The position numbers and the translations under genes were made by a program. The notes under the pieces are model-generated. The model did no database searches, was not told the DNA's origin, and was given only the letters and a program-made list of their open reading frames with translations. 45,355 bases of DNA from an uncultured Fibrobacterota bacterium (lineage in GTDB: Bacteria; Fibrobacterota; Chitinivibrionia; Chitinivibrionales; CAZJJT01), in NCBI GenBank assembly GCA_964546395.1, contig CAZJJT010000001.1:1-45355 (forward strand), written 5' to 3'. How positions within the stretch are numbered: position 1 is the first letter of the stretch; each line of letters begins with the position of its first letter. Positions 1 to 45,355 of this stretch are shown here, in pieces.

Positions 1-959
1 CAGATCCCAGGGATGTCGCGCACCGTGTTGCTGAGCGGCGCAACAGTCATGTCGCACGTGGACGTGCCTATCACTTTCACCAGCACACCGGGCCGGACCC
101 CCGCGCCCACCGCACCCGTGTGCGCGTCGAATGCACCGATGGCAATCGGGATTCCGGCGGGCATACCCAGGCGCCGGGCCCACTCGGCGCACAGCACACC
201 TGCCCGCTCGTTGGCGTCCAGCGCCTTCGCCGGCCGCTTCTGTGCAACCCGCGCCACTTTCGGGTCCAGCATCGCCAGGAACTCCTGGTCCGGATACCCG
301 TTCCACTCCTCGCTGTACAGCGCCTTGTGACCCGCCGGGCAGATGCCCGGCCGAACCTGCATCGGATCGGCAATGCCCGCCAGAAGCGAGGGGATCCAGT
401 CGGCACACTCCACCCAGGAGTGCGCTGCCGAAAACACCTCGGGCGCAGTCTTCAGGCAATGCCACACCTTCGACCAGAACCACTCCGACGAGTATGTCCC
501 GCCGCACTTGGCAAGGTAGTGTGGCCGGTGCACGCGGGCAATCTCGGTGATCTTCGCGGCTTCCTCAATCCCCGTGTGGTCTTTCCACAGCCACGCCATC
601 GCCGACAGGTTCCTGCGGAACCGCGGCTGGAAACACAACGGACGGTTCTCCTTGTCTACCGGGATCGGGGTAGAACCGGTCGTGTCGACCCCCATGCCGA
701 TCACCCGATCGGCCGAGAAACCGCGTGTCTTCCGCGCGGCTGACAGTGCACCCCGGATCGATTTCTCGAGCCCCTCGACGTAGTCGGCCGGGTTCTGGCG
801 GGCCAGATTGGGATCCTTGCGGTCGAGGACGATGCCCTGATGACCGGACGGGTAGCTGTACACCTTCGAGCCGACTTCGCGGCCGCTCTTCACGTCGACG
901 ACGAGCGCCCTGACCGAGTTGGTGCCGTAGTCAACGCCGACAGCATACGTGGACGACAT
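1..959 (-). CDS. araB: Ribulokinase (FGGY carbohydrate kinase), N-terminal ~319 aa; the 3' end lies beyond the left window edge
   Basis: Absent from the ORF track because it is open at the window edge. My minus-strand translation from ATG (957-959) reads MSSTYAVGVDYGTNSVRALVVDVKSGREV...GMGVDTTGSTPIPVD...GGTYSSEWFWSKVWH...GAFDAHTGAVGAG...VKVIGTSTCDM. This is collinear with E. coli AraB as I remember it. AGGAGG lies 8 nt upstream of the ATG. Confidence 0.85.
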   Translation of the reverse strand, partial: MSSTYAVGVDYGTNSVRALVVDVKSGREVGSKVYSYPSGHQGIVLDRKDPNLARQNPADYVEGLEKSIRGALSAARKTRGFSADRVIGMGVDTTGSTPIPVDKENRPLCFQPRFRRNLSAMAWLWKDHTGIEEAAKITEIARVHRPHYLAKCGGTYSSEWFWSKVWHCLKTAPEVFSAAHSWVECADWIPSLLAGIADPMQVRPGICPAGHKALYSEEWNGYPDQEFLAMLDPKVARVAQKRPAKALDANERAGVLCAEWARRLGMPAGIPIAIGAFDAHTGAVGAGVRPGVLVKVIGTSTCDMTVAPLSNTVRDIPGI

Positions 960-1029
960 GGTTGTGACCTCCTTGCGAACCCGGAGCGCACTGGAAGGGG
1001 GTAATATATAACGCAGAGCGGGGAACGGC

Positions 1030-1938
1030 TCAGACCATGGTCACGAGGCGACGCGAGGCAAGCACCGTGTTGCCGATGAACCATTTGAGGCGGCCAACGG
1101 AGACCGTACGCCGGCAGAACACAGCACCGTCATGCCACGCCCCGTCGTTGTCCAGGCACCCCGCCGTGCCCTTGTCAAGCGACTGAAACAGCTCGGTGCT
1201 GCACTCCACGCCGCACAAACGGCGGTTCAGACTCAGCTTGACCCCGAGGAGGAATCCGCCCTGCTCGAACTCGCGGGCCTGTGAAGGGTCCAGCGACAGC
1301 GACAGGACATGGACCGCACCGTCGGGCTGTGACGCCAGTTCGCCCCGCTCAAACCGCATACGTACCGTCTGTGAGTTGCTCTGCGCGATAAAATCCATCA
1401 ACTCCGGCAGTAGCGTCGTCTTGCCGTACCGTTGCCGCTTGGCCAACCTCGAGTACTGCGTGAGCGTGGTGTGCCGCTCCAGCCGGTACGAGTAGTAGTT
1501 CTGCTGGTAGCGAATGGGCCATGAGCGGGTGAGCCTCACCAGGAACCCGTCGATATCGTCCCAGAGCTCCTTGCCGATGAAGAATGCACCGAGTATCGAT
1601 ACCACCGACTCCACCGACAGCAAGTCGCCGGGGTTGCAGAACACGAACACCAGGGTGATGAGCCCGCCAAGGAGGAACCCGAACAGCTTGTCGAAATCAC
1701 TGCTGATCCGCACGTAGGCCGAGCGCTGAAGGCTCAGGATGTCACGCACGTACTCCTCGAACGGGTTCAGCTTGATCTCGGCGGCCGAGAGCCGCCGGCT
1801 GTACGGGTAGACCACCACGTGGCAGTCCACCGAGGAACAGCGGCGGAGCTGGTCAACCCCCGACAGGTCAACATCGTACAGCCCCTCTATCGAAGGGCTG
1901 CGGACCAGCTGCACGATCTCACCGGTCGGTATCTGCAT
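1030..1938 (-). CDS. Hypothetical membrane protein: two central TM helices flanked by soluble N- and C-terminal regions
   Basis: 302-aa ORF with an ATG start. Hydrophobic segments are FGFLLGGLITLVFVFC and VVSILGAFFIGKELW. It sits 24 nt downstream of the DUF2378-like gene on the same strand. I recognise no family. Confidence 0.6.
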   Translation of the reverse strand: MQIPTGEIVQLVRSPSIEGLYDVDLSGVDQLRRCSSVDCHVVVYPYSRRLSAAEIKLNPFEEYVRDILSLQRSAYVRISSDFDKLFGFLLGGLITLVFVFCNPGDLLSVESVVSILGAFFIGKELWDDIDGFLVRLTRSWPIRYQQNYYSYRLERHTTLTQYSRLAKRQRYGKTTLLPELMDFIAQSNSQTVRMRFERGELASQPDGAVHVLSLSLDPSQAREFEQGGFLLGVKLSLNRRLCGVECSTELFQSLDKGTAGCLDNDGAWHDGAVFCRRTVSVGRLKWFIGNTVLASRRLVTMV

Positions 1939-1962
1939 GACCCCATCCCCCAGCCCCGGCCG

Positions 1963-2526
1963 CTACGACCACTGGTAGCGCCACTCGCAGTGCGCCGCAC
2001 CCCGCATGACGCACGTGGTGTGGATCCCCACCACGTTGCGGCACCCCGAAAGCTCCAGCGGCCCCTGGAACCACCCTCGAAGACGCTCGCCGCAGTAGTC
2101 GACATTGCGGTAGCCGAAGTCGCTCAGGCGCACCATGATGTACTTGTCGCCGGTCTCGACCACTTCGAGACGGCCGGAGTTGCAGGCAGTCGACCAGACA
2201 TTGGACGCCTTGCCGATGATAAACGAAGGCGTGCCGAGCTTGATGAATATCCGGTAGGCCAGGTTGAACGTATTCTTGGATGACTCCAGGGAGATGCGAT
2301 ACAGCACATCGGGATCGCCCGCGAACTCCGCCTTGATCGCCTCCATCAACTCACCCACGTACTCCACCGGGTACCAGCACGACGCCAGAGGGCTGCGCAT
2401 CTCGTCCTGCAGCTTCGCCGGCAGACGCCCCATGACACCCTCAAGTCGAGACCGCCCGTATGCCTTGACTATGGCCGCCTTGGTCGGCCCGAACCCACTG
2501 CCCTTCACCTTCACGCCACAAGCCAT
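1963..2526 (-). CDS. DUF2378-like (TIGR02265 'Myxococcus paralogous family'-like) protein of unknown function
   Basis: The ORF track starts at a GTG (2556). I prefer the ATG at 2524-2526 (MACGVKVKG...) because GAGGAG lies about 6 nt upstream. The C-terminal pattern ...CGERLRGWFQGPLELSGC...TTCVMRGAAHCEWRYQW resembles my memory of the Cys/Trp-terminated DUF2378 family. The family assignment is unverified. Confidence 0.55.
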   Translation of the reverse strand: MACGVKVKGSGFGPTKAAIVKAYGRSRLEGVMGRLPAKLQDEMRSPLASCWYPVEYVGELMEAIKAEFAGDPDVLYRISLESSKNTFNLAYRIFIKLGTPSFIIGKASNVWSTACNSGRLEVVETGDKYIMVRLSDFGYRNVDYCGERLRGWFQGPLELSGCRNVVGIHTTCVMRGAAHCEWRYQWS

Positions 2527-2747
2527 CTTCAACTCCTCAACAGTCTGATCGTGCACGATTTGCCGGGGCTGAACTCAGGTGCAGACCTCAATGATACTTC
2601 CTTGTCAGCTGGATTACAATACCCGTTGTTTATATATATACCAAATGCGTTAATACACCTACAGGACATTGGTACCCAGTCCACAATCTCCTACATTCCG
2701 GGAGTGCCCAACACGGAGCAGGAACACACCCAACCGGGAGGTATGCA

Positions 2748-3803
2748 ATGATTGGTACACGGATTGCCGTTGCCGCACTGGCCGGTGCCCTGGTGGTGCA
2801 GGCACAGACCTGTGATGACCCGTACGACCACACCCTGTGTGTCCCGACACTGCAGGCATCGGACGAAGCTTCGTTCTCCGTCAGCGACAACGCCCTTTCG
2901 TCGTTCTGGGGCAACTGGACAGGCAACGACTACATTGATTTGATATCGCCCGACAACTGCTACCCGGATCGCTGCGGATTCGTTGGCACCGATGACGCCA
3001 CGCTGATGGTCAAAGCCGCGGCTTCCACACGCGGCCTCTACCTTCTGGTCGAGGTCAACGACAACACGTGGGTCGACCGCGCTGACGCCAACGACTGGGG
3101 AGCAGACGCGGTCGACTTGTACCTTGATGCACGTGCGCCAAACGATATTGCGACATGCACGGGCTGCCTGATCGGCATGTACAGCTCTTCACTTACCTAC
3201 ACCACTCGCCAGTTCTTCGTGTGGATGGGTGGCTCCTCGCTTCCCGACGGTGCGCTGGCGGCGCACTACGACGACAACCTGTGGTCGTGGCAGAGCGCCA
3301 CCATGACCTGGGAGCAGCTTCAATCACAATGGGGCATGCATGCCGAGGTGGTGAGTATAGATGCCACGCGCAAGGCGCAGGAATGGTTCCTTCCGTGGGA
3401 CCGCTTCGGCGGCGATTTCGTAGAAGGTGCAAGCCTGGCTGGTCGACAACTCGGCCTGTCGGGCGGGTACAATGACAAGGATGGTGACAACAGCGAACCG
3501 CACTGCCTGCGCTGGCTCACCCGTGACCCGTGGGCGACCGATGCTACGAGCACCAACTACTGGGGAACCCTGCAGCTCGCGGACGACATCGGACCAGTTG
3601 CGGCGGCAAGCGCCGTACATCCCCGTTCGGGCGTCGTCCCGGCCCAGGGCAGCTGCAGACAGGCGGGGAGCGCCGCGGGGCGTTACTCTCTTGCGGGCCA
3701 GCGCGTTGCCGGTGCGCGGTCCATGCACACCACCGCATCGGGCGTCTATGTCGCCCGCGCGGCAGACGGTCGCACGGTGCGCCTCTTGCCGGGCCCGAGA
3801 TAG
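2748..3803 (+). CDS. Secreted carbohydrate-binding (CBM9/DOMON-like) protein with a short T9SS-type C-terminal sorting-domain-like tail
   Basis: GGAGG lies 6 nt upstream of the ATG. Signal peptide is MIGTRIAVAALAGALVVQAQ. The motif LYLLVEVNDNTWVD...WGADAVDLYLD is typical of CBM9-like modules. The tail RYSLAGQRVAGARSMHTTASGVYVARAADGRTVRLL resembles Por/T9SS CTDs. Confidence 0.65.
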   Translation: MIGTRIAVAALAGALVVQAQTCDDPYDHTLCVPTLQASDEASFSVSDNALSSFWGNWTGNDYIDLISPDNCYPDRCGFVGTDDATLMVKAAASTRGLYLLVEVNDNTWVDRADANDWGADAVDLYLDARAPNDIATCTGCLIGMYSSSLTYTTRQFFVWMGGSSLPDGALAAHYDDNLWSWQSATMTWEQLQSQWGMHAEVVSIDATRKAQEWFLPWDRFGGDFVEGASLAGRQLGLSGGYNDKDGDNSEPHCLRWLTRDPWATDATSTNYWGTLQLADDIGPVAAASAVHPRSGVVPAQGSCRQAGSAAGRYSLAGQRVAGARSMHTTASGVYVARAADGRTVRLLPGPR

Positions 3804-3809
3804 GCAGAA

Positions 3810-3834
3810 GGCCCCGGGGGGTTAGTCCGGGGCC
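3810..3834. terminator. GC hairpin after the CBM9-like gene
   Basis: Stem ggccccgg (3810-3817) pairs with ccggggcc (3827-3834). It lies 7 nt after the stop codon and has no clear U-tract. Confidence 0.45.
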
Positions 3835-3910
3835 CTCAAGCAGGAGGGGGCTATGCGCTGTCATGCAATCGCCCAAACCCATTCTACCATGGGCATGGCC
3901 CCGAAGCAAG

Positions 3911-3942
3911 GGAAAAAACAGCCCCGGCGCAAGCCGGGGCTG
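3911..3942 (-). terminator. Rho-independent terminator of the TonB-dependent receptor gene
   Basis: Stem cagccccggc (3919-3928), loop gcaa, stem gccggggctg (3933-3942). On the minus strand it is followed by a T-run (plus-strand aaaaaa at 3913-3918). It lies 13 nt downstream of the receptor stop. Confidence 0.65.
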
Positions 3943-3954
3943 CCGCATTTCGGC

Positions 3955-6009
3955 TCAGTAGTGGTACCGGAGTCCGATCGTGTACTTGCGCCCGAAGTCC
4001 GGATATCCGACCACGGTCGAATAGCGTACATCGGTCAGGTTGTCGACAGCGACGTACACGCGGAACTGCTGTCCGGAGGAGAGCCGGTACGTGTACCCCC
4101 CGCTGATGTCGAGCGTGGAGAAGTCGCCGATCTCGACGGTTTCCTTGTTGAGGGCGAAGCGCGAACTCTCGTATTCCGACACATACTTGCCGTGTACATT
4201 CAGGTCGAACGCACCGAGATACAGGCGCAGTCCGCCTCCGACGATCGCTTCGGGCTTCTCGTTGTCGGCCACGAACGCATCTCCCGTGGGTTTCCGTCTC
4301 TGGTGCCGCATGAGCGCGGCATTCGCAAAGCCCTCCGCCACGCCTTTGAACCGCGCCGTGCGCACCTCCGCTTCCACTCCCGCGGTGCGCATGTCCACAT
4401 TCTCGTAGAGCGGCATCAGCAGCGAGTCTCCGTTTACCGCAACGGTGTCCCACTTGCTGGTGATATTGACGCCATCGGCGCGGTAGACGACGAAGCCGCT
4501 GAGCGTTGCCGTGCCGAGCGTGCCATGCGCGGCCGCCACGCCGATGTCGACCTTGGTCTGCCGCTCGGCCTCGAGTTCCTTCAGCAGCGTGTCCACCGTG
4601 CCGGGAAGCGGGTTGACGAACCCGAACGCGCCGTAGCCGGTGAGTGAGATGCCGGGGAGCAGGTCGTAGCGGAGGCCAAGGTTGGCATTCAGCTGCGACT
4701 TGCGCCACTCGTCCTCAACCGGGTCGAGCGCAACCGGCCTGCCGGCTGCACGCCACACCACGCTGCCATCCACGTTGTACGCCGCGAACTCGTCGACATA
4801 GTCCTTCAGCCAGCGCACACCCAGATCCACCGAGAGCTTGCCGAACGAGTGCTCGTCAGCAACCGCAGCCGAAAGCGTCTGGATCGCGCAGCGCTTGCCC
4901 GAATAGAACCGCTTGCCGAACGGCGCCACCCAGTTGTTGTAGAGGAGACTGATGCGCATGACGTTCTGGCCGAACAGGCTCATCGCGTGGACGTAGTTGG
5001 CGCCCCACTCCCAGTCCAGATCGGGGTTGGCAGGTTCGCTGGCTGTGTCGCTGGCGTAGAAGTCGTGGTTACGACGGGTATAGTAGAGCAGCAGCGAGCC
5101 CGACATGCGGTCGCTGAAACGGTACATGGTGCGCGCGTTGGTGATGAGCGCGCGATGCGGGTCGAAGCGCTGCGGGATGGTCATGCTGGCGTTTGCAGTG
5201 TCGCCCGGGTACTCAATCAGCGATATCTCGCGCGTGCCGTACAGGCCGAACACGTTGGCCTGTACCGTCAGTTTTTCTCCCGGCGACACGCGGGTACGCA
5301 GGTAGAAATCCCACGCTTCCTCACCCGCGTTCTTCCCCTCCGGCCCCTCGGTCTGCAGCCCGCCTACGCCAGCGGAGTATTGCACCGGTCCCAGCGACGC
5401 CCCGTGGTTGACTGTGGCCCGGTACGTGTCGAACGAACCGTACGAGAGATCGCAGTCGAGACCAAGCTTGTCGTAGGAGCGCGGCACGATGTTGATGATG
5501 CCGGTAAGACCCGACACCCCGTTAATCAGCGCGGCGCTCGAACGAATGACCTCGATGCGCTCGATGTCCGCGGAAGGGAAGAAGTACGGAAGCTCCTCGA
5601 ACTCGCGCTGCCACACGCCGTCAACCGCATAGTCCGGATACGGATACTTCTGGCCCCGTACCGACGCGAAACTCTTCACCTTGCGGCCGCGCGACTCGAC
5701 CCATGCGCCCGGCACGTACTCCAGGGCATCGATAACCGTGGCCGCGTTCTGCGCTTCGATATCTTCGCGATCAACCACCGAAAGCGAGGGCTGCAGGGCT
5801 GGCGATTCGAGCAGTGGGTTCTCCACCGCGTCGCGCACGCGCGCCCGTACGCGCACCGTGTCGAGACTGGCCGGTTCACCAGCCACGAGCGCCGTGTCTG
5901 CCACGGGCTCTGCTGCAGACGTGCTCGCCCCGTCTTGCTGCGCCGCGGCCCACACCGCACACACCGCCGCCAACAACCCCACGTGCTGCCACGCTGCGTT
6001 CCACACCAT
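3955..6009 (-). CDS. TonB-dependent outer-membrane receptor, with no N-terminal STN signalling extension
   Basis: Signal peptide VGLLAAVCAVWAAAQQ. Candidate TonB box LDTVRVRA. Plug motifs DREDIEAQNAATVIDALEYVPGAWV and IERIEVIRSSAALINGVSGLTGIINIV. Long beta-barrel with an aromatic C-terminus (...YTIGLRYHY). GGAGGAGG lies upstream; the ATG at 6009 is preferred over the adjacent GTG at 6012. Confidence 0.9.
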   Translation of the reverse strand: MVWNAAWQHVGLLAAVCAVWAAAQQDGASTSAAEPVADTALVAGEPASLDTVRVRARVRDAVENPLLESPALQPSLSVVDREDIEAQNAATVIDALEYVPGAWVESRGRKVKSFASVRGQKYPYPDYAVDGVWQREFEELPYFFPSADIERIEVIRSSAALINGVSGLTGIINIVPRSYDKLGLDCDLSYGSFDTYRATVNHGASLGPVQYSAGVGGLQTEGPEGKNAGEEAWDFYLRTRVSPGEKLTVQANVFGLYGTREISLIEYPGDTANASMTIPQRFDPHRALITNARTMYRFSDRMSGSLLLYYTRRNHDFYASDTASEPANPDLDWEWGANYVHAMSLFGQNVMRISLLYNNWVAPFGKRFYSGKRCAIQTLSAAVADEHSFGKLSVDLGVRWLKDYVDEFAAYNVDGSVVWRAAGRPVALDPVEDEWRKSQLNANLGLRYDLLPGISLTGYGAFGFVNPLPGTVDTLLKELEAERQTKVDIGVAAAHGTLGTATLSGFVVYRADGVNITSKWDTVAVNGDSLLMPLYENVDMRTAGVEAEVRTARFKGVAEGFANAALMRHQRRKPTGDAFVADNEKPEAIVGGGLRLYLGAFDLNVHGKYVSEYESSRFALNKETVEIGDFSTLDISGGYTYRLSSGQQFRVYVAVDNLTDVRYSTVVGYPDFGRKYTIGLRYHY

Positions 6010-6056
6010 CACCTTCCTCCTCCCTGCACTCCGGCAGGCATTCGTATCCCGGCATG

Positions 6057-7439
6057 TCAGATTGAACCAAATGCTTCGCGTGTGTCTATCGCATGCAGCA
6101 CGCCGTCGTTGTCCACCACCAGGCCCAGCACGGTAGCGGTGGGAACGAACCCCGAACAGGCGTTGGGCAGCGACACGCGCGTGCGCGGTTTCCCCGTCAA
6201 ACCGTCCAACACCGTGAGCGCGTCACGCCGCGACGCATCAGCGTACACGACGTTGCCATGGTAGCAGTACAGCGGGCTGCACCCCTCGGCGGTGCGCTGC
6301 CACAGCGTCTTGCCGCTGGCAGCGTCCAGCGCGCTCACCTGCCGGTCGCGGACATACACCACCGAACCACAGGCGATCAACTGCGCCCCACCAATGCCGT
6401 CCCGGTCCCACACTATCCCGCCGTCACGCGCGTCCACACATGTCACGTGTCCTGCCAGGCCGCCGCCGGCATGCGACACGAACAGACGGTTCTCCGCGAA
6501 ATCCATCACGGCCCGCGCCAGTACCGGCGCCTCGTCGGCAATGGTCGCAACCCACACCCGCGCACCATCGCGCGAGTCAAGACACTGCAGCTCTCCTCCT
6601 GCCATCGTCAGCACCCGATCCATGACGCACAGCGGCTGCGATACCCCACCCGACACGCCGATCACCGACCACAGCACATCGCCCGAAGCGGTGTCAAGGG
6701 CCCAGAGCGTCGCGCCGGCAGGCCACAGCACGCGAGTCCCGGCCGGTACGGCCCTGCCCCGAATCCCCCGCGCATCAGGGGGCGCGAAGTGCCAGCGTAC
6801 TTCTCCCGTGCCGCCATCGAGCGCCACCAGCGAACCCTCGCGCCCCTTCTCTGCCGACACCGAGTACACGTGCGCGTGATCGGTGGAGAGAAACCCCATG
6901 CTGGGCGCCGTCGAACGCCACAACTGCCCGCCGCCCTCGAGATCCAGGGCGGTCACCATGGCGCCTGCCGGGGTGTTCTGGAAGGCATACACCGACACTG
7001 GCCCGGCAACGGGCGCGAAGACGTCGGTGGTCGAAGCCACGGAGAGTCCGGGGTGTGTCCATGTCTGGAATGATGCACCGAGTCGGGGATCGCCCCGCAT
7101 CGCCTGCCACATGGCGCCCGCAGTTCCCACGGCCACCACCGCACACGCGGCGGCGGCCCACACGCGGAGATGCCGGAATCCGGAGCGGTGAGACCCGGCG
7201 AGAGACCCACTGTCCAGGGCCTCACCCACTGCCCTGCGCATGCTCTCCACGCGCGTGATCGGCAGAGGTCCAGGCGTCGTGCAGACCCTGAGCGCATCGG
7301 CCGTGGCAGTCACCTTCGCGAGCGCCGCCCGGCACTGTGCGCACCCCGCCACGTGGCTGTCGAAACGCCGCCGATCGATATCGGACAGCACCCCCAACAC
7401 AGCCGCTTCCAGCATGCCGCGAGCCGTTGTGCAGTTCAT
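6057..7439 (-). CDS. Anti-sigma factor: N-terminal zf-HC2, one TM helix, periplasmic PQQ-like (BamB-like) beta-propeller
   Basis: I trimmed the ORF-track start to ATG 7437-7439, which has GAGG 5 nt upstream. N-terminus is MNCTTARGMLEAAVLGVLSDIDRRRFDSHVAGCAQCRAAL (H-x3-C-x2-C). TM helix is VWAAAACAVVAVGTAGAMW. It contains 7-8 repeats of the type ALDxxxGxxxW (ALDLEGGGQLW, ALDGGTGEVRW, ALDTASGDVLW, CLDSRDGARVW, CVDARDGGIVW, ALDAASGKTLW). Confidence 0.8.
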   Translation of the reverse strand: MNCTTARGMLEAAVLGVLSDIDRRRFDSHVAGCAQCRAALAKVTATADALRVCTTPGPLPITRVESMRRAVGEALDSGSLAGSHRSGFRHLRVWAAAACAVVAVGTAGAMWQAMRGDPRLGASFQTWTHPGLSVASTTDVFAPVAGPVSVYAFQNTPAGAMVTALDLEGGGQLWRSTAPSMGFLSTDHAHVYSVSAEKGREGSLVALDGGTGEVRWHFAPPDARGIRGRAVPAGTRVLWPAGATLWALDTASGDVLWSVIGVSGGVSQPLCVMDRVLTMAGGELQCLDSRDGARVWVATIADEAPVLARAVMDFAENRLFVSHAGGGLAGHVTCVDARDGGIVWDRDGIGGAQLIACGSVVYVRDRQVSALDAASGKTLWQRTAEGCSPLYCYHGNVVYADASRRDALTVLDGLTGKPRTRVSLPNACSGFVPTATVLGLVVDNDGVLHAIDTREAFGSI

Positions 7440-7513
7440 GAGGACCTCGGTCGATGAGTGAAGGCATCTTCTAAGAACACAGTACGCACATGGCTGTCCG
7501 AGCGGGACACCTC

Positions 7514-8050
7514 TCACCCACCGGCGTTCATGCGGACGGCGCGAAGGGCGCGCTGTGCACGCTTCTTGGCTGCTTCCGCCGAACACCCCACCGCCGCACC
7601 GATCTCGGCAAACGTGAACCCATGGGCGATGCTGAGCACCAGCACGCGGCGCTCATCGGGACGCAGTCGCCGCACCGCGTCCCAGACTTCACTGCGCATC
7701 GATACCGTTTCGGTCACGGGCGGCTCTTCGAGTCGGTCGCGGTATGCCTCGTGGGTCCGCAGGCGTCGAATCATGTCGCGGCATACGTTGCGTACGATGG
7801 CGTAGTACCATTGCGCGAAGGGTGCAAATGGGCGGTAGTGATGGCGGGCGCGCACCAGGCGCAGGAGACTCTCCTGCACCGCATCCTCGGCCAGCGGACG
7901 TTCGTGGAGATAGTCGAAGGCGATGGTGAACGCCGGCTGCGCGTAGCGCGTCACGAGCACATCCACCGCGTCATGCTCGCCGGTATACCGGAATCGCGTC
8001 ATCAACGTTTCGTCGGAGGCACGGTCGACACCACCACCGACCGCGCTCAA
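7514..8050 (-). CDS. ECF (sigma-70 group IV) RNA polymerase sigma factor
   Basis: Region 2 reads DAVDVLVTRYAQPAFTIAFDYL...AEDAVQESLLRLV. Region 4 HTH reads ERRVLVLSIAHGFTFAEIGAAVGCSAEAAKKRAQRALRAV. The ORF-track start is a TTG that overlaps the ABC ATPase stop (TTGA). An alternative start is the ATG at 8002. Confidence 0.85.
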   Translation of the reverse strand: MSAVGGGVDRASDETLMTRFRYTGEHDAVDVLVTRYAQPAFTIAFDYLHERPLAEDAVQESLLRLVRARHHYRPFAPFAQWYYAIVRNVCRDMIRRLRTHEAYRDRLEEPPVTETVSMRSEVWDAVRRLRPDERRVLVLSIAHGFTFAEIGAAVGCSAEAAKKRAQRALRAVRMNAGG

Positions 8051-8715
8051 GTGGCAACGCTCCCCTGCTCAATCCGGACGGTCCGGTCACCGCGTCCCGC
8101 TGCCGCCGCATCATGCGTCACCAGCATCACGGCGCCGCCCCCTGCGGCGAAATCGCGGATATAGTCGAGGACAGCGGCGGCATTCGTCTCGTCAAGGTTC
8201 CCCGTGGGTTCATCGGCCAGTAGCAGGCGCGGCCTGTTCACCAACGCGCGCGCCATGGCCACACGCTGCTGCTCGCCCGCGCTCAGTTCGCCCGGGAGGT
8301 GCTGCACGCGGGAGGCAAGCCCGAATCGCTCGAGCAACTCCCGGCCGCGCCCTTCTTCCCCGGCGTTCCGCGCCGCCACCAGCGGCACGAGAACGTTCTC
8401 GAGCACGCTCAGGTACGGTATCAGGTTGAACTGCTGGAACGCAAAGCCGATACTGTCGGCGCGCAGCGCCGCCCTCGCCGCCGACCCGAGCGGCCCGAGC
8501 GCGGTCCCGCACACCCGTATGTCTCCTTCGTCGACGCTGAGCAGGCCCGCGGCCGCCAGCAGGGCCGTAGTCTTACCCGACCCGCTCGGACCGCGCACAG
8601 CCACAAACTCACCGGCGGCAATACAGAGCGAGAAGTCGCGCAGGGCATGCACCTGGCTGCTGCCGGTACGATACGTCTTGGCTACACCATGCATCTCCAG
8701 CACACAGTCGGCCAC
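8047..8715 (-). CDS. ABC transporter ATP-binding protein (LolD/MacB-type)
   Basis: Walker A GPSGSGKTT, Q-loop FQQFNL, signature LSAGEQQRVAMARAL, Walker B LLLADEPTGNLD. I chose the GTG start at 8715: AAGGAG lies 8 nt upstream and it is 5 nt past the upstream permease stop. The track's longer N-terminus overlaps the permease. Confidence 0.9.
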   Translation of the reverse strand: MADCVLEMHGVAKTYRTGSSQVHALRDFSLCIAAGEFVAVRGPSGSGKTTALLAAAGLLSVDEGDIRVCGTALGPLGSAARAALRADSIGFAFQQFNLIPYLSVLENVLVPLVAARNAGEEGRGRELLERFGLASRVQHLPGELSAGEQQRVAMARALVNRPRLLLADEPTGNLDETNAAAVLDYIRDFAAGGGAVMLVTHDAAAAGRGDRTVRIEQGSVAT

Positions 8716-8719
8716 GGGA

Positions 8720-9985
8720 TCACTCCTTCTGCAGGATAGGTGCGGGATCGGATGTCGCCGCGGCAAGGGCCGGGAGCCACGCCGCGGCGATGCTCAGCAG
8801 CACGGCGCCCAGAGCGGCCGCAGTCCACAGCGTCAGCTCGGACCTGAACGGCACCGACACTCGCACGTGCACCAGCAACGCCAGCGCGGCGGCGAGGCCA
8901 ACACCAAACGTCGCCCCGACAACACCCGCGGCGACGGTCCGGGTGAGGAGCAGGCGGAAGACCCGCCCCGAAGTCCACCCGACGGCGCGCAGCACCGCGA
9001 TCTCCCTGCGACGGTTGCGTGTATCGACCCACGTGATGAGCGCGATGGCAGCCATGCAGGCGACCGCGCACAGCGGCACGAGCGTTCTGCTCAGGCGTTC
9101 GAGCAGGCTGCCCAGCTCCTCCCGGTGACGCTCCTCGGCGGCACGCCGGTCGCGCGCCGTAAGTACCGCCTTGTGACGGGCCTCGGCGCGCGTAAGCGCC
9201 TGCGACATGAACTCGATCACGCGCGTCCCCGGAAGAACAGCTTCGAGGTCCTGGCGGATCTTGGCGATGTTCGGCAGGGAGCTGTCGGCCTCGCACCGGC
9301 ACTCCAGTGCGAGGATCGCGTTGATCCGGCCCTCCCTGCCGAGGATCTTCTGCAGCGTGGCCAGGTCGATCCACGCGGTCATGTCATCCTGATCGCCGCG
9401 CGCCTCGTGACACGAGTCCACCGTAAACGTTCTGCCGAGGAACGTCAGCCTGGCACCCGGCTTTGCCCCGGCAATCCGGCACAGCTCCGATCCCAGCACT
9501 ACCTTCCCCTCCGCCACCGCTTCCCGCAACGGTTTCTTGGGCGGCCTGCCGCCCATGGAAGGGAGTTCGCCGCGCACGCCGATCAGGTTGATTCCCACGC
9601 CGTAGGGCTTCCATGTCATGCGGTGGTGCAGCGACGGCAGTACGTGCTGGACCGAGATGATACCCGAACGCGCCAGCCGCTGCGAGTACTCCTCCGGCAT
9701 GTCCCTGGTAATCTTCCCCTCGGCGTAGTAATCGGCCAGGCTCTGCCCCTGGGGAAGAATGAGAATGTTGAAGCCGAGACCAAGTGTGATCCGACGGTAC
9801 TCGTCCCACATCTCGTGCATCCGCTCTTTCACCTCGGCGTCCTTCTCCCCCAGCACTCGCCGCGTCTGCTCCGCGTACAGGTCGAGCAAACTCTCGGACA
9901 GCGGCAACAGCATCGCACCGAAACAGACCGCCGTCGCCATCAGCAGCGCGGTGGTCCGGTTGCTTCGCAGTTGACGCAGCGCCAT
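8720..9985 (-). CDS. FtsX/MacB-family ABC permease (second of two)
   Basis: Trimmed to the ATG at 9985 (MALRQLRSNRTTALLMATAVCFGAMLL), 17 nt after the upstream stop. Layout is TM1, a ~250-aa periplasmic domain, then the FtsX core NRRREIAVLRAVGWTSGRVFRLLLTRTVAAGVVGATFG plus two more TM helices. Charged helical segments flank the periplasmic domain. Confidence 0.8.
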   Translation of the reverse strand: MALRQLRSNRTTALLMATAVCFGAMLLPLSESLLDLYAEQTRRVLGEKDAEVKERMHEMWDEYRRITLGLGFNILILPQGQSLADYYAEGKITRDMPEEYSQRLARSGIISVQHVLPSLHHRMTWKPYGVGINLIGVRGELPSMGGRPPKKPLREAVAEGKVVLGSELCRIAGAKPGARLTFLGRTFTVDSCHEARGDQDDMTAWIDLATLQKILGREGRINAILALECRCEADSSLPNIAKIRQDLEAVLPGTRVIEFMSQALTRAEARHKAVLTARDRRAAEERHREELGSLLERLSRTLVPLCAVACMAAIALITWVDTRNRRREIAVLRAVGWTSGRVFRLLLTRTVAAGVVGATFGVGLAAALALLVHVRVSVPFRSELTLWTAAALGAVLLSIAAAWLPALAAATSDPAPILQKE

Positions 9986-10002
9986 GCGCAGCACCGACAC
10001 GT

Positions 10003-11265
10003 TCAGGCTCCCGCGTTCATGAGTGTACGGGCGGTGTCGTGGCGAAGCACGACAGCGGCCACCCAGAGATGCGCTGCCAGGCACAGTGCTGCCCCCGCAA
10101 CCGCTATGGTCGCGGCCGCGGCCCACCCCGCCTGCCCTTCCGGACTCCCCGCCGCAGCGCACCCGACAGCCAGCCCAACCACGGCGCCCACGAGCCCCAC
10201 CACGGCCCCCCGCCCGACGAACAGCCACGCCACGCCCGACGGCGCCATGCCAAGCGCTGTCAGCAGACCGATCTCGGCACGGCGGCGGTGAAGGTTGACA
10301 AAGGTCACGATGCCCACCCAGGCGGCACAGCACAGCCCCGCCCCCGCCAGCAGCAGCGCCAGCACATGGGACGTACCCAGCAGCAACGTGCGGTGGGCCG
10401 AACGCTCCGTCCCGGCCACGTCGTACGATACCTGCCGGGCCGCCTCACCCATGCGCGCCCGGGCACGTGAGGTGGCCCCGTGCCACACGATCTGCAGGCC
10501 GGCATGAGTGGTCTGCACGGCCTCTGCGACTGCGCCAGCGTCCATCGAGGGATCGCGGAGGACCGCGCCAATACTGCTGAGGCGCCCATCGAGTCCGAGC
10601 GCCCGCTGCGCGTCACCAAGTCCCATGCGCACCGAGATGTCGCTGCGCGAGCCCTGCTGCGCAACACACTCGGCTACTGTCAACGTCACCGCGCCCACAC
10701 TCACACGCATCCCGGCGGCGAGCGAACACTCACGGCATATCTCGTACCCCACGAACGCAAAGCCGGCTGTGGCGGGCACACCCCCAGGCTCACCCTTACC
10801 CGTCCACTCCGCCGAGAGAACCGTGTCGGCCCCAATGCCAACGATACGCACGGGGCCATGGTAACCACTCACTCGTCCCCACCCCTCGACACGTGGCTGA
10901 AGGCGACAGAAAGGGTTCTGGGCATCCGCGGCAAGGCTGTCGAGCATGTCCGCCCGCACCGTAGCCGTCACCACGCCTTCAGTGAGCATCGCCGCGCGGT
11001 CTGCACCGCTCGAGACGAGGAGCAGATCCGCGGGCATGCGTCCCCCAATCGCCCGGTAGTCCTGCTGCAGGGCCTCAAGCATGGCCTGCGTGCCGTGCTC
11101 CTTGTCCTTCACCAGCTGTTCAGAGCCGCTACGGTGAGCCTGGCCGAGTACCCACACGCCGACGGCGACACCAACCGGGACTGCGACCCCCAGCACCGAG
11201 AGCAGCGCCGACACTCGTGCCACGGCGAGTTCGCGAGCGACCATGCGACCTGCAGTCAAGCGCAC
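10003..11265 (-). CDS. FtsX/MacB-family ABC permease (first of two)
   Basis: I chose the GTG at 11265: GAGGAG lies 7 nt upstream, directly after the upstream stop. An alternative ATG is at 11244. TM1 is VSALLSVLGVAVPVGVAVGVWVL, followed by a periplasmic domain. FtsX core is LHRRRAEIGLLTALGMAPSGVAWLFVGRGAVVGLVGAVVG. The Pro/Arg-rich N-terminal extension in the ORF track overlaps the upstream gene and does not look like protein. Confidence 0.75.
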   Translation of the reverse strand: MRLTAGRMVARELAVARVSALLSVLGVAVPVGVAVGVWVLGQAHRSGSEQLVKDKEHGTQAMLEALQQDYRAIGGRMPADLLLVSSGADRAAMLTEGVVTATVRADMLDSLAADAQNPFCRLQPRVEGWGRVSGYHGPVRIVGIGADTVLSAEWTGKGEPGGVPATAGFAFVGYEICRECSLAAGMRVSVGAVTLTVAECVAQQGSRSDISVRMGLGDAQRALGLDGRLSSIGAVLRDPSMDAGAVAEAVQTTHAGLQIVWHGATSRARARMGEAARQVSYDVAGTERSAHRTLLLGTSHVLALLLAGAGLCCAAWVGIVTFVNLHRRRAEIGLLTALGMAPSGVAWLFVGRGAVVGLVGAVVGLAVGCAAAGSPEGQAGWAAAATIAVAGAALCLAAHLWVAAVVLRHDTARTLMNAGA

Positions 11266-11278
11266 AGTCGTGCTCCTC

Positions 11279-12574
11279 TCACCGCTGCCTCCTTCCCGCC
11301 AGCAGCACGCACGAACCGGCGGCCACGAGCACCACTGCCGCCGCGATGAGCAGCAGCATGCCTCTGCCTCCGGGCGAACTGCGTGCAGCGGCACCCCCCG
11401 CGGCCGAGTCCTCGAACAGGAAATCGAGTTCAGGCGGCACGGCGGCAACGGAACCGGAGGTGTCGAGGGCAGCGCCCGTCGATGAGTCGGTCGTGTCGGC
11501 ACGTACCGTTTCGGCGGGGGGCTCGGACGGCTTCGGCAGGGCCTGTTTCGGGGGCAGTGGTCCCGGTGGTGACACAGTCGGAGATGCCGTGGCCTTCGCG
11601 GGTGCGGCAGGTGGCGGGTCCTGCACAGCCGTATCCGCCGCGGCAAACGCCGAGAGACCCGACAGCGGCGGCGGGGGCTCATCGGGTACGGGGCGGGTTC
11701 GCAGCGCGGAATCCCAGTCCACTGCGAACACGAGGTCAAACCCGGGGTTCTGCTGCTTGACCGTGCACGCGCATGGCCCCGCCAGGAACGTACACACTTC
11801 CCGGACCGCCCTGCCCGTCATCTTTGCAGGAGGTATGGCCACCAGCGCCCGCCCGCGCCCAAACAGGGGAAACACAACGGGGTCGCTGAGCGTGTCTAGC
11901 CGTGCCTTGCCGCCGAGCAGCAGGCGAAGGAGCACCTGCTCGGAAGGGTCCGCTGCCGAGACAACCAGGGTGGAGAATGCAATGCGCAGCGGCACACCGG
12001 GTGACGGAGGGAAGTAGCCCGCGACCGGGTCGGGACTCGGGATCTTCAGTGAATCCTGCATGCGGGGAAGGTAGGTCCGCAGCGTGTCGACCACGCGCCT
12101 GGCAGCGGCACGGTCACTGCCGGTGACAATCAGCCACACACACGTCTCGCCTGACAGGAGCCTGCGCACGACCTCGCGCCTGATCGGCGACCCTATCAGC
12201 CGCTTCACCGGCTCCGCCTCGAACGGCGCCGACCACACCGGCGGCTGGTCGGGACGGGAGTAGACCGGGTACACGGCGATGCAGGGAAGCGGACTGTCGC
12301 CCAGGACTCCGTACCGAACCAGCGCCGAGGAGTCCTCGGAGGCACTGACATCAGTCTCTTGGAGCATCAGGTTGGCGCCTGTGGCGCCGATGCCGCGCAT
12401 GAGTGCCGAATCGGCCGCAGAGAGTGGTCCCCGGTGAAACACCATGGCCAGGTACGGATCTACCTGCCAGCGCTCGAGACCGTAGCGGAACACAGGGACG
12501 CTGCAGGCGATGGAGTGCTGCAGGAAAACGCTGAGGATGCCAAGCACGACAGCATGGGAAACGGCTCTGTTCAT
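11279..12574 (-). CDS. Conserved-looking hypothetical envelope protein: signal peptide ending at Cys, Cys-motif domain, Pro-rich linker, C-terminal TM anchor
   Basis: Trimmed to the ATG at 12574, giving signal peptide MNRAVSHAVVLGILSVFLQHSIA|CSVPVFRYGLERW. A second Cys motif is FLAGPCACTVKQQNPGFDLVFAVDW. Linker is PVPDEPPPPL...PPAAPAKATASPTVSPPGPLPPKQALPKPSEPP. C-terminal TM is MLLLIAAAVVLVAAGSCVLLAG followed by RRQR. There is no obvious SD sequence. Confidence 0.7.
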   Translation of the reverse strand: MNRAVSHAVVLGILSVFLQHSIACSVPVFRYGLERWQVDPYLAMVFHRGPLSAADSALMRGIGATGANLMLQETDVSASEDSSALVRYGVLGDSPLPCIAVYPVYSRPDQPPVWSAPFEAEPVKRLIGSPIRREVVRRLLSGETCVWLIVTGSDRAAARRVVDTLRTYLPRMQDSLKIPSPDPVAGYFPPSPGVPLRIAFSTLVVSAADPSEQVLLRLLLGGKARLDTLSDPVVFPLFGRGRALVAIPPAKMTGRAVREVCTFLAGPCACTVKQQNPGFDLVFAVDWDSALRTRPVPDEPPPPLSGLSAFAAADTAVQDPPPAAPAKATASPTVSPPGPLPPKQALPKPSEPPAETVRADTTDSSTGAALDTSGSVAAVPPELDFLFEDSAAGGAAARSSPGGRGMLLLIAAAVVLVAAGSCVLLAGRRQR

Positions 12575-12673
12575 GCACTGGAAACTACTGCCGGGTCCGA
12601 CCGGGGCGTGCGGGCGTGCGGATACCATATATGCAGTACGCACGGCAGAAGCGTACCGGGACAACCGCGGCGC

Positions 12674-13618
12674 TCAGCGGAATCGCGGCAGGCTGAGTCG
12701 GCCAACCGCCGCGCCAGCCTGCGGCGGATCGGCCCGTCCCGCCGCCCGTCCACTCAGGCCTACGGCATCGCCTGCCGGGCCCTGCCCTGCCCCTGCCCCC
12801 GGAGCCGTCCTCCACCGGGGCACGCCGGCGGCAGTAGGCAGGTAGAGCTGCGCAACGGCCCACGCCTTCTCCTGCATGTAGGTGCGCAGGGCTGCATCGT
12901 AGGTCACGTTGGTCACATCGGTGTAGTGGTAGTCAAGACCGACGGGCGATTGACGGGTGAGAATCGCGTAGAACATCCACGAGTTGAGGTATGACGCGAG
13001 GTTGTTCTGGTGCAGGTCATCACCGTACAAGTAATCTCGTGCGGTTACGCCGGGCGGCAGCGTATCGGTCAGGTTGTGCCAGGCGTGCGAGCAGGGCACC
13101 ACGGGTACGCCGAGATGCTGGCCAAGATTGGTGTAGTTGGTCTGGAACGCGACCATGTCGTTGTGAAACTTGCTCGCACTCATCCACGATGCCAGCGGGT
13201 TGCCGGTCCACGGCATCATGAGCACCAGCTGCGCGCCGTGCGCAGTGGCCAACGAGTCGAACCTGGTGGCGTACTTGTAGAGCGTGTCAAGCGTCCCGGC
13301 CGGGTAGTCGATCCCGCTCCAGTAGCCCTGCAGCACCACGATGTCCCAGTTGCCGGTGCGGATTGTCTCGGGCGCCCCACTCGTGTTCCACATCACCTCG
13401 ACATCTTCACCCCACGACACACTGGCCTGGGTGGTAACAGCCAGTGAGGGAGTCGCGGCGGCAAACATCCGCCTCACGTACTCGTGCAAACCGCCACTCG
13501 TACCCACGTAGCTGTTGCCCACGAAGAAGATGCGGGCGTTGTCCTGGATGGGAACCTGGGCGTACACCGTCGTTGCCGCAAGTGCCACCGCACACACGCT
13601 CATCGGTACGTGTCTCAT
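12674..13618 (-). CDS. Secreted SGNH/GDSL-like hydrolase (putative carbohydrate esterase)
   Basis: Trimmed to the ATG at 13618, with GGAGG upstream. Signal peptide is MRHVPMSVCAVALAATTVYAQ. Block I-like FFVGNSY and block V-like GDDLHQN are present. The Gly/Ala/Pro-rich C-terminal tail only faintly resembles the CTDs of neighbouring secreted enzymes. Confidence 0.6.
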   Translation of the reverse strand: MRHVPMSVCAVALAATTVYAQVPIQDNARIFFVGNSYVGTSGGLHEYVRRMFAAATPSLAVTTQASVSWGEDVEVMWNTSGAPETIRTGNWDIVVLQGYWSGIDYPAGTLDTLYKYATRFDSLATAHGAQLVLMMPWTGNPLASWMSASKFHNDMVAFQTNYTNLGQHLGVPVVPCSHAWHNLTDTLPPGVTARDYLYGDDLHQNNLASYLNSWMFYAILTRQSPVGLDYHYTDVTNVTYDAALRTYMQEKAWAVAQLYLPTAAGVPRWRTAPGAGAGQGPAGDAVGLSGRAAGRADPPQAGAAVGRLSLPRFR

Positions 13619-13742
13619 GCATACCTCCATTCCAAGATTATAGAATAGCAGGACCACATGCGCTATGGCGATCTTATTGGCGACTTTCTACAGTTGCTAG
13701 CTGATATATTATAGCCCGTAGAACCATGTCAGGAGAAACTCG

Positions 13743-15251
13743 ATGCGTCGTTCGCCGCGCAGGGACGTTGCCCTTGCCTACCTTCACTCGCTCGTATCGG
13801 GCACCTCGCCCGATTCTCCCGCCCGTCTGCCCACAATCGCAGTGCTGGCCCGCAAGGCAGGCGTCGCACCAGCGACGATGTGGAGCGCGGTACGGCAGTT
13901 GTGCAGGGAGGGTGTGTTGGTGGCCCGGCCGCGCAGCGGGGTGCACATCGCCCGCGACCCCTTCGGTGACCGTCCTCGCCCGCCGGGTGACAGCTCGGGT
14001 CAACTGCCTTCCGCCGCCCAGCGTTGGGAACACGTACGCGACCGCATCGAGGAGGATATCGCGGGTGGTGTCTTCTTCTCCGAGGGAATCCTGCCACGCA
14101 GCAAACAGCTGCTGATACGCTACGGCGTGTGCCACCAGACCCTCCGCAAGGCCCTCGCGTCACTGGAGCAAGGCGGTGCGCTGGTTCGGCGGAGCAAGTC
14201 GTGGCATATCGTGGGCAACGCGCCGCGGACCACATCTTCGACCGTTCTGTTCATCGAGTGGGTATCCGGGCAGGCGGTGGTGAATGCACTGGACACCGAG
14301 TGCTCGCGCATGGGACTGCGCCTGCAGATCGTACGCCTGTTCCCGCGTGAGCGGCTGTTCGAAACGCTCGCCCAGCTTCGCGCCGGCTCAGGCGACAAGC
14401 CCGTGGTGGGAGTGCTCCTGGCAATTACCGGCGGCTCGCCGGCCCAGTACCGTGAGATACTCACCGCCATCACCCCTTTCGAGCGCCCGATTGCGATCCT
14501 CGACCAGACCGGTGGCGCCACTGGTGTCTCGCTGCCCGGGGGCCGTGCGGTTCGTGTGGTCACCATCGCCGCGAATCGTGAACCGGGGCGCCTCATGGGC
14601 CGGTTTCTCCTGAACAACGGGCATCGCCGTGCCGCGTTCATCTCTGCCGTGCACCACGAGAACTGGTCACGCGCTCGGTACGCGGGCATGGAAGAGGTGT
14701 TCAGGCGGGTCCCCGGGGCGCGCCTGGTGGAGGTATTCGACGAGCGCGGGAGGAGTCCGCAGGCGCACAGCACACAGGTGGCAGCCGACCTGTTCTGGCT
14801 CACCGAGAAGCTGCTGAGCCGTGAGCGTCCGCGCCACCGGCGTCTCGCCCGCTGCCTCCGGCGCATGAGCACCGAACTCAGCGCCGCGATGGCCTGGGCG
14901 TACGTGGAGGAGGGGCTGGGTCCGCTGATGGAGCGGGCGCTGGCGATGCCCGGGGTGAGTGCCTGGGTTGCGGCCAACGACCCCATGGCGCTGGCGTGCA
15001 CGGAGTTCCTCCGCTCCCGCGGCGTGCGGGTCCCCGAGGACATGTCGGTGGCAGGCTTCGACGACAGCCTTGCGGCGTTCACCGCCGACCTCACGAGCTA
15101 CAACTTCAACCGGACCGCAGCCGTACGGGCGGCAGTGTCGTACCTGGTGTCGGGTCCCGCAAGGGGGGGGGCGTCGGGACCGCGCACGGTGGAGATAGAT
15201 GGGTTCGTGACGCCGCGTGGGTCGACGAGAAACCTGGCCACGGCAACCTGA
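13743..15251 (+). CDS. Transcriptional regulator with two tandem GntR-type winged-HTH modules and a LacI/PBP1-type sugar-binding domain
   Basis: AGGAG lies 8 nt upstream of the ATG. wHTH 1 is LPTIAVLARKAGVAPATMWSAVRQLCREGVLVARPRSGVHIA. wHTH 2 is LPRSKQLLIRYGVCHQTLRKALASLEQGGALVRRSKSWHIV. The C-terminal half carries PBP1-like motifs (...AWVAANDPMALACTEFLRSRGVRVPEDMSVAGFDD). Confidence 0.75.
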   Translation: MRRSPRRDVALAYLHSLVSGTSPDSPARLPTIAVLARKAGVAPATMWSAVRQLCREGVLVARPRSGVHIARDPFGDRPRPPGDSSGQLPSAAQRWEHVRDRIEEDIAGGVFFSEGILPRSKQLLIRYGVCHQTLRKALASLEQGGALVRRSKSWHIVGNAPRTTSSTVLFIEWVSGQAVVNALDTECSRMGLRLQIVRLFPRERLFETLAQLRAGSGDKPVVGVLLAITGGSPAQYREILTAITPFERPIAILDQTGGATGVSLPGGRAVRVVTIAANREPGRLMGRFLLNNGHRRAAFISAVHHENWSRARYAGMEEVFRRVPGARLVEVFDERGRSPQAHSTQVAADLFWLTEKLLSRERPRHRRLARCLRRMSTELSAAMAWAYVEEGLGPLMERALAMPGVSAWVAANDPMALACTEFLRSRGVRVPEDMSVAGFDDSLAAFTADLTSYNFNRTAAVRAAVSYLVSGPARGGASGPRTVEIDGFVTPRGSTRNLATAT

Positions 15252-15263
15252 CGAGGTAGAAAC

Positions 15264-15292
15264 GCCCCCTGCCGCACTGTGCGGCAGGGGGC
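15264..15292. terminator. Bidirectional hairpin terminator between the regulator (+) and GH30 (-)
   Basis: Perfect 13-bp stem: gccccctgccgca (15264-15276), loop ctg, tgcggcagggggc (15280-15292). It lies between convergent stop codons. Confidence 0.6.
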
Positions 15293-15323
15293 CTGAACCG
15301 GCAAAGACAGGGGGGAGTAGCCT

Positions 15324-16910
15324 TCACCGGCCGGAAACTGTTGCCGCGGCCCGCCCACTGCGCCCGAACCTGTCGGTCACACGTGCGCAGTACACGCCCG
15401 CAGCTACCCTTTTTCCATCAGCAACGCCGTCCCAACTGAACCCGCCTTCAGTGTCGAGCGACACACGCTCCACCACTGCCAACAGACGGCCGTCGATACC
15501 GAACACCTCCGCCCGCACTTCACCCGCCGGCCGCGTGCCGTATCGCAGCTCCCGTACCGGTGTAGGCGGCTCGTAGTTGCTGCCGTACAGCGTGTTGATC
15601 GAGTTGGCCGGCAGGGTCACCGACCCGTTCACGGTCCCCGCGTTGGTGCAGTTGTCGGCACTGCTGGTGCGGTACCAGGTGAACGAGGGCAGGCTGGCGC
15701 CCGAGAGCGTGATGCTCTTCGAACTGCTTGCCCAGTTGAGAATCACGATCGTCAGTGTGTTGTTTTGCTTGTGGTGGAACCCGGCGGTGAACACCTCGTC
15801 GTCGTCGCTGTTGACATCGATCATCACCGCGCCCGGCCGGATGTACCGGTAGTACTGCTTGGCAGCGTAGAACAGCTTGCCCTTCTGCCCCAGCGGCATC
15901 AGGATCTCGCCCGCCGTGTGGTTGCCCGACAACTGCCACCACACCCACGCGTTCACGTGACCGTACTTCAGTGCCTCGAATATCGCCTCAGCCGTCCCCC
16001 GCGCTCCGTTCCAGTCGTTGGAGTACCCGGAGGTCTCGGTCATCCAGAACCCCTTGCCCGAGGTGCGCATGTTGTTCCACGCGCGTGTCCAGAGCTGCGG
16101 AGCGTCTGCACTCGGAGTCGGGTTCACACCGTCACTGTACCCGTGCACCGCAATCGCATGCATCTGCGCCCGTGACTCGGGGTCGGCCATGAGTGTACCG
16201 GGGTACCCGCGGACCGTCCACGCCCCCAGCATATCCTCCGGTCCGAACAGCCGTGCGTCGGGATACGCCGCGTGGAGTCGCGGCCCGACAATCTTCACCA
16301 GGTCGCGGTACCCGGTCGCCGTGTACACGCACGAGTTGTAGGGCTCGACAAACGCCAGCTCATTCTGAAGACTCAACGCATAGAGATCAACGTTGCAGCG
16401 GTCCTTGTACGCCCGGTATGTGGCAATGGCGTACTCGGCCAGTTCGTTCTCCACTCCCGGCCGAAGGCTCCCGCCGTCGGTTTCACTGCTGTTGTCCTTC
16501 ATCCATGCCGGCGGGGTCCAGTACGTGGCGATGAACCTGATCGGCTCGCCGCTCTGCGTGGCCTTGGCCTGCAGCGCGTCGATCCACACCTTCTCCTTGT
16601 TGATAAATGACCCGTTGAAATTGAACGCTGAGAAGTTCATGTCGAACGCGTCACCGTTCTCGTTGCTCGGCTCGAAATCCGGGTAGAACTCGTTGCGCGA
16701 CATGGTCAGCCCAAGCTCGTCCACCACAGTGGCCACGAACGACGCGCTTGCGAACGGCCCCCCGCTCCACCACACGTTCTCGGAGCCGTGCGCCCCGAAC
16801 CCTTCGATCGTCTGAAACTCGGTCGTGTGCGTCACAGTCACAGTCACTGCTGCAACCTGAAACGCCACGGTGAGCGCGAGCCCCAATCCTGCCCGTGCGA
16901 TGCCTCTCAT
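15324..16910 (-). CDS. Glycoside hydrolase family 30-like (xylanase/glucosylceramidase clan GH-A) with a T9SS/FlgD-Ig-like C-terminal domain
   Basis: Trimmed to the ATG at 16910, with GGAGG upstream. Signal peptide is MRGIARAGLGLALTVAFQVAA. Motifs are FQTIEGFGAHG, the acid/base-type YALSLQNELAFVE and the nucleophile-type GFWMTETSGY. C-terminus is RAEVFGIDGRLLAVVERVSLD...GKRVAAGVYCARVTDRFGRSG. Confidence 0.8.
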   Translation of the reverse strand: MRGIARAGLGLALTVAFQVAAVTVTVTHTTEFQTIEGFGAHGSENVWWSGGPFASASFVATVVDELGLTMSRNEFYPDFEPSNENGDAFDMNFSAFNFNGSFINKEKVWIDALQAKATQSGEPIRFIATYWTPPAWMKDNSSETDGGSLRPGVENELAEYAIATYRAYKDRCNVDLYALSLQNELAFVEPYNSCVYTATGYRDLVKIVGPRLHAAYPDARLFGPEDMLGAWTVRGYPGTLMADPESRAQMHAIAVHGYSDGVNPTPSADAPQLWTRAWNNMRTSGKGFWMTETSGYSNDWNGARGTAEAIFEALKYGHVNAWVWWQLSGNHTAGEILMPLGQKGKLFYAAKQYYRYIRPGAVMIDVNSDDDEVFTAGFHHKQNNTLTIVILNWASSSKSITLSGASLPSFTWYRTSSADNCTNAGTVNGSVTLPANSINTLYGSNYEPPTPVRELRYGTRPAGEVRAEVFGIDGRLLAVVERVSLDTEGGFSWDGVADGKRVAAGVYCARVTDRFGRSGRAAATVSGR

Positions 16911-16979
16911 GCCACACCTCCCCTGTAAGGTGTTGATATTTCGTGTGGCCGCATCGCTGCCCCCCATCTGCAGCGCGTC

Positions 16980-17009
16980 CCCCTGGATCGACGCGACCTC
17001 CCCTGGATC
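16980..17009. repeat. Direct repeat CCCCTGGATC x2 (20-nt period) in the GH30/GH31 divergent region; candidate operator
   Basis: CCCCTGGATC occurs at 16980-16989 and 17000-17009. A nearby short motif ATCTAT occurs three times (17007, 17020, 17074). The repeats lie 70-170 nt upstream of the GH30 start. Confidence 0.35.
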
Positions 17010-17173
17010 TATTGGGTGAATCTATGGTGGAAACCCTCCATGCGTTCCCTAAATCAATGTCCACAATTCCCAGATCTATCAGAAATAGTCAGCCTGAAGC
17101 CCGGATACATAGGCTGCACAGCACCTCTTGGGCGGCTGCCCCGAGCGGCCGCTGTCGGCGGCCGGGGCACCGC

Positions 17174-17223
17174 GCTTTCCGCTCCAATCCCGGCTGACCC
17201 ACGCCGGGCTTTCCGCTGCAATC
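17174..17223. repeat. Direct repeat GCTTTCCGCTNCAATC x2; candidate operator or leader element upstream of GH31
   Basis: GCTTTCCGCTCCAATC at 17174-17189 and GCTTTCCGCTGCAATC at 17208-17223 match at 15 of 16 positions. A small hairpin lies between them (cccggc...gccggg). Confidence 0.4.
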
Positions 17224-17318
17224 GCTGCCGCAACAGCGCCCTCCCCTTTGTATCTTACTCTGCTGAACCACGCTGCCTGTCAACTCAACATCTCATCGAC
17301 TCAACGTCTTGCCTTCCC

Positions 17319-19706
17319 ATGAACTCCTACGACTCCGATTCCTACGCCAGCGACTACCTTCCCGAGAAGTCCATCTACCAGGATGACGGCCGCATGTTTC
17401 ACCGCGGTGGGTACCAGTACGAGACCGTCGAGTCTGCCTCCGGTGCGGCGATGGACGATGGTGCGTTGACTCTCGATCTGGCACTGATTGGCGGATCGCG
17501 CGCGAAACTGGCGGTTGTGCCGTTGGCAGACACCGCGCTTCGGGTGCAGGTGTCCAAGGGGGGCGCCGTGTTCGACGAGACCAGTGCCATGGTCCCCGCG
17601 CTCCCGTCGCAGCGCCCGAAGTGCCGGCTGACCGAGCGAAAGGGGTCGGTTGCACTTGCCTGGGCCGGCAGAACACTCGAGGTGGCGCTCAAGCCGTTCA
17701 CCATGCGGGTGCTCGACAGTAACGGTGCCGTTGTCCTGGAGCTGGAGACCGAAAAGATCGCCGGCAAGCACATCTGCCCGCCTCTGGGGTTCCGAACCAA
17801 CCCCCGCGAGTCGTGCCCCTATCTCAGCTGGAAACTCGACATCGACAGCCGCTACTTCGGTCTGGGCGAGAAGTTCGGGAAAGTGGAGAAGACCGGCACG
17901 CGTTCGACGATCTGGTCCTCCGACACCTGCGGCAGCAACACCACCGACATGAGCTACAAGGCCGTGCCCGTGCTGTTCTCCACCGCGGGGTGGGGCATGA
18001 TGCTCCACAGTTCCTACCGCTCCTTCTGGGAGATCGGCACGTTCTCGCACACCGCCGGCTCATTCCTCACGCAGGACCCGAAACTCGACCTGTTCCTGTT
18101 TTTCGGCAGTTCGCTGAAAGACCTGCTCGCGGCCTACACCGGCCTGACCGGCCGACCCTCGATGCCGCCCACGTGGGCCATGGGCCTGTGGATGAGCCGT
18201 TGTCAGTACATGAACCGCGCTGAGGTCGACACGGTGCTCGCGCGTATCCGCGCCGAGCGGATCCCCTGCGATGTCGTCCACCTCGATCCGCTCTGGATGA
18301 AGACGCACTGGTACTACGCGATCGGCGTTGATGCCTGCGATTTTGTGCGCAACGACGAGGGGTTCCCCGATCAGCCTGCCATGTTCAAGGCATTCACAGA
18401 CCAGGGGTTCAACACCGACCTCTGGGTCAACCCGTATATCCCCGAAGGTGGCGCAACCTACGCCGAGGCGGCCTCGCAAGGCTACCTGCTGAAGTCGACG
18501 AAGGGTGGCTGGGCACGACTGGAGCATGGCAACCCGGTGGGGATGGTCGATTTCACCAACCCCGATGCGCGCGAGTGGTGGAAAGAGCACCTGCGGTGCC
18601 AGCTCCGTGACGGGGCTTCGGTGTTCAAGCCTGACTACGGCGACCGGGTGCCCGAGGACGCGCTGTTCCACAACGGCCGGACCGGCCGCGAGCTGCACAA
18701 CCTCTACCTGCACCTGTTCTCGGAGTGCGCGTACGAAGCAGCAAGGGAAGTTCGCGGCGAGGGAATTGTCTGGCGGCGTGCCGGCTATATCGGTACGCAG
18801 CGGTATCCCGGCACGTGGGCTGGCGACACGCAGGCGAGTTGGAAGGGGATGCGCGGCTGCCTTCGGGGCGGGCTGTCGGCGGGCCTTACGGGCGAGCCGT
18901 TCTGGAGCCACGACATGGGCGGATTCACCGGACCAAAGCCCTCGCCCGAGCTCTACATCCGCTGGTCGCAGTTCGGACTGCTCTCGCCCCTCTCGCGGTT
19001 CCACGGCACCACGCCGCGCGAACCCTGGGAATACGGCGATACCGCACTCGCGGTTGTCAAGCACTACACGAAACTGCGCTACAGTCTCATGCCCTACCTG
19101 CTCGCCTGCGCACAGCAGGCCTGCGATACGGGGGTCGCGATCCTTCGCCACCTGGCGCTCGAGTTTCCCCGCGAGCCCAACGTCGACACCCTCGACGACC
19201 AGTACATGCTCGGCGACTCTCTGCTGGTCGCACCGGTCATCGGCGACGGGACACGCTCACGGCCGGTGTACTTCCCGGCTGGAACGTGGTGTGCGCTCGA
19301 GCGGGAAGGGAGCGTTGTCGAGGGACCTGGCTTCGCAACCGTTCCGGCGCCGCTCAACCGTATCCCGGTGTTCGTCCGTGGGGGCGCCCTCGTCCCGCGC
19401 TACATCCACAATCCCCAACATCTCAAGGGCCCCGTGCCCCGTCGCATCCGACTCGATGTCTACCCGGGCAAACAGGGGTCGGTGCAGTTCACCGACCGTG
19501 GGGTGAGTCTGCGGGCCTCGGCGCGCCGCACCAGCTCGGGGCTGCGCCTGCGCATCGACCCGGCGCCGTTCGAGGTAGTGGTGAACCTGAAGAGCATGCG
19601 CGCCCGCAGGCCCGCAGCGCGGAGCGGTGTGCGCAGTTGGGAAAGCAACGCGAGAGGAACATCGTTCACGGTCGACGCAGCCAAGGGGGTGTCGCTCACG
19701 CTGTGA
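17319..19706 (+). CDS. Glycoside hydrolase family 31 (alpha-xylosidase/alpha-glucosidase, YicI-like)
   Basis: Motifs are VHLDPLWMK, the nucleophile region VFKPDYGDRVPED and the acid/base region YPGTWAGDTQASW. I trimmed 101 non-protein-like residues from the track ORF and start at the ATG at 17319 (MNSYDSD...). No SD is visible, so the start is uncertain. Confidence 0.85.
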   Translation: MNSYDSDSYASDYLPEKSIYQDDGRMFHRGGYQYETVESASGAAMDDGALTLDLALIGGSRAKLAVVPLADTALRVQVSKGGAVFDETSAMVPALPSQRPKCRLTERKGSVALAWAGRTLEVALKPFTMRVLDSNGAVVLELETEKIAGKHICPPLGFRTNPRESCPYLSWKLDIDSRYFGLGEKFGKVEKTGTRSTIWSSDTCGSNTTDMSYKAVPVLFSTAGWGMMLHSSYRSFWEIGTFSHTAGSFLTQDPKLDLFLFFGSSLKDLLAAYTGLTGRPSMPPTWAMGLWMSRCQYMNRAEVDTVLARIRAERIPCDVVHLDPLWMKTHWYYAIGVDACDFVRNDEGFPDQPAMFKAFTDQGFNTDLWVNPYIPEGGATYAEAASQGYLLKSTKGGWARLEHGNPVGMVDFTNPDAREWWKEHLRCQLRDGASVFKPDYGDRVPEDALFHNGRTGRELHNLYLHLFSECAYEAAREVRGEGIVWRRAGYIGTQRYPGTWAGDTQASWKGMRGCLRGGLSAGLTGEPFWSHDMGGFTGPKPSPELYIRWSQFGLLSPLSRFHGTTPREPWEYGDTALAVVKHYTKLRYSLMPYLLACAQQACDTGVAILRHLALEFPREPNVDTLDDQYMLGDSLLVAPVIGDGTRSRPVYFPAGTWCALEREGSVVEGPGFATVPAPLNRIPVFVRGGALVPRYIHNPQHLKGPVPRRIRLDVYPGKQGSVQFTDRGVSLRASARRTSSGLRLRIDPAPFEVVVNLKSMRARRPAARSGVRSWESNARGTSFTVDAAKGVSLTL

Positions 19707-19774
19707 GCGCGAGCATATCGGCTCCCCCCGCCGGAGCACTCCTCAGAGCCGGTTCCGCGACGAACGCAGCGCGT

Positions 19775-21190
19775 TCACAGCGGCTTGACGGTTCTGAACC
19801 CGATGGTCATGTAGCGAAACTCCGGACTGAACCACATCTGGCGCATGTACGAAGTCAGGTTTGTGGTGTCATTGTCCTGGCTTGCGCCGCGCACCGTGCG
19901 CGTGCGCTGCGTGCCCGCGCTCACCGGGCCGGTCGGGTCCACCTGCGGATCGGCCGCATAGTAGTGCCACCAGTCGTTGGTCCACTCCCAGACGTTGCCA
20001 CTCATGTCGTAGAGCCCGAATGCATTGGGCAGCTTCTGGGCAACCGGGTGGCTCATGTCGCTGCTGTTGTCGCGGAACCACGCGTAGTACGTGCTGCTGT
20101 CCACCGATCCCCAGTATCGCTCACCCGTCGTGCCCGCGCGACAGGCGTACTCCCACTGTGCTTCGGAGGGCAGCCGGAACCCGTCACGGTCGTGGTGGAT
20201 CACCAGTCCGGCCATGGCGCTGCACCCATACCCGGGCACACCGGTCAGGCCCGTGTACTCGTACACCGTATCCAGGTCGTCGGTCCGGCTCTGTGCGTTG
20301 CAGAACAGGGCACAGTCGAACCAGGTCACACTCTCCACCGGCAGTTGGTGGTCGTAGGAGAACCCGCGCACCACCGGCGGGCTCACACCCATCACCGCGA
20401 GGTAGCGCTCCTGTGTCACTTCGGTCGTGTCGATGTAGAACCCCTCCGTGAGCGTCACCTGGTGAATGGGAGCCGCCGGGCTTTCGGTGCCCAGCCCACC
20501 CATCATGAACGTGCCGCTGTCGAGCTGTCGCATGCCGTTGACGGCCGGCACCGCTGTCGCGGCCTGCAGGGCCACGTCGTACACGCCTTCCAGTGTGTCA
20601 ATCGACATGATCAGCTGCTGGTAGCCCAGCGCCGTGAACACAAGGGTATCCATGCCTACCGAGACTCGCTTCTCGCGCGCGGCCGTATGCCCCGTTTCAC
20701 GAACGGCACATGCCGGAACGCCGCGTTCCACCGTCGCCATGCGCAGCACTGTCAGTCCGGGACCGCTCTCGAAGCGGACCAGGCGGACCCCACTCGCACC
20801 AAGGCGCGTGCCGAGCGCAAGCCGGTGTTCACCGCTGCCGTACGTACCCCGTGCCACCTCTCGCACCAGCCTGCCCGAAACATCGTGAACGCTCACCGAC
20901 ACGGCTTGTGGGCTCCTGAGACGGAAGCGAAGCGTGCCGCGCTCAAGGGCCACGTCGGCCCGCGGACCAGCGACTGCCGCACCCTCGCTCACCCGTGTGG
21001 CCCCGCTGAGCGTGTACAGCCCGTCGGCATCAGTCGCGCCCATCACGTCGCCCATCATGAGCCACACCCGCACCTGTTCGAGCGGGGCGTTGCCCGGTCC
21101 GGTGACATGCCCGGTAATGGAGACGGGAAGCTGGGCGTACAGCGAACCCGCAAACGCAAGCACTGCGCAGAACGTAGTAGCAGTCCTCAT
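19775..21190 (-). CDS. Secreted multidomain formylglycine-generating-enzyme (FGE-sulfatase/SUMF1) family protein
   Basis: Trimmed to the ATG at 21190; signal peptide is MRTATTFCAVLAFAGSLYAQ. A CarboxypepD_reg-like module follows (ITGHVTGPGNAPLEQVRVWL...TDADGLYTLSG), then an Ig/CTD-like stretch (VSVSVHDVSGRLVREVARGTYGSGEHRLAL). The C-terminal FGE domain carries GFRLPSEAQWEYACRAGT, FGLYDMSGNVWEWTNDWW and RTVRGAS. Confidence 0.85.
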   Translation of the reverse strand: MRTATTFCAVLAFAGSLYAQLPVSITGHVTGPGNAPLEQVRVWLMMGDVMGATDADGLYTLSGATRVSEGAAVAGPRADVALERGTLRFRLRSPQAVSVSVHDVSGRLVREVARGTYGSGEHRLALGTRLGASGVRLVRFESGPGLTVLRMATVERGVPACAVRETGHTAAREKRVSVGMDTLVFTALGYQQLIMSIDTLEGVYDVALQAATAVPAVNGMRQLDSGTFMMGGLGTESPAAPIHQVTLTEGFYIDTTEVTQERYLAVMGVSPPVVRGFSYDHQLPVESVTWFDCALFCNAQSRTDDLDTVYEYTGLTGVPGYGCSAMAGLVIHHDRDGFRLPSEAQWEYACRAGTTGERYWGSVDSSTYYAWFRDNSSDMSHPVAQKLPNAFGLYDMSGNVWEWTNDWWHYYAADPQVDPTGPVSAGTQRTRTVRGASQDNDTTNLTSYMRQMWFSPEFRYMTIGFRTVKPL

Positions 21191-21268
21191 GGTGAAGCCC
21201 TCTCGAAACCAGTCGGGGGGGTGTCTGGATGAGCGCGAGAAGTCGACAGTCCAATATAGCATGCGTGC

Positions 21269-21694
21269 TCAATCGCCCTGGTCATCCACCAGCCGCTTCC
21301 CCATCCCCACCACCTTGTCCTCCGCAAACCCCAGCGCACGGTAGAATCCCATCACGGCCGCGTTGGAGCGGCGCACCTGGATATTCACCTTCGGGCAGCC
21401 CAACGCCGCAAGCCGTGCCAGCGCTTCGTCCACAATCAGCCGAGCGAACCCGCGGCCGCGCATGTCCGGCGCAACAGCCACGTAGTTCAGCGCACCCCGG
21501 TGCCCGTCGTAGCCCGCCATCACCGTTGCCACCACGCGGCCCTCGTACTCGCCCACCAGGAACAGCTCCGGCTGCACCGCGACCTTGCGCGCGATGTCCC
21601 TGTGCGGCTCGTTCTGCGGCACCACCAGCCCGCAATCGCTCCAGAGCTGGACCACCCTCGACTCATCATCGGCGCAAAACTGACGGACTTCCAC
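21269..21694 (-). CDS. GNAT family N-acetyltransferase (~141 aa)
   Basis: Only the C-terminal 141 codons of the 341-aa track ORF look like protein. I use the GTG start at 21694, with GGAGG 8 nt upstream (VEVRQFCADDESRVVQLW...). The acetyl-CoA motif is VAVAPDMRGRGFARLIVDEALARL. Confidence 0.75.
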   Translation of the reverse strand: MEVRQFCADDESRVVQLWSDCGLVVPQNEPHRDIARKVAVQPELFLVGEYEGRVVATVMAGYDGHRGALNYVAVAPDMRGRGFARLIVDEALARLAALGCPKVNIQVRRSNAAVMGFYRALGFAEDKVVGMGKRLVDDQGD

Positions 21695-21841
21695 CAGACC
21701 TGTCCTCCACGGCCGCGACCCATGCTGGAGTGGGTGGACCTTGCTGTACCCAATATCGTTCGCGCCGCGGTTGACGTGTTCGCATGTCAGGCCCGTGCAC
21801 CGCTGGAGTATGCCGCATGCAACACTGGTATATTGCGGTCC

Positions 21842-22771
21842 ATGAAGCATGTGAGATATGCGTGCGCCGCGTTCGCCGCAGCGACAGCCGCCTTGTTCGC
21901 CGGGTGTTCGCGGTCGCCAGTCGCCCACCCCGCAACACCGGTCGCCTTCGTCAGTATCCTGCCGCACGAGTACCTTGCCACACGCGTTGCCGGTGACCGT
22001 TTCCAGATACACACACTCATTGGCCCTGGCCAAAGCCCTCACAGCTATTCGCCCACACCGTCGCAGATAGCGCAGTTGAGTGAGGCGCGCGTGCTGTTCA
22101 GGGCAGGCATCGAGTTCGAGGAAACACTCGTGCAGCGCATCGCGCAGATCGCCAGCGGCATCACGATCGTCGACCTGCGTGAAGGTATCGTGCTGCGAGC
22201 GATGGAGGGCGGGCATGAACACGACGAACAAGGCGAAGTCGGTCACGACCATGGCCGTCATGAGGACCACCAAGCGGGTGTACCCGATCCGCACGTCTGG
22301 ATGTCACCCGTGCTCGCCGCGCGGCAGGCCGCCACCATCCGTGACGTGCTCTCGCAGATAGACACCGCCGGCGCTGCAGTGTTCTCCGCCAACTACGACT
22401 CGCTTGCCGCCGACCTCGACTCGCTTCACCAGCGGCTCACGCGTTCCCTCGCGCCGCATGCCGGCGCAAAGCTGTTCGTGTTCCATCCGGCGTTTGGCTA
22501 CCTTGCCGACCAGTACGGGCTCGAGCAAATCGCGGTCGAAACAGGTGGCAAGGAGCCCAGTGCTCAGTCTCTCGCGCGGCTTATCGAGCTGGCCCACGAG
22601 TACCACCCCGCCGCGATGTTCGTCCAGCCGCAGTTCTCGCAGAAGAGCGCGCGCGCGGTGGCCGCACAGATGGGCTGTGCCGTAGTACCCATCGACCCGC
22701 TCCCCCGCAACTACCTCCAGAGCATGTCCGAGACCGCCCGGGCAATCGAGGATGCACTCCGTGACCATTGA
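21842..22771 (+). CDS. znuA: Zinc ABC transporter substrate-binding lipoprotein with a His-rich loop
   Basis: Trimmed to the ATG at 21842; lipobox in MKHVRYACAAFAAATAALFAGCS. The His/Asp/Glu-rich loop MEGGHEHDEQGEVGHDHGRHEDHQ is followed by DPHVWMSP, which is typical of ZnuA/TroA cluster-9 binding proteins. Confidence 0.8.
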   Translation: MKHVRYACAAFAAATAALFAGCSRSPVAHPATPVAFVSILPHEYLATRVAGDRFQIHTLIGPGQSPHSYSPTPSQIAQLSEARVLFRAGIEFEETLVQRIAQIASGITIVDLREGIVLRAMEGGHEHDEQGEVGHDHGRHEDHQAGVPDPHVWMSPVLAARQAATIRDVLSQIDTAGAAVFSANYDSLAADLDSLHQRLTRSLAPHAGAKLFVFHPAFGYLADQYGLEQIAVETGGKEPSAQSLARLIELAHEYHPAAMFVQPQFSQKSARAVAAQMGCAVVPIDPLPRNYLQSMSETARAIEDALRDH

Positions 22772-23603
22772 GCCGTCTGCCGCAACTCCCGCTCCCGACA
22801 CTGAACCGGTCGTACGGTTCATCAACGTGTGTTTCTCGTACGGTGACCACGAGGTCCTTCACAACCTCTCATTCGCGGTGCACCCGGGAAGCTTCGTCGG
22901 GGTGGTCGGCCCGAATGGCGGCGGCAAGACCACGCTGCTTCGCCTCGCCCTCGGCCTCGAGCGTCCCCACCGCGGCCGCGTTGAGGTGTTCGGCGGGCGC
23001 CCTGAGGCGAGCAGGGGTGCGGTAGGCTATGTCATGCAGCACATGCAGTATGACCCGCGGTTCCCGGCAACCGTGATGGACATCGTGTTGATGGGGCGTT
23101 CGGGCAGGAACCGTATCGGGCCGTACCGCGCAGCGGACCGCGAGGCAGCCGCAGAAGCACTGGTGGCGGTGGGACTCGCAGACCTCGGCCGCCGTCCCTT
23201 CGCGCAGCTCTCGGGGGGCCAGCGCCAGCGTGTGCTGATCGCCCAGGCGCTGGCGGGGAAACCGCGCCTGCTGCTGCTTGATGAGCCCACGGCGAACGTG
23301 GATATCGAGGGCGAGCAGGCCATCCACCAGTTGCTCAGCACACTCAACAGGACACTGACGATCATGTCAGTGTCACACAATGTCAACATGGTGCTCCGCA
23401 CGGTCACGCATGTGCTGTGCGTCAACGGCACTGCCGCGATGAACCCCATCCGCGAACTGCACCCCGACATCGTTGCCCGTGCCAGCGGCGGCGACATGGC
23501 CGTGCTGCACCACGAGGTGAGCTGCCACGTGTTCGACCCGACCCTGTCGCGCAGCAGTCCGCATGCGGCCCAGCCCAACCTGGATGCCGAGGATCCCTCA
23601 TGA
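22752..23603 (+). CDS. znuC: Zinc/manganese ABC transporter ATP-binding protein
   Basis: Walker A GPNGGGKTT, signature LSGGQRQRVLIAQAL, Walker B LLLLDEPTANVD. Its start overlaps the end of znuA by 20 nt. Confidence 0.85.
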   Translation: MHSVTIEPSAATPAPDTEPVVRFINVCFSYGDHEVLHNLSFAVHPGSFVGVVGPNGGGKTTLLRLALGLERPHRGRVEVFGGRPEASRGAVGYVMQHMQYDPRFPATVMDIVLMGRSGRNRIGPYRAADREAAAEALVAVGLADLGRRPFAQLSGGQRQRVLIAQALAGKPRLLLLDEPTANVDIEGEQAIHQLLSTLNRTLTIMSVSHNVNMVLRTVTHVLCVNGTAAMNPIRELHPDIVARASGGDMAVLHHEVSCHVFDPTLSRSSPHAAQPNLDAEDPS

Positions 23604-24478
23604 GCCGGTTCTTCGTGGACCTGTTCCACTACCCCTTCCTGCAATACGCACTCGCCGCCGGCGCGTTGGCCTCGGTCGCTTCGGGTGTGGTGGGAAGCCT
23701 GATAGTGGTGCGCCGCTCCACCTACGTGGCCGGCGCCATTGCCCACTGCGTTCTTGGCGGGATGGGTGCTGCCCGCTACCTCCAGACAGTCTATGGCGTC
23801 GCCTGGGCCACACCGCTTGCCGGCGCCATCATCGCCTCGCTGATCGCCGCGCTCATCATCGCCTGGGCCACCGTCTACGGGCGTGAACGACTCGATTCGA
23901 TACTGAGCATCACCTGGGCCCTCGGCATGTCGATCGGCATCACGTTCATCATGAAGACGCCCGGGTACAGCCAGGACCTGATGAGCTACCTGTTCGGCAG
24001 TATCCTGATGGTGTCGCCGGCGGACCTGGCAGTGATGGCGGTGCTGGACATGGTCATCGTGGCGCTCGTGACACTGTTCTACAATCGCCTGGTCGCCGTG
24101 TGCTTCCACGAGGAAGCGGCCACCGTGCGCGGGATCCCATCCGGCACGTACACGATGGTGCTGCTGATACTCACGGCGCTCACCACGGTGCTCCTCGCGC
24201 AGATCGTGGGAATCGTGCTTGTCATCGCGCTCCTGACTATTCCGGCCGCCACGGTCTCCTACGCGGCAAGCCGACTGTCTTCCATGATGTGGTCGGCGGC
24301 GCTGCTGTGCTTCGCGCTCACCGCTGGCGGACTCGTGATCAGCTATGCCCCCGAATTGCCGGTGGGCGCCACCATCGTGGAACTCGCGGGACTCGTCTAC
24401 CTTGCCGTGGTGACGTACGGTGCGCTGCAGCGCCGCCGCCGACGGCGCCGTCACGGTGCACCTGCCACCAAGCCGTAG
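23600..24478 (+). CDS. znuB: ABC-3 family metal transporter permease
   Basis: Trimmed to the ATG at 23600, which overlaps the znuC stop (ATGA). It reads MSRFFVDLFHYPFLQYALAAGALASVASGVVGSLIVVRR..., a polytopic membrane protein typical of ZnuB/TroCD. Confidence 0.85.
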   Translation: MSRFFVDLFHYPFLQYALAAGALASVASGVVGSLIVVRRSTYVAGAIAHCVLGGMGAARYLQTVYGVAWATPLAGAIIASLIAALIIAWATVYGRERLDSILSITWALGMSIGITFIMKTPGYSQDLMSYLFGSILMVSPADLAVMAVLDMVIVALVTLFYNRLVAVCFHEEAATVRGIPSGTYTMVLLILTALTTVLLAQIVGIVLVIALLTIPAATVSYAASRLSSMMWSAALLCFALTAGGLVISYAPELPVGATIVELAGLVYLAVVTYGALQRRRRRRRHGAPATKP

Positions 24479-24523
24479 TATATTTGCCCCTCAGATCATC
24501 CTTCCGTTTCTCTCCGGGCCCGC

Positions 24524-24750
24524 ATGGATCTTCTTTCCTGGACTGCCGTGTTTGTGGTGAGCCTGGCCGCTCTCATCTGGTCTTCGGATCGGTTCGTGGA
24601 CAATGCCCAGCGCATCGGCCCGCATCTGGGTATCCCGCCGTTCGTGGTGGGCGTGGTCATTGGCGGCGTCAGCGACTCAACCGCACGCCCGGACTCATCA
24701 TGCTCGCGTTCTACGCCTATTTTCTCAGACGGTTGTTCGGGGTGCTGTGA
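24524..24750 (+). pseudogene. Internally deleted, frameshifted relic of a CaCA (Na+/Ca2+ exchanger, YrbG-like) paralogue
   Basis: Frame A (from 24524) gives MDLLSWTAVFVVSLAALIWSSDRFVDNAQRIGPHLGIPPFVVGVVIGGV. This parallels the N-terminus and alpha-1 repeat start of the intact downstream gene (...LAKCADLFVESAVGIARRFRVPKLVVGIVLVSL). After ~24670, a different frame gives RLNRTPGLIMLAFYAYFLRRLFGVL*, which parallels the intact gene's C-terminus YRLTRRKSIVLLGLYTVYIASFF. The ~250 aa in between are missing. Confidence 0.55.
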
Positions 24751-24774
24751 CACAGGAAAGGGTACCACGGAATC

Positions 24775-25788
24775 ATGCCGCTGCTGCACGCGCTTGACCC
24801 GCTCATAGAGCAGAACGTGCTGGTTGCCCTGCTCGTGCTCGCGATCGCGTTCGCGGTGCTTGCCAAGTGCGCCGACCTGTTCGTCGAAAGCGCGGTGGGT
24901 ATCGCTCGACGGTTCAGGGTTCCCAAGCTCGTGGTTGGCATCGTGCTCGTCTCTCTGGCCACTACCGCACCGGAGCTTTCGGTGTCACTCATTGCCGCGC
25001 TGCGCGGCTCACCCGAGATGGCACTCGGGAACGCGATCGGGTCGGTGATCTGCGATGACGGTGTAGGGCTCGGGCTCGCCGGGTTGTTTGCCGCGGGGCC
25101 GATCATGGTGATCCCCGCGATCCTGCGCACTTCCGGTGCGTTCCTCGTGGCCGTGCAGGTGGCGCTGTTTGCGTTCGTGGTGCGCGACGGAGTCCTCAAC
25201 CGGTGGCAGGGCGCAGTGCTGGTCGGCATGTTTGCCGGCTACCTGCTGCTGCTGTACCGCCAGTACCGCCGCGGCGTGCTTTCTGAAGAGATGATCATGG
25301 AAGAGGTGGACGCACCGGAGGGGGCCGGGATGGGCGCGCTGGCCGGAATGTTCGCGCTGGGCCTCGCGGGCATCGTGCTTGCCAGCGAGTTCATCGTTAC
25401 CTCCGCCACATCCATTGCGCACTTCATGAATATCCCCGATGCGGTGATCGCCCTCACGCTTGTCGCCCTCGGAACGTCCATACCCGAGTTCGCCACCTGT
25501 GTGGTGGCCGCACGGAAGGGTCACGGCGAAATCGCGGTGGGCAACATTCTCGGTGCCGACATCCTGAATATCTGCTGGGTGGCGGGTGCCTCGGCCATCG
25601 CTAACCCGCTCGCCCTCGGCCGCCGCGAGATCTACTTCATGTATCCCAGCATGTTCGTCATCGTCGGCGCCATGCTGATCATGCTGTGGTCGGGCTATCG
25701 GCTCACCCGCCGCAAGAGCATCGTGCTTCTCGGGCTCTACACGGTATACATCGCCAGCTTCTTCGTTCTCTACGGCCCCGGGCATTGA
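24775..25788 (+). CDS. Sodium/calcium exchanger family (CaCA, YrbG-like) membrane protein
   Basis: 337 aa and roughly 10 TM helices. Both alpha-repeat motifs are present: GIVLVSLATTAPELSVSLIAA and LTLVALGTSIPEFATCVVAA, followed by GNILGADILNI. Confidence 0.85.
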   Translation: MPLLHALDPLIEQNVLVALLVLAIAFAVLAKCADLFVESAVGIARRFRVPKLVVGIVLVSLATTAPELSVSLIAALRGSPEMALGNAIGSVICDDGVGLGLAGLFAAGPIMVIPAILRTSGAFLVAVQVALFAFVVRDGVLNRWQGAVLVGMFAGYLLLLYRQYRRGVLSEEMIMEEVDAPEGAGMGALAGMFALGLAGIVLASEFIVTSATSIAHFMNIPDAVIALTLVALGTSIPEFATCVVAARKGHGEIAVGNILGADILNICWVAGASAIANPLALGRREIYFMYPSMFVIVGAMLIMLWSGYRLTRRKSIVLLGLYTVYIASFFVLYGPGH

Positions 25789-25798
25789 GGAACGCACC

Positions 25799-27205
25799 AT
25801 GAGCGACTTCGCGGCATTCGAACAGAAGATGGGTGCGGCAGGGCTCCCGCACGTGGTCGTGCGCACGTTCCACCGGTACTACGACCTGCTGCTCGCCGGG
25901 GACACCGGGACAATACCCGAGAAGCTGCTCTCGCCGCTGGGCGAGGCCGATATCGTTCGCTACGAGGAACTCGCAGACTGTGAAGCAGCGGGTGCGGCCG
26001 CGCTCGGCCAGACCGCGGTAGTCAAGCTCAACGGCGGCCTGGGGACTTCGATGGGGCTGTCGAAGGCCAAGTCGCTCATCGAAGTGCACAACGGGCTGTC
26101 GTTTCTCGACTGCGCCGTGCTGCAGCTCCGCGCGATGCGCCGCCGGTACAACGTACGGACACCGTTCGTGCTGATGAACAGTTACTCCACCGACGGCGAC
26201 ACGATGGCGTTGCTGCGGCGCTACCCCGATATCAGCGTCGGCCTTCCTCTGCGGTTCATGCAGCACAGGTTCCCGAAAGTCGGACGGGAATCGCTGCAGC
26301 CCGTCAGCTGGCCGCGCAACCCCGCGCTCGAATGGAACCCGCCGGGACACGGAGACCTCTATCCCGCGCTGATTACCTCACGCATGCTCCCGCTGCTGCG
26401 CCGCCAGGGCATCCGCTACCTGTTCGTGTCAAACTCCGACAACCTCGGAGCACTCCTCGACACTCGCATCCTCGGCCACTTCACAAGCAGCGGCCAGGCG
26501 TTTCTCATGGAAGTGGCGGAGCGGACCCCGATGGACAGCAAGGGCGGACACATCGCGCGCGGCGCCAACGGACGCCTGCTGTTGCGCGAGTCGGCCCAGT
26601 GCCCCGCAGAGGACCTTGACGCGTTCCAGGACATCACCCGGCACCGCTTCTTCAATACCAACAACCTGTGGATCGACCTCGACAGGCTCGAGCGAACGCT
26701 TCGGGAGCACGATGAGGTCCTGCCGCTCCCGCTCATCGTCAACCCCAAGCCGCTCGACCCCGCCTCCCGCACTTCGCCCGAAGTCTTTCAGCTCGAAAGC
26801 GCCATGGGGGCGGCCATCGGGGTCTTCAACAACGCGGGAGCCGTGCTCGTGCCGCGCAGCCGGTTCCTGCCTGTCAAGAAGTGCTCCGACCTGCTCGCGG
26901 TCCGCTCCGACCGCTACGTCCTCGAACGTGACTACCGCCTTCGTCTCCATGAACAGAGCACACCCGGCATCACCGTCTCGCTCGACAAGGCCTGCTACAC
27001 CCGCCTGGCCGACTTCTCCGCCCGCTTCCCCCACGGCGTGCCTTCGCTGCGCGGGTGCACCGCATTCAGCGTGAGCGGCGACGTGGTGTTCGAAAGAGGG
27101 GTAATTGCCGAGGGGGACGTGAACGTGGTCAACCGGGGAAAGAAGCAGGCGCTGGTGAAAGAAGGGACAACGCTGAGCGGAGAGGTGGAGGTGGAAAGGC
27201 AGTAG
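25799..27205 (+). CDS. UTP--glucose-1-phosphate uridylyltransferase, eukaryotic-type (UDPGP family)
   Basis: Motifs are VVKLNGGLGTSMGLSKAKSLIEV, FVLMNSYSTDGDT, WNPPGHGDLY and FVSNSDNLGA. These are hallmarks of the UGP2/UAP-type pyrophosphorylase fold, not of GalU. Confidence 0.85.
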   Translation: MSDFAAFEQKMGAAGLPHVVVRTFHRYYDLLLAGDTGTIPEKLLSPLGEADIVRYEELADCEAAGAAALGQTAVVKLNGGLGTSMGLSKAKSLIEVHNGLSFLDCAVLQLRAMRRRYNVRTPFVLMNSYSTDGDTMALLRRYPDISVGLPLRFMQHRFPKVGRESLQPVSWPRNPALEWNPPGHGDLYPALITSRMLPLLRRQGIRYLFVSNSDNLGALLDTRILGHFTSSGQAFLMEVAERTPMDSKGGHIARGANGRLLLRESAQCPAEDLDAFQDITRHRFFNTNNLWIDLDRLERTLREHDEVLPLPLIVNPKPLDPASRTSPEVFQLESAMGAAIGVFNNAGAVLVPRSRFLPVKKCSDLLAVRSDRYVLERDYRLRLHEQSTPGITVSLDKACYTRLADFSARFPHGVPSLRGCTAFSVSGDVVFERGVIAEGDVNVVNRGKKQALVKEGTTLSGEVEVERQ

Positions 27206-27243
27206 GCGGCGTTCAGCATGCGGCGTATGGGGCAGCTGGCTCC

Positions 27244-28329
27244 CTACATCCCACGTGCTGTCTGCCTTCTGGCACACTCCCCCACGTCTTTCACCACCCC
27301 CACCAGTTCCACCAACTGCTCCCTCGTCACGCTCTGCTCACCGTCACACCTGGCATTCGAGGGATCGCAGTGGGTCTCGATCAGCAGGCCGTCCGCTCCT
27401 GCCGCCACGGCTGCCAGCGCCACACCGCGGACACTCTCACGGTAGCCTGTGGCATGCGAGGGGTCGAAGAAGACTGGCAGGTTGCACTCGCGCTTCAGTA
27501 CTGCCACCGCGCCGATGTCGGGGGTATAGCGCTGGAATTCCGCGTCCTCGAAGGTCCGGATCCCCCGCAGGCACAGCATGACGTTCGGGTTGCCGTTGGC
27601 CACCACGTACTCGGCCGCAAGAAGGAGATCCCTGAGGGTCGAAGACTCGCCACGCTTGAGCAGAATCGGCGTCTTGCGGTCCTGGGTAAGCCGTCCCAGC
27701 TCCTGCAGGAACCCGTACGACTTCATGTTGCGCGCACCTACCTGGATGATATCGGCATACTCAATCACATTCTCCAGCACACTGCGCTTCTCCAGCGCCC
27801 CGTCCTCTCGCACGTGGCGGTGCAGCCCGGTAGCTTCCGTGACGATCTTCAGGCCGAACCGCTCCCGTGCCTCGGCCAGCAGCTGCAGACCCTCCAAGCC
27901 CATGCCCTGGAAGCTGTACGGCGAGGTGCGCGGCTTGTACGCGCCGCCACGGAGCACGCGAATCCCGGCCGCGGCAACATACTCGGCAGTGGCCATGAGC
28001 TGTTCGCGGCTCTCCACCGAACACGGGCCCGCGAACACCGCCACGTCGCCCCCCCCTGCCACGCTCTCGCCAACCGCCACCGTCTTCTGGTCGAGGGGAG
28101 TCTTGCGCGACACCCGTTTGTACGGTTTGGTGACCCGCGTGACCTTCGCCACCCCGTCGAGCTCCTCAAACCAGCTCTCCTCGGCACTGCTCGTATCACC
28201 AAGGACCCCGATGACATTGATGCCTGTGGCTCCGTGAATCGTTTCGTATCCGAACCCGGCCGCGGTAATGCGATCGATAACCCGCTGCTCAAGCTCAGGC
28301 GTGGCGCTGGAAAGCATGTGGATAATCAT
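27244..28329 (-). CDS. aroF: 3-deoxy-7-phosphoheptulonate (DAHP) synthase, type I-beta, with an N-terminal ferredoxin-like regulatory domain
   Basis: It aligns by eye with Thermotoga-type DAHPS: MIIHMLSSATPE..., FAGPCSVESREQ, LRGGAYKPRTSPYSFQG, ADIIQVGARN, ILLKRG, LCLRGIRTFE, FDPSH. The ATG overlaps the upstream gene's stop (ATGA). Confidence 0.9.
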   Translation of the reverse strand: MIIHMLSSATPELEQRVIDRITAAGFGYETIHGATGINVIGVLGDTSSAEESWFEELDGVAKVTRVTKPYKRVSRKTPLDQKTVAVGESVAGGGDVAVFAGPCSVESREQLMATAEYVAAAGIRVLRGGAYKPRTSPYSFQGMGLEGLQLLAEARERFGLKIVTEATGLHRHVREDGALEKRSVLENVIEYADIIQVGARNMKSYGFLQELGRLTQDRKTPILLKRGESSTLRDLLLAAEYVVANGNPNVMLCLRGIRTFEDAEFQRYTPDIGAVAVLKRECNLPVFFDPSHATGYRESVRGVALAAVAAGADGLLIETHCDPSNARCDGEQSVTREQLVELVGVVKDVGECARRQTARGM

Positions 28330-31300
28330 GGCTGCCGGACTCCAAGGGTTGGCACATCAGAACAACTGAACGTTCCCGCCATCTTCGCGTGCAGCCGCCG
28401 CGCCTGCAGCACGAACGCTTCGAGATTCGCAGCGACGCTCTGCGGAAACGGATTGCCGTCGGTCTCGATCGACAGGAACGGGAACTCCGTCGACTCCTCG
28501 AGCTCAGCCGCGCAGCGGGTCCACGCCGGCATGCGCGCCTTCCCGGCAGCATCCATCTCCCCCCGCAGAATCGCCTCCGCCATCCGCGAGGGCATGCATC
28601 CGAACGGACCAATCGAGATTACGCCGCAGGCGTGCTCTGCTATCTCGCGCATCGCGCTGCCCACGGTCAGCAGCGTTTCACCACGGAACTGCTCGCTTAC
28701 CAGGTGGCGCACGCCTGCTATCGTACGCTCCACCTCGGTCATCTCGAAGCGGTACAGGCCGCTGCGGGCAAGGATGCTCTTAATTCGCTTCTCCCACCAG
28801 TCCTGCACGCCCGCCCTCAGGCGGTGGCTGAGGCGCTGCAGCAGCGTGAACGTCCCTTCCTGGAGCCCCCGCGTGATGTTGTAGTTGCTGTAGCAGAGGT
28901 ACTCCATGGCCGGAGCAACCCGGACCATGAACCCGTGGCGGTGGAGGTAGTCAATGAGATCACGGCGCGAGAAATCCTCCTTGCGCACGTAGTACTCACC
29001 CACAACAGCGACTGCTGGCACGCGCTCCGGCGCGACGGCCAGCGGAATCCGCGCAAGGCGGGCCGCGCCCAGCGACAGCACCGTGGTCAGTCTCACCGAC
29101 ACGCGCCCCTCAAAGTGCCGCAGCAACTCCCCCCACACCGCATCGAGTTCGGCCAGCGCCGAAACACGGTCCTTCGCCGCCACTGTCAACATGCTGCGGA
29201 TATCCTCGAACACATCCGCAATCACTATCGCCTGCCACGCCCGGAGCAGCGCCCGGACTCCCAGGCCCGCGTAGCCGTTCTCGTCCGTGACCGTCAGCAC
29301 CGCTACGTTGCGGTCACGTCGGCGAGCGATGGTCCTCCCGAGCGCTTCACGGTACTGCCCCAGACGGCACGGACCACCTCCGGTCGGGATGAACAGCAGG
29401 CTGACTCGATCTGCCTCACGCGAACCGTCGAGGTACTGCAGGAACGAACCCGAAGTAACGAGATACGGAAGGCACTCCTTGCAGGTGGCCTGGCGACGGG
29501 CGGCAAGCAGCGTGTCGCGGCTGGCTGGCGGCAGCACGCGGGCATGCATGCCCACGCTGCGCATGATGGCGGCTACCGAGGGAGCTGAGAACCTGCCCAT
29601 GGGAGGGATCAGGATCTCGACGTCCCGTGAGCTCAGCGGCAACTCCCGCCCGTCCGAGTCCACCACCTCGAGCCGCCGTCCCGACACCACGCGCGCGGGC
29701 CTGAACACCGCGGCAGGGGCCGGCTCTGCGGGCCGCCAGCCGCGCATGATCTCCAGCGCTGCCTCGATACGTGTATCGATCCCCGCGTTGGCCGTGTGCT
29801 GGTCGAGTTCGAGGGTGAGCGAGGGCTTGCGCCCCATGGTGTCGCGGAAATAGCTCAGCACGAATGAATCGGGGCCACACGAGAAGTTGGTTACGTAGAA
29901 CCCGAACAACCGGTCGTCGCCCGCAACCGCCTGCGCTGCCTTGAGGATCTTCTGGCCCGAGGCCCAGAACATGCTCTGCGCAACTTCGTACCTGTCTGCG
30001 TCCAGCATGTCCATGGTCAGCACCACGTGGCCCCGCGAGGCCACCTTGTGGCTGATCCCCATGTTGACTTCGGGCGCCATCGCGTTGTACGGCCGGCCGA
30101 ACAGCACCACACCCAGGCTGTCCGGGTTGCGGGTGAGGTACTCGAGCGCTTCGCGACCCAGCCCCAGCAGGTCACGCTCGAACGCACGCTGCCGACAGCA
30201 GGCCTGCCGCCACGCCTCGCGCGAGCGGTCGGCCGCCACACCCATCCGCAGCGCCGTGTCGACCATCGCTGCCTCGGCCTGCTCGTACGATTGGTCCATC
30301 ACCAGCACCGGTGACAGCAGCGCCGTCGCCGACCCCGCGAACTCGTCACGCAGCGCCGCCTTCAGGTAGTACGGCTCCCCCTGCACAAACACGCATAGAC
30401 GGCTGAATGTCGGCACGTTGGGCACCGGGATCTGCATGACCTGCGGCAGGAACACGTAGTCGGGCTTGTCGCGCAGAAGCGCCACCATCGAAGCGTGTGC
30501 GACGAGGGCGGGAAGACAGAAGGAAGCCGATGCGCGAGAGAGGTCGCGCTGCTCGGGCTCGGCGCCCAGGACCACCCGGAAGCCCATGCGCGCGAAGAAC
30601 GTGCCGAACAGCGGGTACAGCGAGTGGTTCATGAACGAACGGTTGAGCGCCACGCTACGCCCGTTGTCGTGCTGCGGCTCGTGTACGGGCGCGTACGTGT
30701 CGAACAGCAGGGCCTGACGCCGCGCGGCAAAGTCGAGCCTGGCAGCGTCCACCGTGCGGTGCACACGAAGGTTGTAGTAGCGGTCGCACGAGCCGCCAAA
30801 CGGATACACCTTCCCGTCTACCCGGAACCGCGCGATCTCGCACTTGCGGTCGCACTTCTCGGCCCCGCCGGCGCACACGAACGGCTCCTCGCGACTCACG
30901 TCCCGCCGCGCCAGCTCCGCCAAGTCAAACACTCCCCGCGCGGCCTCCCCGTTGCCAAGCTTCCGCCGCGCTTCCAGCGCCGCGCCGAACGCCCCCATCA
31001 ACCCCGGCTCGGGTGGCACCACGATCGAAGCGTCCATGCATGCCGCCATGGCAACCGGCACTGCGCGATTGTAGCACACCCCGCCCTGCATGAACACCTT
31101 CCGGCCCACCGGCCGCGACCCCTTCACCCGGTTGAGGTAGTTCAGACAGATGGAGTACACCAACCCGGCAAGGATATCGTTGCGCCCCACACCTTCCTGA
31201 CCTGCCAGCTTGATATCGCTCGAAATGAACGCGGCGCACTCGTCGCGGAAGTCCGGTGGGGCAGTGCTCTGGAGCGCCAGTTCGGCAATCTGCTCGACCG

Positions 31301-32639
31301 GGACCCCGAGCGTCTCCGCCGCGGCCTCTTCCAGGAATGAGCCGGTCCCCGCGCTGCACGCTTCGTTCATGGCATAGTCGGACGGGACCCCGCCGCTCAG
31401 CCACGTGTACTTGGCGTCCTGGCCCCCAATCTCGAATATCGTGTCGACCTCGGGATCGTAGTACGCCGCGGCAGTCGCGTGCGCGACTATCTCGTTGACA
31501 ATCGTATCGCTCAACGCGTGCAGACCGGCAATCTGTCGACCCGAACCGGTAATCCCGACGGCGTCTATCCGCACCGCGGTCCCCGCAAGCACGTCCAGAA
31601 GCGCCCGGTAGCAGGCACGCGAGGCCGCAACGGGGTCACCGTTGGTGCGCAGGTACGTGTCGGCAAGCACCGCCTCGTCCGCGCGCCGCATCAGCACCGC
31701 TTTGGTGGTGGTCGAGCCCACGTCAAGCCCCACCACGCACTCGTCGCCGGACCGCGCGCGGGCCCGCCGACCTTCAGAGAAACTCACCCGACGGAGCGCT
31801 CCCGACAGCGGGGCGTGCACCGCAAACGAGTGAGCCGCGGGCCGGACCAGGCTCTGGGGGTCTTCGGGGACCTCCTCACACTCGTGCGACAGCGCCCAGA
31901 GCGCCGCACCCCAGGCCTCAAACGCCGCCGACAGCTCAACCGTCTCAACCTTCGGGAAGAACCCGGCCAGGAACCTGACCATGGCCCGGTTGTTCGAACC
32001 ACCCCCGACTACCAGCATCCGCTCGCACGGGACCTCTCCGGCCAGGTCGCGGATCTTCTCCGCCATCATCAGGCTCAGCCCGGCCACCACGTCTGCCTTG
32101 GCCGCACCCTTGTTCAGCGCGTGCGTGCAGTCACTCTTGCAGAACACGCTGCAGCGACCCGCAATCCGGTGCGGCGTGCCCTGCTGGGCCAGCGCACAGG
32201 CCTGCTCCACCGACAGGTCCATGCGGCGTATCTGCTGCAGGAAGAATTCGCCGGTGCCCGAGGCGCACTTGTTGCCGCTCTGCACCGATTTCACTGCGCC
32301 GTCCGGCCCCACACGGTACAACAACTGGGTCTCGCCACCCGCGCTGGCCACCAGATCGGGAAACGGACCGGCGCCGTACTGCCCGGCAAGTGCGTGCTCG
32401 ACCGCCTCGGGCTCCGAGATAGTGCTCAACGACAACCGCTCGCAGAACGTGCGACCGGTTACGGCGACGCGGTCGAGTCCGACACGGTCGATCCCCGCGA
32501 GTACCTGCGGAAGCGTCACCGCGGGACTGCCCTCGTGCACGGTCCTGCCCCACGACACCACTGTCGCCAGCGGCCCCTCACCCACCACCTCGACATGCTG
32601 CACCGAAGAGGCCCCGACACAGATACCCAGCGTCCGCAT
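28326..32639 (-). CDS. Giant fusion protein: two BadF/BcrA/HgdC-type activase ATPase modules plus a DUF2229/2-hydroxyacyl-CoA-dehydratase-like region (BCR/HAD family; PlsA-like architecture)
   Basis: Trimmed from the 1674-aa track ORF to the ATG at 32639 (MRTLGICVGASSVQ...), with GGAGCAGGA upstream. ATPase 1 motifs are GNKCASGTGEFF and VVGGGSNNRAMV. ATPase 2 motifs are VVGLDVGSTTTKAVLM, NEACSAGTGSFLEE and FMQGGVCYNRAV. The remainder carries CDRKCEIARF...GGSCDRYYN, YVTNFSCGPDSF, GGGPCRLGQY and ISIGPFGCMPSRM. Confidence 0.85.
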   Translation of the reverse strand: MRTLGICVGASSVQHVEVVGEGPLATVVSWGRTVHEGSPAVTLPQVLAGIDRVGLDRVAVTGRTFCERLSLSTISEPEAVEHALAGQYGAGPFPDLVASAGGETQLLYRVGPDGAVKSVQSGNKCASGTGEFFLQQIRRMDLSVEQACALAQQGTPHRIAGRCSVFCKSDCTHALNKGAAKADVVAGLSLMMAEKIRDLAGEVPCERMLVVGGGSNNRAMVRFLAGFFPKVETVELSAAFEAWGAALWALSHECEEVPEDPQSLVRPAAHSFAVHAPLSGALRRVSFSEGRRARARSGDECVVGLDVGSTTTKAVLMRRADEAVLADTYLRTNGDPVAASRACYRALLDVLAGTAVRIDAVGITGSGRQIAGLHALSDTIVNEIVAHATAAAYYDPEVDTIFEIGGQDAKYTWLSGGVPSDYAMNEACSAGTGSFLEEAAAETLGVPVEQIAELALQSTAPPDFRDECAAFISSDIKLAGQEGVGRNDILAGLVYSICLNYLNRVKGSRPVGRKVFMQGGVCYNRAVPVAMAACMDASIVVPPEPGLMGAFGAALEARRKLGNGEAARGVFDLAELARRDVSREEPFVCAGGAEKCDRKCEIARFRVDGKVYPFGGSCDRYYNLRVHRTVDAARLDFAARRQALLFDTYAPVHEPQHDNGRSVALNRSFMNHSLYPLFGTFFARMGFRVVLGAEPEQRDLSRASASFCLPALVAHASMVALLRDKPDYVFLPQVMQIPVPNVPTFSRLCVFVQGEPYYLKAALRDEFAGSATALLSPVLVMDQSYEQAEAAMVDTALRMGVAADRSREAWRQACCRQRAFERDLLGLGREALEYLTRNPDSLGVVLFGRPYNAMAPEVNMGISHKVASRGHVVLTMDMLDADRYEVAQSMFWASGQKILKAAQAVAGDDRLFGFYVTNFSCGPDSFVLSYFRDTMGRKPSLTLELDQHTANAGIDTRIEAALEIMRGWRPAEPAPAAVFRPARVVSGRRLEVVDSDGRELPLSSRDVEILIPPMGRFSAPSVAAIMRSVGMHARVLPPASRDTLLAARRQATCKECLPYLVTSGSFLQYLDGSREADRVSLLFIPTGGGPCRLGQYREALGRTIARRRDRNVAVLTVTDENGYAGLGVRALLRAWQAIVIADVFEDIRSMLTVAAKDRVSALAELDAVWGELLRHFEGRVSVRLTTVLSLGAARLARIPLAVAPERVPAVAVVGEYYVRKEDFSRRDLIDYLHRHGFMVRVAPAMEYLCYSNYNITRGLQEGTFTLLQRLSHRLRAGVQDWWEKRIKSILARSGLYRFEMTEVERTIAGVRHLVSEQFRGETLLTVGSAMREIAEHACGVISIGPFGCMPSRMAEAILRGEMDAAGKARMPAWTRCAAELEESTEFPFLSIETDGNPFPQSVAANLEAFVLQARRLHAKMAGTFSCSDVPTLGVRQP

Positions 32640-32759
32640 TCCTGCTCCGCCTTTTGGGGCAATCCCGCAGAGGGGGTGTATATTCGATTGCCGTGCGATA
32701 CGGCCAAACCAGCCAAAATAGCCCTTGAAGGAAGTCCAGTTCAACCGGGACCACTGCAC

Positions 32760-34553
32760 ATGTACGACGCCGACAGCCCACGCAGCCTCGAGAAGTACTC
32801 CTCGGCGGTCAGTCTGTCCGACATGGAGATCTTCATCTTTCCCGAGCTGATCTACGCCCTCGCTCTCGCCAACAGCGCCTCGCCTCTTGTCTGGGGCTGG
32901 CGCAATGACCCCTGGTTCCGCGGCCGCGACACCATGAACCCCTACCGGTTGCTTCAGCGTGTCAAGCAGTTCATCATGGACAACTTCTCCTTCAACCTCG
33001 ACCTCGACACGTGGGGACTCACCACCAAGCAGCGCGAACTCGCCCGCTTCGCCGATTTCGTCGACGAGGATGCGCTCGCGCAGAGCAACGCCCTCTTCGG
33101 CTATGAAGGCGACAAGTACTACTTCGACATCGATATCCGTCGCCACTTCGGACTCGACCGCTACACCACCGAGGTGATTCCGTACTGGAAGACCGAGACG
33201 GTTGAGGCGATGCATGCGTTCCGGCACAAGCCGGGCTACGTTGTCGGCGCGGGCGAGTGTGTCTCGCTCTCCACGCTCTACGCCGCGGCGCTGTTCACCG
33301 TCGGCCGTGTACCGCTCGACGACATCTACCTGCTGGCAACCCCCCTGCACTCACAGAACTTTGTGGACATGCGTGACGGGATCCTCACCAACAACCGCCG
33401 CATCGTCACGAAGGCCATGTGGTACAACGGCACCGAACTCTCGGCCAAGGCCCGCCGGGCAATCCAGAATGAACGCATCACCGTCGTGGCCCATCGCACG
33501 GGCTACGTGCATACGCTGTACCCCGAAGCCACCATGCCGCGCGATCGCTACGAACACTTCGCACAGCGCCTCCGCGCGTTCCTCAAGACAGACATCGACT
33601 ACGCGCTCCTCACCAGCTTCCTGCGTGACCGCAGTCCTGTCCAGAAATGCTTCCAGTTCGCGCACCGCTGCTGCGGCAAACCGCGGTTCATCGAGGCGGA
33701 GAAGGTGTTTGCGTACGAGCACGGGAGCAGAGCGCGCGTTGGCGACCAGACCCAGGTGGCGCTGATCCACGAAATCGACGAGGACGAGTTCTACGCATCG
33801 CCGATTGAGGGACGGATCGTCCTGGACGAACTGGAGGCGTGGCTGCGCGCCAACCGCATCTCGGCCGACTGCCGCTGCAACATCGCGGCGCTCAAGAAAC
33901 AACTCGCGCACACATGCCTGAACGTCGAGGAAGTCGCCGATGACCTGTTCGGCTTCGCCCGCATCGAGCCCCGCCTTCCGGCGACCGACAGGCAGTGGGT
34001 CGCCTCGCAGCCGGTGGATCTTGACGGCGTGTCGTCACGCGAGGAGCTGCTGGAACGCCTCGAACAGCAGCGCAGCGGTAGCGATACGGTCGACCTGGCG
34101 TTCACCGCGATGCGCGACCTGGCGCGGAGCGCCTGGAAACCGTTCATGAAAGCGGCGCTTGAGCGCAACCCGGTCTGCCTCGCCGAAAGCCGTGAGCTCG
34201 ATACCGCGCAGGCGGCCGCGAAGCTCGCGGGCATGGAGAACAGCTCGATCTACGACGGGACGCGGATGGCGCAGCCCGACGAGGTCTGGAACTACGGACG
34301 CGGTGACGGCCTCGAGAAAGCGGTCTGTCTGCTCAACATCGCCAGGCTGAAGGAGCCGGAAGGTGAGGCGGTGCTGGATGGTGACGGAGGCACGGTGGTC
34401 GTGAGAAGCAGCGGCAACGAATACCGGTTTGTCACGACCAAGGGCCTCGCACTCCCCGCGGCATCTGACTGTGAGTTCGCCTACGATCCGCAGGGCGTTC
34501 CCCTCGCACCTGCCTCGCGGCAGTCTGAACTCAACGCTTCGTTGTTCGAGTAA
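32760..34553 (+). CDS. Hypothetical 597-aa protein with a transglutaminase/papain-like Cys-His(-Asp/Asn) motif
   Basis: Only the region from the ATG at 32760 onward reads like protein; the track ORF's upstream 427 aa are antisense to the activase. The candidate catalytic core is GAGECVSLSTLYAAALFTVGRVPLDDIYLLATPLHSQNFVDMRDGILTNN. A degenerate second copy near the C-terminus, PDEVWNYGRGDGLEKAVCLLNIAR, lacks the Cys. The start codon is uncertain: no SD is visible, and an alternative Met lies at MEIFIFPE. Confidence 0.65.
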   Translation: MYDADSPRSLEKYSSAVSLSDMEIFIFPELIYALALANSASPLVWGWRNDPWFRGRDTMNPYRLLQRVKQFIMDNFSFNLDLDTWGLTTKQRELARFADFVDEDALAQSNALFGYEGDKYYFDIDIRRHFGLDRYTTEVIPYWKTETVEAMHAFRHKPGYVVGAGECVSLSTLYAAALFTVGRVPLDDIYLLATPLHSQNFVDMRDGILTNNRRIVTKAMWYNGTELSAKARRAIQNERITVVAHRTGYVHTLYPEATMPRDRYEHFAQRLRAFLKTDIDYALLTSFLRDRSPVQKCFQFAHRCCGKPRFIEAEKVFAYEHGSRARVGDQTQVALIHEIDEDEFYASPIEGRIVLDELEAWLRANRISADCRCNIAALKKQLAHTCLNVEEVADDLFGFARIEPRLPATDRQWVASQPVDLDGVSSREELLERLEQQRSGSDTVDLAFTAMRDLARSAWKPFMKAALERNPVCLAESRELDTAQAAAKLAGMENSSIYDGTRMAQPDEVWNYGRGDGLEKAVCLLNIARLKEPEGEAVLDGDGGTVVVRSSGNEYRFVTTKGLALPAASDCEFAYDPQGVPLAPASRQSELNASLFE

Positions 34554-35319
34554 CACTCACCGTGGTGCCGACGCGCAGCCCGAGCTTGCGCGCCGCACTG
34601 CCGTCATTCACCGCCACTTCGATATAGCCGGCTGAGCCTCCGACTGCCAGCGGCTTGCCCCGCGCTACTTCATCGTAGTAGAACTTCAACGGCAGGCGCC
34701 TGCCGCGCACCCGAACCACGGGGTGCTTGCCGCACACCGCCAGCGCCTCTTTCAGCAGGATGCTGCTCAGCGCATTACCGAAATGGTCGATATAGCAGAT
34801 GGTGCCGGTGATACGGTCCGCAAGCGTCCTGGCGGGTACGAACGGCCCACTGACCCACTTCTTCACTTCGGCGCCGAAGGAGTTGAGCGATGCGCCCCGC
34901 GCCATGTGAGCGGCGGCCGGAGCGAAGATGTCGCGGCCGTGGAACACCGGACTGATCCGCGAACGCTGGTAGTTAGGGTTGGTGAGTCGGCGTACCGAAG
35001 GGTGCTTGTCCAACGCAAGACACGGCGCAAGCAAGCCGTTGTCTGGTCCGACAAACACGTAGTCGCCTGCGCGCGCGATGAGGCCCAGCCGCGAAGAGCC
35101 GACACCGGGGTCGACTACCGCCACGAAGATGGTGCCCTTGGGGAATGAGCGGTAGCTCGACAGCAGCGCATATGCGCCGGCACGGATATCGCCCATCGGA
35201 ACACCGTGCGTGATATCGACGATGTCTACCCGCCCCGCAATGCCGCAGATCGCCCCCTTTACGGCCCCCACATACCAGTCCTGGTACCCAAAGTCGCTCA
35301 GTAGCGCAATCACCGCCAT
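34531..35319 (-). CDS. SAM hydroxide adenosyltransferase / SAM hydrolase family protein (DUF62)
   Basis: N-terminus is MAVIALLSDFGYQDWYVGAVKGAI. Further motifs are VDITHGVP, VAVVDPGVGS, FVGPDNGLL and FHGRDIFAP. The start lies 2 nt after the htpG stop. The 3' end overlaps the convergent orphan by 23 nt. Confidence 0.85.
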   Translation of the reverse strand: MAVIALLSDFGYQDWYVGAVKGAICGIAGRVDIVDITHGVPMGDIRAGAYALLSSYRSFPKGTIFVAVVDPGVGSSRLGLIARAGDYVFVGPDNGLLAPCLALDKHPSVRRLTNPNYQRSRISPVFHGRDIFAPAAAHMARGASLNSFGAEVKKWVSGPFVPARTLADRITGTICYIDHFGNALSSILLKEALAVCGKHPVVRVRGRRLPLKFYYDEVARGKPLAVGGSAGYIEVAVNDGSAARKLGLRVGTTVSVTRTTKR

Positions 35320-35321
35320 GC

Positions 35322-37244
35322 TCAGCTCCCGCCCTGGCCCGAGACCGCCTGGTCCGAAACTGCCAGCAGCAGACTGCTCACCCGTCTGGTGTAGGTCTGG
35401 GGGTCGGGAAGCGGTGTGCCCTCGGCAATGAGTGCCTGCTCGTACAGAAGGTGCGCCCAGTCCTCGAGCCGCTCGTCCTTCGCGTCCTTCTCGTACATCG
35501 CGTTCAGGTTGCGCAACACCGGGTGCGTACCGTTTATCTCCAGCGTTCGCTTGGCCGGTGTAAACTCCCGGTTCATCGCCTTCATCAGCCGCTCCATGTG
35601 CGCCCCCATCTCGAACTCGTCGCTCACCAGGCAGCTCAGGCTGTCGCGAAGGCGACTGCTTACACGCACCTCTTTCACCGAGTCGCCCAGGACATTCTTC
35701 ATCCGCTCGGCCAGCTTGCGCAGCTCCCCTTCCGCCTTCTGCTGCTGCTCGCGGTCCTCCTTGTCAAGCTCCCCCAGGTCAAGTCCACCCTTCGCCGCCG
35801 ACACCAGCTTGTGTTTCTCGAACTCGCCGATATCACCCACCACGAACTCGTCCACCGGATCCACCAGGAACAGCACTTCGATTCCCTTCTCCCGCAGCGC
35901 TTCCAGGTGCGGCGAACGCTCCACCAGGGCACGCGTCTCTCCCGTGATATAGAAGATGTCCTTCTGTTCCGGTTTCATCCGCTCCACGTACTGCCGCAGC
36001 GATACCAACTCGTCGGGAGTGCCCGCCGAAGACTGGAACCGCGCGAGTTCCAGCAGCGGCTCGCGGTTCTCGTGGTCACTATGCAGCCCCTCTTTCAGCA
36101 CCGCCCCGAACTGCTTCCAGAACGTCGCGTAGTCCTCCGGCTTCTGTGCCGCCAGCTCCTTGAGCTGGCCCAGCACCTTGCTCACCAGCGCCTTGCGGAT
36201 CCGCACGATAACCGCGTTCTGCTGCAGTATCTCCCGCGACACGTTCAGCGGGAGGTCCTCGGAGTCAACCACGCCGCGCACGAACCGCAGGTACTCGGGA
36301 AGCAGCTCCCTGCAGTCGTCCGTGATGAACACCCGCTTCACATACAGCTTGACGCCGTGGCGACGCTCGTAATTGAACAGGTCGAACGGCGCGTTCCCCG
36401 GAACGAAAAGCAGGGCCGCGTACTCCATCACACCCTCGGCGGCCACGTGTATCGTGTCCAGCGGCTCGTCGAACCCCCCCAACGCCTGCTGGTAAAACGA
36501 GGTGTACTGCTCCGGCGTGATATCGGCCGGCTTACGCTTCCAGATCGGCTTGGTCTCGTTCACCACCTCCTCGGCGCCCTTGTCGTTCGGAAGGTAGATA
36601 GGGAACGCGACGAAGTCCGAGTAGCGCTTGATAACCGAGCGCACCTCGAAGTCTTCGGCGTACTGGCTGCCCTCGTTGTTGAGATACACGGTGATCTCGG
36701 TGCCGGGTTCGGTGCGGTCGGTGGTACCCAACGTGTATGCGCTCTCGCCGTCCGACTCCCACACCACCGCGGGCTCGTCGCTGCCGGCCCGTTTGGTCAC
36801 CAGCTTCACCCGCGAGGCCACCATGAACGCGGAGTAGAACCCGACCCCGAACTGCCCGATCAGATTTGAGTCGGCTTTCTGGTCGCCGGTCAGCTTCTCC
36901 ACGAACGCACGGGAGCCGCTGCGCGCGATGGTGCCGATGTGGTCGATCACCTCCTGGCGGGCCATGCCGATCCCGTTGTCGGCAATCGTGAACGTTCGCG
37001 CCTTCTTGTTCAGCCGGATGCGCACCGCCAGCTCCGCGTCCTGCCTGATCGAAGGGTTGGTGAGCGACTCGAACCTCAGCCGATCAAGTGCGTCGGACGC
37101 GTTTGAGATCAGCTCGCGGATGAACACTTCCTTGTGGCTGTACAGCGAGTGTATCATCAGGTGCAGCAGCTGGCGGGCCTCGGTCTGGAACTCGAGCTTC
37201 TCGGCGTTGCCGGCGTTGGTTGGCTCTGCAGTATCTGTGGCCAT
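35322..37244 (-). CDS. htpG: Molecular chaperone HtpG (Hsp90)
   Basis: It reads LEFQTEARQLLHLMIHSLYSHKEVFIRELISNASDALDRLRF...GQFGVGFYSAFMVA, has an HtpG-typical length of 640 aa, and has GGGAGG upstream of the ATG. Confidence 0.95.
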   Translation of the reverse strand: MATDTAEPTNAGNAEKLEFQTEARQLLHLMIHSLYSHKEVFIRELISNASDALDRLRFESLTNPSIRQDAELAVRIRLNKKARTFTIADNGIGMARQEVIDHIGTIARSGSRAFVEKLTGDQKADSNLIGQFGVGFYSAFMVASRVKLVTKRAGSDEPAVVWESDGESAYTLGTTDRTEPGTEITVYLNNEGSQYAEDFEVRSVIKRYSDFVAFPIYLPNDKGAEEVVNETKPIWKRKPADITPEQYTSFYQQALGGFDEPLDTIHVAAEGVMEYAALLFVPGNAPFDLFNYERRHGVKLYVKRVFITDDCRELLPEYLRFVRGVVDSEDLPLNVSREILQQNAVIVRIRKALVSKVLGQLKELAAQKPEDYATFWKQFGAVLKEGLHSDHENREPLLELARFQSSAGTPDELVSLRQYVERMKPEQKDIFYITGETRALVERSPHLEALREKGIEVLFLVDPVDEFVVGDIGEFEKHKLVSAAKGGLDLGELDKEDREQQQKAEGELRKLAERMKNVLGDSVKEVRVSSRLRDSLSCLVSDEFEMGAHMERLMKAMNREFTPAKRTLEINGTHPVLRNLNAMYEKDAKDERLEDWAHLLYEQALIAEGTPLPDPQTYTRRVSSLLLAVSDQAVSGQGGS

Positions 37245-37302
37245 GCATGTACCTCCCGTGGTGCAGGTGTCTCACTTCACAAGCGTCGGAAAATACTCCC
37301 AG

Positions 37303-37620
37303 ATGGCGCTGCGACGAAAGCGCCGGCACCCACTATTTCGCCTGCGGCTGCTGGCGGTGTCAGCGGCAACGTCGCCGGGCGTGATGATGCTGTACAACGT
37401 GTTTGTGTACGTGATGAATCTGGCGCTTGGGGCGAACGGCATGTTCCTGATGGCGGATAGGCCGCAGCTGAGTACGGTCACGAAGATGATTGCGGTGTCC
37501 GCAGACCCCCGGCACCGTATCGTGGGGCTCTCGCTCGTGGCGGCAGTGTCGGTGGCCGTGCCCTGTCTGCCGTGTGCGCTGCGCGAGCAGTACCGGAAAC
37601 TGGGCGCCGCGCACGCGTGA
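37303..37620 (+). CDS. Possible small (105 aa) two-TM membrane protein
   Basis: This is an in-frame ATG inside track ORF 36928..37620. G/C is high at third codon positions along the whole stretch. Hydrophobic segments are VMMLYNVFVYVMNLALGANGMFLM and IVGLSLVAAVSVAVPCLPC. There is no SD and no recognisable family. Confidence 0.35.
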   Translation: MALRRKRRHPLFRLRLLAVSAATSPGVMMLYNVFVYVMNLALGANGMFLMADRPQLSTVTKMIAVSADPRHRIVGLSLVAAVSVAVPCLPCALREQYRKLGAAHA

Positions 37621-37626
37621 GCGTGA

Positions 37627-38022
37627 CTACTCCTTCGGCACCCGCTTCAGCTTCGTGCCGAAGTCAGCCACGTTGAGCGTGATCGAGAAACTGCTGAATC
37701 CGAATCGGTTCTTGAGGTGCGGCGGCAGGAAAAAATCGAGAATCATGTCCGGGTCATCGCTTCTCAAGACCTGCACCGGTTCGCACTCGATTATGTCAAG
37801 ACCGGGACGTTGGGGATAGAGCACCCGGAACACCGTTCCCGCCGGTACATCACACGTGAACGCTTCCGTCGTGCCGTCCTCCCACACCGACTCGCCCGAG
37901 ACTCGCAGTTCCTGCGCGGTCTGAATCTCATCGCCCTTCTGCAGAGCATCCGAGCCACACCCGGCAAGCCACAGCACGCACGCCACACCCGCCACTGCAA
38001 TACCACCGCCCACGACTCTCAT
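37627..38022 (-). CDS. Hypothetical lipoprotein
   Basis: GGAGG lies upstream. The lipobox is in MRVVGGGIAVAGVACVLWLAGCGS. 131 aa with no recognisable family. Confidence 0.6.
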   Translation of the reverse strand: MRVVGGGIAVAGVACVLWLAGCGSDALQKGDEIQTAQELRVSGESVWEDGTTEAFTCDVPAGTVFRVLYPQRPGLDIIECEPVQVLRSDDPDMILDFFLPPHLKNRFGFSSFSITLNVADFGTKLKRVPKE

Positions 38023-38174
38023 GGTACACCTCCGCCCCGCATTGGGGGATTGCGTTCACGAGCACACGCACTACCCTGCATCACGCCCCATAACATAGAA
38101 AATGGCGCGGGTGGTGCGCTACCGGTGGTCACAGCACCAGTATATTCCGCTCGCGCAATCATGGAGACTTACCC

Positions 38175-39167
38175 GTGCCCCGACTCACCATCCGCACCCT
38201 CACGCTCGCCCCACCCCTGCTGTGCGCACCCATGGCAGGAATCACCCACAGCGCGTTCCGGCGCCTGGTTGCCGGATTCGGGGGATGTGGCGCTCTCTAC
38301 ACCGAGATGCTCTCGGCCCGAAGCTTGCCGTGCGAGAACCCCCAGACATCCCCGTTCCTGCGTCGCCGCCCCGGTGAGCCACCCACGGTCTACCAGCTGC
38401 TGCTGTGCGCGCCCGAACACGCGGCCCCGGCAGTGGCGCGCCTGCGCGAGATCGCACCCGATGCCCTGGATCTGAACCTGGGCTGCCCCGCACCCGAGAT
38501 CCGCACGATGGGGGGCGGGGCGGCACTGTGGCGCGACCTGCCGCGGCTCGAGCACGTGCTCGGGGCGCTGCGCGAGACCTGGGACGGAGTCTTGCTTGTC
38601 AAGTGCCGCCTCGGCGACCCGTCCGACACCTGGCGCGCGGCGTTCGTGGAACGCCTGGAGCTGTTCGACCGCCACCGCGTCGACTGCCTCGTGGTGCACC
38701 CGCGGTTCAGCAACGAGAAGCTCAAACGCCGCGCGCGCTGGGAGGAGTTCGCCTGGATCAGGCAGCAGACTTCACTGCCGCTCATCGGCAACGGCGACAT
38801 CGACAGCCCCGCGTGCCTCGCGAAGCTCAGAGCGGCTCACCCCGGGGTGAACGCCTGGATGCTGGGACGTATTGCGGCCGTGCGGCCGTGGATATTCGCC
38901 GAATGCGCGGGGCTCAGCGTCGCGGTCGACCCGGCCGAAGTGTGGGCACGCATGGTGCGCTGCGTTGATGAAGACTTCGCCGGACCCCGCCGCCTCGGCC
39001 GCATCAAGGAATTCACCGAGTTCTACAGCCGCAACTTCGCCTTCGGACACGACCTGTTCCGCGCGGTGCAGTCAGCAACCTCACCAGCGCAGGCGGCCGA
39101 GCGGGCGTCACGGTTCTTCAAACGGCCACGGGAGCTTCTGAAAACGCCATCTATCGCGTCGCTCTGA
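38175..39167 (+). CDS. tRNA-dihydrouridine synthase
   Basis: GTG start with GGAG 8 nt upstream. Motifs are LLCAPMAGITHSAFRRL, LDLNLGCPAPEI, LLVKCRLG, LVVHPRF and PLIGNGDI. Confidence 0.85.
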   Translation: MPRLTIRTLTLAPPLLCAPMAGITHSAFRRLVAGFGGCGALYTEMLSARSLPCENPQTSPFLRRRPGEPPTVYQLLLCAPEHAAPAVARLREIAPDALDLNLGCPAPEIRTMGGGAALWRDLPRLEHVLGALRETWDGVLLVKCRLGDPSDTWRAAFVERLELFDRHRVDCLVVHPRFSNEKLKRRARWEEFAWIRQQTSLPLIGNGDIDSPACLAKLRAAHPGVNAWMLGRIAAVRPWIFAECAGLSVAVDPAEVWARMVRCVDEDFAGPRRLGRIKEFTEFYSRNFAFGHDLFRAVQSATSPAQAAERASRFFKRPRELLKTPSIASL

Positions 39168-39413
39168 GGTGCTCCGGCTGTTGCGCCAGCGACAGCAGCG
39201 GAAATGAGCACGAGGTGTGGGCCACGGTGTGGGTGGCCCATGTGCGCATTGAAGCGTATGGCGCGGTGCTCGCACCCGCGAGCAGGCGCCCACATCTGCC
39301 CGGTATTTCATGCACATGCAGTCATGATACGTCGACTCGAAACGGTCAACCGCATTGCCCGGTTGTTATTTTTCTTCCCTGACAACTATCACCAATCGGG
39401 AGTCTTGCTGTCC

Positions 39414-40382
39414 ATGCGTATTCTCTCAGGTATCAAGCCCTCCGGCGTCATCCATGTCGGCAACTACTTCGGGATGATCCGGCCGATGGTCGAGTCGCAG
39501 AGCCGCGGCACGCTCCTCTGCTTCATCGCCAACCTCCACAGCCAGACCACGGTCAGCGACCCTGCTGTGCTGCAGCAACTCACCGCCGATGCGGTCATGG
39601 ATCTCGTCGCGCTCGGCATCGACCCCGAGAGATCGCTCCTGTGGGTGCAGTCCGACGTGCCCGAGGTTACCGAACTCACCTGGTATCTCAACAACGTGAC
39701 TCCGGTCGGCCTGCTGCAGCGCTGCCACGCATACAAGGACGCGGTTGACAAGGGTCGCCCCGCCAACGCCGGGCTGTTCAACTACCCGGTCCTTATGGCC
39801 GCCGACATTCTGCTGTACCAGTCGAACGTGGTCCCGGTCGGCCAGGACCAGAAACAGCACGTCGAGGTCACGCGCGATATCGCGATCAAATTCAACCAGG
39901 CCTACGGCGAGGTGTTCACGGTCCCCGACGTCGAAATCCGCGAGGATGTCGCCATCGTGCCGGGGCTCGACGGGCAGAAGATGTCGAAGAGCTACGACAA
40001 TATCCTGGAAATCTTCGGCCCGGAGAAGCAGCTGCGCAAGAAAGTCATGGGCATCGTTACCGACTCCACCCCGGTCGAAACCCCCAAGGATCCCGACCAG
40101 AGCATCCCCTACGTGCTCTACAAACTCTTCGCGGCGCCCGCGCAAGCCGAGCAACTCGCGGCACGCTACCGCGCCGGCGGCATGGGCTACGGCGACGCCA
40201 AGAAGACGCTGTTCGAGGCCTACTGGGAGTTCTTCCGCGAACACCGTGCGCGCCGCGATGAACTGGTGAAAGACCCGGGACTGGTGCGCGAACTGCGGCT
40301 GAAGGGCGCGGCGAAGGCCCGCGAGATGGCGGCTGAGACCTTGACAAAGGTGAGAGAGCTGGTCGGGACGGCCTTCACGTAG
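39414..40382 (+). CDS. trpS: Tryptophan--tRNA ligase
   Basis: Trimmed to the ATG at 39414. It reads MRILSGIKPSGVIHVGNYFG (HIGH-type motif), then VPVGQDQKQHVE and the KMSKS motif (GQKMSKSYDN). Confidence 0.9.
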   Translation: MRILSGIKPSGVIHVGNYFGMIRPMVESQSRGTLLCFIANLHSQTTVSDPAVLQQLTADAVMDLVALGIDPERSLLWVQSDVPEVTELTWYLNNVTPVGLLQRCHAYKDAVDKGRPANAGLFNYPVLMAADILLYQSNVVPVGQDQKQHVEVTRDIAIKFNQAYGEVFTVPDVEIREDVAIVPGLDGQKMSKSYDNILEIFGPEKQLRKKVMGIVTDSTPVETPKDPDQSIPYVLYKLFAAPAQAEQLAARYRAGGMGYGDAKKTLFEAYWEFFREHRARRDELVKDPGLVRELRLKGAAKAREMAAETLTKVRELVGTAFT

Positions 40383-40458
40383 AGCAGGGGTGGCGTTTGG
40401 GCGGCCGCCCGCGGCGGGTCGCCTCAGGGGCGACCGCGGTCGCCGGGCCCTCCACGGC

Positions 40459-40490
40459 AATGCCGGCACACAACGCCGGCATTTCTGTTG
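40459..40490 (+). terminator. Hairpin terminator downstream of trpS, between convergent trpS and aroB
   Basis: Stem aatgccggc (40459-40467), loop acacaac, stem gccggcatt (40475-40483), then tctgttg. A second 7-bp hairpin lies at 40417-40435 (ggtcgcc/ggcgacc). Confidence 0.5.
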
Positions 40491-40514
40491 CGATCCCTGC
40501 CGCAACAGCACCGC

Positions 40515-41612
40515 CTATTTCAGTACTGCTTCCAGGGTCGCCAGCACGGCCTCGGGTGGCACCTCTCCGCGCACCACCGACTCACCCGGCGCGGCAGGAA
40601 GCACGAAACGCAGCGCGCCCTTCCGTGCCTTCTTGTCCGATGCCATCGCGGTCACCAGGGCCTGCGGATCGGGCACAGCAGGAAGCTTCGGCAGGGGCAG
40701 CTTGGCGAGAAGCGCATCGTAGTCCGAGGCGGCCGAGGACGGTACCGTGCCCGCGCGCTTGCCAAGATCGCAGGCACAGGCGATGCCCCACAGCACCGCT
40801 TCACCGTGCAGGATCCGCTCGTACCCCAGCGTCACCTCGAGTGCGTGCGCGAACGTGTGCCCGAAGTTCAGCAGTGCGCGCTTCCCGCTCGTCTCACGCT
40901 CGTCCGCCTCAACCACGGCTGCCTTCACACGGATGCTCTTCTCGATGGCGCGCGCAAGCTCGGCGGGTTGGGCCCCGAGAATCCGCTCGTGTGCCTCCCC
41001 GATATAGTCGAACATGCCGCGCCCGCCGATACACGCATTCTTGAACACTTCCGCATACCCGGCCACGAACTGGCGCCTGTCAAGCGTACGCAGGAACGCC
41101 GTATCCACCCACACCATGGACGGCTGGTGGAACGCACCCACCAGGTTCTTTCCCATCGCGTGGTCCACGCCGGTCTTGCCGCCCACACTCGAGTCCACCA
41201 TCGCCAGCAGCGTGGTCGGCACCTGCACGAAATCCACCCCGCGCAGGAACGCTGCCGCCGCAAACCCGGTGATATCTCCCACCACCCCGCCGCCGAACGC
41301 AATCACCACGGTGTCTCGCCCCAGTCGCTCCTCCAGCAGCCTGTCGAGAACGCCCTGCCACGTCGCAAGCGTCTTGTACTGCTCGCCGTCCGGCATCGCG
41401 TGCACCACCCGCACGCCCAGTGCCTCCCGCCACACCGCAATCTGCTCCCCGTAGAGCTTCGCCAGCGTCGTGTTGGTCACCAGCGCGTACGGCCGGTTCC
41501 CACACACCTCCCGAAGGCGCGCCGGGAACTCGCCCGAGGCCCCGTGCCCCAGGTGTACCGGGTACGATCGCTCACCCAGGTTGATATCCATCCTGACGCC
41601 GCCATCCATCAT
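40515..41612 (-). CDS. aroB: 3-dehydroquinate synthase
   Basis: Motifs are GGGVVGDITGFAAAAFLRGVDFVQVPTTLLAMVDSSVGGKTGVDH, LNFGHTFAHALE and HGEAVLWG. The start ATG shares one nucleotide with the aroA stop (TGATG), and GGAGG lies just upstream. Confidence 0.9.
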   Translation of the reverse strand: MMDGGVRMDINLGERSYPVHLGHGASGEFPARLREVCGNRPYALVTNTTLAKLYGEQIAVWREALGVRVVHAMPDGEQYKTLATWQGVLDRLLEERLGRDTVVIAFGGGVVGDITGFAAAAFLRGVDFVQVPTTLLAMVDSSVGGKTGVDHAMGKNLVGAFHQPSMVWVDTAFLRTLDRRQFVAGYAEVFKNACIGGRGMFDYIGEAHERILGAQPAELARAIEKSIRVKAAVVEADERETSGKRALLNFGHTFAHALEVTLGYERILHGEAVLWGIACACDLGKRAGTVPSSAASDYDALLAKLPLPKLPAVPDPQALVTAMASDKKARKGALRFVLPAAPGESVVRGEVPPEAVLATLEAVLK

Positions 41613-42889
41613 CAGTCCTCCGATATGCGTGCACCGAGCGCCGCGAAGTCTGCCAGGAACGAAGCGTATGTGACTGTCGCCGCTTCCGCGCCCTGTATCA
41701 CCGTCTCGCCCCGCGCCCGCATCCCCGCCAGCGCTAGCGCCATCACCACCCGGTGGTCCTCGTGGCCGCGCACCGTCGTCCCTGTCAACTCGCCACCCCG
41801 CACCACCATGCCGTCCGGCAGCTCGTCCACCGACGCCCCGAGCCGCCGGAGCTCCTTCGCCATCACCGCGATGCGATCGGTTTCCTTGATACGCGCCTGC
41901 GGGACATTCACCAGGCGCGTCTCACCCTCGGCCGCCGTAGCCAGCACCGCCATCGCCGGCAGCGCATCGGGCGTGGCGTTCAGGTCGATCTCCCCGCCCA
42001 CGAGGCGCCGCGCCGGGCCAACGCGTACGCCATCCGCCATGCGCACCACCGTCGCGCCCATCTGCGCAAGGTACTCAAACACCGCCTTGTCTCCCTGCGG
42101 ATCGCTGAAATCAAGCCCGCCGAGCGTCACGGTCGAACCCGTGAGGACAGCGGCGACCGCGGCGAACGTCGCCGAAGAGAAATCGGCCGGGATGTCCATC
42201 GACAGCGGTTCGTAGTGCTGTGCGCCCTCGAACGCGAAGTGCCGCAACCCGTCGAGCGCCTCGTACCGTACCCCCAGGCGCTTCAGCCACCACAGGCTCA
42301 GCTCGACATATGGTTTCTCGTTGAGCGTATCGTTCACCTCGAACACCGTGCCGCCCGAGGCCAGCGGGCAGGCGAACAGCAGGCTCGACACGAACTGCGA
42401 GGTAGCCCCCGACACCGTTGCACGCCCGCCGCGCATCGGCCCCTGCACCGTAAACGGTACGTCGGCACCGGCCCTCTCGCACCCGAATCGCGCCCCCAGC
42501 TGTGCAAGCGCCTCCAGCAGCGGCCGCATCTTCCGCGTGCGCAGCGAAGAGTCGCCGTCAAAACGCCGCTCTGTCCTGCCAAGCGCAGCGGCCCCGGCGA
42601 AGAGCCGCATCGACGTGCCCGAGTTGCCGCAGTCGAGTTCGCGCTCACCCCGGTTGAGATCCAGACCCAACCCGTCCACCGTCAACGTGTCGCCCTCAAG
42701 CGAAACCTGCGCGCCGAGCGCACGCGCCACCCGTACCGCCGACTCGCCGTCGCCCTGCAGCAGCGCTCGGCGCACCCTCGAGCGCCCCGCGGCAAGGCTG
42801 GCAACGAGCACCGCGCGAATCGTGTGCGACTTGGAGGGTGGGATGGTAATTGAGCCGGACAGCTTCGAGGCCTGGACACGCCACCGCAT
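41612..42889 (-). CDS. aroA: 3-phosphoshikimate 1-carboxyvinyltransferase (EPSP synthase)
   Basis: It reads LSGSITIPPSKSHTIRAVLVASLA, LDCGNSGTSMRLF, RIKETDRIAVMAKELRRLG and HEDHRVVMALALAG. GGAGGAG lies upstream of the ATG. Confidence 0.9.
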   Translation of the reverse strand: MRWRVQASKLSGSITIPPSKSHTIRAVLVASLAAGRSRVRRALLQGDGESAVRVARALGAQVSLEGDTLTVDGLGLDLNRGERELDCGNSGTSMRLFAGAAALGRTERRFDGDSSLRTRKMRPLLEALAQLGARFGCERAGADVPFTVQGPMRGGRATVSGATSQFVSSLLFACPLASGGTVFEVNDTLNEKPYVELSLWWLKRLGVRYEALDGLRHFAFEGAQHYEPLSMDIPADFSSATFAAVAAVLTGSTVTLGGLDFSDPQGDKAVFEYLAQMGATVVRMADGVRVGPARRLVGGEIDLNATPDALPAMAVLATAAEGETRLVNVPQARIKETDRIAVMAKELRRLGASVDELPDGMVVRGGELTGTTVRGHEDHRVVMALALAGMRARGETVIQGAEAATVTYASFLADFAALGARISED

Positions 42890-42906
42890 GCGAGCGCTCT
42901 CCTCCC

Positions 42907-43782
42907 CTAGCGCGCCGAGACGGCCGCCTGGAGTTGCGTGATGTCAATGACATGCTCGTCGGCATCGATACCGGTCCACAGCCTGAACGAGGCCAGCCCC
43001 TGATACACGAGCATCCACAGGCCGTTCTCCACCCGGCACCCCGCGGCTTCAGCTTCGGCCATGAGTCGGGTGCGGGAAGGGTTGTAGACCATGTCGAACA
43101 CGACGAGGTCACGGTGAAGCGCGGCAGCCGGGACCGGGGTCACATCGCTGTCGGGATGCATGCCCGCACTGGTACCGTTCACCAGCAGCGTGCACGCCGC
43201 CATCGTGTCGGCGAACGCTGGATCACCAGAACCGACAGCGCCCACCGTGGTTCCCGTACTCGCCGAGATCTCGCGCGCCAGCGCAGAGACACGCTGCGGG
43301 TTACGTCCGGCGAGTGTCAGCGAACGGCACGTGCCTCGCACCGCAAGCGCACAGGCGACGGTACGCGCCACGCCGCCGTTGCCGAGCATGACCACGTTGC
43401 CTTCAACCGCCGTGCTGTCCACGCGCGCCACCGCCCTGAAAAAACCCTCGGCATCGGTGGTGGCGCCGCACAGAAGCCCGTCGCGGACGTACAGCGTGTT
43501 CACCGCACCGATAGCGGCCGACTCGGCGGAGATCATATCGCACCAGTGGAGCGCCTGTCGCTTGTGCGGCACGGTCACGTTGGCGCCCACGAACCCGCAC
43601 GCCCTGATCGCCTGCACGGCCGCGTGCAACCGCTCCGGCGCAACCGGCAATGGCACGTATGCGATATCGAGTTCGTAGTGCTGGAAAAGACGGTTCTGGA
43701 ACACCGGGGACACCGAGTGCGCCACCGGCCAGCCGAACAGACCCACCAGGCGGGTTGCCCCGGTGATCCGAGTCGTGCGCAT
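42907..43782 (-). CDS. aroE: Shikimate dehydrogenase
   Basis: It reads LVGLFGWPVAHSVSPVFQN, GANVTVPHKRQAL, GAVNTL, MLGNGGVARTVA and DMVYNP. The start lies 4 nt after the GGDEF gene's stop. Confidence 0.85.
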   Translation of the reverse strand: MRTTRITGATRLVGLFGWPVAHSVSPVFQNRLFQHYELDIAYVPLPVAPERLHAAVQAIRACGFVGANVTVPHKRQALHWCDMISAESAAIGAVNTLYVRDGLLCGATTDAEGFFRAVARVDSTAVEGNVVMLGNGGVARTVACALAVRGTCRSLTLAGRNPQRVSALAREISASTGTTVGAVGSGDPAFADTMAACTLLVNGTSAGMHPDSDVTPVPAAALHRDLVVFDMVYNPSRTRLMAEAEAAGCRVENGLWMLVYQGLASFRLWTGIDADEHVIDITQLQAAVSAR

Positions 43783-43786
43783 GGGA

Positions 43787-44890
43787 CTACTGGTCCTCGG
43801 GCGGCAGGAACGCGCTCACCCGGTTGCGCCCGCCCGCCTTCGAGCGGTACAGCGCCACATCGGCCTCTTCTATCATGTCAACCGGCGCCTTCATGTCATG
43901 ACGGTACGACGTGACACCGATCGACACCGACAGCCGCCCGCCCGGCAGCACCTGCTCGTTGGGGAACCGGTAGTCGTAGACCGCCTTGCGGATCTTCTCG
44001 GCCGTGCGCAACGCCTGCTGTAGCGGCTGCGCGTGCAGCATCACCGCGAACTCCTCGCCGCCGTAGCGTGCCACCACATCGCGCCAGCTGCACACGGTGT
44101 GGAGGATGCGCACCGTCTCGATAAGCGCCAAGTCACCCTGGATATGACCGTTCTGGTCGTTGTACGTCTTGAAATGGTCCAGGTCGAGCATCAGCAACGA
44201 GAACGCCACACCCGACACGCGCGCCCGCGTGAACCGCGTGCGGAACTCCGTATCGAAGAAACGGCGGTTGTACGCCTTGGTCAACTGGTCGGTGATCGCC
44301 GCCGAGGCGGTGGCCGCGTACTCACGCGCATCGATAATCTTCGGATGGATGCGTGTCTTCTTGATGTTGCTGTAGTAGTCGAGCGCCGCGACATGAATCC
44401 CGGGGTTGCGCCCCAGCGCCTTGCCCATGTAGTACTTGTGCGACAGAATCTCCTGCCAGTCCCGCTTCGCTTCGGCTTCCGGAAGGCGGATCTGCATCAG
44501 CGCGAATATGATCTCACTGTAGTAGTACCCGGGCTTCTTACCCAGTGACGTACTGCGAATCTCTTCCTGGCGGATATGGTCGACGATATCGCCGCTGGCT
44601 ATCTCGATGACCTTCGTGTCGGTCAACGTCTTCAGCGAGTCGATATCGGTCTGGTTCAGTCGCGAACGGCCCAGATCTTCCAGGTTGGTCTCGCCGCGGT
44701 ACGCCACAGCCGGTGGCCCGTCGGGCGAACGTTCCTCGATGATATCACTGTCGATATCGACCGAGCCGGCCTCGGCCAGCACCTCGCGATTGGTCTTCCT
44801 GCGGAGCTTGTCAACCCCGCTCTGTATCAAGCCCTTGAGCGCGCCAAGTTCTCCCCTGTCGCCCTCACCAGTGATCTTCTTTATGTCCAC
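43787..44890 (-). CDS. Diguanylate cyclase (GGDEF domain) with an uncharacterised ~190-aa N-terminal domain
   Basis: GTG start. The GGDEF domain reads DQLTKAYNRRFF...LLMLDLDHFKTYNDQNGHIQGD...ARYGGEEFAVML...LYRSKAGGRNRV. No RxxD I-site lies at the canonical position (the sequence is SWRDVVARYGGEEF). Confidence 0.85.
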   Translation of the reverse strand: MDIKKITGEGDRGELGALKGLIQSGVDKLRRKTNREVLAEAGSVDIDSDIIEERSPDGPPAVAYRGETNLEDLGRSRLNQTDIDSLKTLTDTKVIEIASGDIVDHIRQEEIRSTSLGKKPGYYYSEIIFALMQIRLPEAEAKRDWQEILSHKYYMGKALGRNPGIHVAALDYYSNIKKTRIHPKIIDAREYAATASAAITDQLTKAYNRRFFDTEFRTRFTRARVSGVAFSLLMLDLDHFKTYNDQNGHIQGDLALIETVRILHTVCSWRDVVARYGGEEFAVMLHAQPLQQALRTAEKIRKAVYDYRFPNEQVLPGGRLSVSIGVTSYRHDMKAPVDMIEEADVALYRSKAGGRNRVSAFLPPEDQ

Positions 44891-45057
44891 TATGCACCTG
44901 TTCCTGTCATACCGGGTACGCCTCCGCCGCAGACGATGCGCCGCGGGCGGACAAAACCTATGGAAAATAATACTCGCTGATCACCTTCCCCCGCCACAGA
45001 AACTGCCCGCAGCGCCGGGGCGCCGGCAGGTGGCAGGGATAGGGTGCAACAAAAGGG

Positions 45058-45086
45058 TTGCGGAACTGCCAGAAATAATTTATAAT
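45058..45086 (+). promoter_or_regulatory. Sigma-70-like promoter (TTGCGG-N17-TATAAT) predicted to give a leaderless XRE mRNA
   Basis: TATAAT lies at 45081-45086, only 7 nt before the ATG at 45094. TTGCGG lies at 45058-45063 with 17-nt spacing. No SD sits between the -10 element and the ATG. The surrounding sequence is a local AT-rich island. Confidence 0.4.
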
Positions 45087-45093
45087 TACTGTT

Positions 45094-45355
45094 ATGGGTG
45101 AAGTATTACTTAACTCCAGGGTTGCCCAGGTTGGGGCGTTGCTGAAAACGGTCAGGGAGCGAACCGCGCGCAGCCAGGCGGATGTGGCTGCCGGGGCGGG
45201 GATCTCCGCAAGCATGCTCAGCCAGATAGAGCGTGGTGCGGTGGCACCGTCTATCGAGACGCTGTTCCAGGTGTGCGCCGCCCTGGATCTGGATGTCGCG
45301 GAGCTGTTCAGACGGCTTTCGACAGAGCAGCCGGCACGCGTGGTGGGCAAGGGCA
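45094..45355 (+). CDS. XRE/Cro-C1-type HTH transcriptional regulator, 5' part (runs off the right edge)
   Basis: Absent from the ORF track because it is open at the window edge. My translation is MGEVLLNSRVAQVGALLKTVRERTARSQADVAAGAGISASMLSQIERGAVAPSIETLFQVCAALDLDVAELF..., a classic HTH_3 pattern (SQxxLA...S.S.LSQIERG...PS...L). Confidence 0.75.
   Translation, partial: MGEVLLNSRVAQVGALLKTVRERTARSQADVAAGAGISASMLSQIERGAVAPSIETLFQVCAALDLDVAELFRRLSTEQPARVVGKG

Follow-up and report, generated by a model that had tools for sequence, protein, structure and literature searches.

The closest described relatives of the locus analyzed here are the type VII ABC systems FtsEX-EnvC, LolCDE-LolA, MacAB-TolC, YbbAP-TesA (PMC12646458) and HrtBA, which resemble it in permease domain, stalk and MacB/LolC-like periplasmic part and, like it, have an extracytoplasmic partner encoded alongside the transporter. 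The window, a 45,355-nucleotide stretch of DNA from an uncultured Fibrobacterota bacterium, carries such a transporter in a cluster of seven genes, for which a first-pass annotation proposed a role in envelope sensing or export, as a hitherto undescribed module around a type VII machine. No characterised equivalent matched it in Pfam, NCBIfam, PDB sequences or the literature, and the type VII assignment also stood, whereas nothing favors export. The five-part envelope system to which the cluster belongs is widespread but undescribed; the version in the window is rare and wired to an ECF sigma factor.

Gene order and predicted sigma control

Direct reading of the sequence and profile searches confirmed the positions given in the annotation for the seven genes, all on the minus strand, for the junctions between them and for the terminator. 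The gene for a Cys-motif protein (431 residues, 11279–12574) is followed by those for FtsX-1, a diverged FtsX paralogue (420 residues, 10003–11265), FtsX-2 (421 residues, 8720–9985), an ABC ATPase (222 residues, 8047–8715), an ECF sigma factor (178 residues, 7514–8050), an anti-sigma factor (460 residues, 6057–7439) and a TonB-dependent receptor (TBDR; ~684 residues, 3955–6009 or 6012). An intrinsic terminator on the same strand (3917–3944; 12-bp stem with nine GC pairs, then a T-run) closes the cluster. From the Cys gene stop (11279), 13 nt bearing a GAGGAG ribosome-binding site lead to the FtsX-1 GTG (11265). The FtsX-1 stop (10003) lies 17 nt from the FtsX-2 ATG (9985), or 2 nt from the alternative in-frame GTG at 10000 used in database gene call P0085, and the FtsX-2 stop (8720) lies 4 nt from the ATPase GTG (8715). 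The stop of the ATPase gene (TGA) and the start of the sigma gene (TTG) share TTGA (8050–8047), a 4-nt overlap kept in contig L170 and, as ATGA, in L001. Gaps of 74 and 47 nt (44 nt with a GTG start at 6012) precede the anti-sigma and receptor genes, respectively. All seven genes recur in this order in L001 and L170, and the first five in L171. The arrangement goes beyond chance, as the order recurs in three other contigs at just 41–67% protein identity, with one promoter motif in the same pair of intergenic regions.

This bipartite 10-base motif, TGTCCC-N17-CGTA, occurs at 7/7 expected sites in the four contigs and essentially nowhere else in them: upstream of the Cys gene in all four and of the anti-sigma gene in the window, L001 and L170. 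Observed matches numbered three in the window, two in L001 and two in L170, against 0.14, 0.13 and 0.10 expected. A 13-base version matches perfectly in the window only at P1 and P2, both predicted ECF-type promoters on the minus strand reading TGTCCC-N17-CGTACT. P1 (12635–12663), whose −10 element ends 61 nt before the ATG of the Cys gene, lies upstream of 12574, one of three places where the annotation had suggested looking for an autoregulated promoter; the second copy, P2 (7481–7509), sits inside the 74-nt sigma/anti-sigma gap and has equivalents in L001 and L170. The shared motif therefore implies two sigma-dependent transcription units, with promoters predicted by conservation: P1 would serve Cys-FtsX1-FtsX2-ATPase-sigma, and P2 anti-sigma-receptor.

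The anti-sigma factor comprises a cytoplasmic zinc-finger domain (zf-HC2; HxxxCxxC, ZAS type), one transmembrane (TM) helix and a periplasmic PQQ_2 β-propeller. Domain searches found no FecR domain in it and, in the receptor, a Plug domain but no STN domain, bearing out the annotation on both proteins. With an ECF sigma factor, an anti-sigma factor and a TonB receptor together, and with siderophore, heme and B12 receptors as the receptor's best, if weak, matches, the locus could be taken for Fec-type surface signaling for ferric-siderophore uptake, next to an unrelated ABC operon by chance. These domain results contradict that explanation, which we judge extremely improbable: three genomes show translational coupling between the sigma and ATPase genes, both units are headed by the same promoter motif, and the receptor subfamily accompanies Cys, FtsX and propeller genes even without the sigma gene. 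The four contigs form a lineage in which the wider system is extended by another FtsX paralogue, an ECF sigma factor and a propeller-fused anti-sigma factor. The layout singled out earlier as unfamiliar, an ABC machine with its own ECF sigma factor, is real there but not general, the coupling being confined to this small lineage and not a property of the wider system.

The Cys-motif protein and the transporter

The Cys-motif family is large (~4,000 clusters at 50% identity) and has no model in Pfam or NCBIfam; the window protein matched nothing in either, even at E = 10, and no PDB entry at sequence level. Its AxA↓C signal peptide is cleaved right before the invariant C24, the other invariant residues being C268xC270, and its C-terminal part consists of a Pro-rich linker, a TM anchor and a basic tail. 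The three cysteines behave as all-or-none: of 307 domain copies, 305 have all of them and two have none. The structure model (pLDDT 80) retrieved only tandem-thioredoxin proteins, e.g. PDI and QSOX1, as top Foldseek matches; since TM-scores were low (0.17–0.32), a tandem thioredoxin-like fold of the ectodomain is only probable.

A cysteine directly after the signal peptide, present in all family members, could be a lipidation site, with FtsX and the ATPase extracting or positioning the Cys lipoprotein or the propeller in a Lol-like sorting process. The best structural and sequence matches include LolC, LolE and LolF, and in some low-GC members the C-terminal anchor is missing and the signal peptide ends in LSLAC. 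However, the cleavage region is of AxA type and no lipobox: across the family, Ala accounts for 61% and Leu for 11% at position −3, R, W, Q or E are frequent at −2, and 94% have Ala at −1. Moreover, the stretch following the cysteine (VPVFRYALERW) is invariant and, at a fairly confident pLDDT, modeled as helical rather than as a flexible tether, and the N-terminal cysteine is lost jointly with the CxC. Equivalog scores for LolC/E, FtsX and MacB fall far under cut-off (LolC/E, 24.9 bits versus 362), and LolA and LolB are absent from the cluster. We thus regard such sorting as very improbable.

The module's FtsX aligns with FtsX-2 at 260–315 bits and with FtsX-1 at 75–117 bits, so that FtsX-2, not FtsX-1, is its orthologue. 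FtsX-1 has no periplasmic CxC and is present only in ECF-type clusters and at locus L074. In FtsX-2, H114, W125, D200, D201, C229 and C231 are invariant, the last two forming a periplasmic CxC (ALECRC), and the module FtsX of other loci has its own invariant periplasmic CxC. The FtsX-2 model (pLDDT 88.9) combines four TM helices with long stalk helices and a periplasmic domain resembling those of MacB and LolC, with LolE, LolC, HrtB, MacB, YbbP and also BceB among its structural matches; as modeled, FtsX-2 is a mechanotransducing permease of MacB/LolC type (type VII). The ATPase carries Walker A (GPSGSGKT), signature (LSAGEQQR) and Walker B (LLLADEP) motifs. Its best NCBIfam matches are LolD, DarD, YbbA, FtsE, DevA and MacB, every one below cut-off; these families are partners of FtsX/MacB-type permeases, and bacteriocin exporters were also matched.

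The type VII fold and the similarity of the ATPase to DarD, MacB and bacteriocin exporters are compatible with a sigma-controlled resistance or efflux module of Bce or MacB type that would rid the envelope of a toxin, a hydrophobic compound or an antimicrobial peptide. ABC resistance modules under ECF control are common, and in Bce systems sensing goes through the transporter. We nevertheless hold this to be quite improbable. Profile searches upheld the earlier statement that the cluster encodes no HlyD or LolA protein, and neither LolB, TolC, a histidine kinase nor a membrane-fusion protein was found in it. BceB has 10 TM helices versus the four modeled for FtsX-2, and a TonB receptor, a propeller, the Cys protein and an oxyanion importer in Planctomycetota/Verrucomicrobiota (PVC) genomes would be unexpected partners for detoxification.

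A five-part system and its possible cargo

Synteny with FtsX and ATPase genes, named beforehand as the test of the proposal, was found for the Cys-motif protein and supports its suggested role as accessory partner of the ABC machine: 48 of the 74 loci with enough view have a same-strand FtsX gene after the Cys gene, and 42 of 69 have FtsX plus an ABC ATPase there. In 40 of the 45 loci viewed in full, FtsX and/or a giant PQQ_2 propeller adjoins the Cys gene. Starting instead from this TonB-receptor subfamily (n = 80 loci), we found the propeller in 48, the Cys gene in 38, the ATPase in 37 and FtsX in 35; Cys, FtsX and propeller occur together in 9/12 fully viewed receptor loci, and only these five families and short ORFs recur in more than nine of the 80. 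Both searches yield the same gene set, and the core system is therefore a TonB-dependent receptor, a PQQ_2 propeller protein, the Cys protein, a dedicated FtsX and an ABC ATPase. In L152, L154, L156 and L163 the order CYS-FtsX-ABC-PROP-TBDR (PROP, giant propeller) is that of the window minus the sigma gene. The propeller and receptor, first taken for additions, are instead core partners in many phyla. The anti-sigma propeller resembles the giant propellers at repeat level only (E = 1e-8 or weaker); from gene order, we infer that it descends from them.

The giant propeller proteins have a signal peptide and 9–20 cysteines. Together with the thioredoxin-like fold and its PDI and QSOX matches, the all-or-none cysteines, the FtsX-2 CxC and a fusion of a propeller to a Cys-like domain (L043), they bring to mind a machine for thiol redox chemistry or maturation in the periplasm: the Cys protein and the FtsX-2 CxC would form or rearrange disulfides in propeller clients, or hold these for assembly, the ATPase would supply mechanical work, and the receptor would merely be co-regulated. 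Yet the canonical CxxC positions of the Cys protein are occupied by FHRGPL and ESGD, the domain in L043 has lost all its cysteines, and the strong receptor linkage, the ModABC coupling and a fusion of the Cys domain to a ModA-like binding protein (P0300) are left unexplained. This reading is, in our estimate, unlikely.

On balance, we think it likely that the seven genes form one self-regulated envelope module, a lineage-specific, ECF-wired version of the five-part system, which would handle a thiol-binding cargo. The receptor would carry this cargo (a metal, metal oxyanion or sulfur species) through the outer membrane and the propeller would bind it. FtsX-1 and FtsX-2 would form a LolC/LolE-like heterodimer powered by an ATPase dimer; their periplasmic domains, moved by ATP hydrolysis, would pass on or process the cargo with the tethered Cys protein. 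Since this lineage joins the propeller to a zinc-finger anti-sigma domain in one protein, a periplasmic ligand or machine state could free the sigma factor, which would boost the machine and itself through P1, and the receptor and its own inhibitor through P2. In PVC genomes, ModABC-MoaD-MoeB genes are linked to the module. These links and the domain fusions hint that a thiol-binding metal or oxyanion is taken up, the links making molybdate or tungstate weak candidates; genes for ModABC, MoaD and MoeB are absent from the window contig, and no riboswitch that could name the ligand was found. The recurring receptor and ModABC links would favor uptake or handling over export. To our knowledge, type VII ABC systems include no importers, and a receptor-to-FtsX route would therefore be without precedent.

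Comparison with known systems

Among type VII systems, the window ATPase is most like LolD, YbbA, FtsE and MacB, and two paralogous permeases with one ATPase recall LolC/LolE/LolD. Where those systems pair with EnvC, LolA, MacA or TesA, the partner here is a new three-Cys, probably tandem-thioredoxin-like membrane protein. The module further differs in the invariant periplasmic CxC of its permease, in its recurring TonB receptor and giant propeller, and in having no membrane-fusion protein, outer-membrane channel or carrier protein.

As in BceAB-BceRS, an FtsX-family transporter is coupled genetically, and by inference functionally, to a regulator of its own expression. The regulator is, however, not a histidine kinase with a response regulator but an ECF sigma factor and a zinc-finger anti-sigma factor with a propeller sensor; the permease has four TM helices instead of 10, the host is diderm, and a TonB receptor belongs to the set. 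FecIRA likewise unites an ECF sigma factor, a membrane anti-sigma factor and a TonB-dependent receptor in one locus, with the receptor here also predicted to be under that sigma factor. Unlike in FecIRA, the receptor lacks STN, the anti-sigma factor combines zf-HC2 with a PQQ_2 propeller in place of FecR, and the sigma gene is coupled to an ABC ATPase gene.

The NosZ maturation set (the NosDFY ABC machine, the copper chaperone NosL and the receptor NosA/OprC) offers an analogy: its functional context, too, includes a TonB receptor and a small periplasmic helper with Cys alongside an ABC machine and a propeller protein. NosY is an ABC-2 permease, NosD a β-helix protein and NosL a lipoprotein, and we know of no sequence or family relationship between the two sets. 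Finally, PDI a-b, QSOX1, ERp57 and ERp44 are the best Foldseek matches of the Cys protein, whose model comprises two β-α-β-α-β-β-α units and whose conserved prolines may correspond to the cis-Pro loop of thioredoxin-fold proteins. Unlike these proteins, it has no CxxC; its cysteines are found at the N-terminus of the mature protein and, as a CxC, past the second domain.

Gene content and predicted proteins of the cluster

The first-pass annotation had described seven co-directional minus-strand genes with tight junctions. ORF listing together with Pfam and NCBIfam searches bore this out and established the parts list. From 5′ to 3′ on that strand, the genes encode the Cys-motif protein (Cys protein; 11279–12574, 431 aa), two FtsX-domain permeases, FtsX-1 (10003–11265, 420 aa) and FtsX-2 (8720–9985, 421 aa), an ABC ATPase (8047–8715, 222 aa), an ECF sigma factor with sigma regions 2 and 4 only (7514–8050, 178 aa), a 460-aa anti-sigma factor combining a zf-HC2 domain (HxxxCxxC), one transmembrane (TM) helix and a PQQ_2 β-propeller (6057–7439), and a TonB-dependent receptor of about 684–685 aa (3955–6009/6012). 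Inspection of the sequence confirmed the TTGA overlap and all five gaps (13, 17, 4, 74 and 47 nt), as well as the terminator, located at 3944–3917. The window spans an entire NCBI contig of 45,355 bp; genes for a GntR/Peripla_BP_3 regulator and for GH30, GH31 and CBM9 proteins flank the cluster, whose nearest relative is found in a Chitinivibrionales MAG. Two further window genes are unrelated to the cluster: one for a 1,674-aa protein resembling CoA-enzyme activases, with BcrAD/BadFG ATPase and DUF2229 domains (28326–33350, minus strand), and one for an FGE-sulfatase-domain protein (19775–21262).

Both permeases scored above the cut-off (25.5 bits) of PF02687, the C-terminal four-TM permease domain of FtsX, with 51.9 bits for FtsX-2 and 33.5 bits for FtsX-1; they can be aligned with each other over 371 residues at 23% identity. 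The structural model of FtsX-2 (pLDDT 88.9) contains four long TM helices, with helices at residues 10–70 and 261–324, and matches LolE, LolC, HrtB, MacB, YbbP, YtrF, BceB and FtsX, its periplasmic domain resembling that of MacB, LolC and LolE (TMt about 0.5). The fold class is thereby established: in the model, the segment that separates TM1 from TM2 of FtsX-2 forms a large periplasmic domain borne by long stalk helices (Porter/Sabre fold). Judged by sequence, the ATPase is most similar to the partners of FtsX/MacB-type permeases, with LolD (189.5 bits), DarD, YbbA, FtsE, DevA and MacB as its top NCBIfam matches, all below the equivalog cut-offs.

The Cys protein gave no meaningful match in Pfam (even at E = 10), NCBIfam or a PDB profile search. 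Its family is nevertheless large: when 1.84 billion representative proteins were searched with its profile, 4,019 clusters reached E ≤ 1e-3 and 2,592 of them E ≤ 1e-30, and a scan of one genome per species found at least 588 species genomes that carry it, the best 80 of these at least 588 carriers belonging for the most part to Verrucomicrobiota and Planctomycetota, alongside some Sumerlaeota and other groups. The alignment begins with a signal peptide, an invariant cysteine followed by VPVFRYALERW, and a 'FPVFGRGRAL' block, and continues towards the C-terminus with 'G-x-C-x-C-x-VK-x-x-NPG-x-D...W', a variable Pro-rich linker, a TM helix and a basic tail. The window protein bears both module signatures, AxA↓C-x-VPVFRYALERW and G-x-C-x-C...NPG-D...W, with its cysteines at residues 24 and 268/270. 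All three cysteines are kept in 305 of 307 distinct domain copies; the remaining two, each a second or fused copy, have none of them. This establishes the conservation of the cysteines, which behave as a single unit. A tandem Cys-domain protein of 647 aa (P0205) has lost every one of the three in its second copy.

Among 207 members of the family, the residue at −1 is Ala in 94%, that at −3 is Ala in 61% and Leu in 11%, and position −2 is often R, W, Q or E. These statistics indicate a signal peptidase I site and not a lipobox, so that the cysteine would be the first residue of the mature protein; on the same grounds, a lipoprotein reading of the N-terminal Cys was judged unlikely. A low-GC, short subfamily of about 261 aa (L124, 5196–5981, and L139, 1927–2715, both minus strand; homologous loci are given as L plus a number) keeps the CxC and has neither the linker nor the C-terminal anchor. 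In this subfamily, TT-x-VSEW comes after a signal peptide with the ending 'LSLAC', and the anchoring may be different.

In the AlphaFold2 model of the Cys protein (pLDDT 80; 236 residues at ≥90), the order of secondary-structure elements is compatible with two thioredoxin-like units. The top Foldseek matches in the PDB were all multi-thioredoxin-domain proteins (PDI a-b, QSOX1, ERp57, ERp44 and calsequestrin), with E-values from 6e-5 but low TM-scores (0.17–0.32). The model thus points to a protein that probably has a tandem thioredoxin-like fold without CxxC: the motif at the start of helix 1 that is the hallmark of Dsb, PDI and TlpA is not in the Cys protein, where these positions read 'FHRGPL' and 'ESGD'. 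With the thioredoxin-like model and the invariant cysteines on one side and the missing CxxC on the other, we consider it improbable that the cluster encodes a periplasmic redox or maturation machine whose clients are the propellers.

Conserved gene order and possible cargo of a five-part module

ORFs in 86 non-redundant loci around Cys-protein genes were scored by HMMs seeded with the window proteins. An FtsX gene lies 3′ of the Cys gene on the same strand in 48 of the 74 loci with enough view, and FtsX plus the ABC ATPase in 42 of 69. Among the 45 loci in full view, 13 combine FtsX with a neighbouring giant PQQ_2 propeller (1,200–1,450 aa in most cases), 14 have FtsX only, 13 the propeller only and five neither. 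This synteny supports the earlier reading of the cluster as an undescribed type VII ABC module, with corrections, among them that the ECF pair belongs to the window's lineage. Planctomycetes of the genera Gimesia, Planctopirus and Rhodopirellula are among the bacteria with the module.

The single FtsX of the module is the orthologue of window FtsX-2 (260–315 bits vs 75–117 for FtsX-1) and is conserved at about 40% identity across phyla. The invariant periplasmic residues of this type include H114, W125, D200, D201, W205 and the CxC at 229/231, which forms part of the signature 'ALECxC' carried by window FtsX-2; FtsX-1 has no periplasmic CxC. Of the 86 Cys-seeded loci, L001 and L074 alone have a second FtsX gene, and two FtsX genes are also present in L170 and L171, contigs with an ECF-type version of the cluster.

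The receptor side was covered by four receptor queries (window, L001, L034 and L084) against metagenomes, which returned 80 loci at 36–44% identity with GC contents from 35% to 69%. A giant propeller is encoded in 48 of these, the Cys protein in 38, an FtsX-2-type permease in 35 and the ATPase in 37; where at least 7 kb is visible on both sides, Cys protein, FtsX and propeller are all present in 9 of 12. Unbiased all-against-all clustering of the ORFs placed five families far in the lead (35–80 of the 80 loci), followed by a sulfatase in nine loci once two sets of 158-aa ORFs were set aside (11–12 loci, with at least one set lying inside the receptor gene on the opposite strand). No ECF sigma gene occurs in any of the 80 receptor-seeded loci. 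In L152, L154, L156 and L163, overlapping genes on one strand follow the order Cys–FtsX–ABC–propeller–receptor; this matches the window order, save for the missing sigma gene and the full-size propeller, and establishes the conserved gene order.

The window receptor belongs to this co-occurring subfamily. Its Plug domain covers residues 76–171 (61.9 bits, Pfam), without a Pfam match to the barrel and with weak NCBIfam and PDB matches mostly to the plug region; the length of 685 aa, the aromatic residue at the C-terminus and the TonB-box-like 'LDTVRVRA' are compatible with a TonB-dependent receptor, in which a 22-strand barrel would follow the Plug. It shares 65% identity with the L001 receptor and 33–35% over the full length with those of L034 and L084, two Verrucomicrobia in which the receptor gene is divergent from a propeller–Cys–FtsX–ABC operon. 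In L034, a PucC-family MFS transporter gene (12982–14457, plus strand) lies just 3′ of the ABC gene of the module.

The giant propellers are secreted PQQ_2 proteins of 1,000–1,500 aa that also contain a methyltransferase-like domain of class I and, at the C-terminus, a malectin domain. Signal peptides are present in those of L034 (5709–9785), L119 (4866–9500), L144 (6011–9721) and similar loci. The methyltransferase-like domain reaches 45.9 bits in L119 (Pfam cut-off 27) and is weaker in L034 and L043; such a fold in an extracytoplasmic protein is odd. No giant propeller was found in the window, where the PQQ_2 propeller comprises only 310 aa and is fused to the anti-sigma factor. Since the two propeller kinds are alike at the repeat level only, the descent of the anti-sigma propeller from the giant ones is suggested by gene order. 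Both kinds occur in L170, with the giant propeller gene upstream of the ECF-type cluster.

Hints at a substrate came from an additional ModA-type gene set, found in 24 of the 86 Cys-seeded loci and in 18 of the 41 in which FtsX is present and 5 kb or more can be seen downstream. It comprises a double ModA-like binding protein, which scored 96 bits on TIGR01256 (cut-off 62.5), together with a permease resembling ModB and an ATPase resembling WtpC/ModC; MoeB/ThiF is added in most loci and MoaD/ThiS in some, such as L002. The set directly follows the ABC gene in 11 loci, often with overlapping stop and start codons, and in Planctomycetota and Verrucomicrobiota genomes Cys–FtsX–ABC continues into it (L013, 10064–13824; L018, L023, L049, L063, L064 and others). 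Two fusions were also observed: in a 900-aa protein (P0300) of consistent membrane topology, the double ModA-like binding protein is attached to an entire Cys protein, and L043 (6870–11561) encodes a giant propeller with malectin fused to a cysteine-less Cys-family domain. None of the loci examined combined a ModA-type with a receptor-type context, and the window contig has no ModA, ModB or MoeB homologue. Rfam searches for ligand-naming riboswitches (Moco, cobalamin and others) found none in the window, L001, L034, L084, seven ModA-type and ten receptor-type loci. The sole Rfam match was the unrelated Acido-Lenti-1 RNA (RF01687) in L029, on both strands (8745–8790, plus; 8719–8764, minus) downstream of a ThiF-like gene.

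The ModA-type operons and the P0300 and L043 fusions weakly suggest uptake or handling of a metal oxyanion or another thiol-binding species, with molybdate or tungstate as a candidate cargo suggested by the joining of the operon to ModABC–MoaD–MoeB genes and by the Cys-domain/ModA fusion protein. It is conceivable, although we put it forward only tentatively, that the Cys protein, CxC-bearing FtsX, ATPase, giant propeller and receptor subfamily form an unrecognised multi-phylum trans-envelope pathway that acquires a scarce thiol-binding metal or metal oxyanion. The type VII ABC "mechanotransducer" would then serve uptake or hand-over, not export, and the propeller of the window lineage would be the sensor of the ECF switch.

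The ECF switch and its predicted promoters

The sigma factor scored 78.5 bits on TIGR02937 (cut-off 42.9), and the anti-sigma factor matched zf-HC2 at 29.5 bits (motif 'SHVAGCAQC', with a hydrophobic helix behind it); the pair is an ECF sigma with a zinc-finger (ZAS) type anti-sigma. No NCBIfam subfamily matched the sigma at its cut-off, and hence no numbered ECF group could be given. The main text of the ECF classification 2.0 paper makes no mention of an FtsX, PQQ or propeller context. All seven genes of the sigma/anti-sigma version are present in the window, L001 and L170; L171 has Cys–FtsX–FtsX–ABC–sigma only, without an anti-sigma gene. The 4-nt overlap of the ATPase and sigma genes is conserved in the window, L001 and L170. 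Only three close relatives of the window anti-sigma were found, two of them on short contigs, and the remaining three matches were weak (E 1e-6 to 7e-5).

When upstream regions were compared, each full cluster proved to contain TGTCCC-N17-CGTA(Y)TG twice on the coding strand: one site (P1) precedes the Cys gene, and the other (P2) lies between the sigma and anti-sigma genes. These sites lie at 12663–12635 and 7509–7481 in the window, at 9942 and 15241 in L001, and at 7356 and 12622 in L170; L171 has P1 at 6810, its P2 site being absent together with the anti-sigma gene. TGTCCC-N17-CGTA thus occupies seven of seven expected sites on four contigs, always with a 17-nt spacer (chance expectation about 0.1 per contig), which establishes a common putative promoter motif, and the only perfect window matches to its 13-base version are P1 and P2. 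A third window match, TGTCCC-N18-CGTA at 9700–9727 (plus strand), lies antisense within FtsX-2 and is probably due to chance, since it has no counterpart in L001, L170 or L171. ECF promoters typically have a CGT-containing −10 element and a spacing like that seen here. No sigma-70 promoter was found in a scan of 3500–13200. The autoregulated ECF-type promoter envisaged in the first-pass annotation therefore has two candidates, both identified by comparison only.

The presence of the motif at both places suggests two sigma-dependent units. The predicted P1 unit would comprise the machine and the sigma factor, giving positive feedback; the P2 unit would supply the anti-sigma factor, for negative feedback, along with the receptor as the outer-membrane component. 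Directly upstream of P1, a minus-strand gene (12674–13657) encodes a secreted 327-aa protein without a Pfam match, in which SGNH-like 'FVGNSY' and 'DDLHQN' motifs were spotted by eye and which is 45% identical to the product of a 323-aa gene at the equivalent position in L170; it is a conserved neighbour outside the sigma-dependent unit. A GntR plus Peripla_BP_3 regulator gene is found close to the cluster in each of the three full ECF-type loci (window, 13743–15251, plus strand; L001, 3590–5176; L170, 398–1924) and may represent a second layer of control or merely shared lineage synteny.

The joint presence of sigma, anti-sigma and receptor is the only likeness to Fec-type systems. Here, the receptor has a Plug domain and no STN domain, and the anti-sigma consists of zf-HC2 and PQQ_2 without FecR. 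Fec-type signalling beside an unrelated operon was rejected on this domain content, and we regard it as exceedingly unlikely. The self-contained ECF switch with its predicted promoters offers an experimental handle on the module: a P1 or P2 reporter could screen for the inducing ligand, and hence for the function of the whole family.

A proposed mechanism and its relation to known systems

By analogy with LolCDE, FtsX-1 and FtsX-2 would form a heterodimer served by two ATPase subunits. Driven by ATP, the periplasmic domains may then move and act on, or together with, the tethered Cys protein, both CxC motifs and the N-terminal Cys forming the working site. The receptor and the propeller would deal with the same cargo, and the anti-sigma propeller would report ligand or machine state, whereupon sigma is freed. 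This account of the system as a whole, from parts to machine to ECF sensing, is in our judgement rather probable. No description of the gene set was found in the literature (full text) or in the ECF reclassification paper.

Known systems differ from the cluster in defined ways. Against LolCDE, FtsX-2 and FtsX-1 scored only 24.9 and 18.3 bits on TIGR02212 (cut-off 362), the signal peptide of the Cys protein ends in AxA and not in a lipobox, and the cluster encodes no LolA or LolB domain; for all the structural resemblance of FtsX-2 to LolC and LolE, Lol-like handling of a lipidated Cys protein is very unlikely. MacAB–TolC depends on a membrane-fusion protein of the HlyD family and an outer-membrane channel, both missing from the seven genes, L001 and L170. 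Bce systems need a 10-TM BceB together with BceS/BceR, whereas the permeases here have about 420 aa, FtsX-2 is modelled with four TM helices, and the cluster contains neither a kinase nor a response regulator. A Bce/MacB-like resistance module, in line with the MacB and BceB matches of the FtsX-2 model, has little likelihood against these differences. FtsEX is also distant, with 16.9 bits on TIGR00439 (cut-off 255) and no adjacent EnvC, LytM or amidase gene.

It is the periplasmic partner, such as EnvC, LolA, MacA–TolC or TesA, that defines a type VII ABC system, and to our knowledge only a handful of these systems are understood so far. Like those with a dedicated partner, the cluster would couple its machine to a protein of its own, and it shows the structural features of the superfamily. 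We regard it as a candidate new type VII ABC system with new partners, to which a lineage-specific ECF switch has been added. Its partner family, about 4,000 clusters at 50% identity, is without a Pfam or NCBIfam model; the matched invariant CxC motifs on Cys partner and permease point to thiol chemistry, which we do not know to have been described for this superfamily; and a TonB receptor and a giant β-propeller recur as further components.
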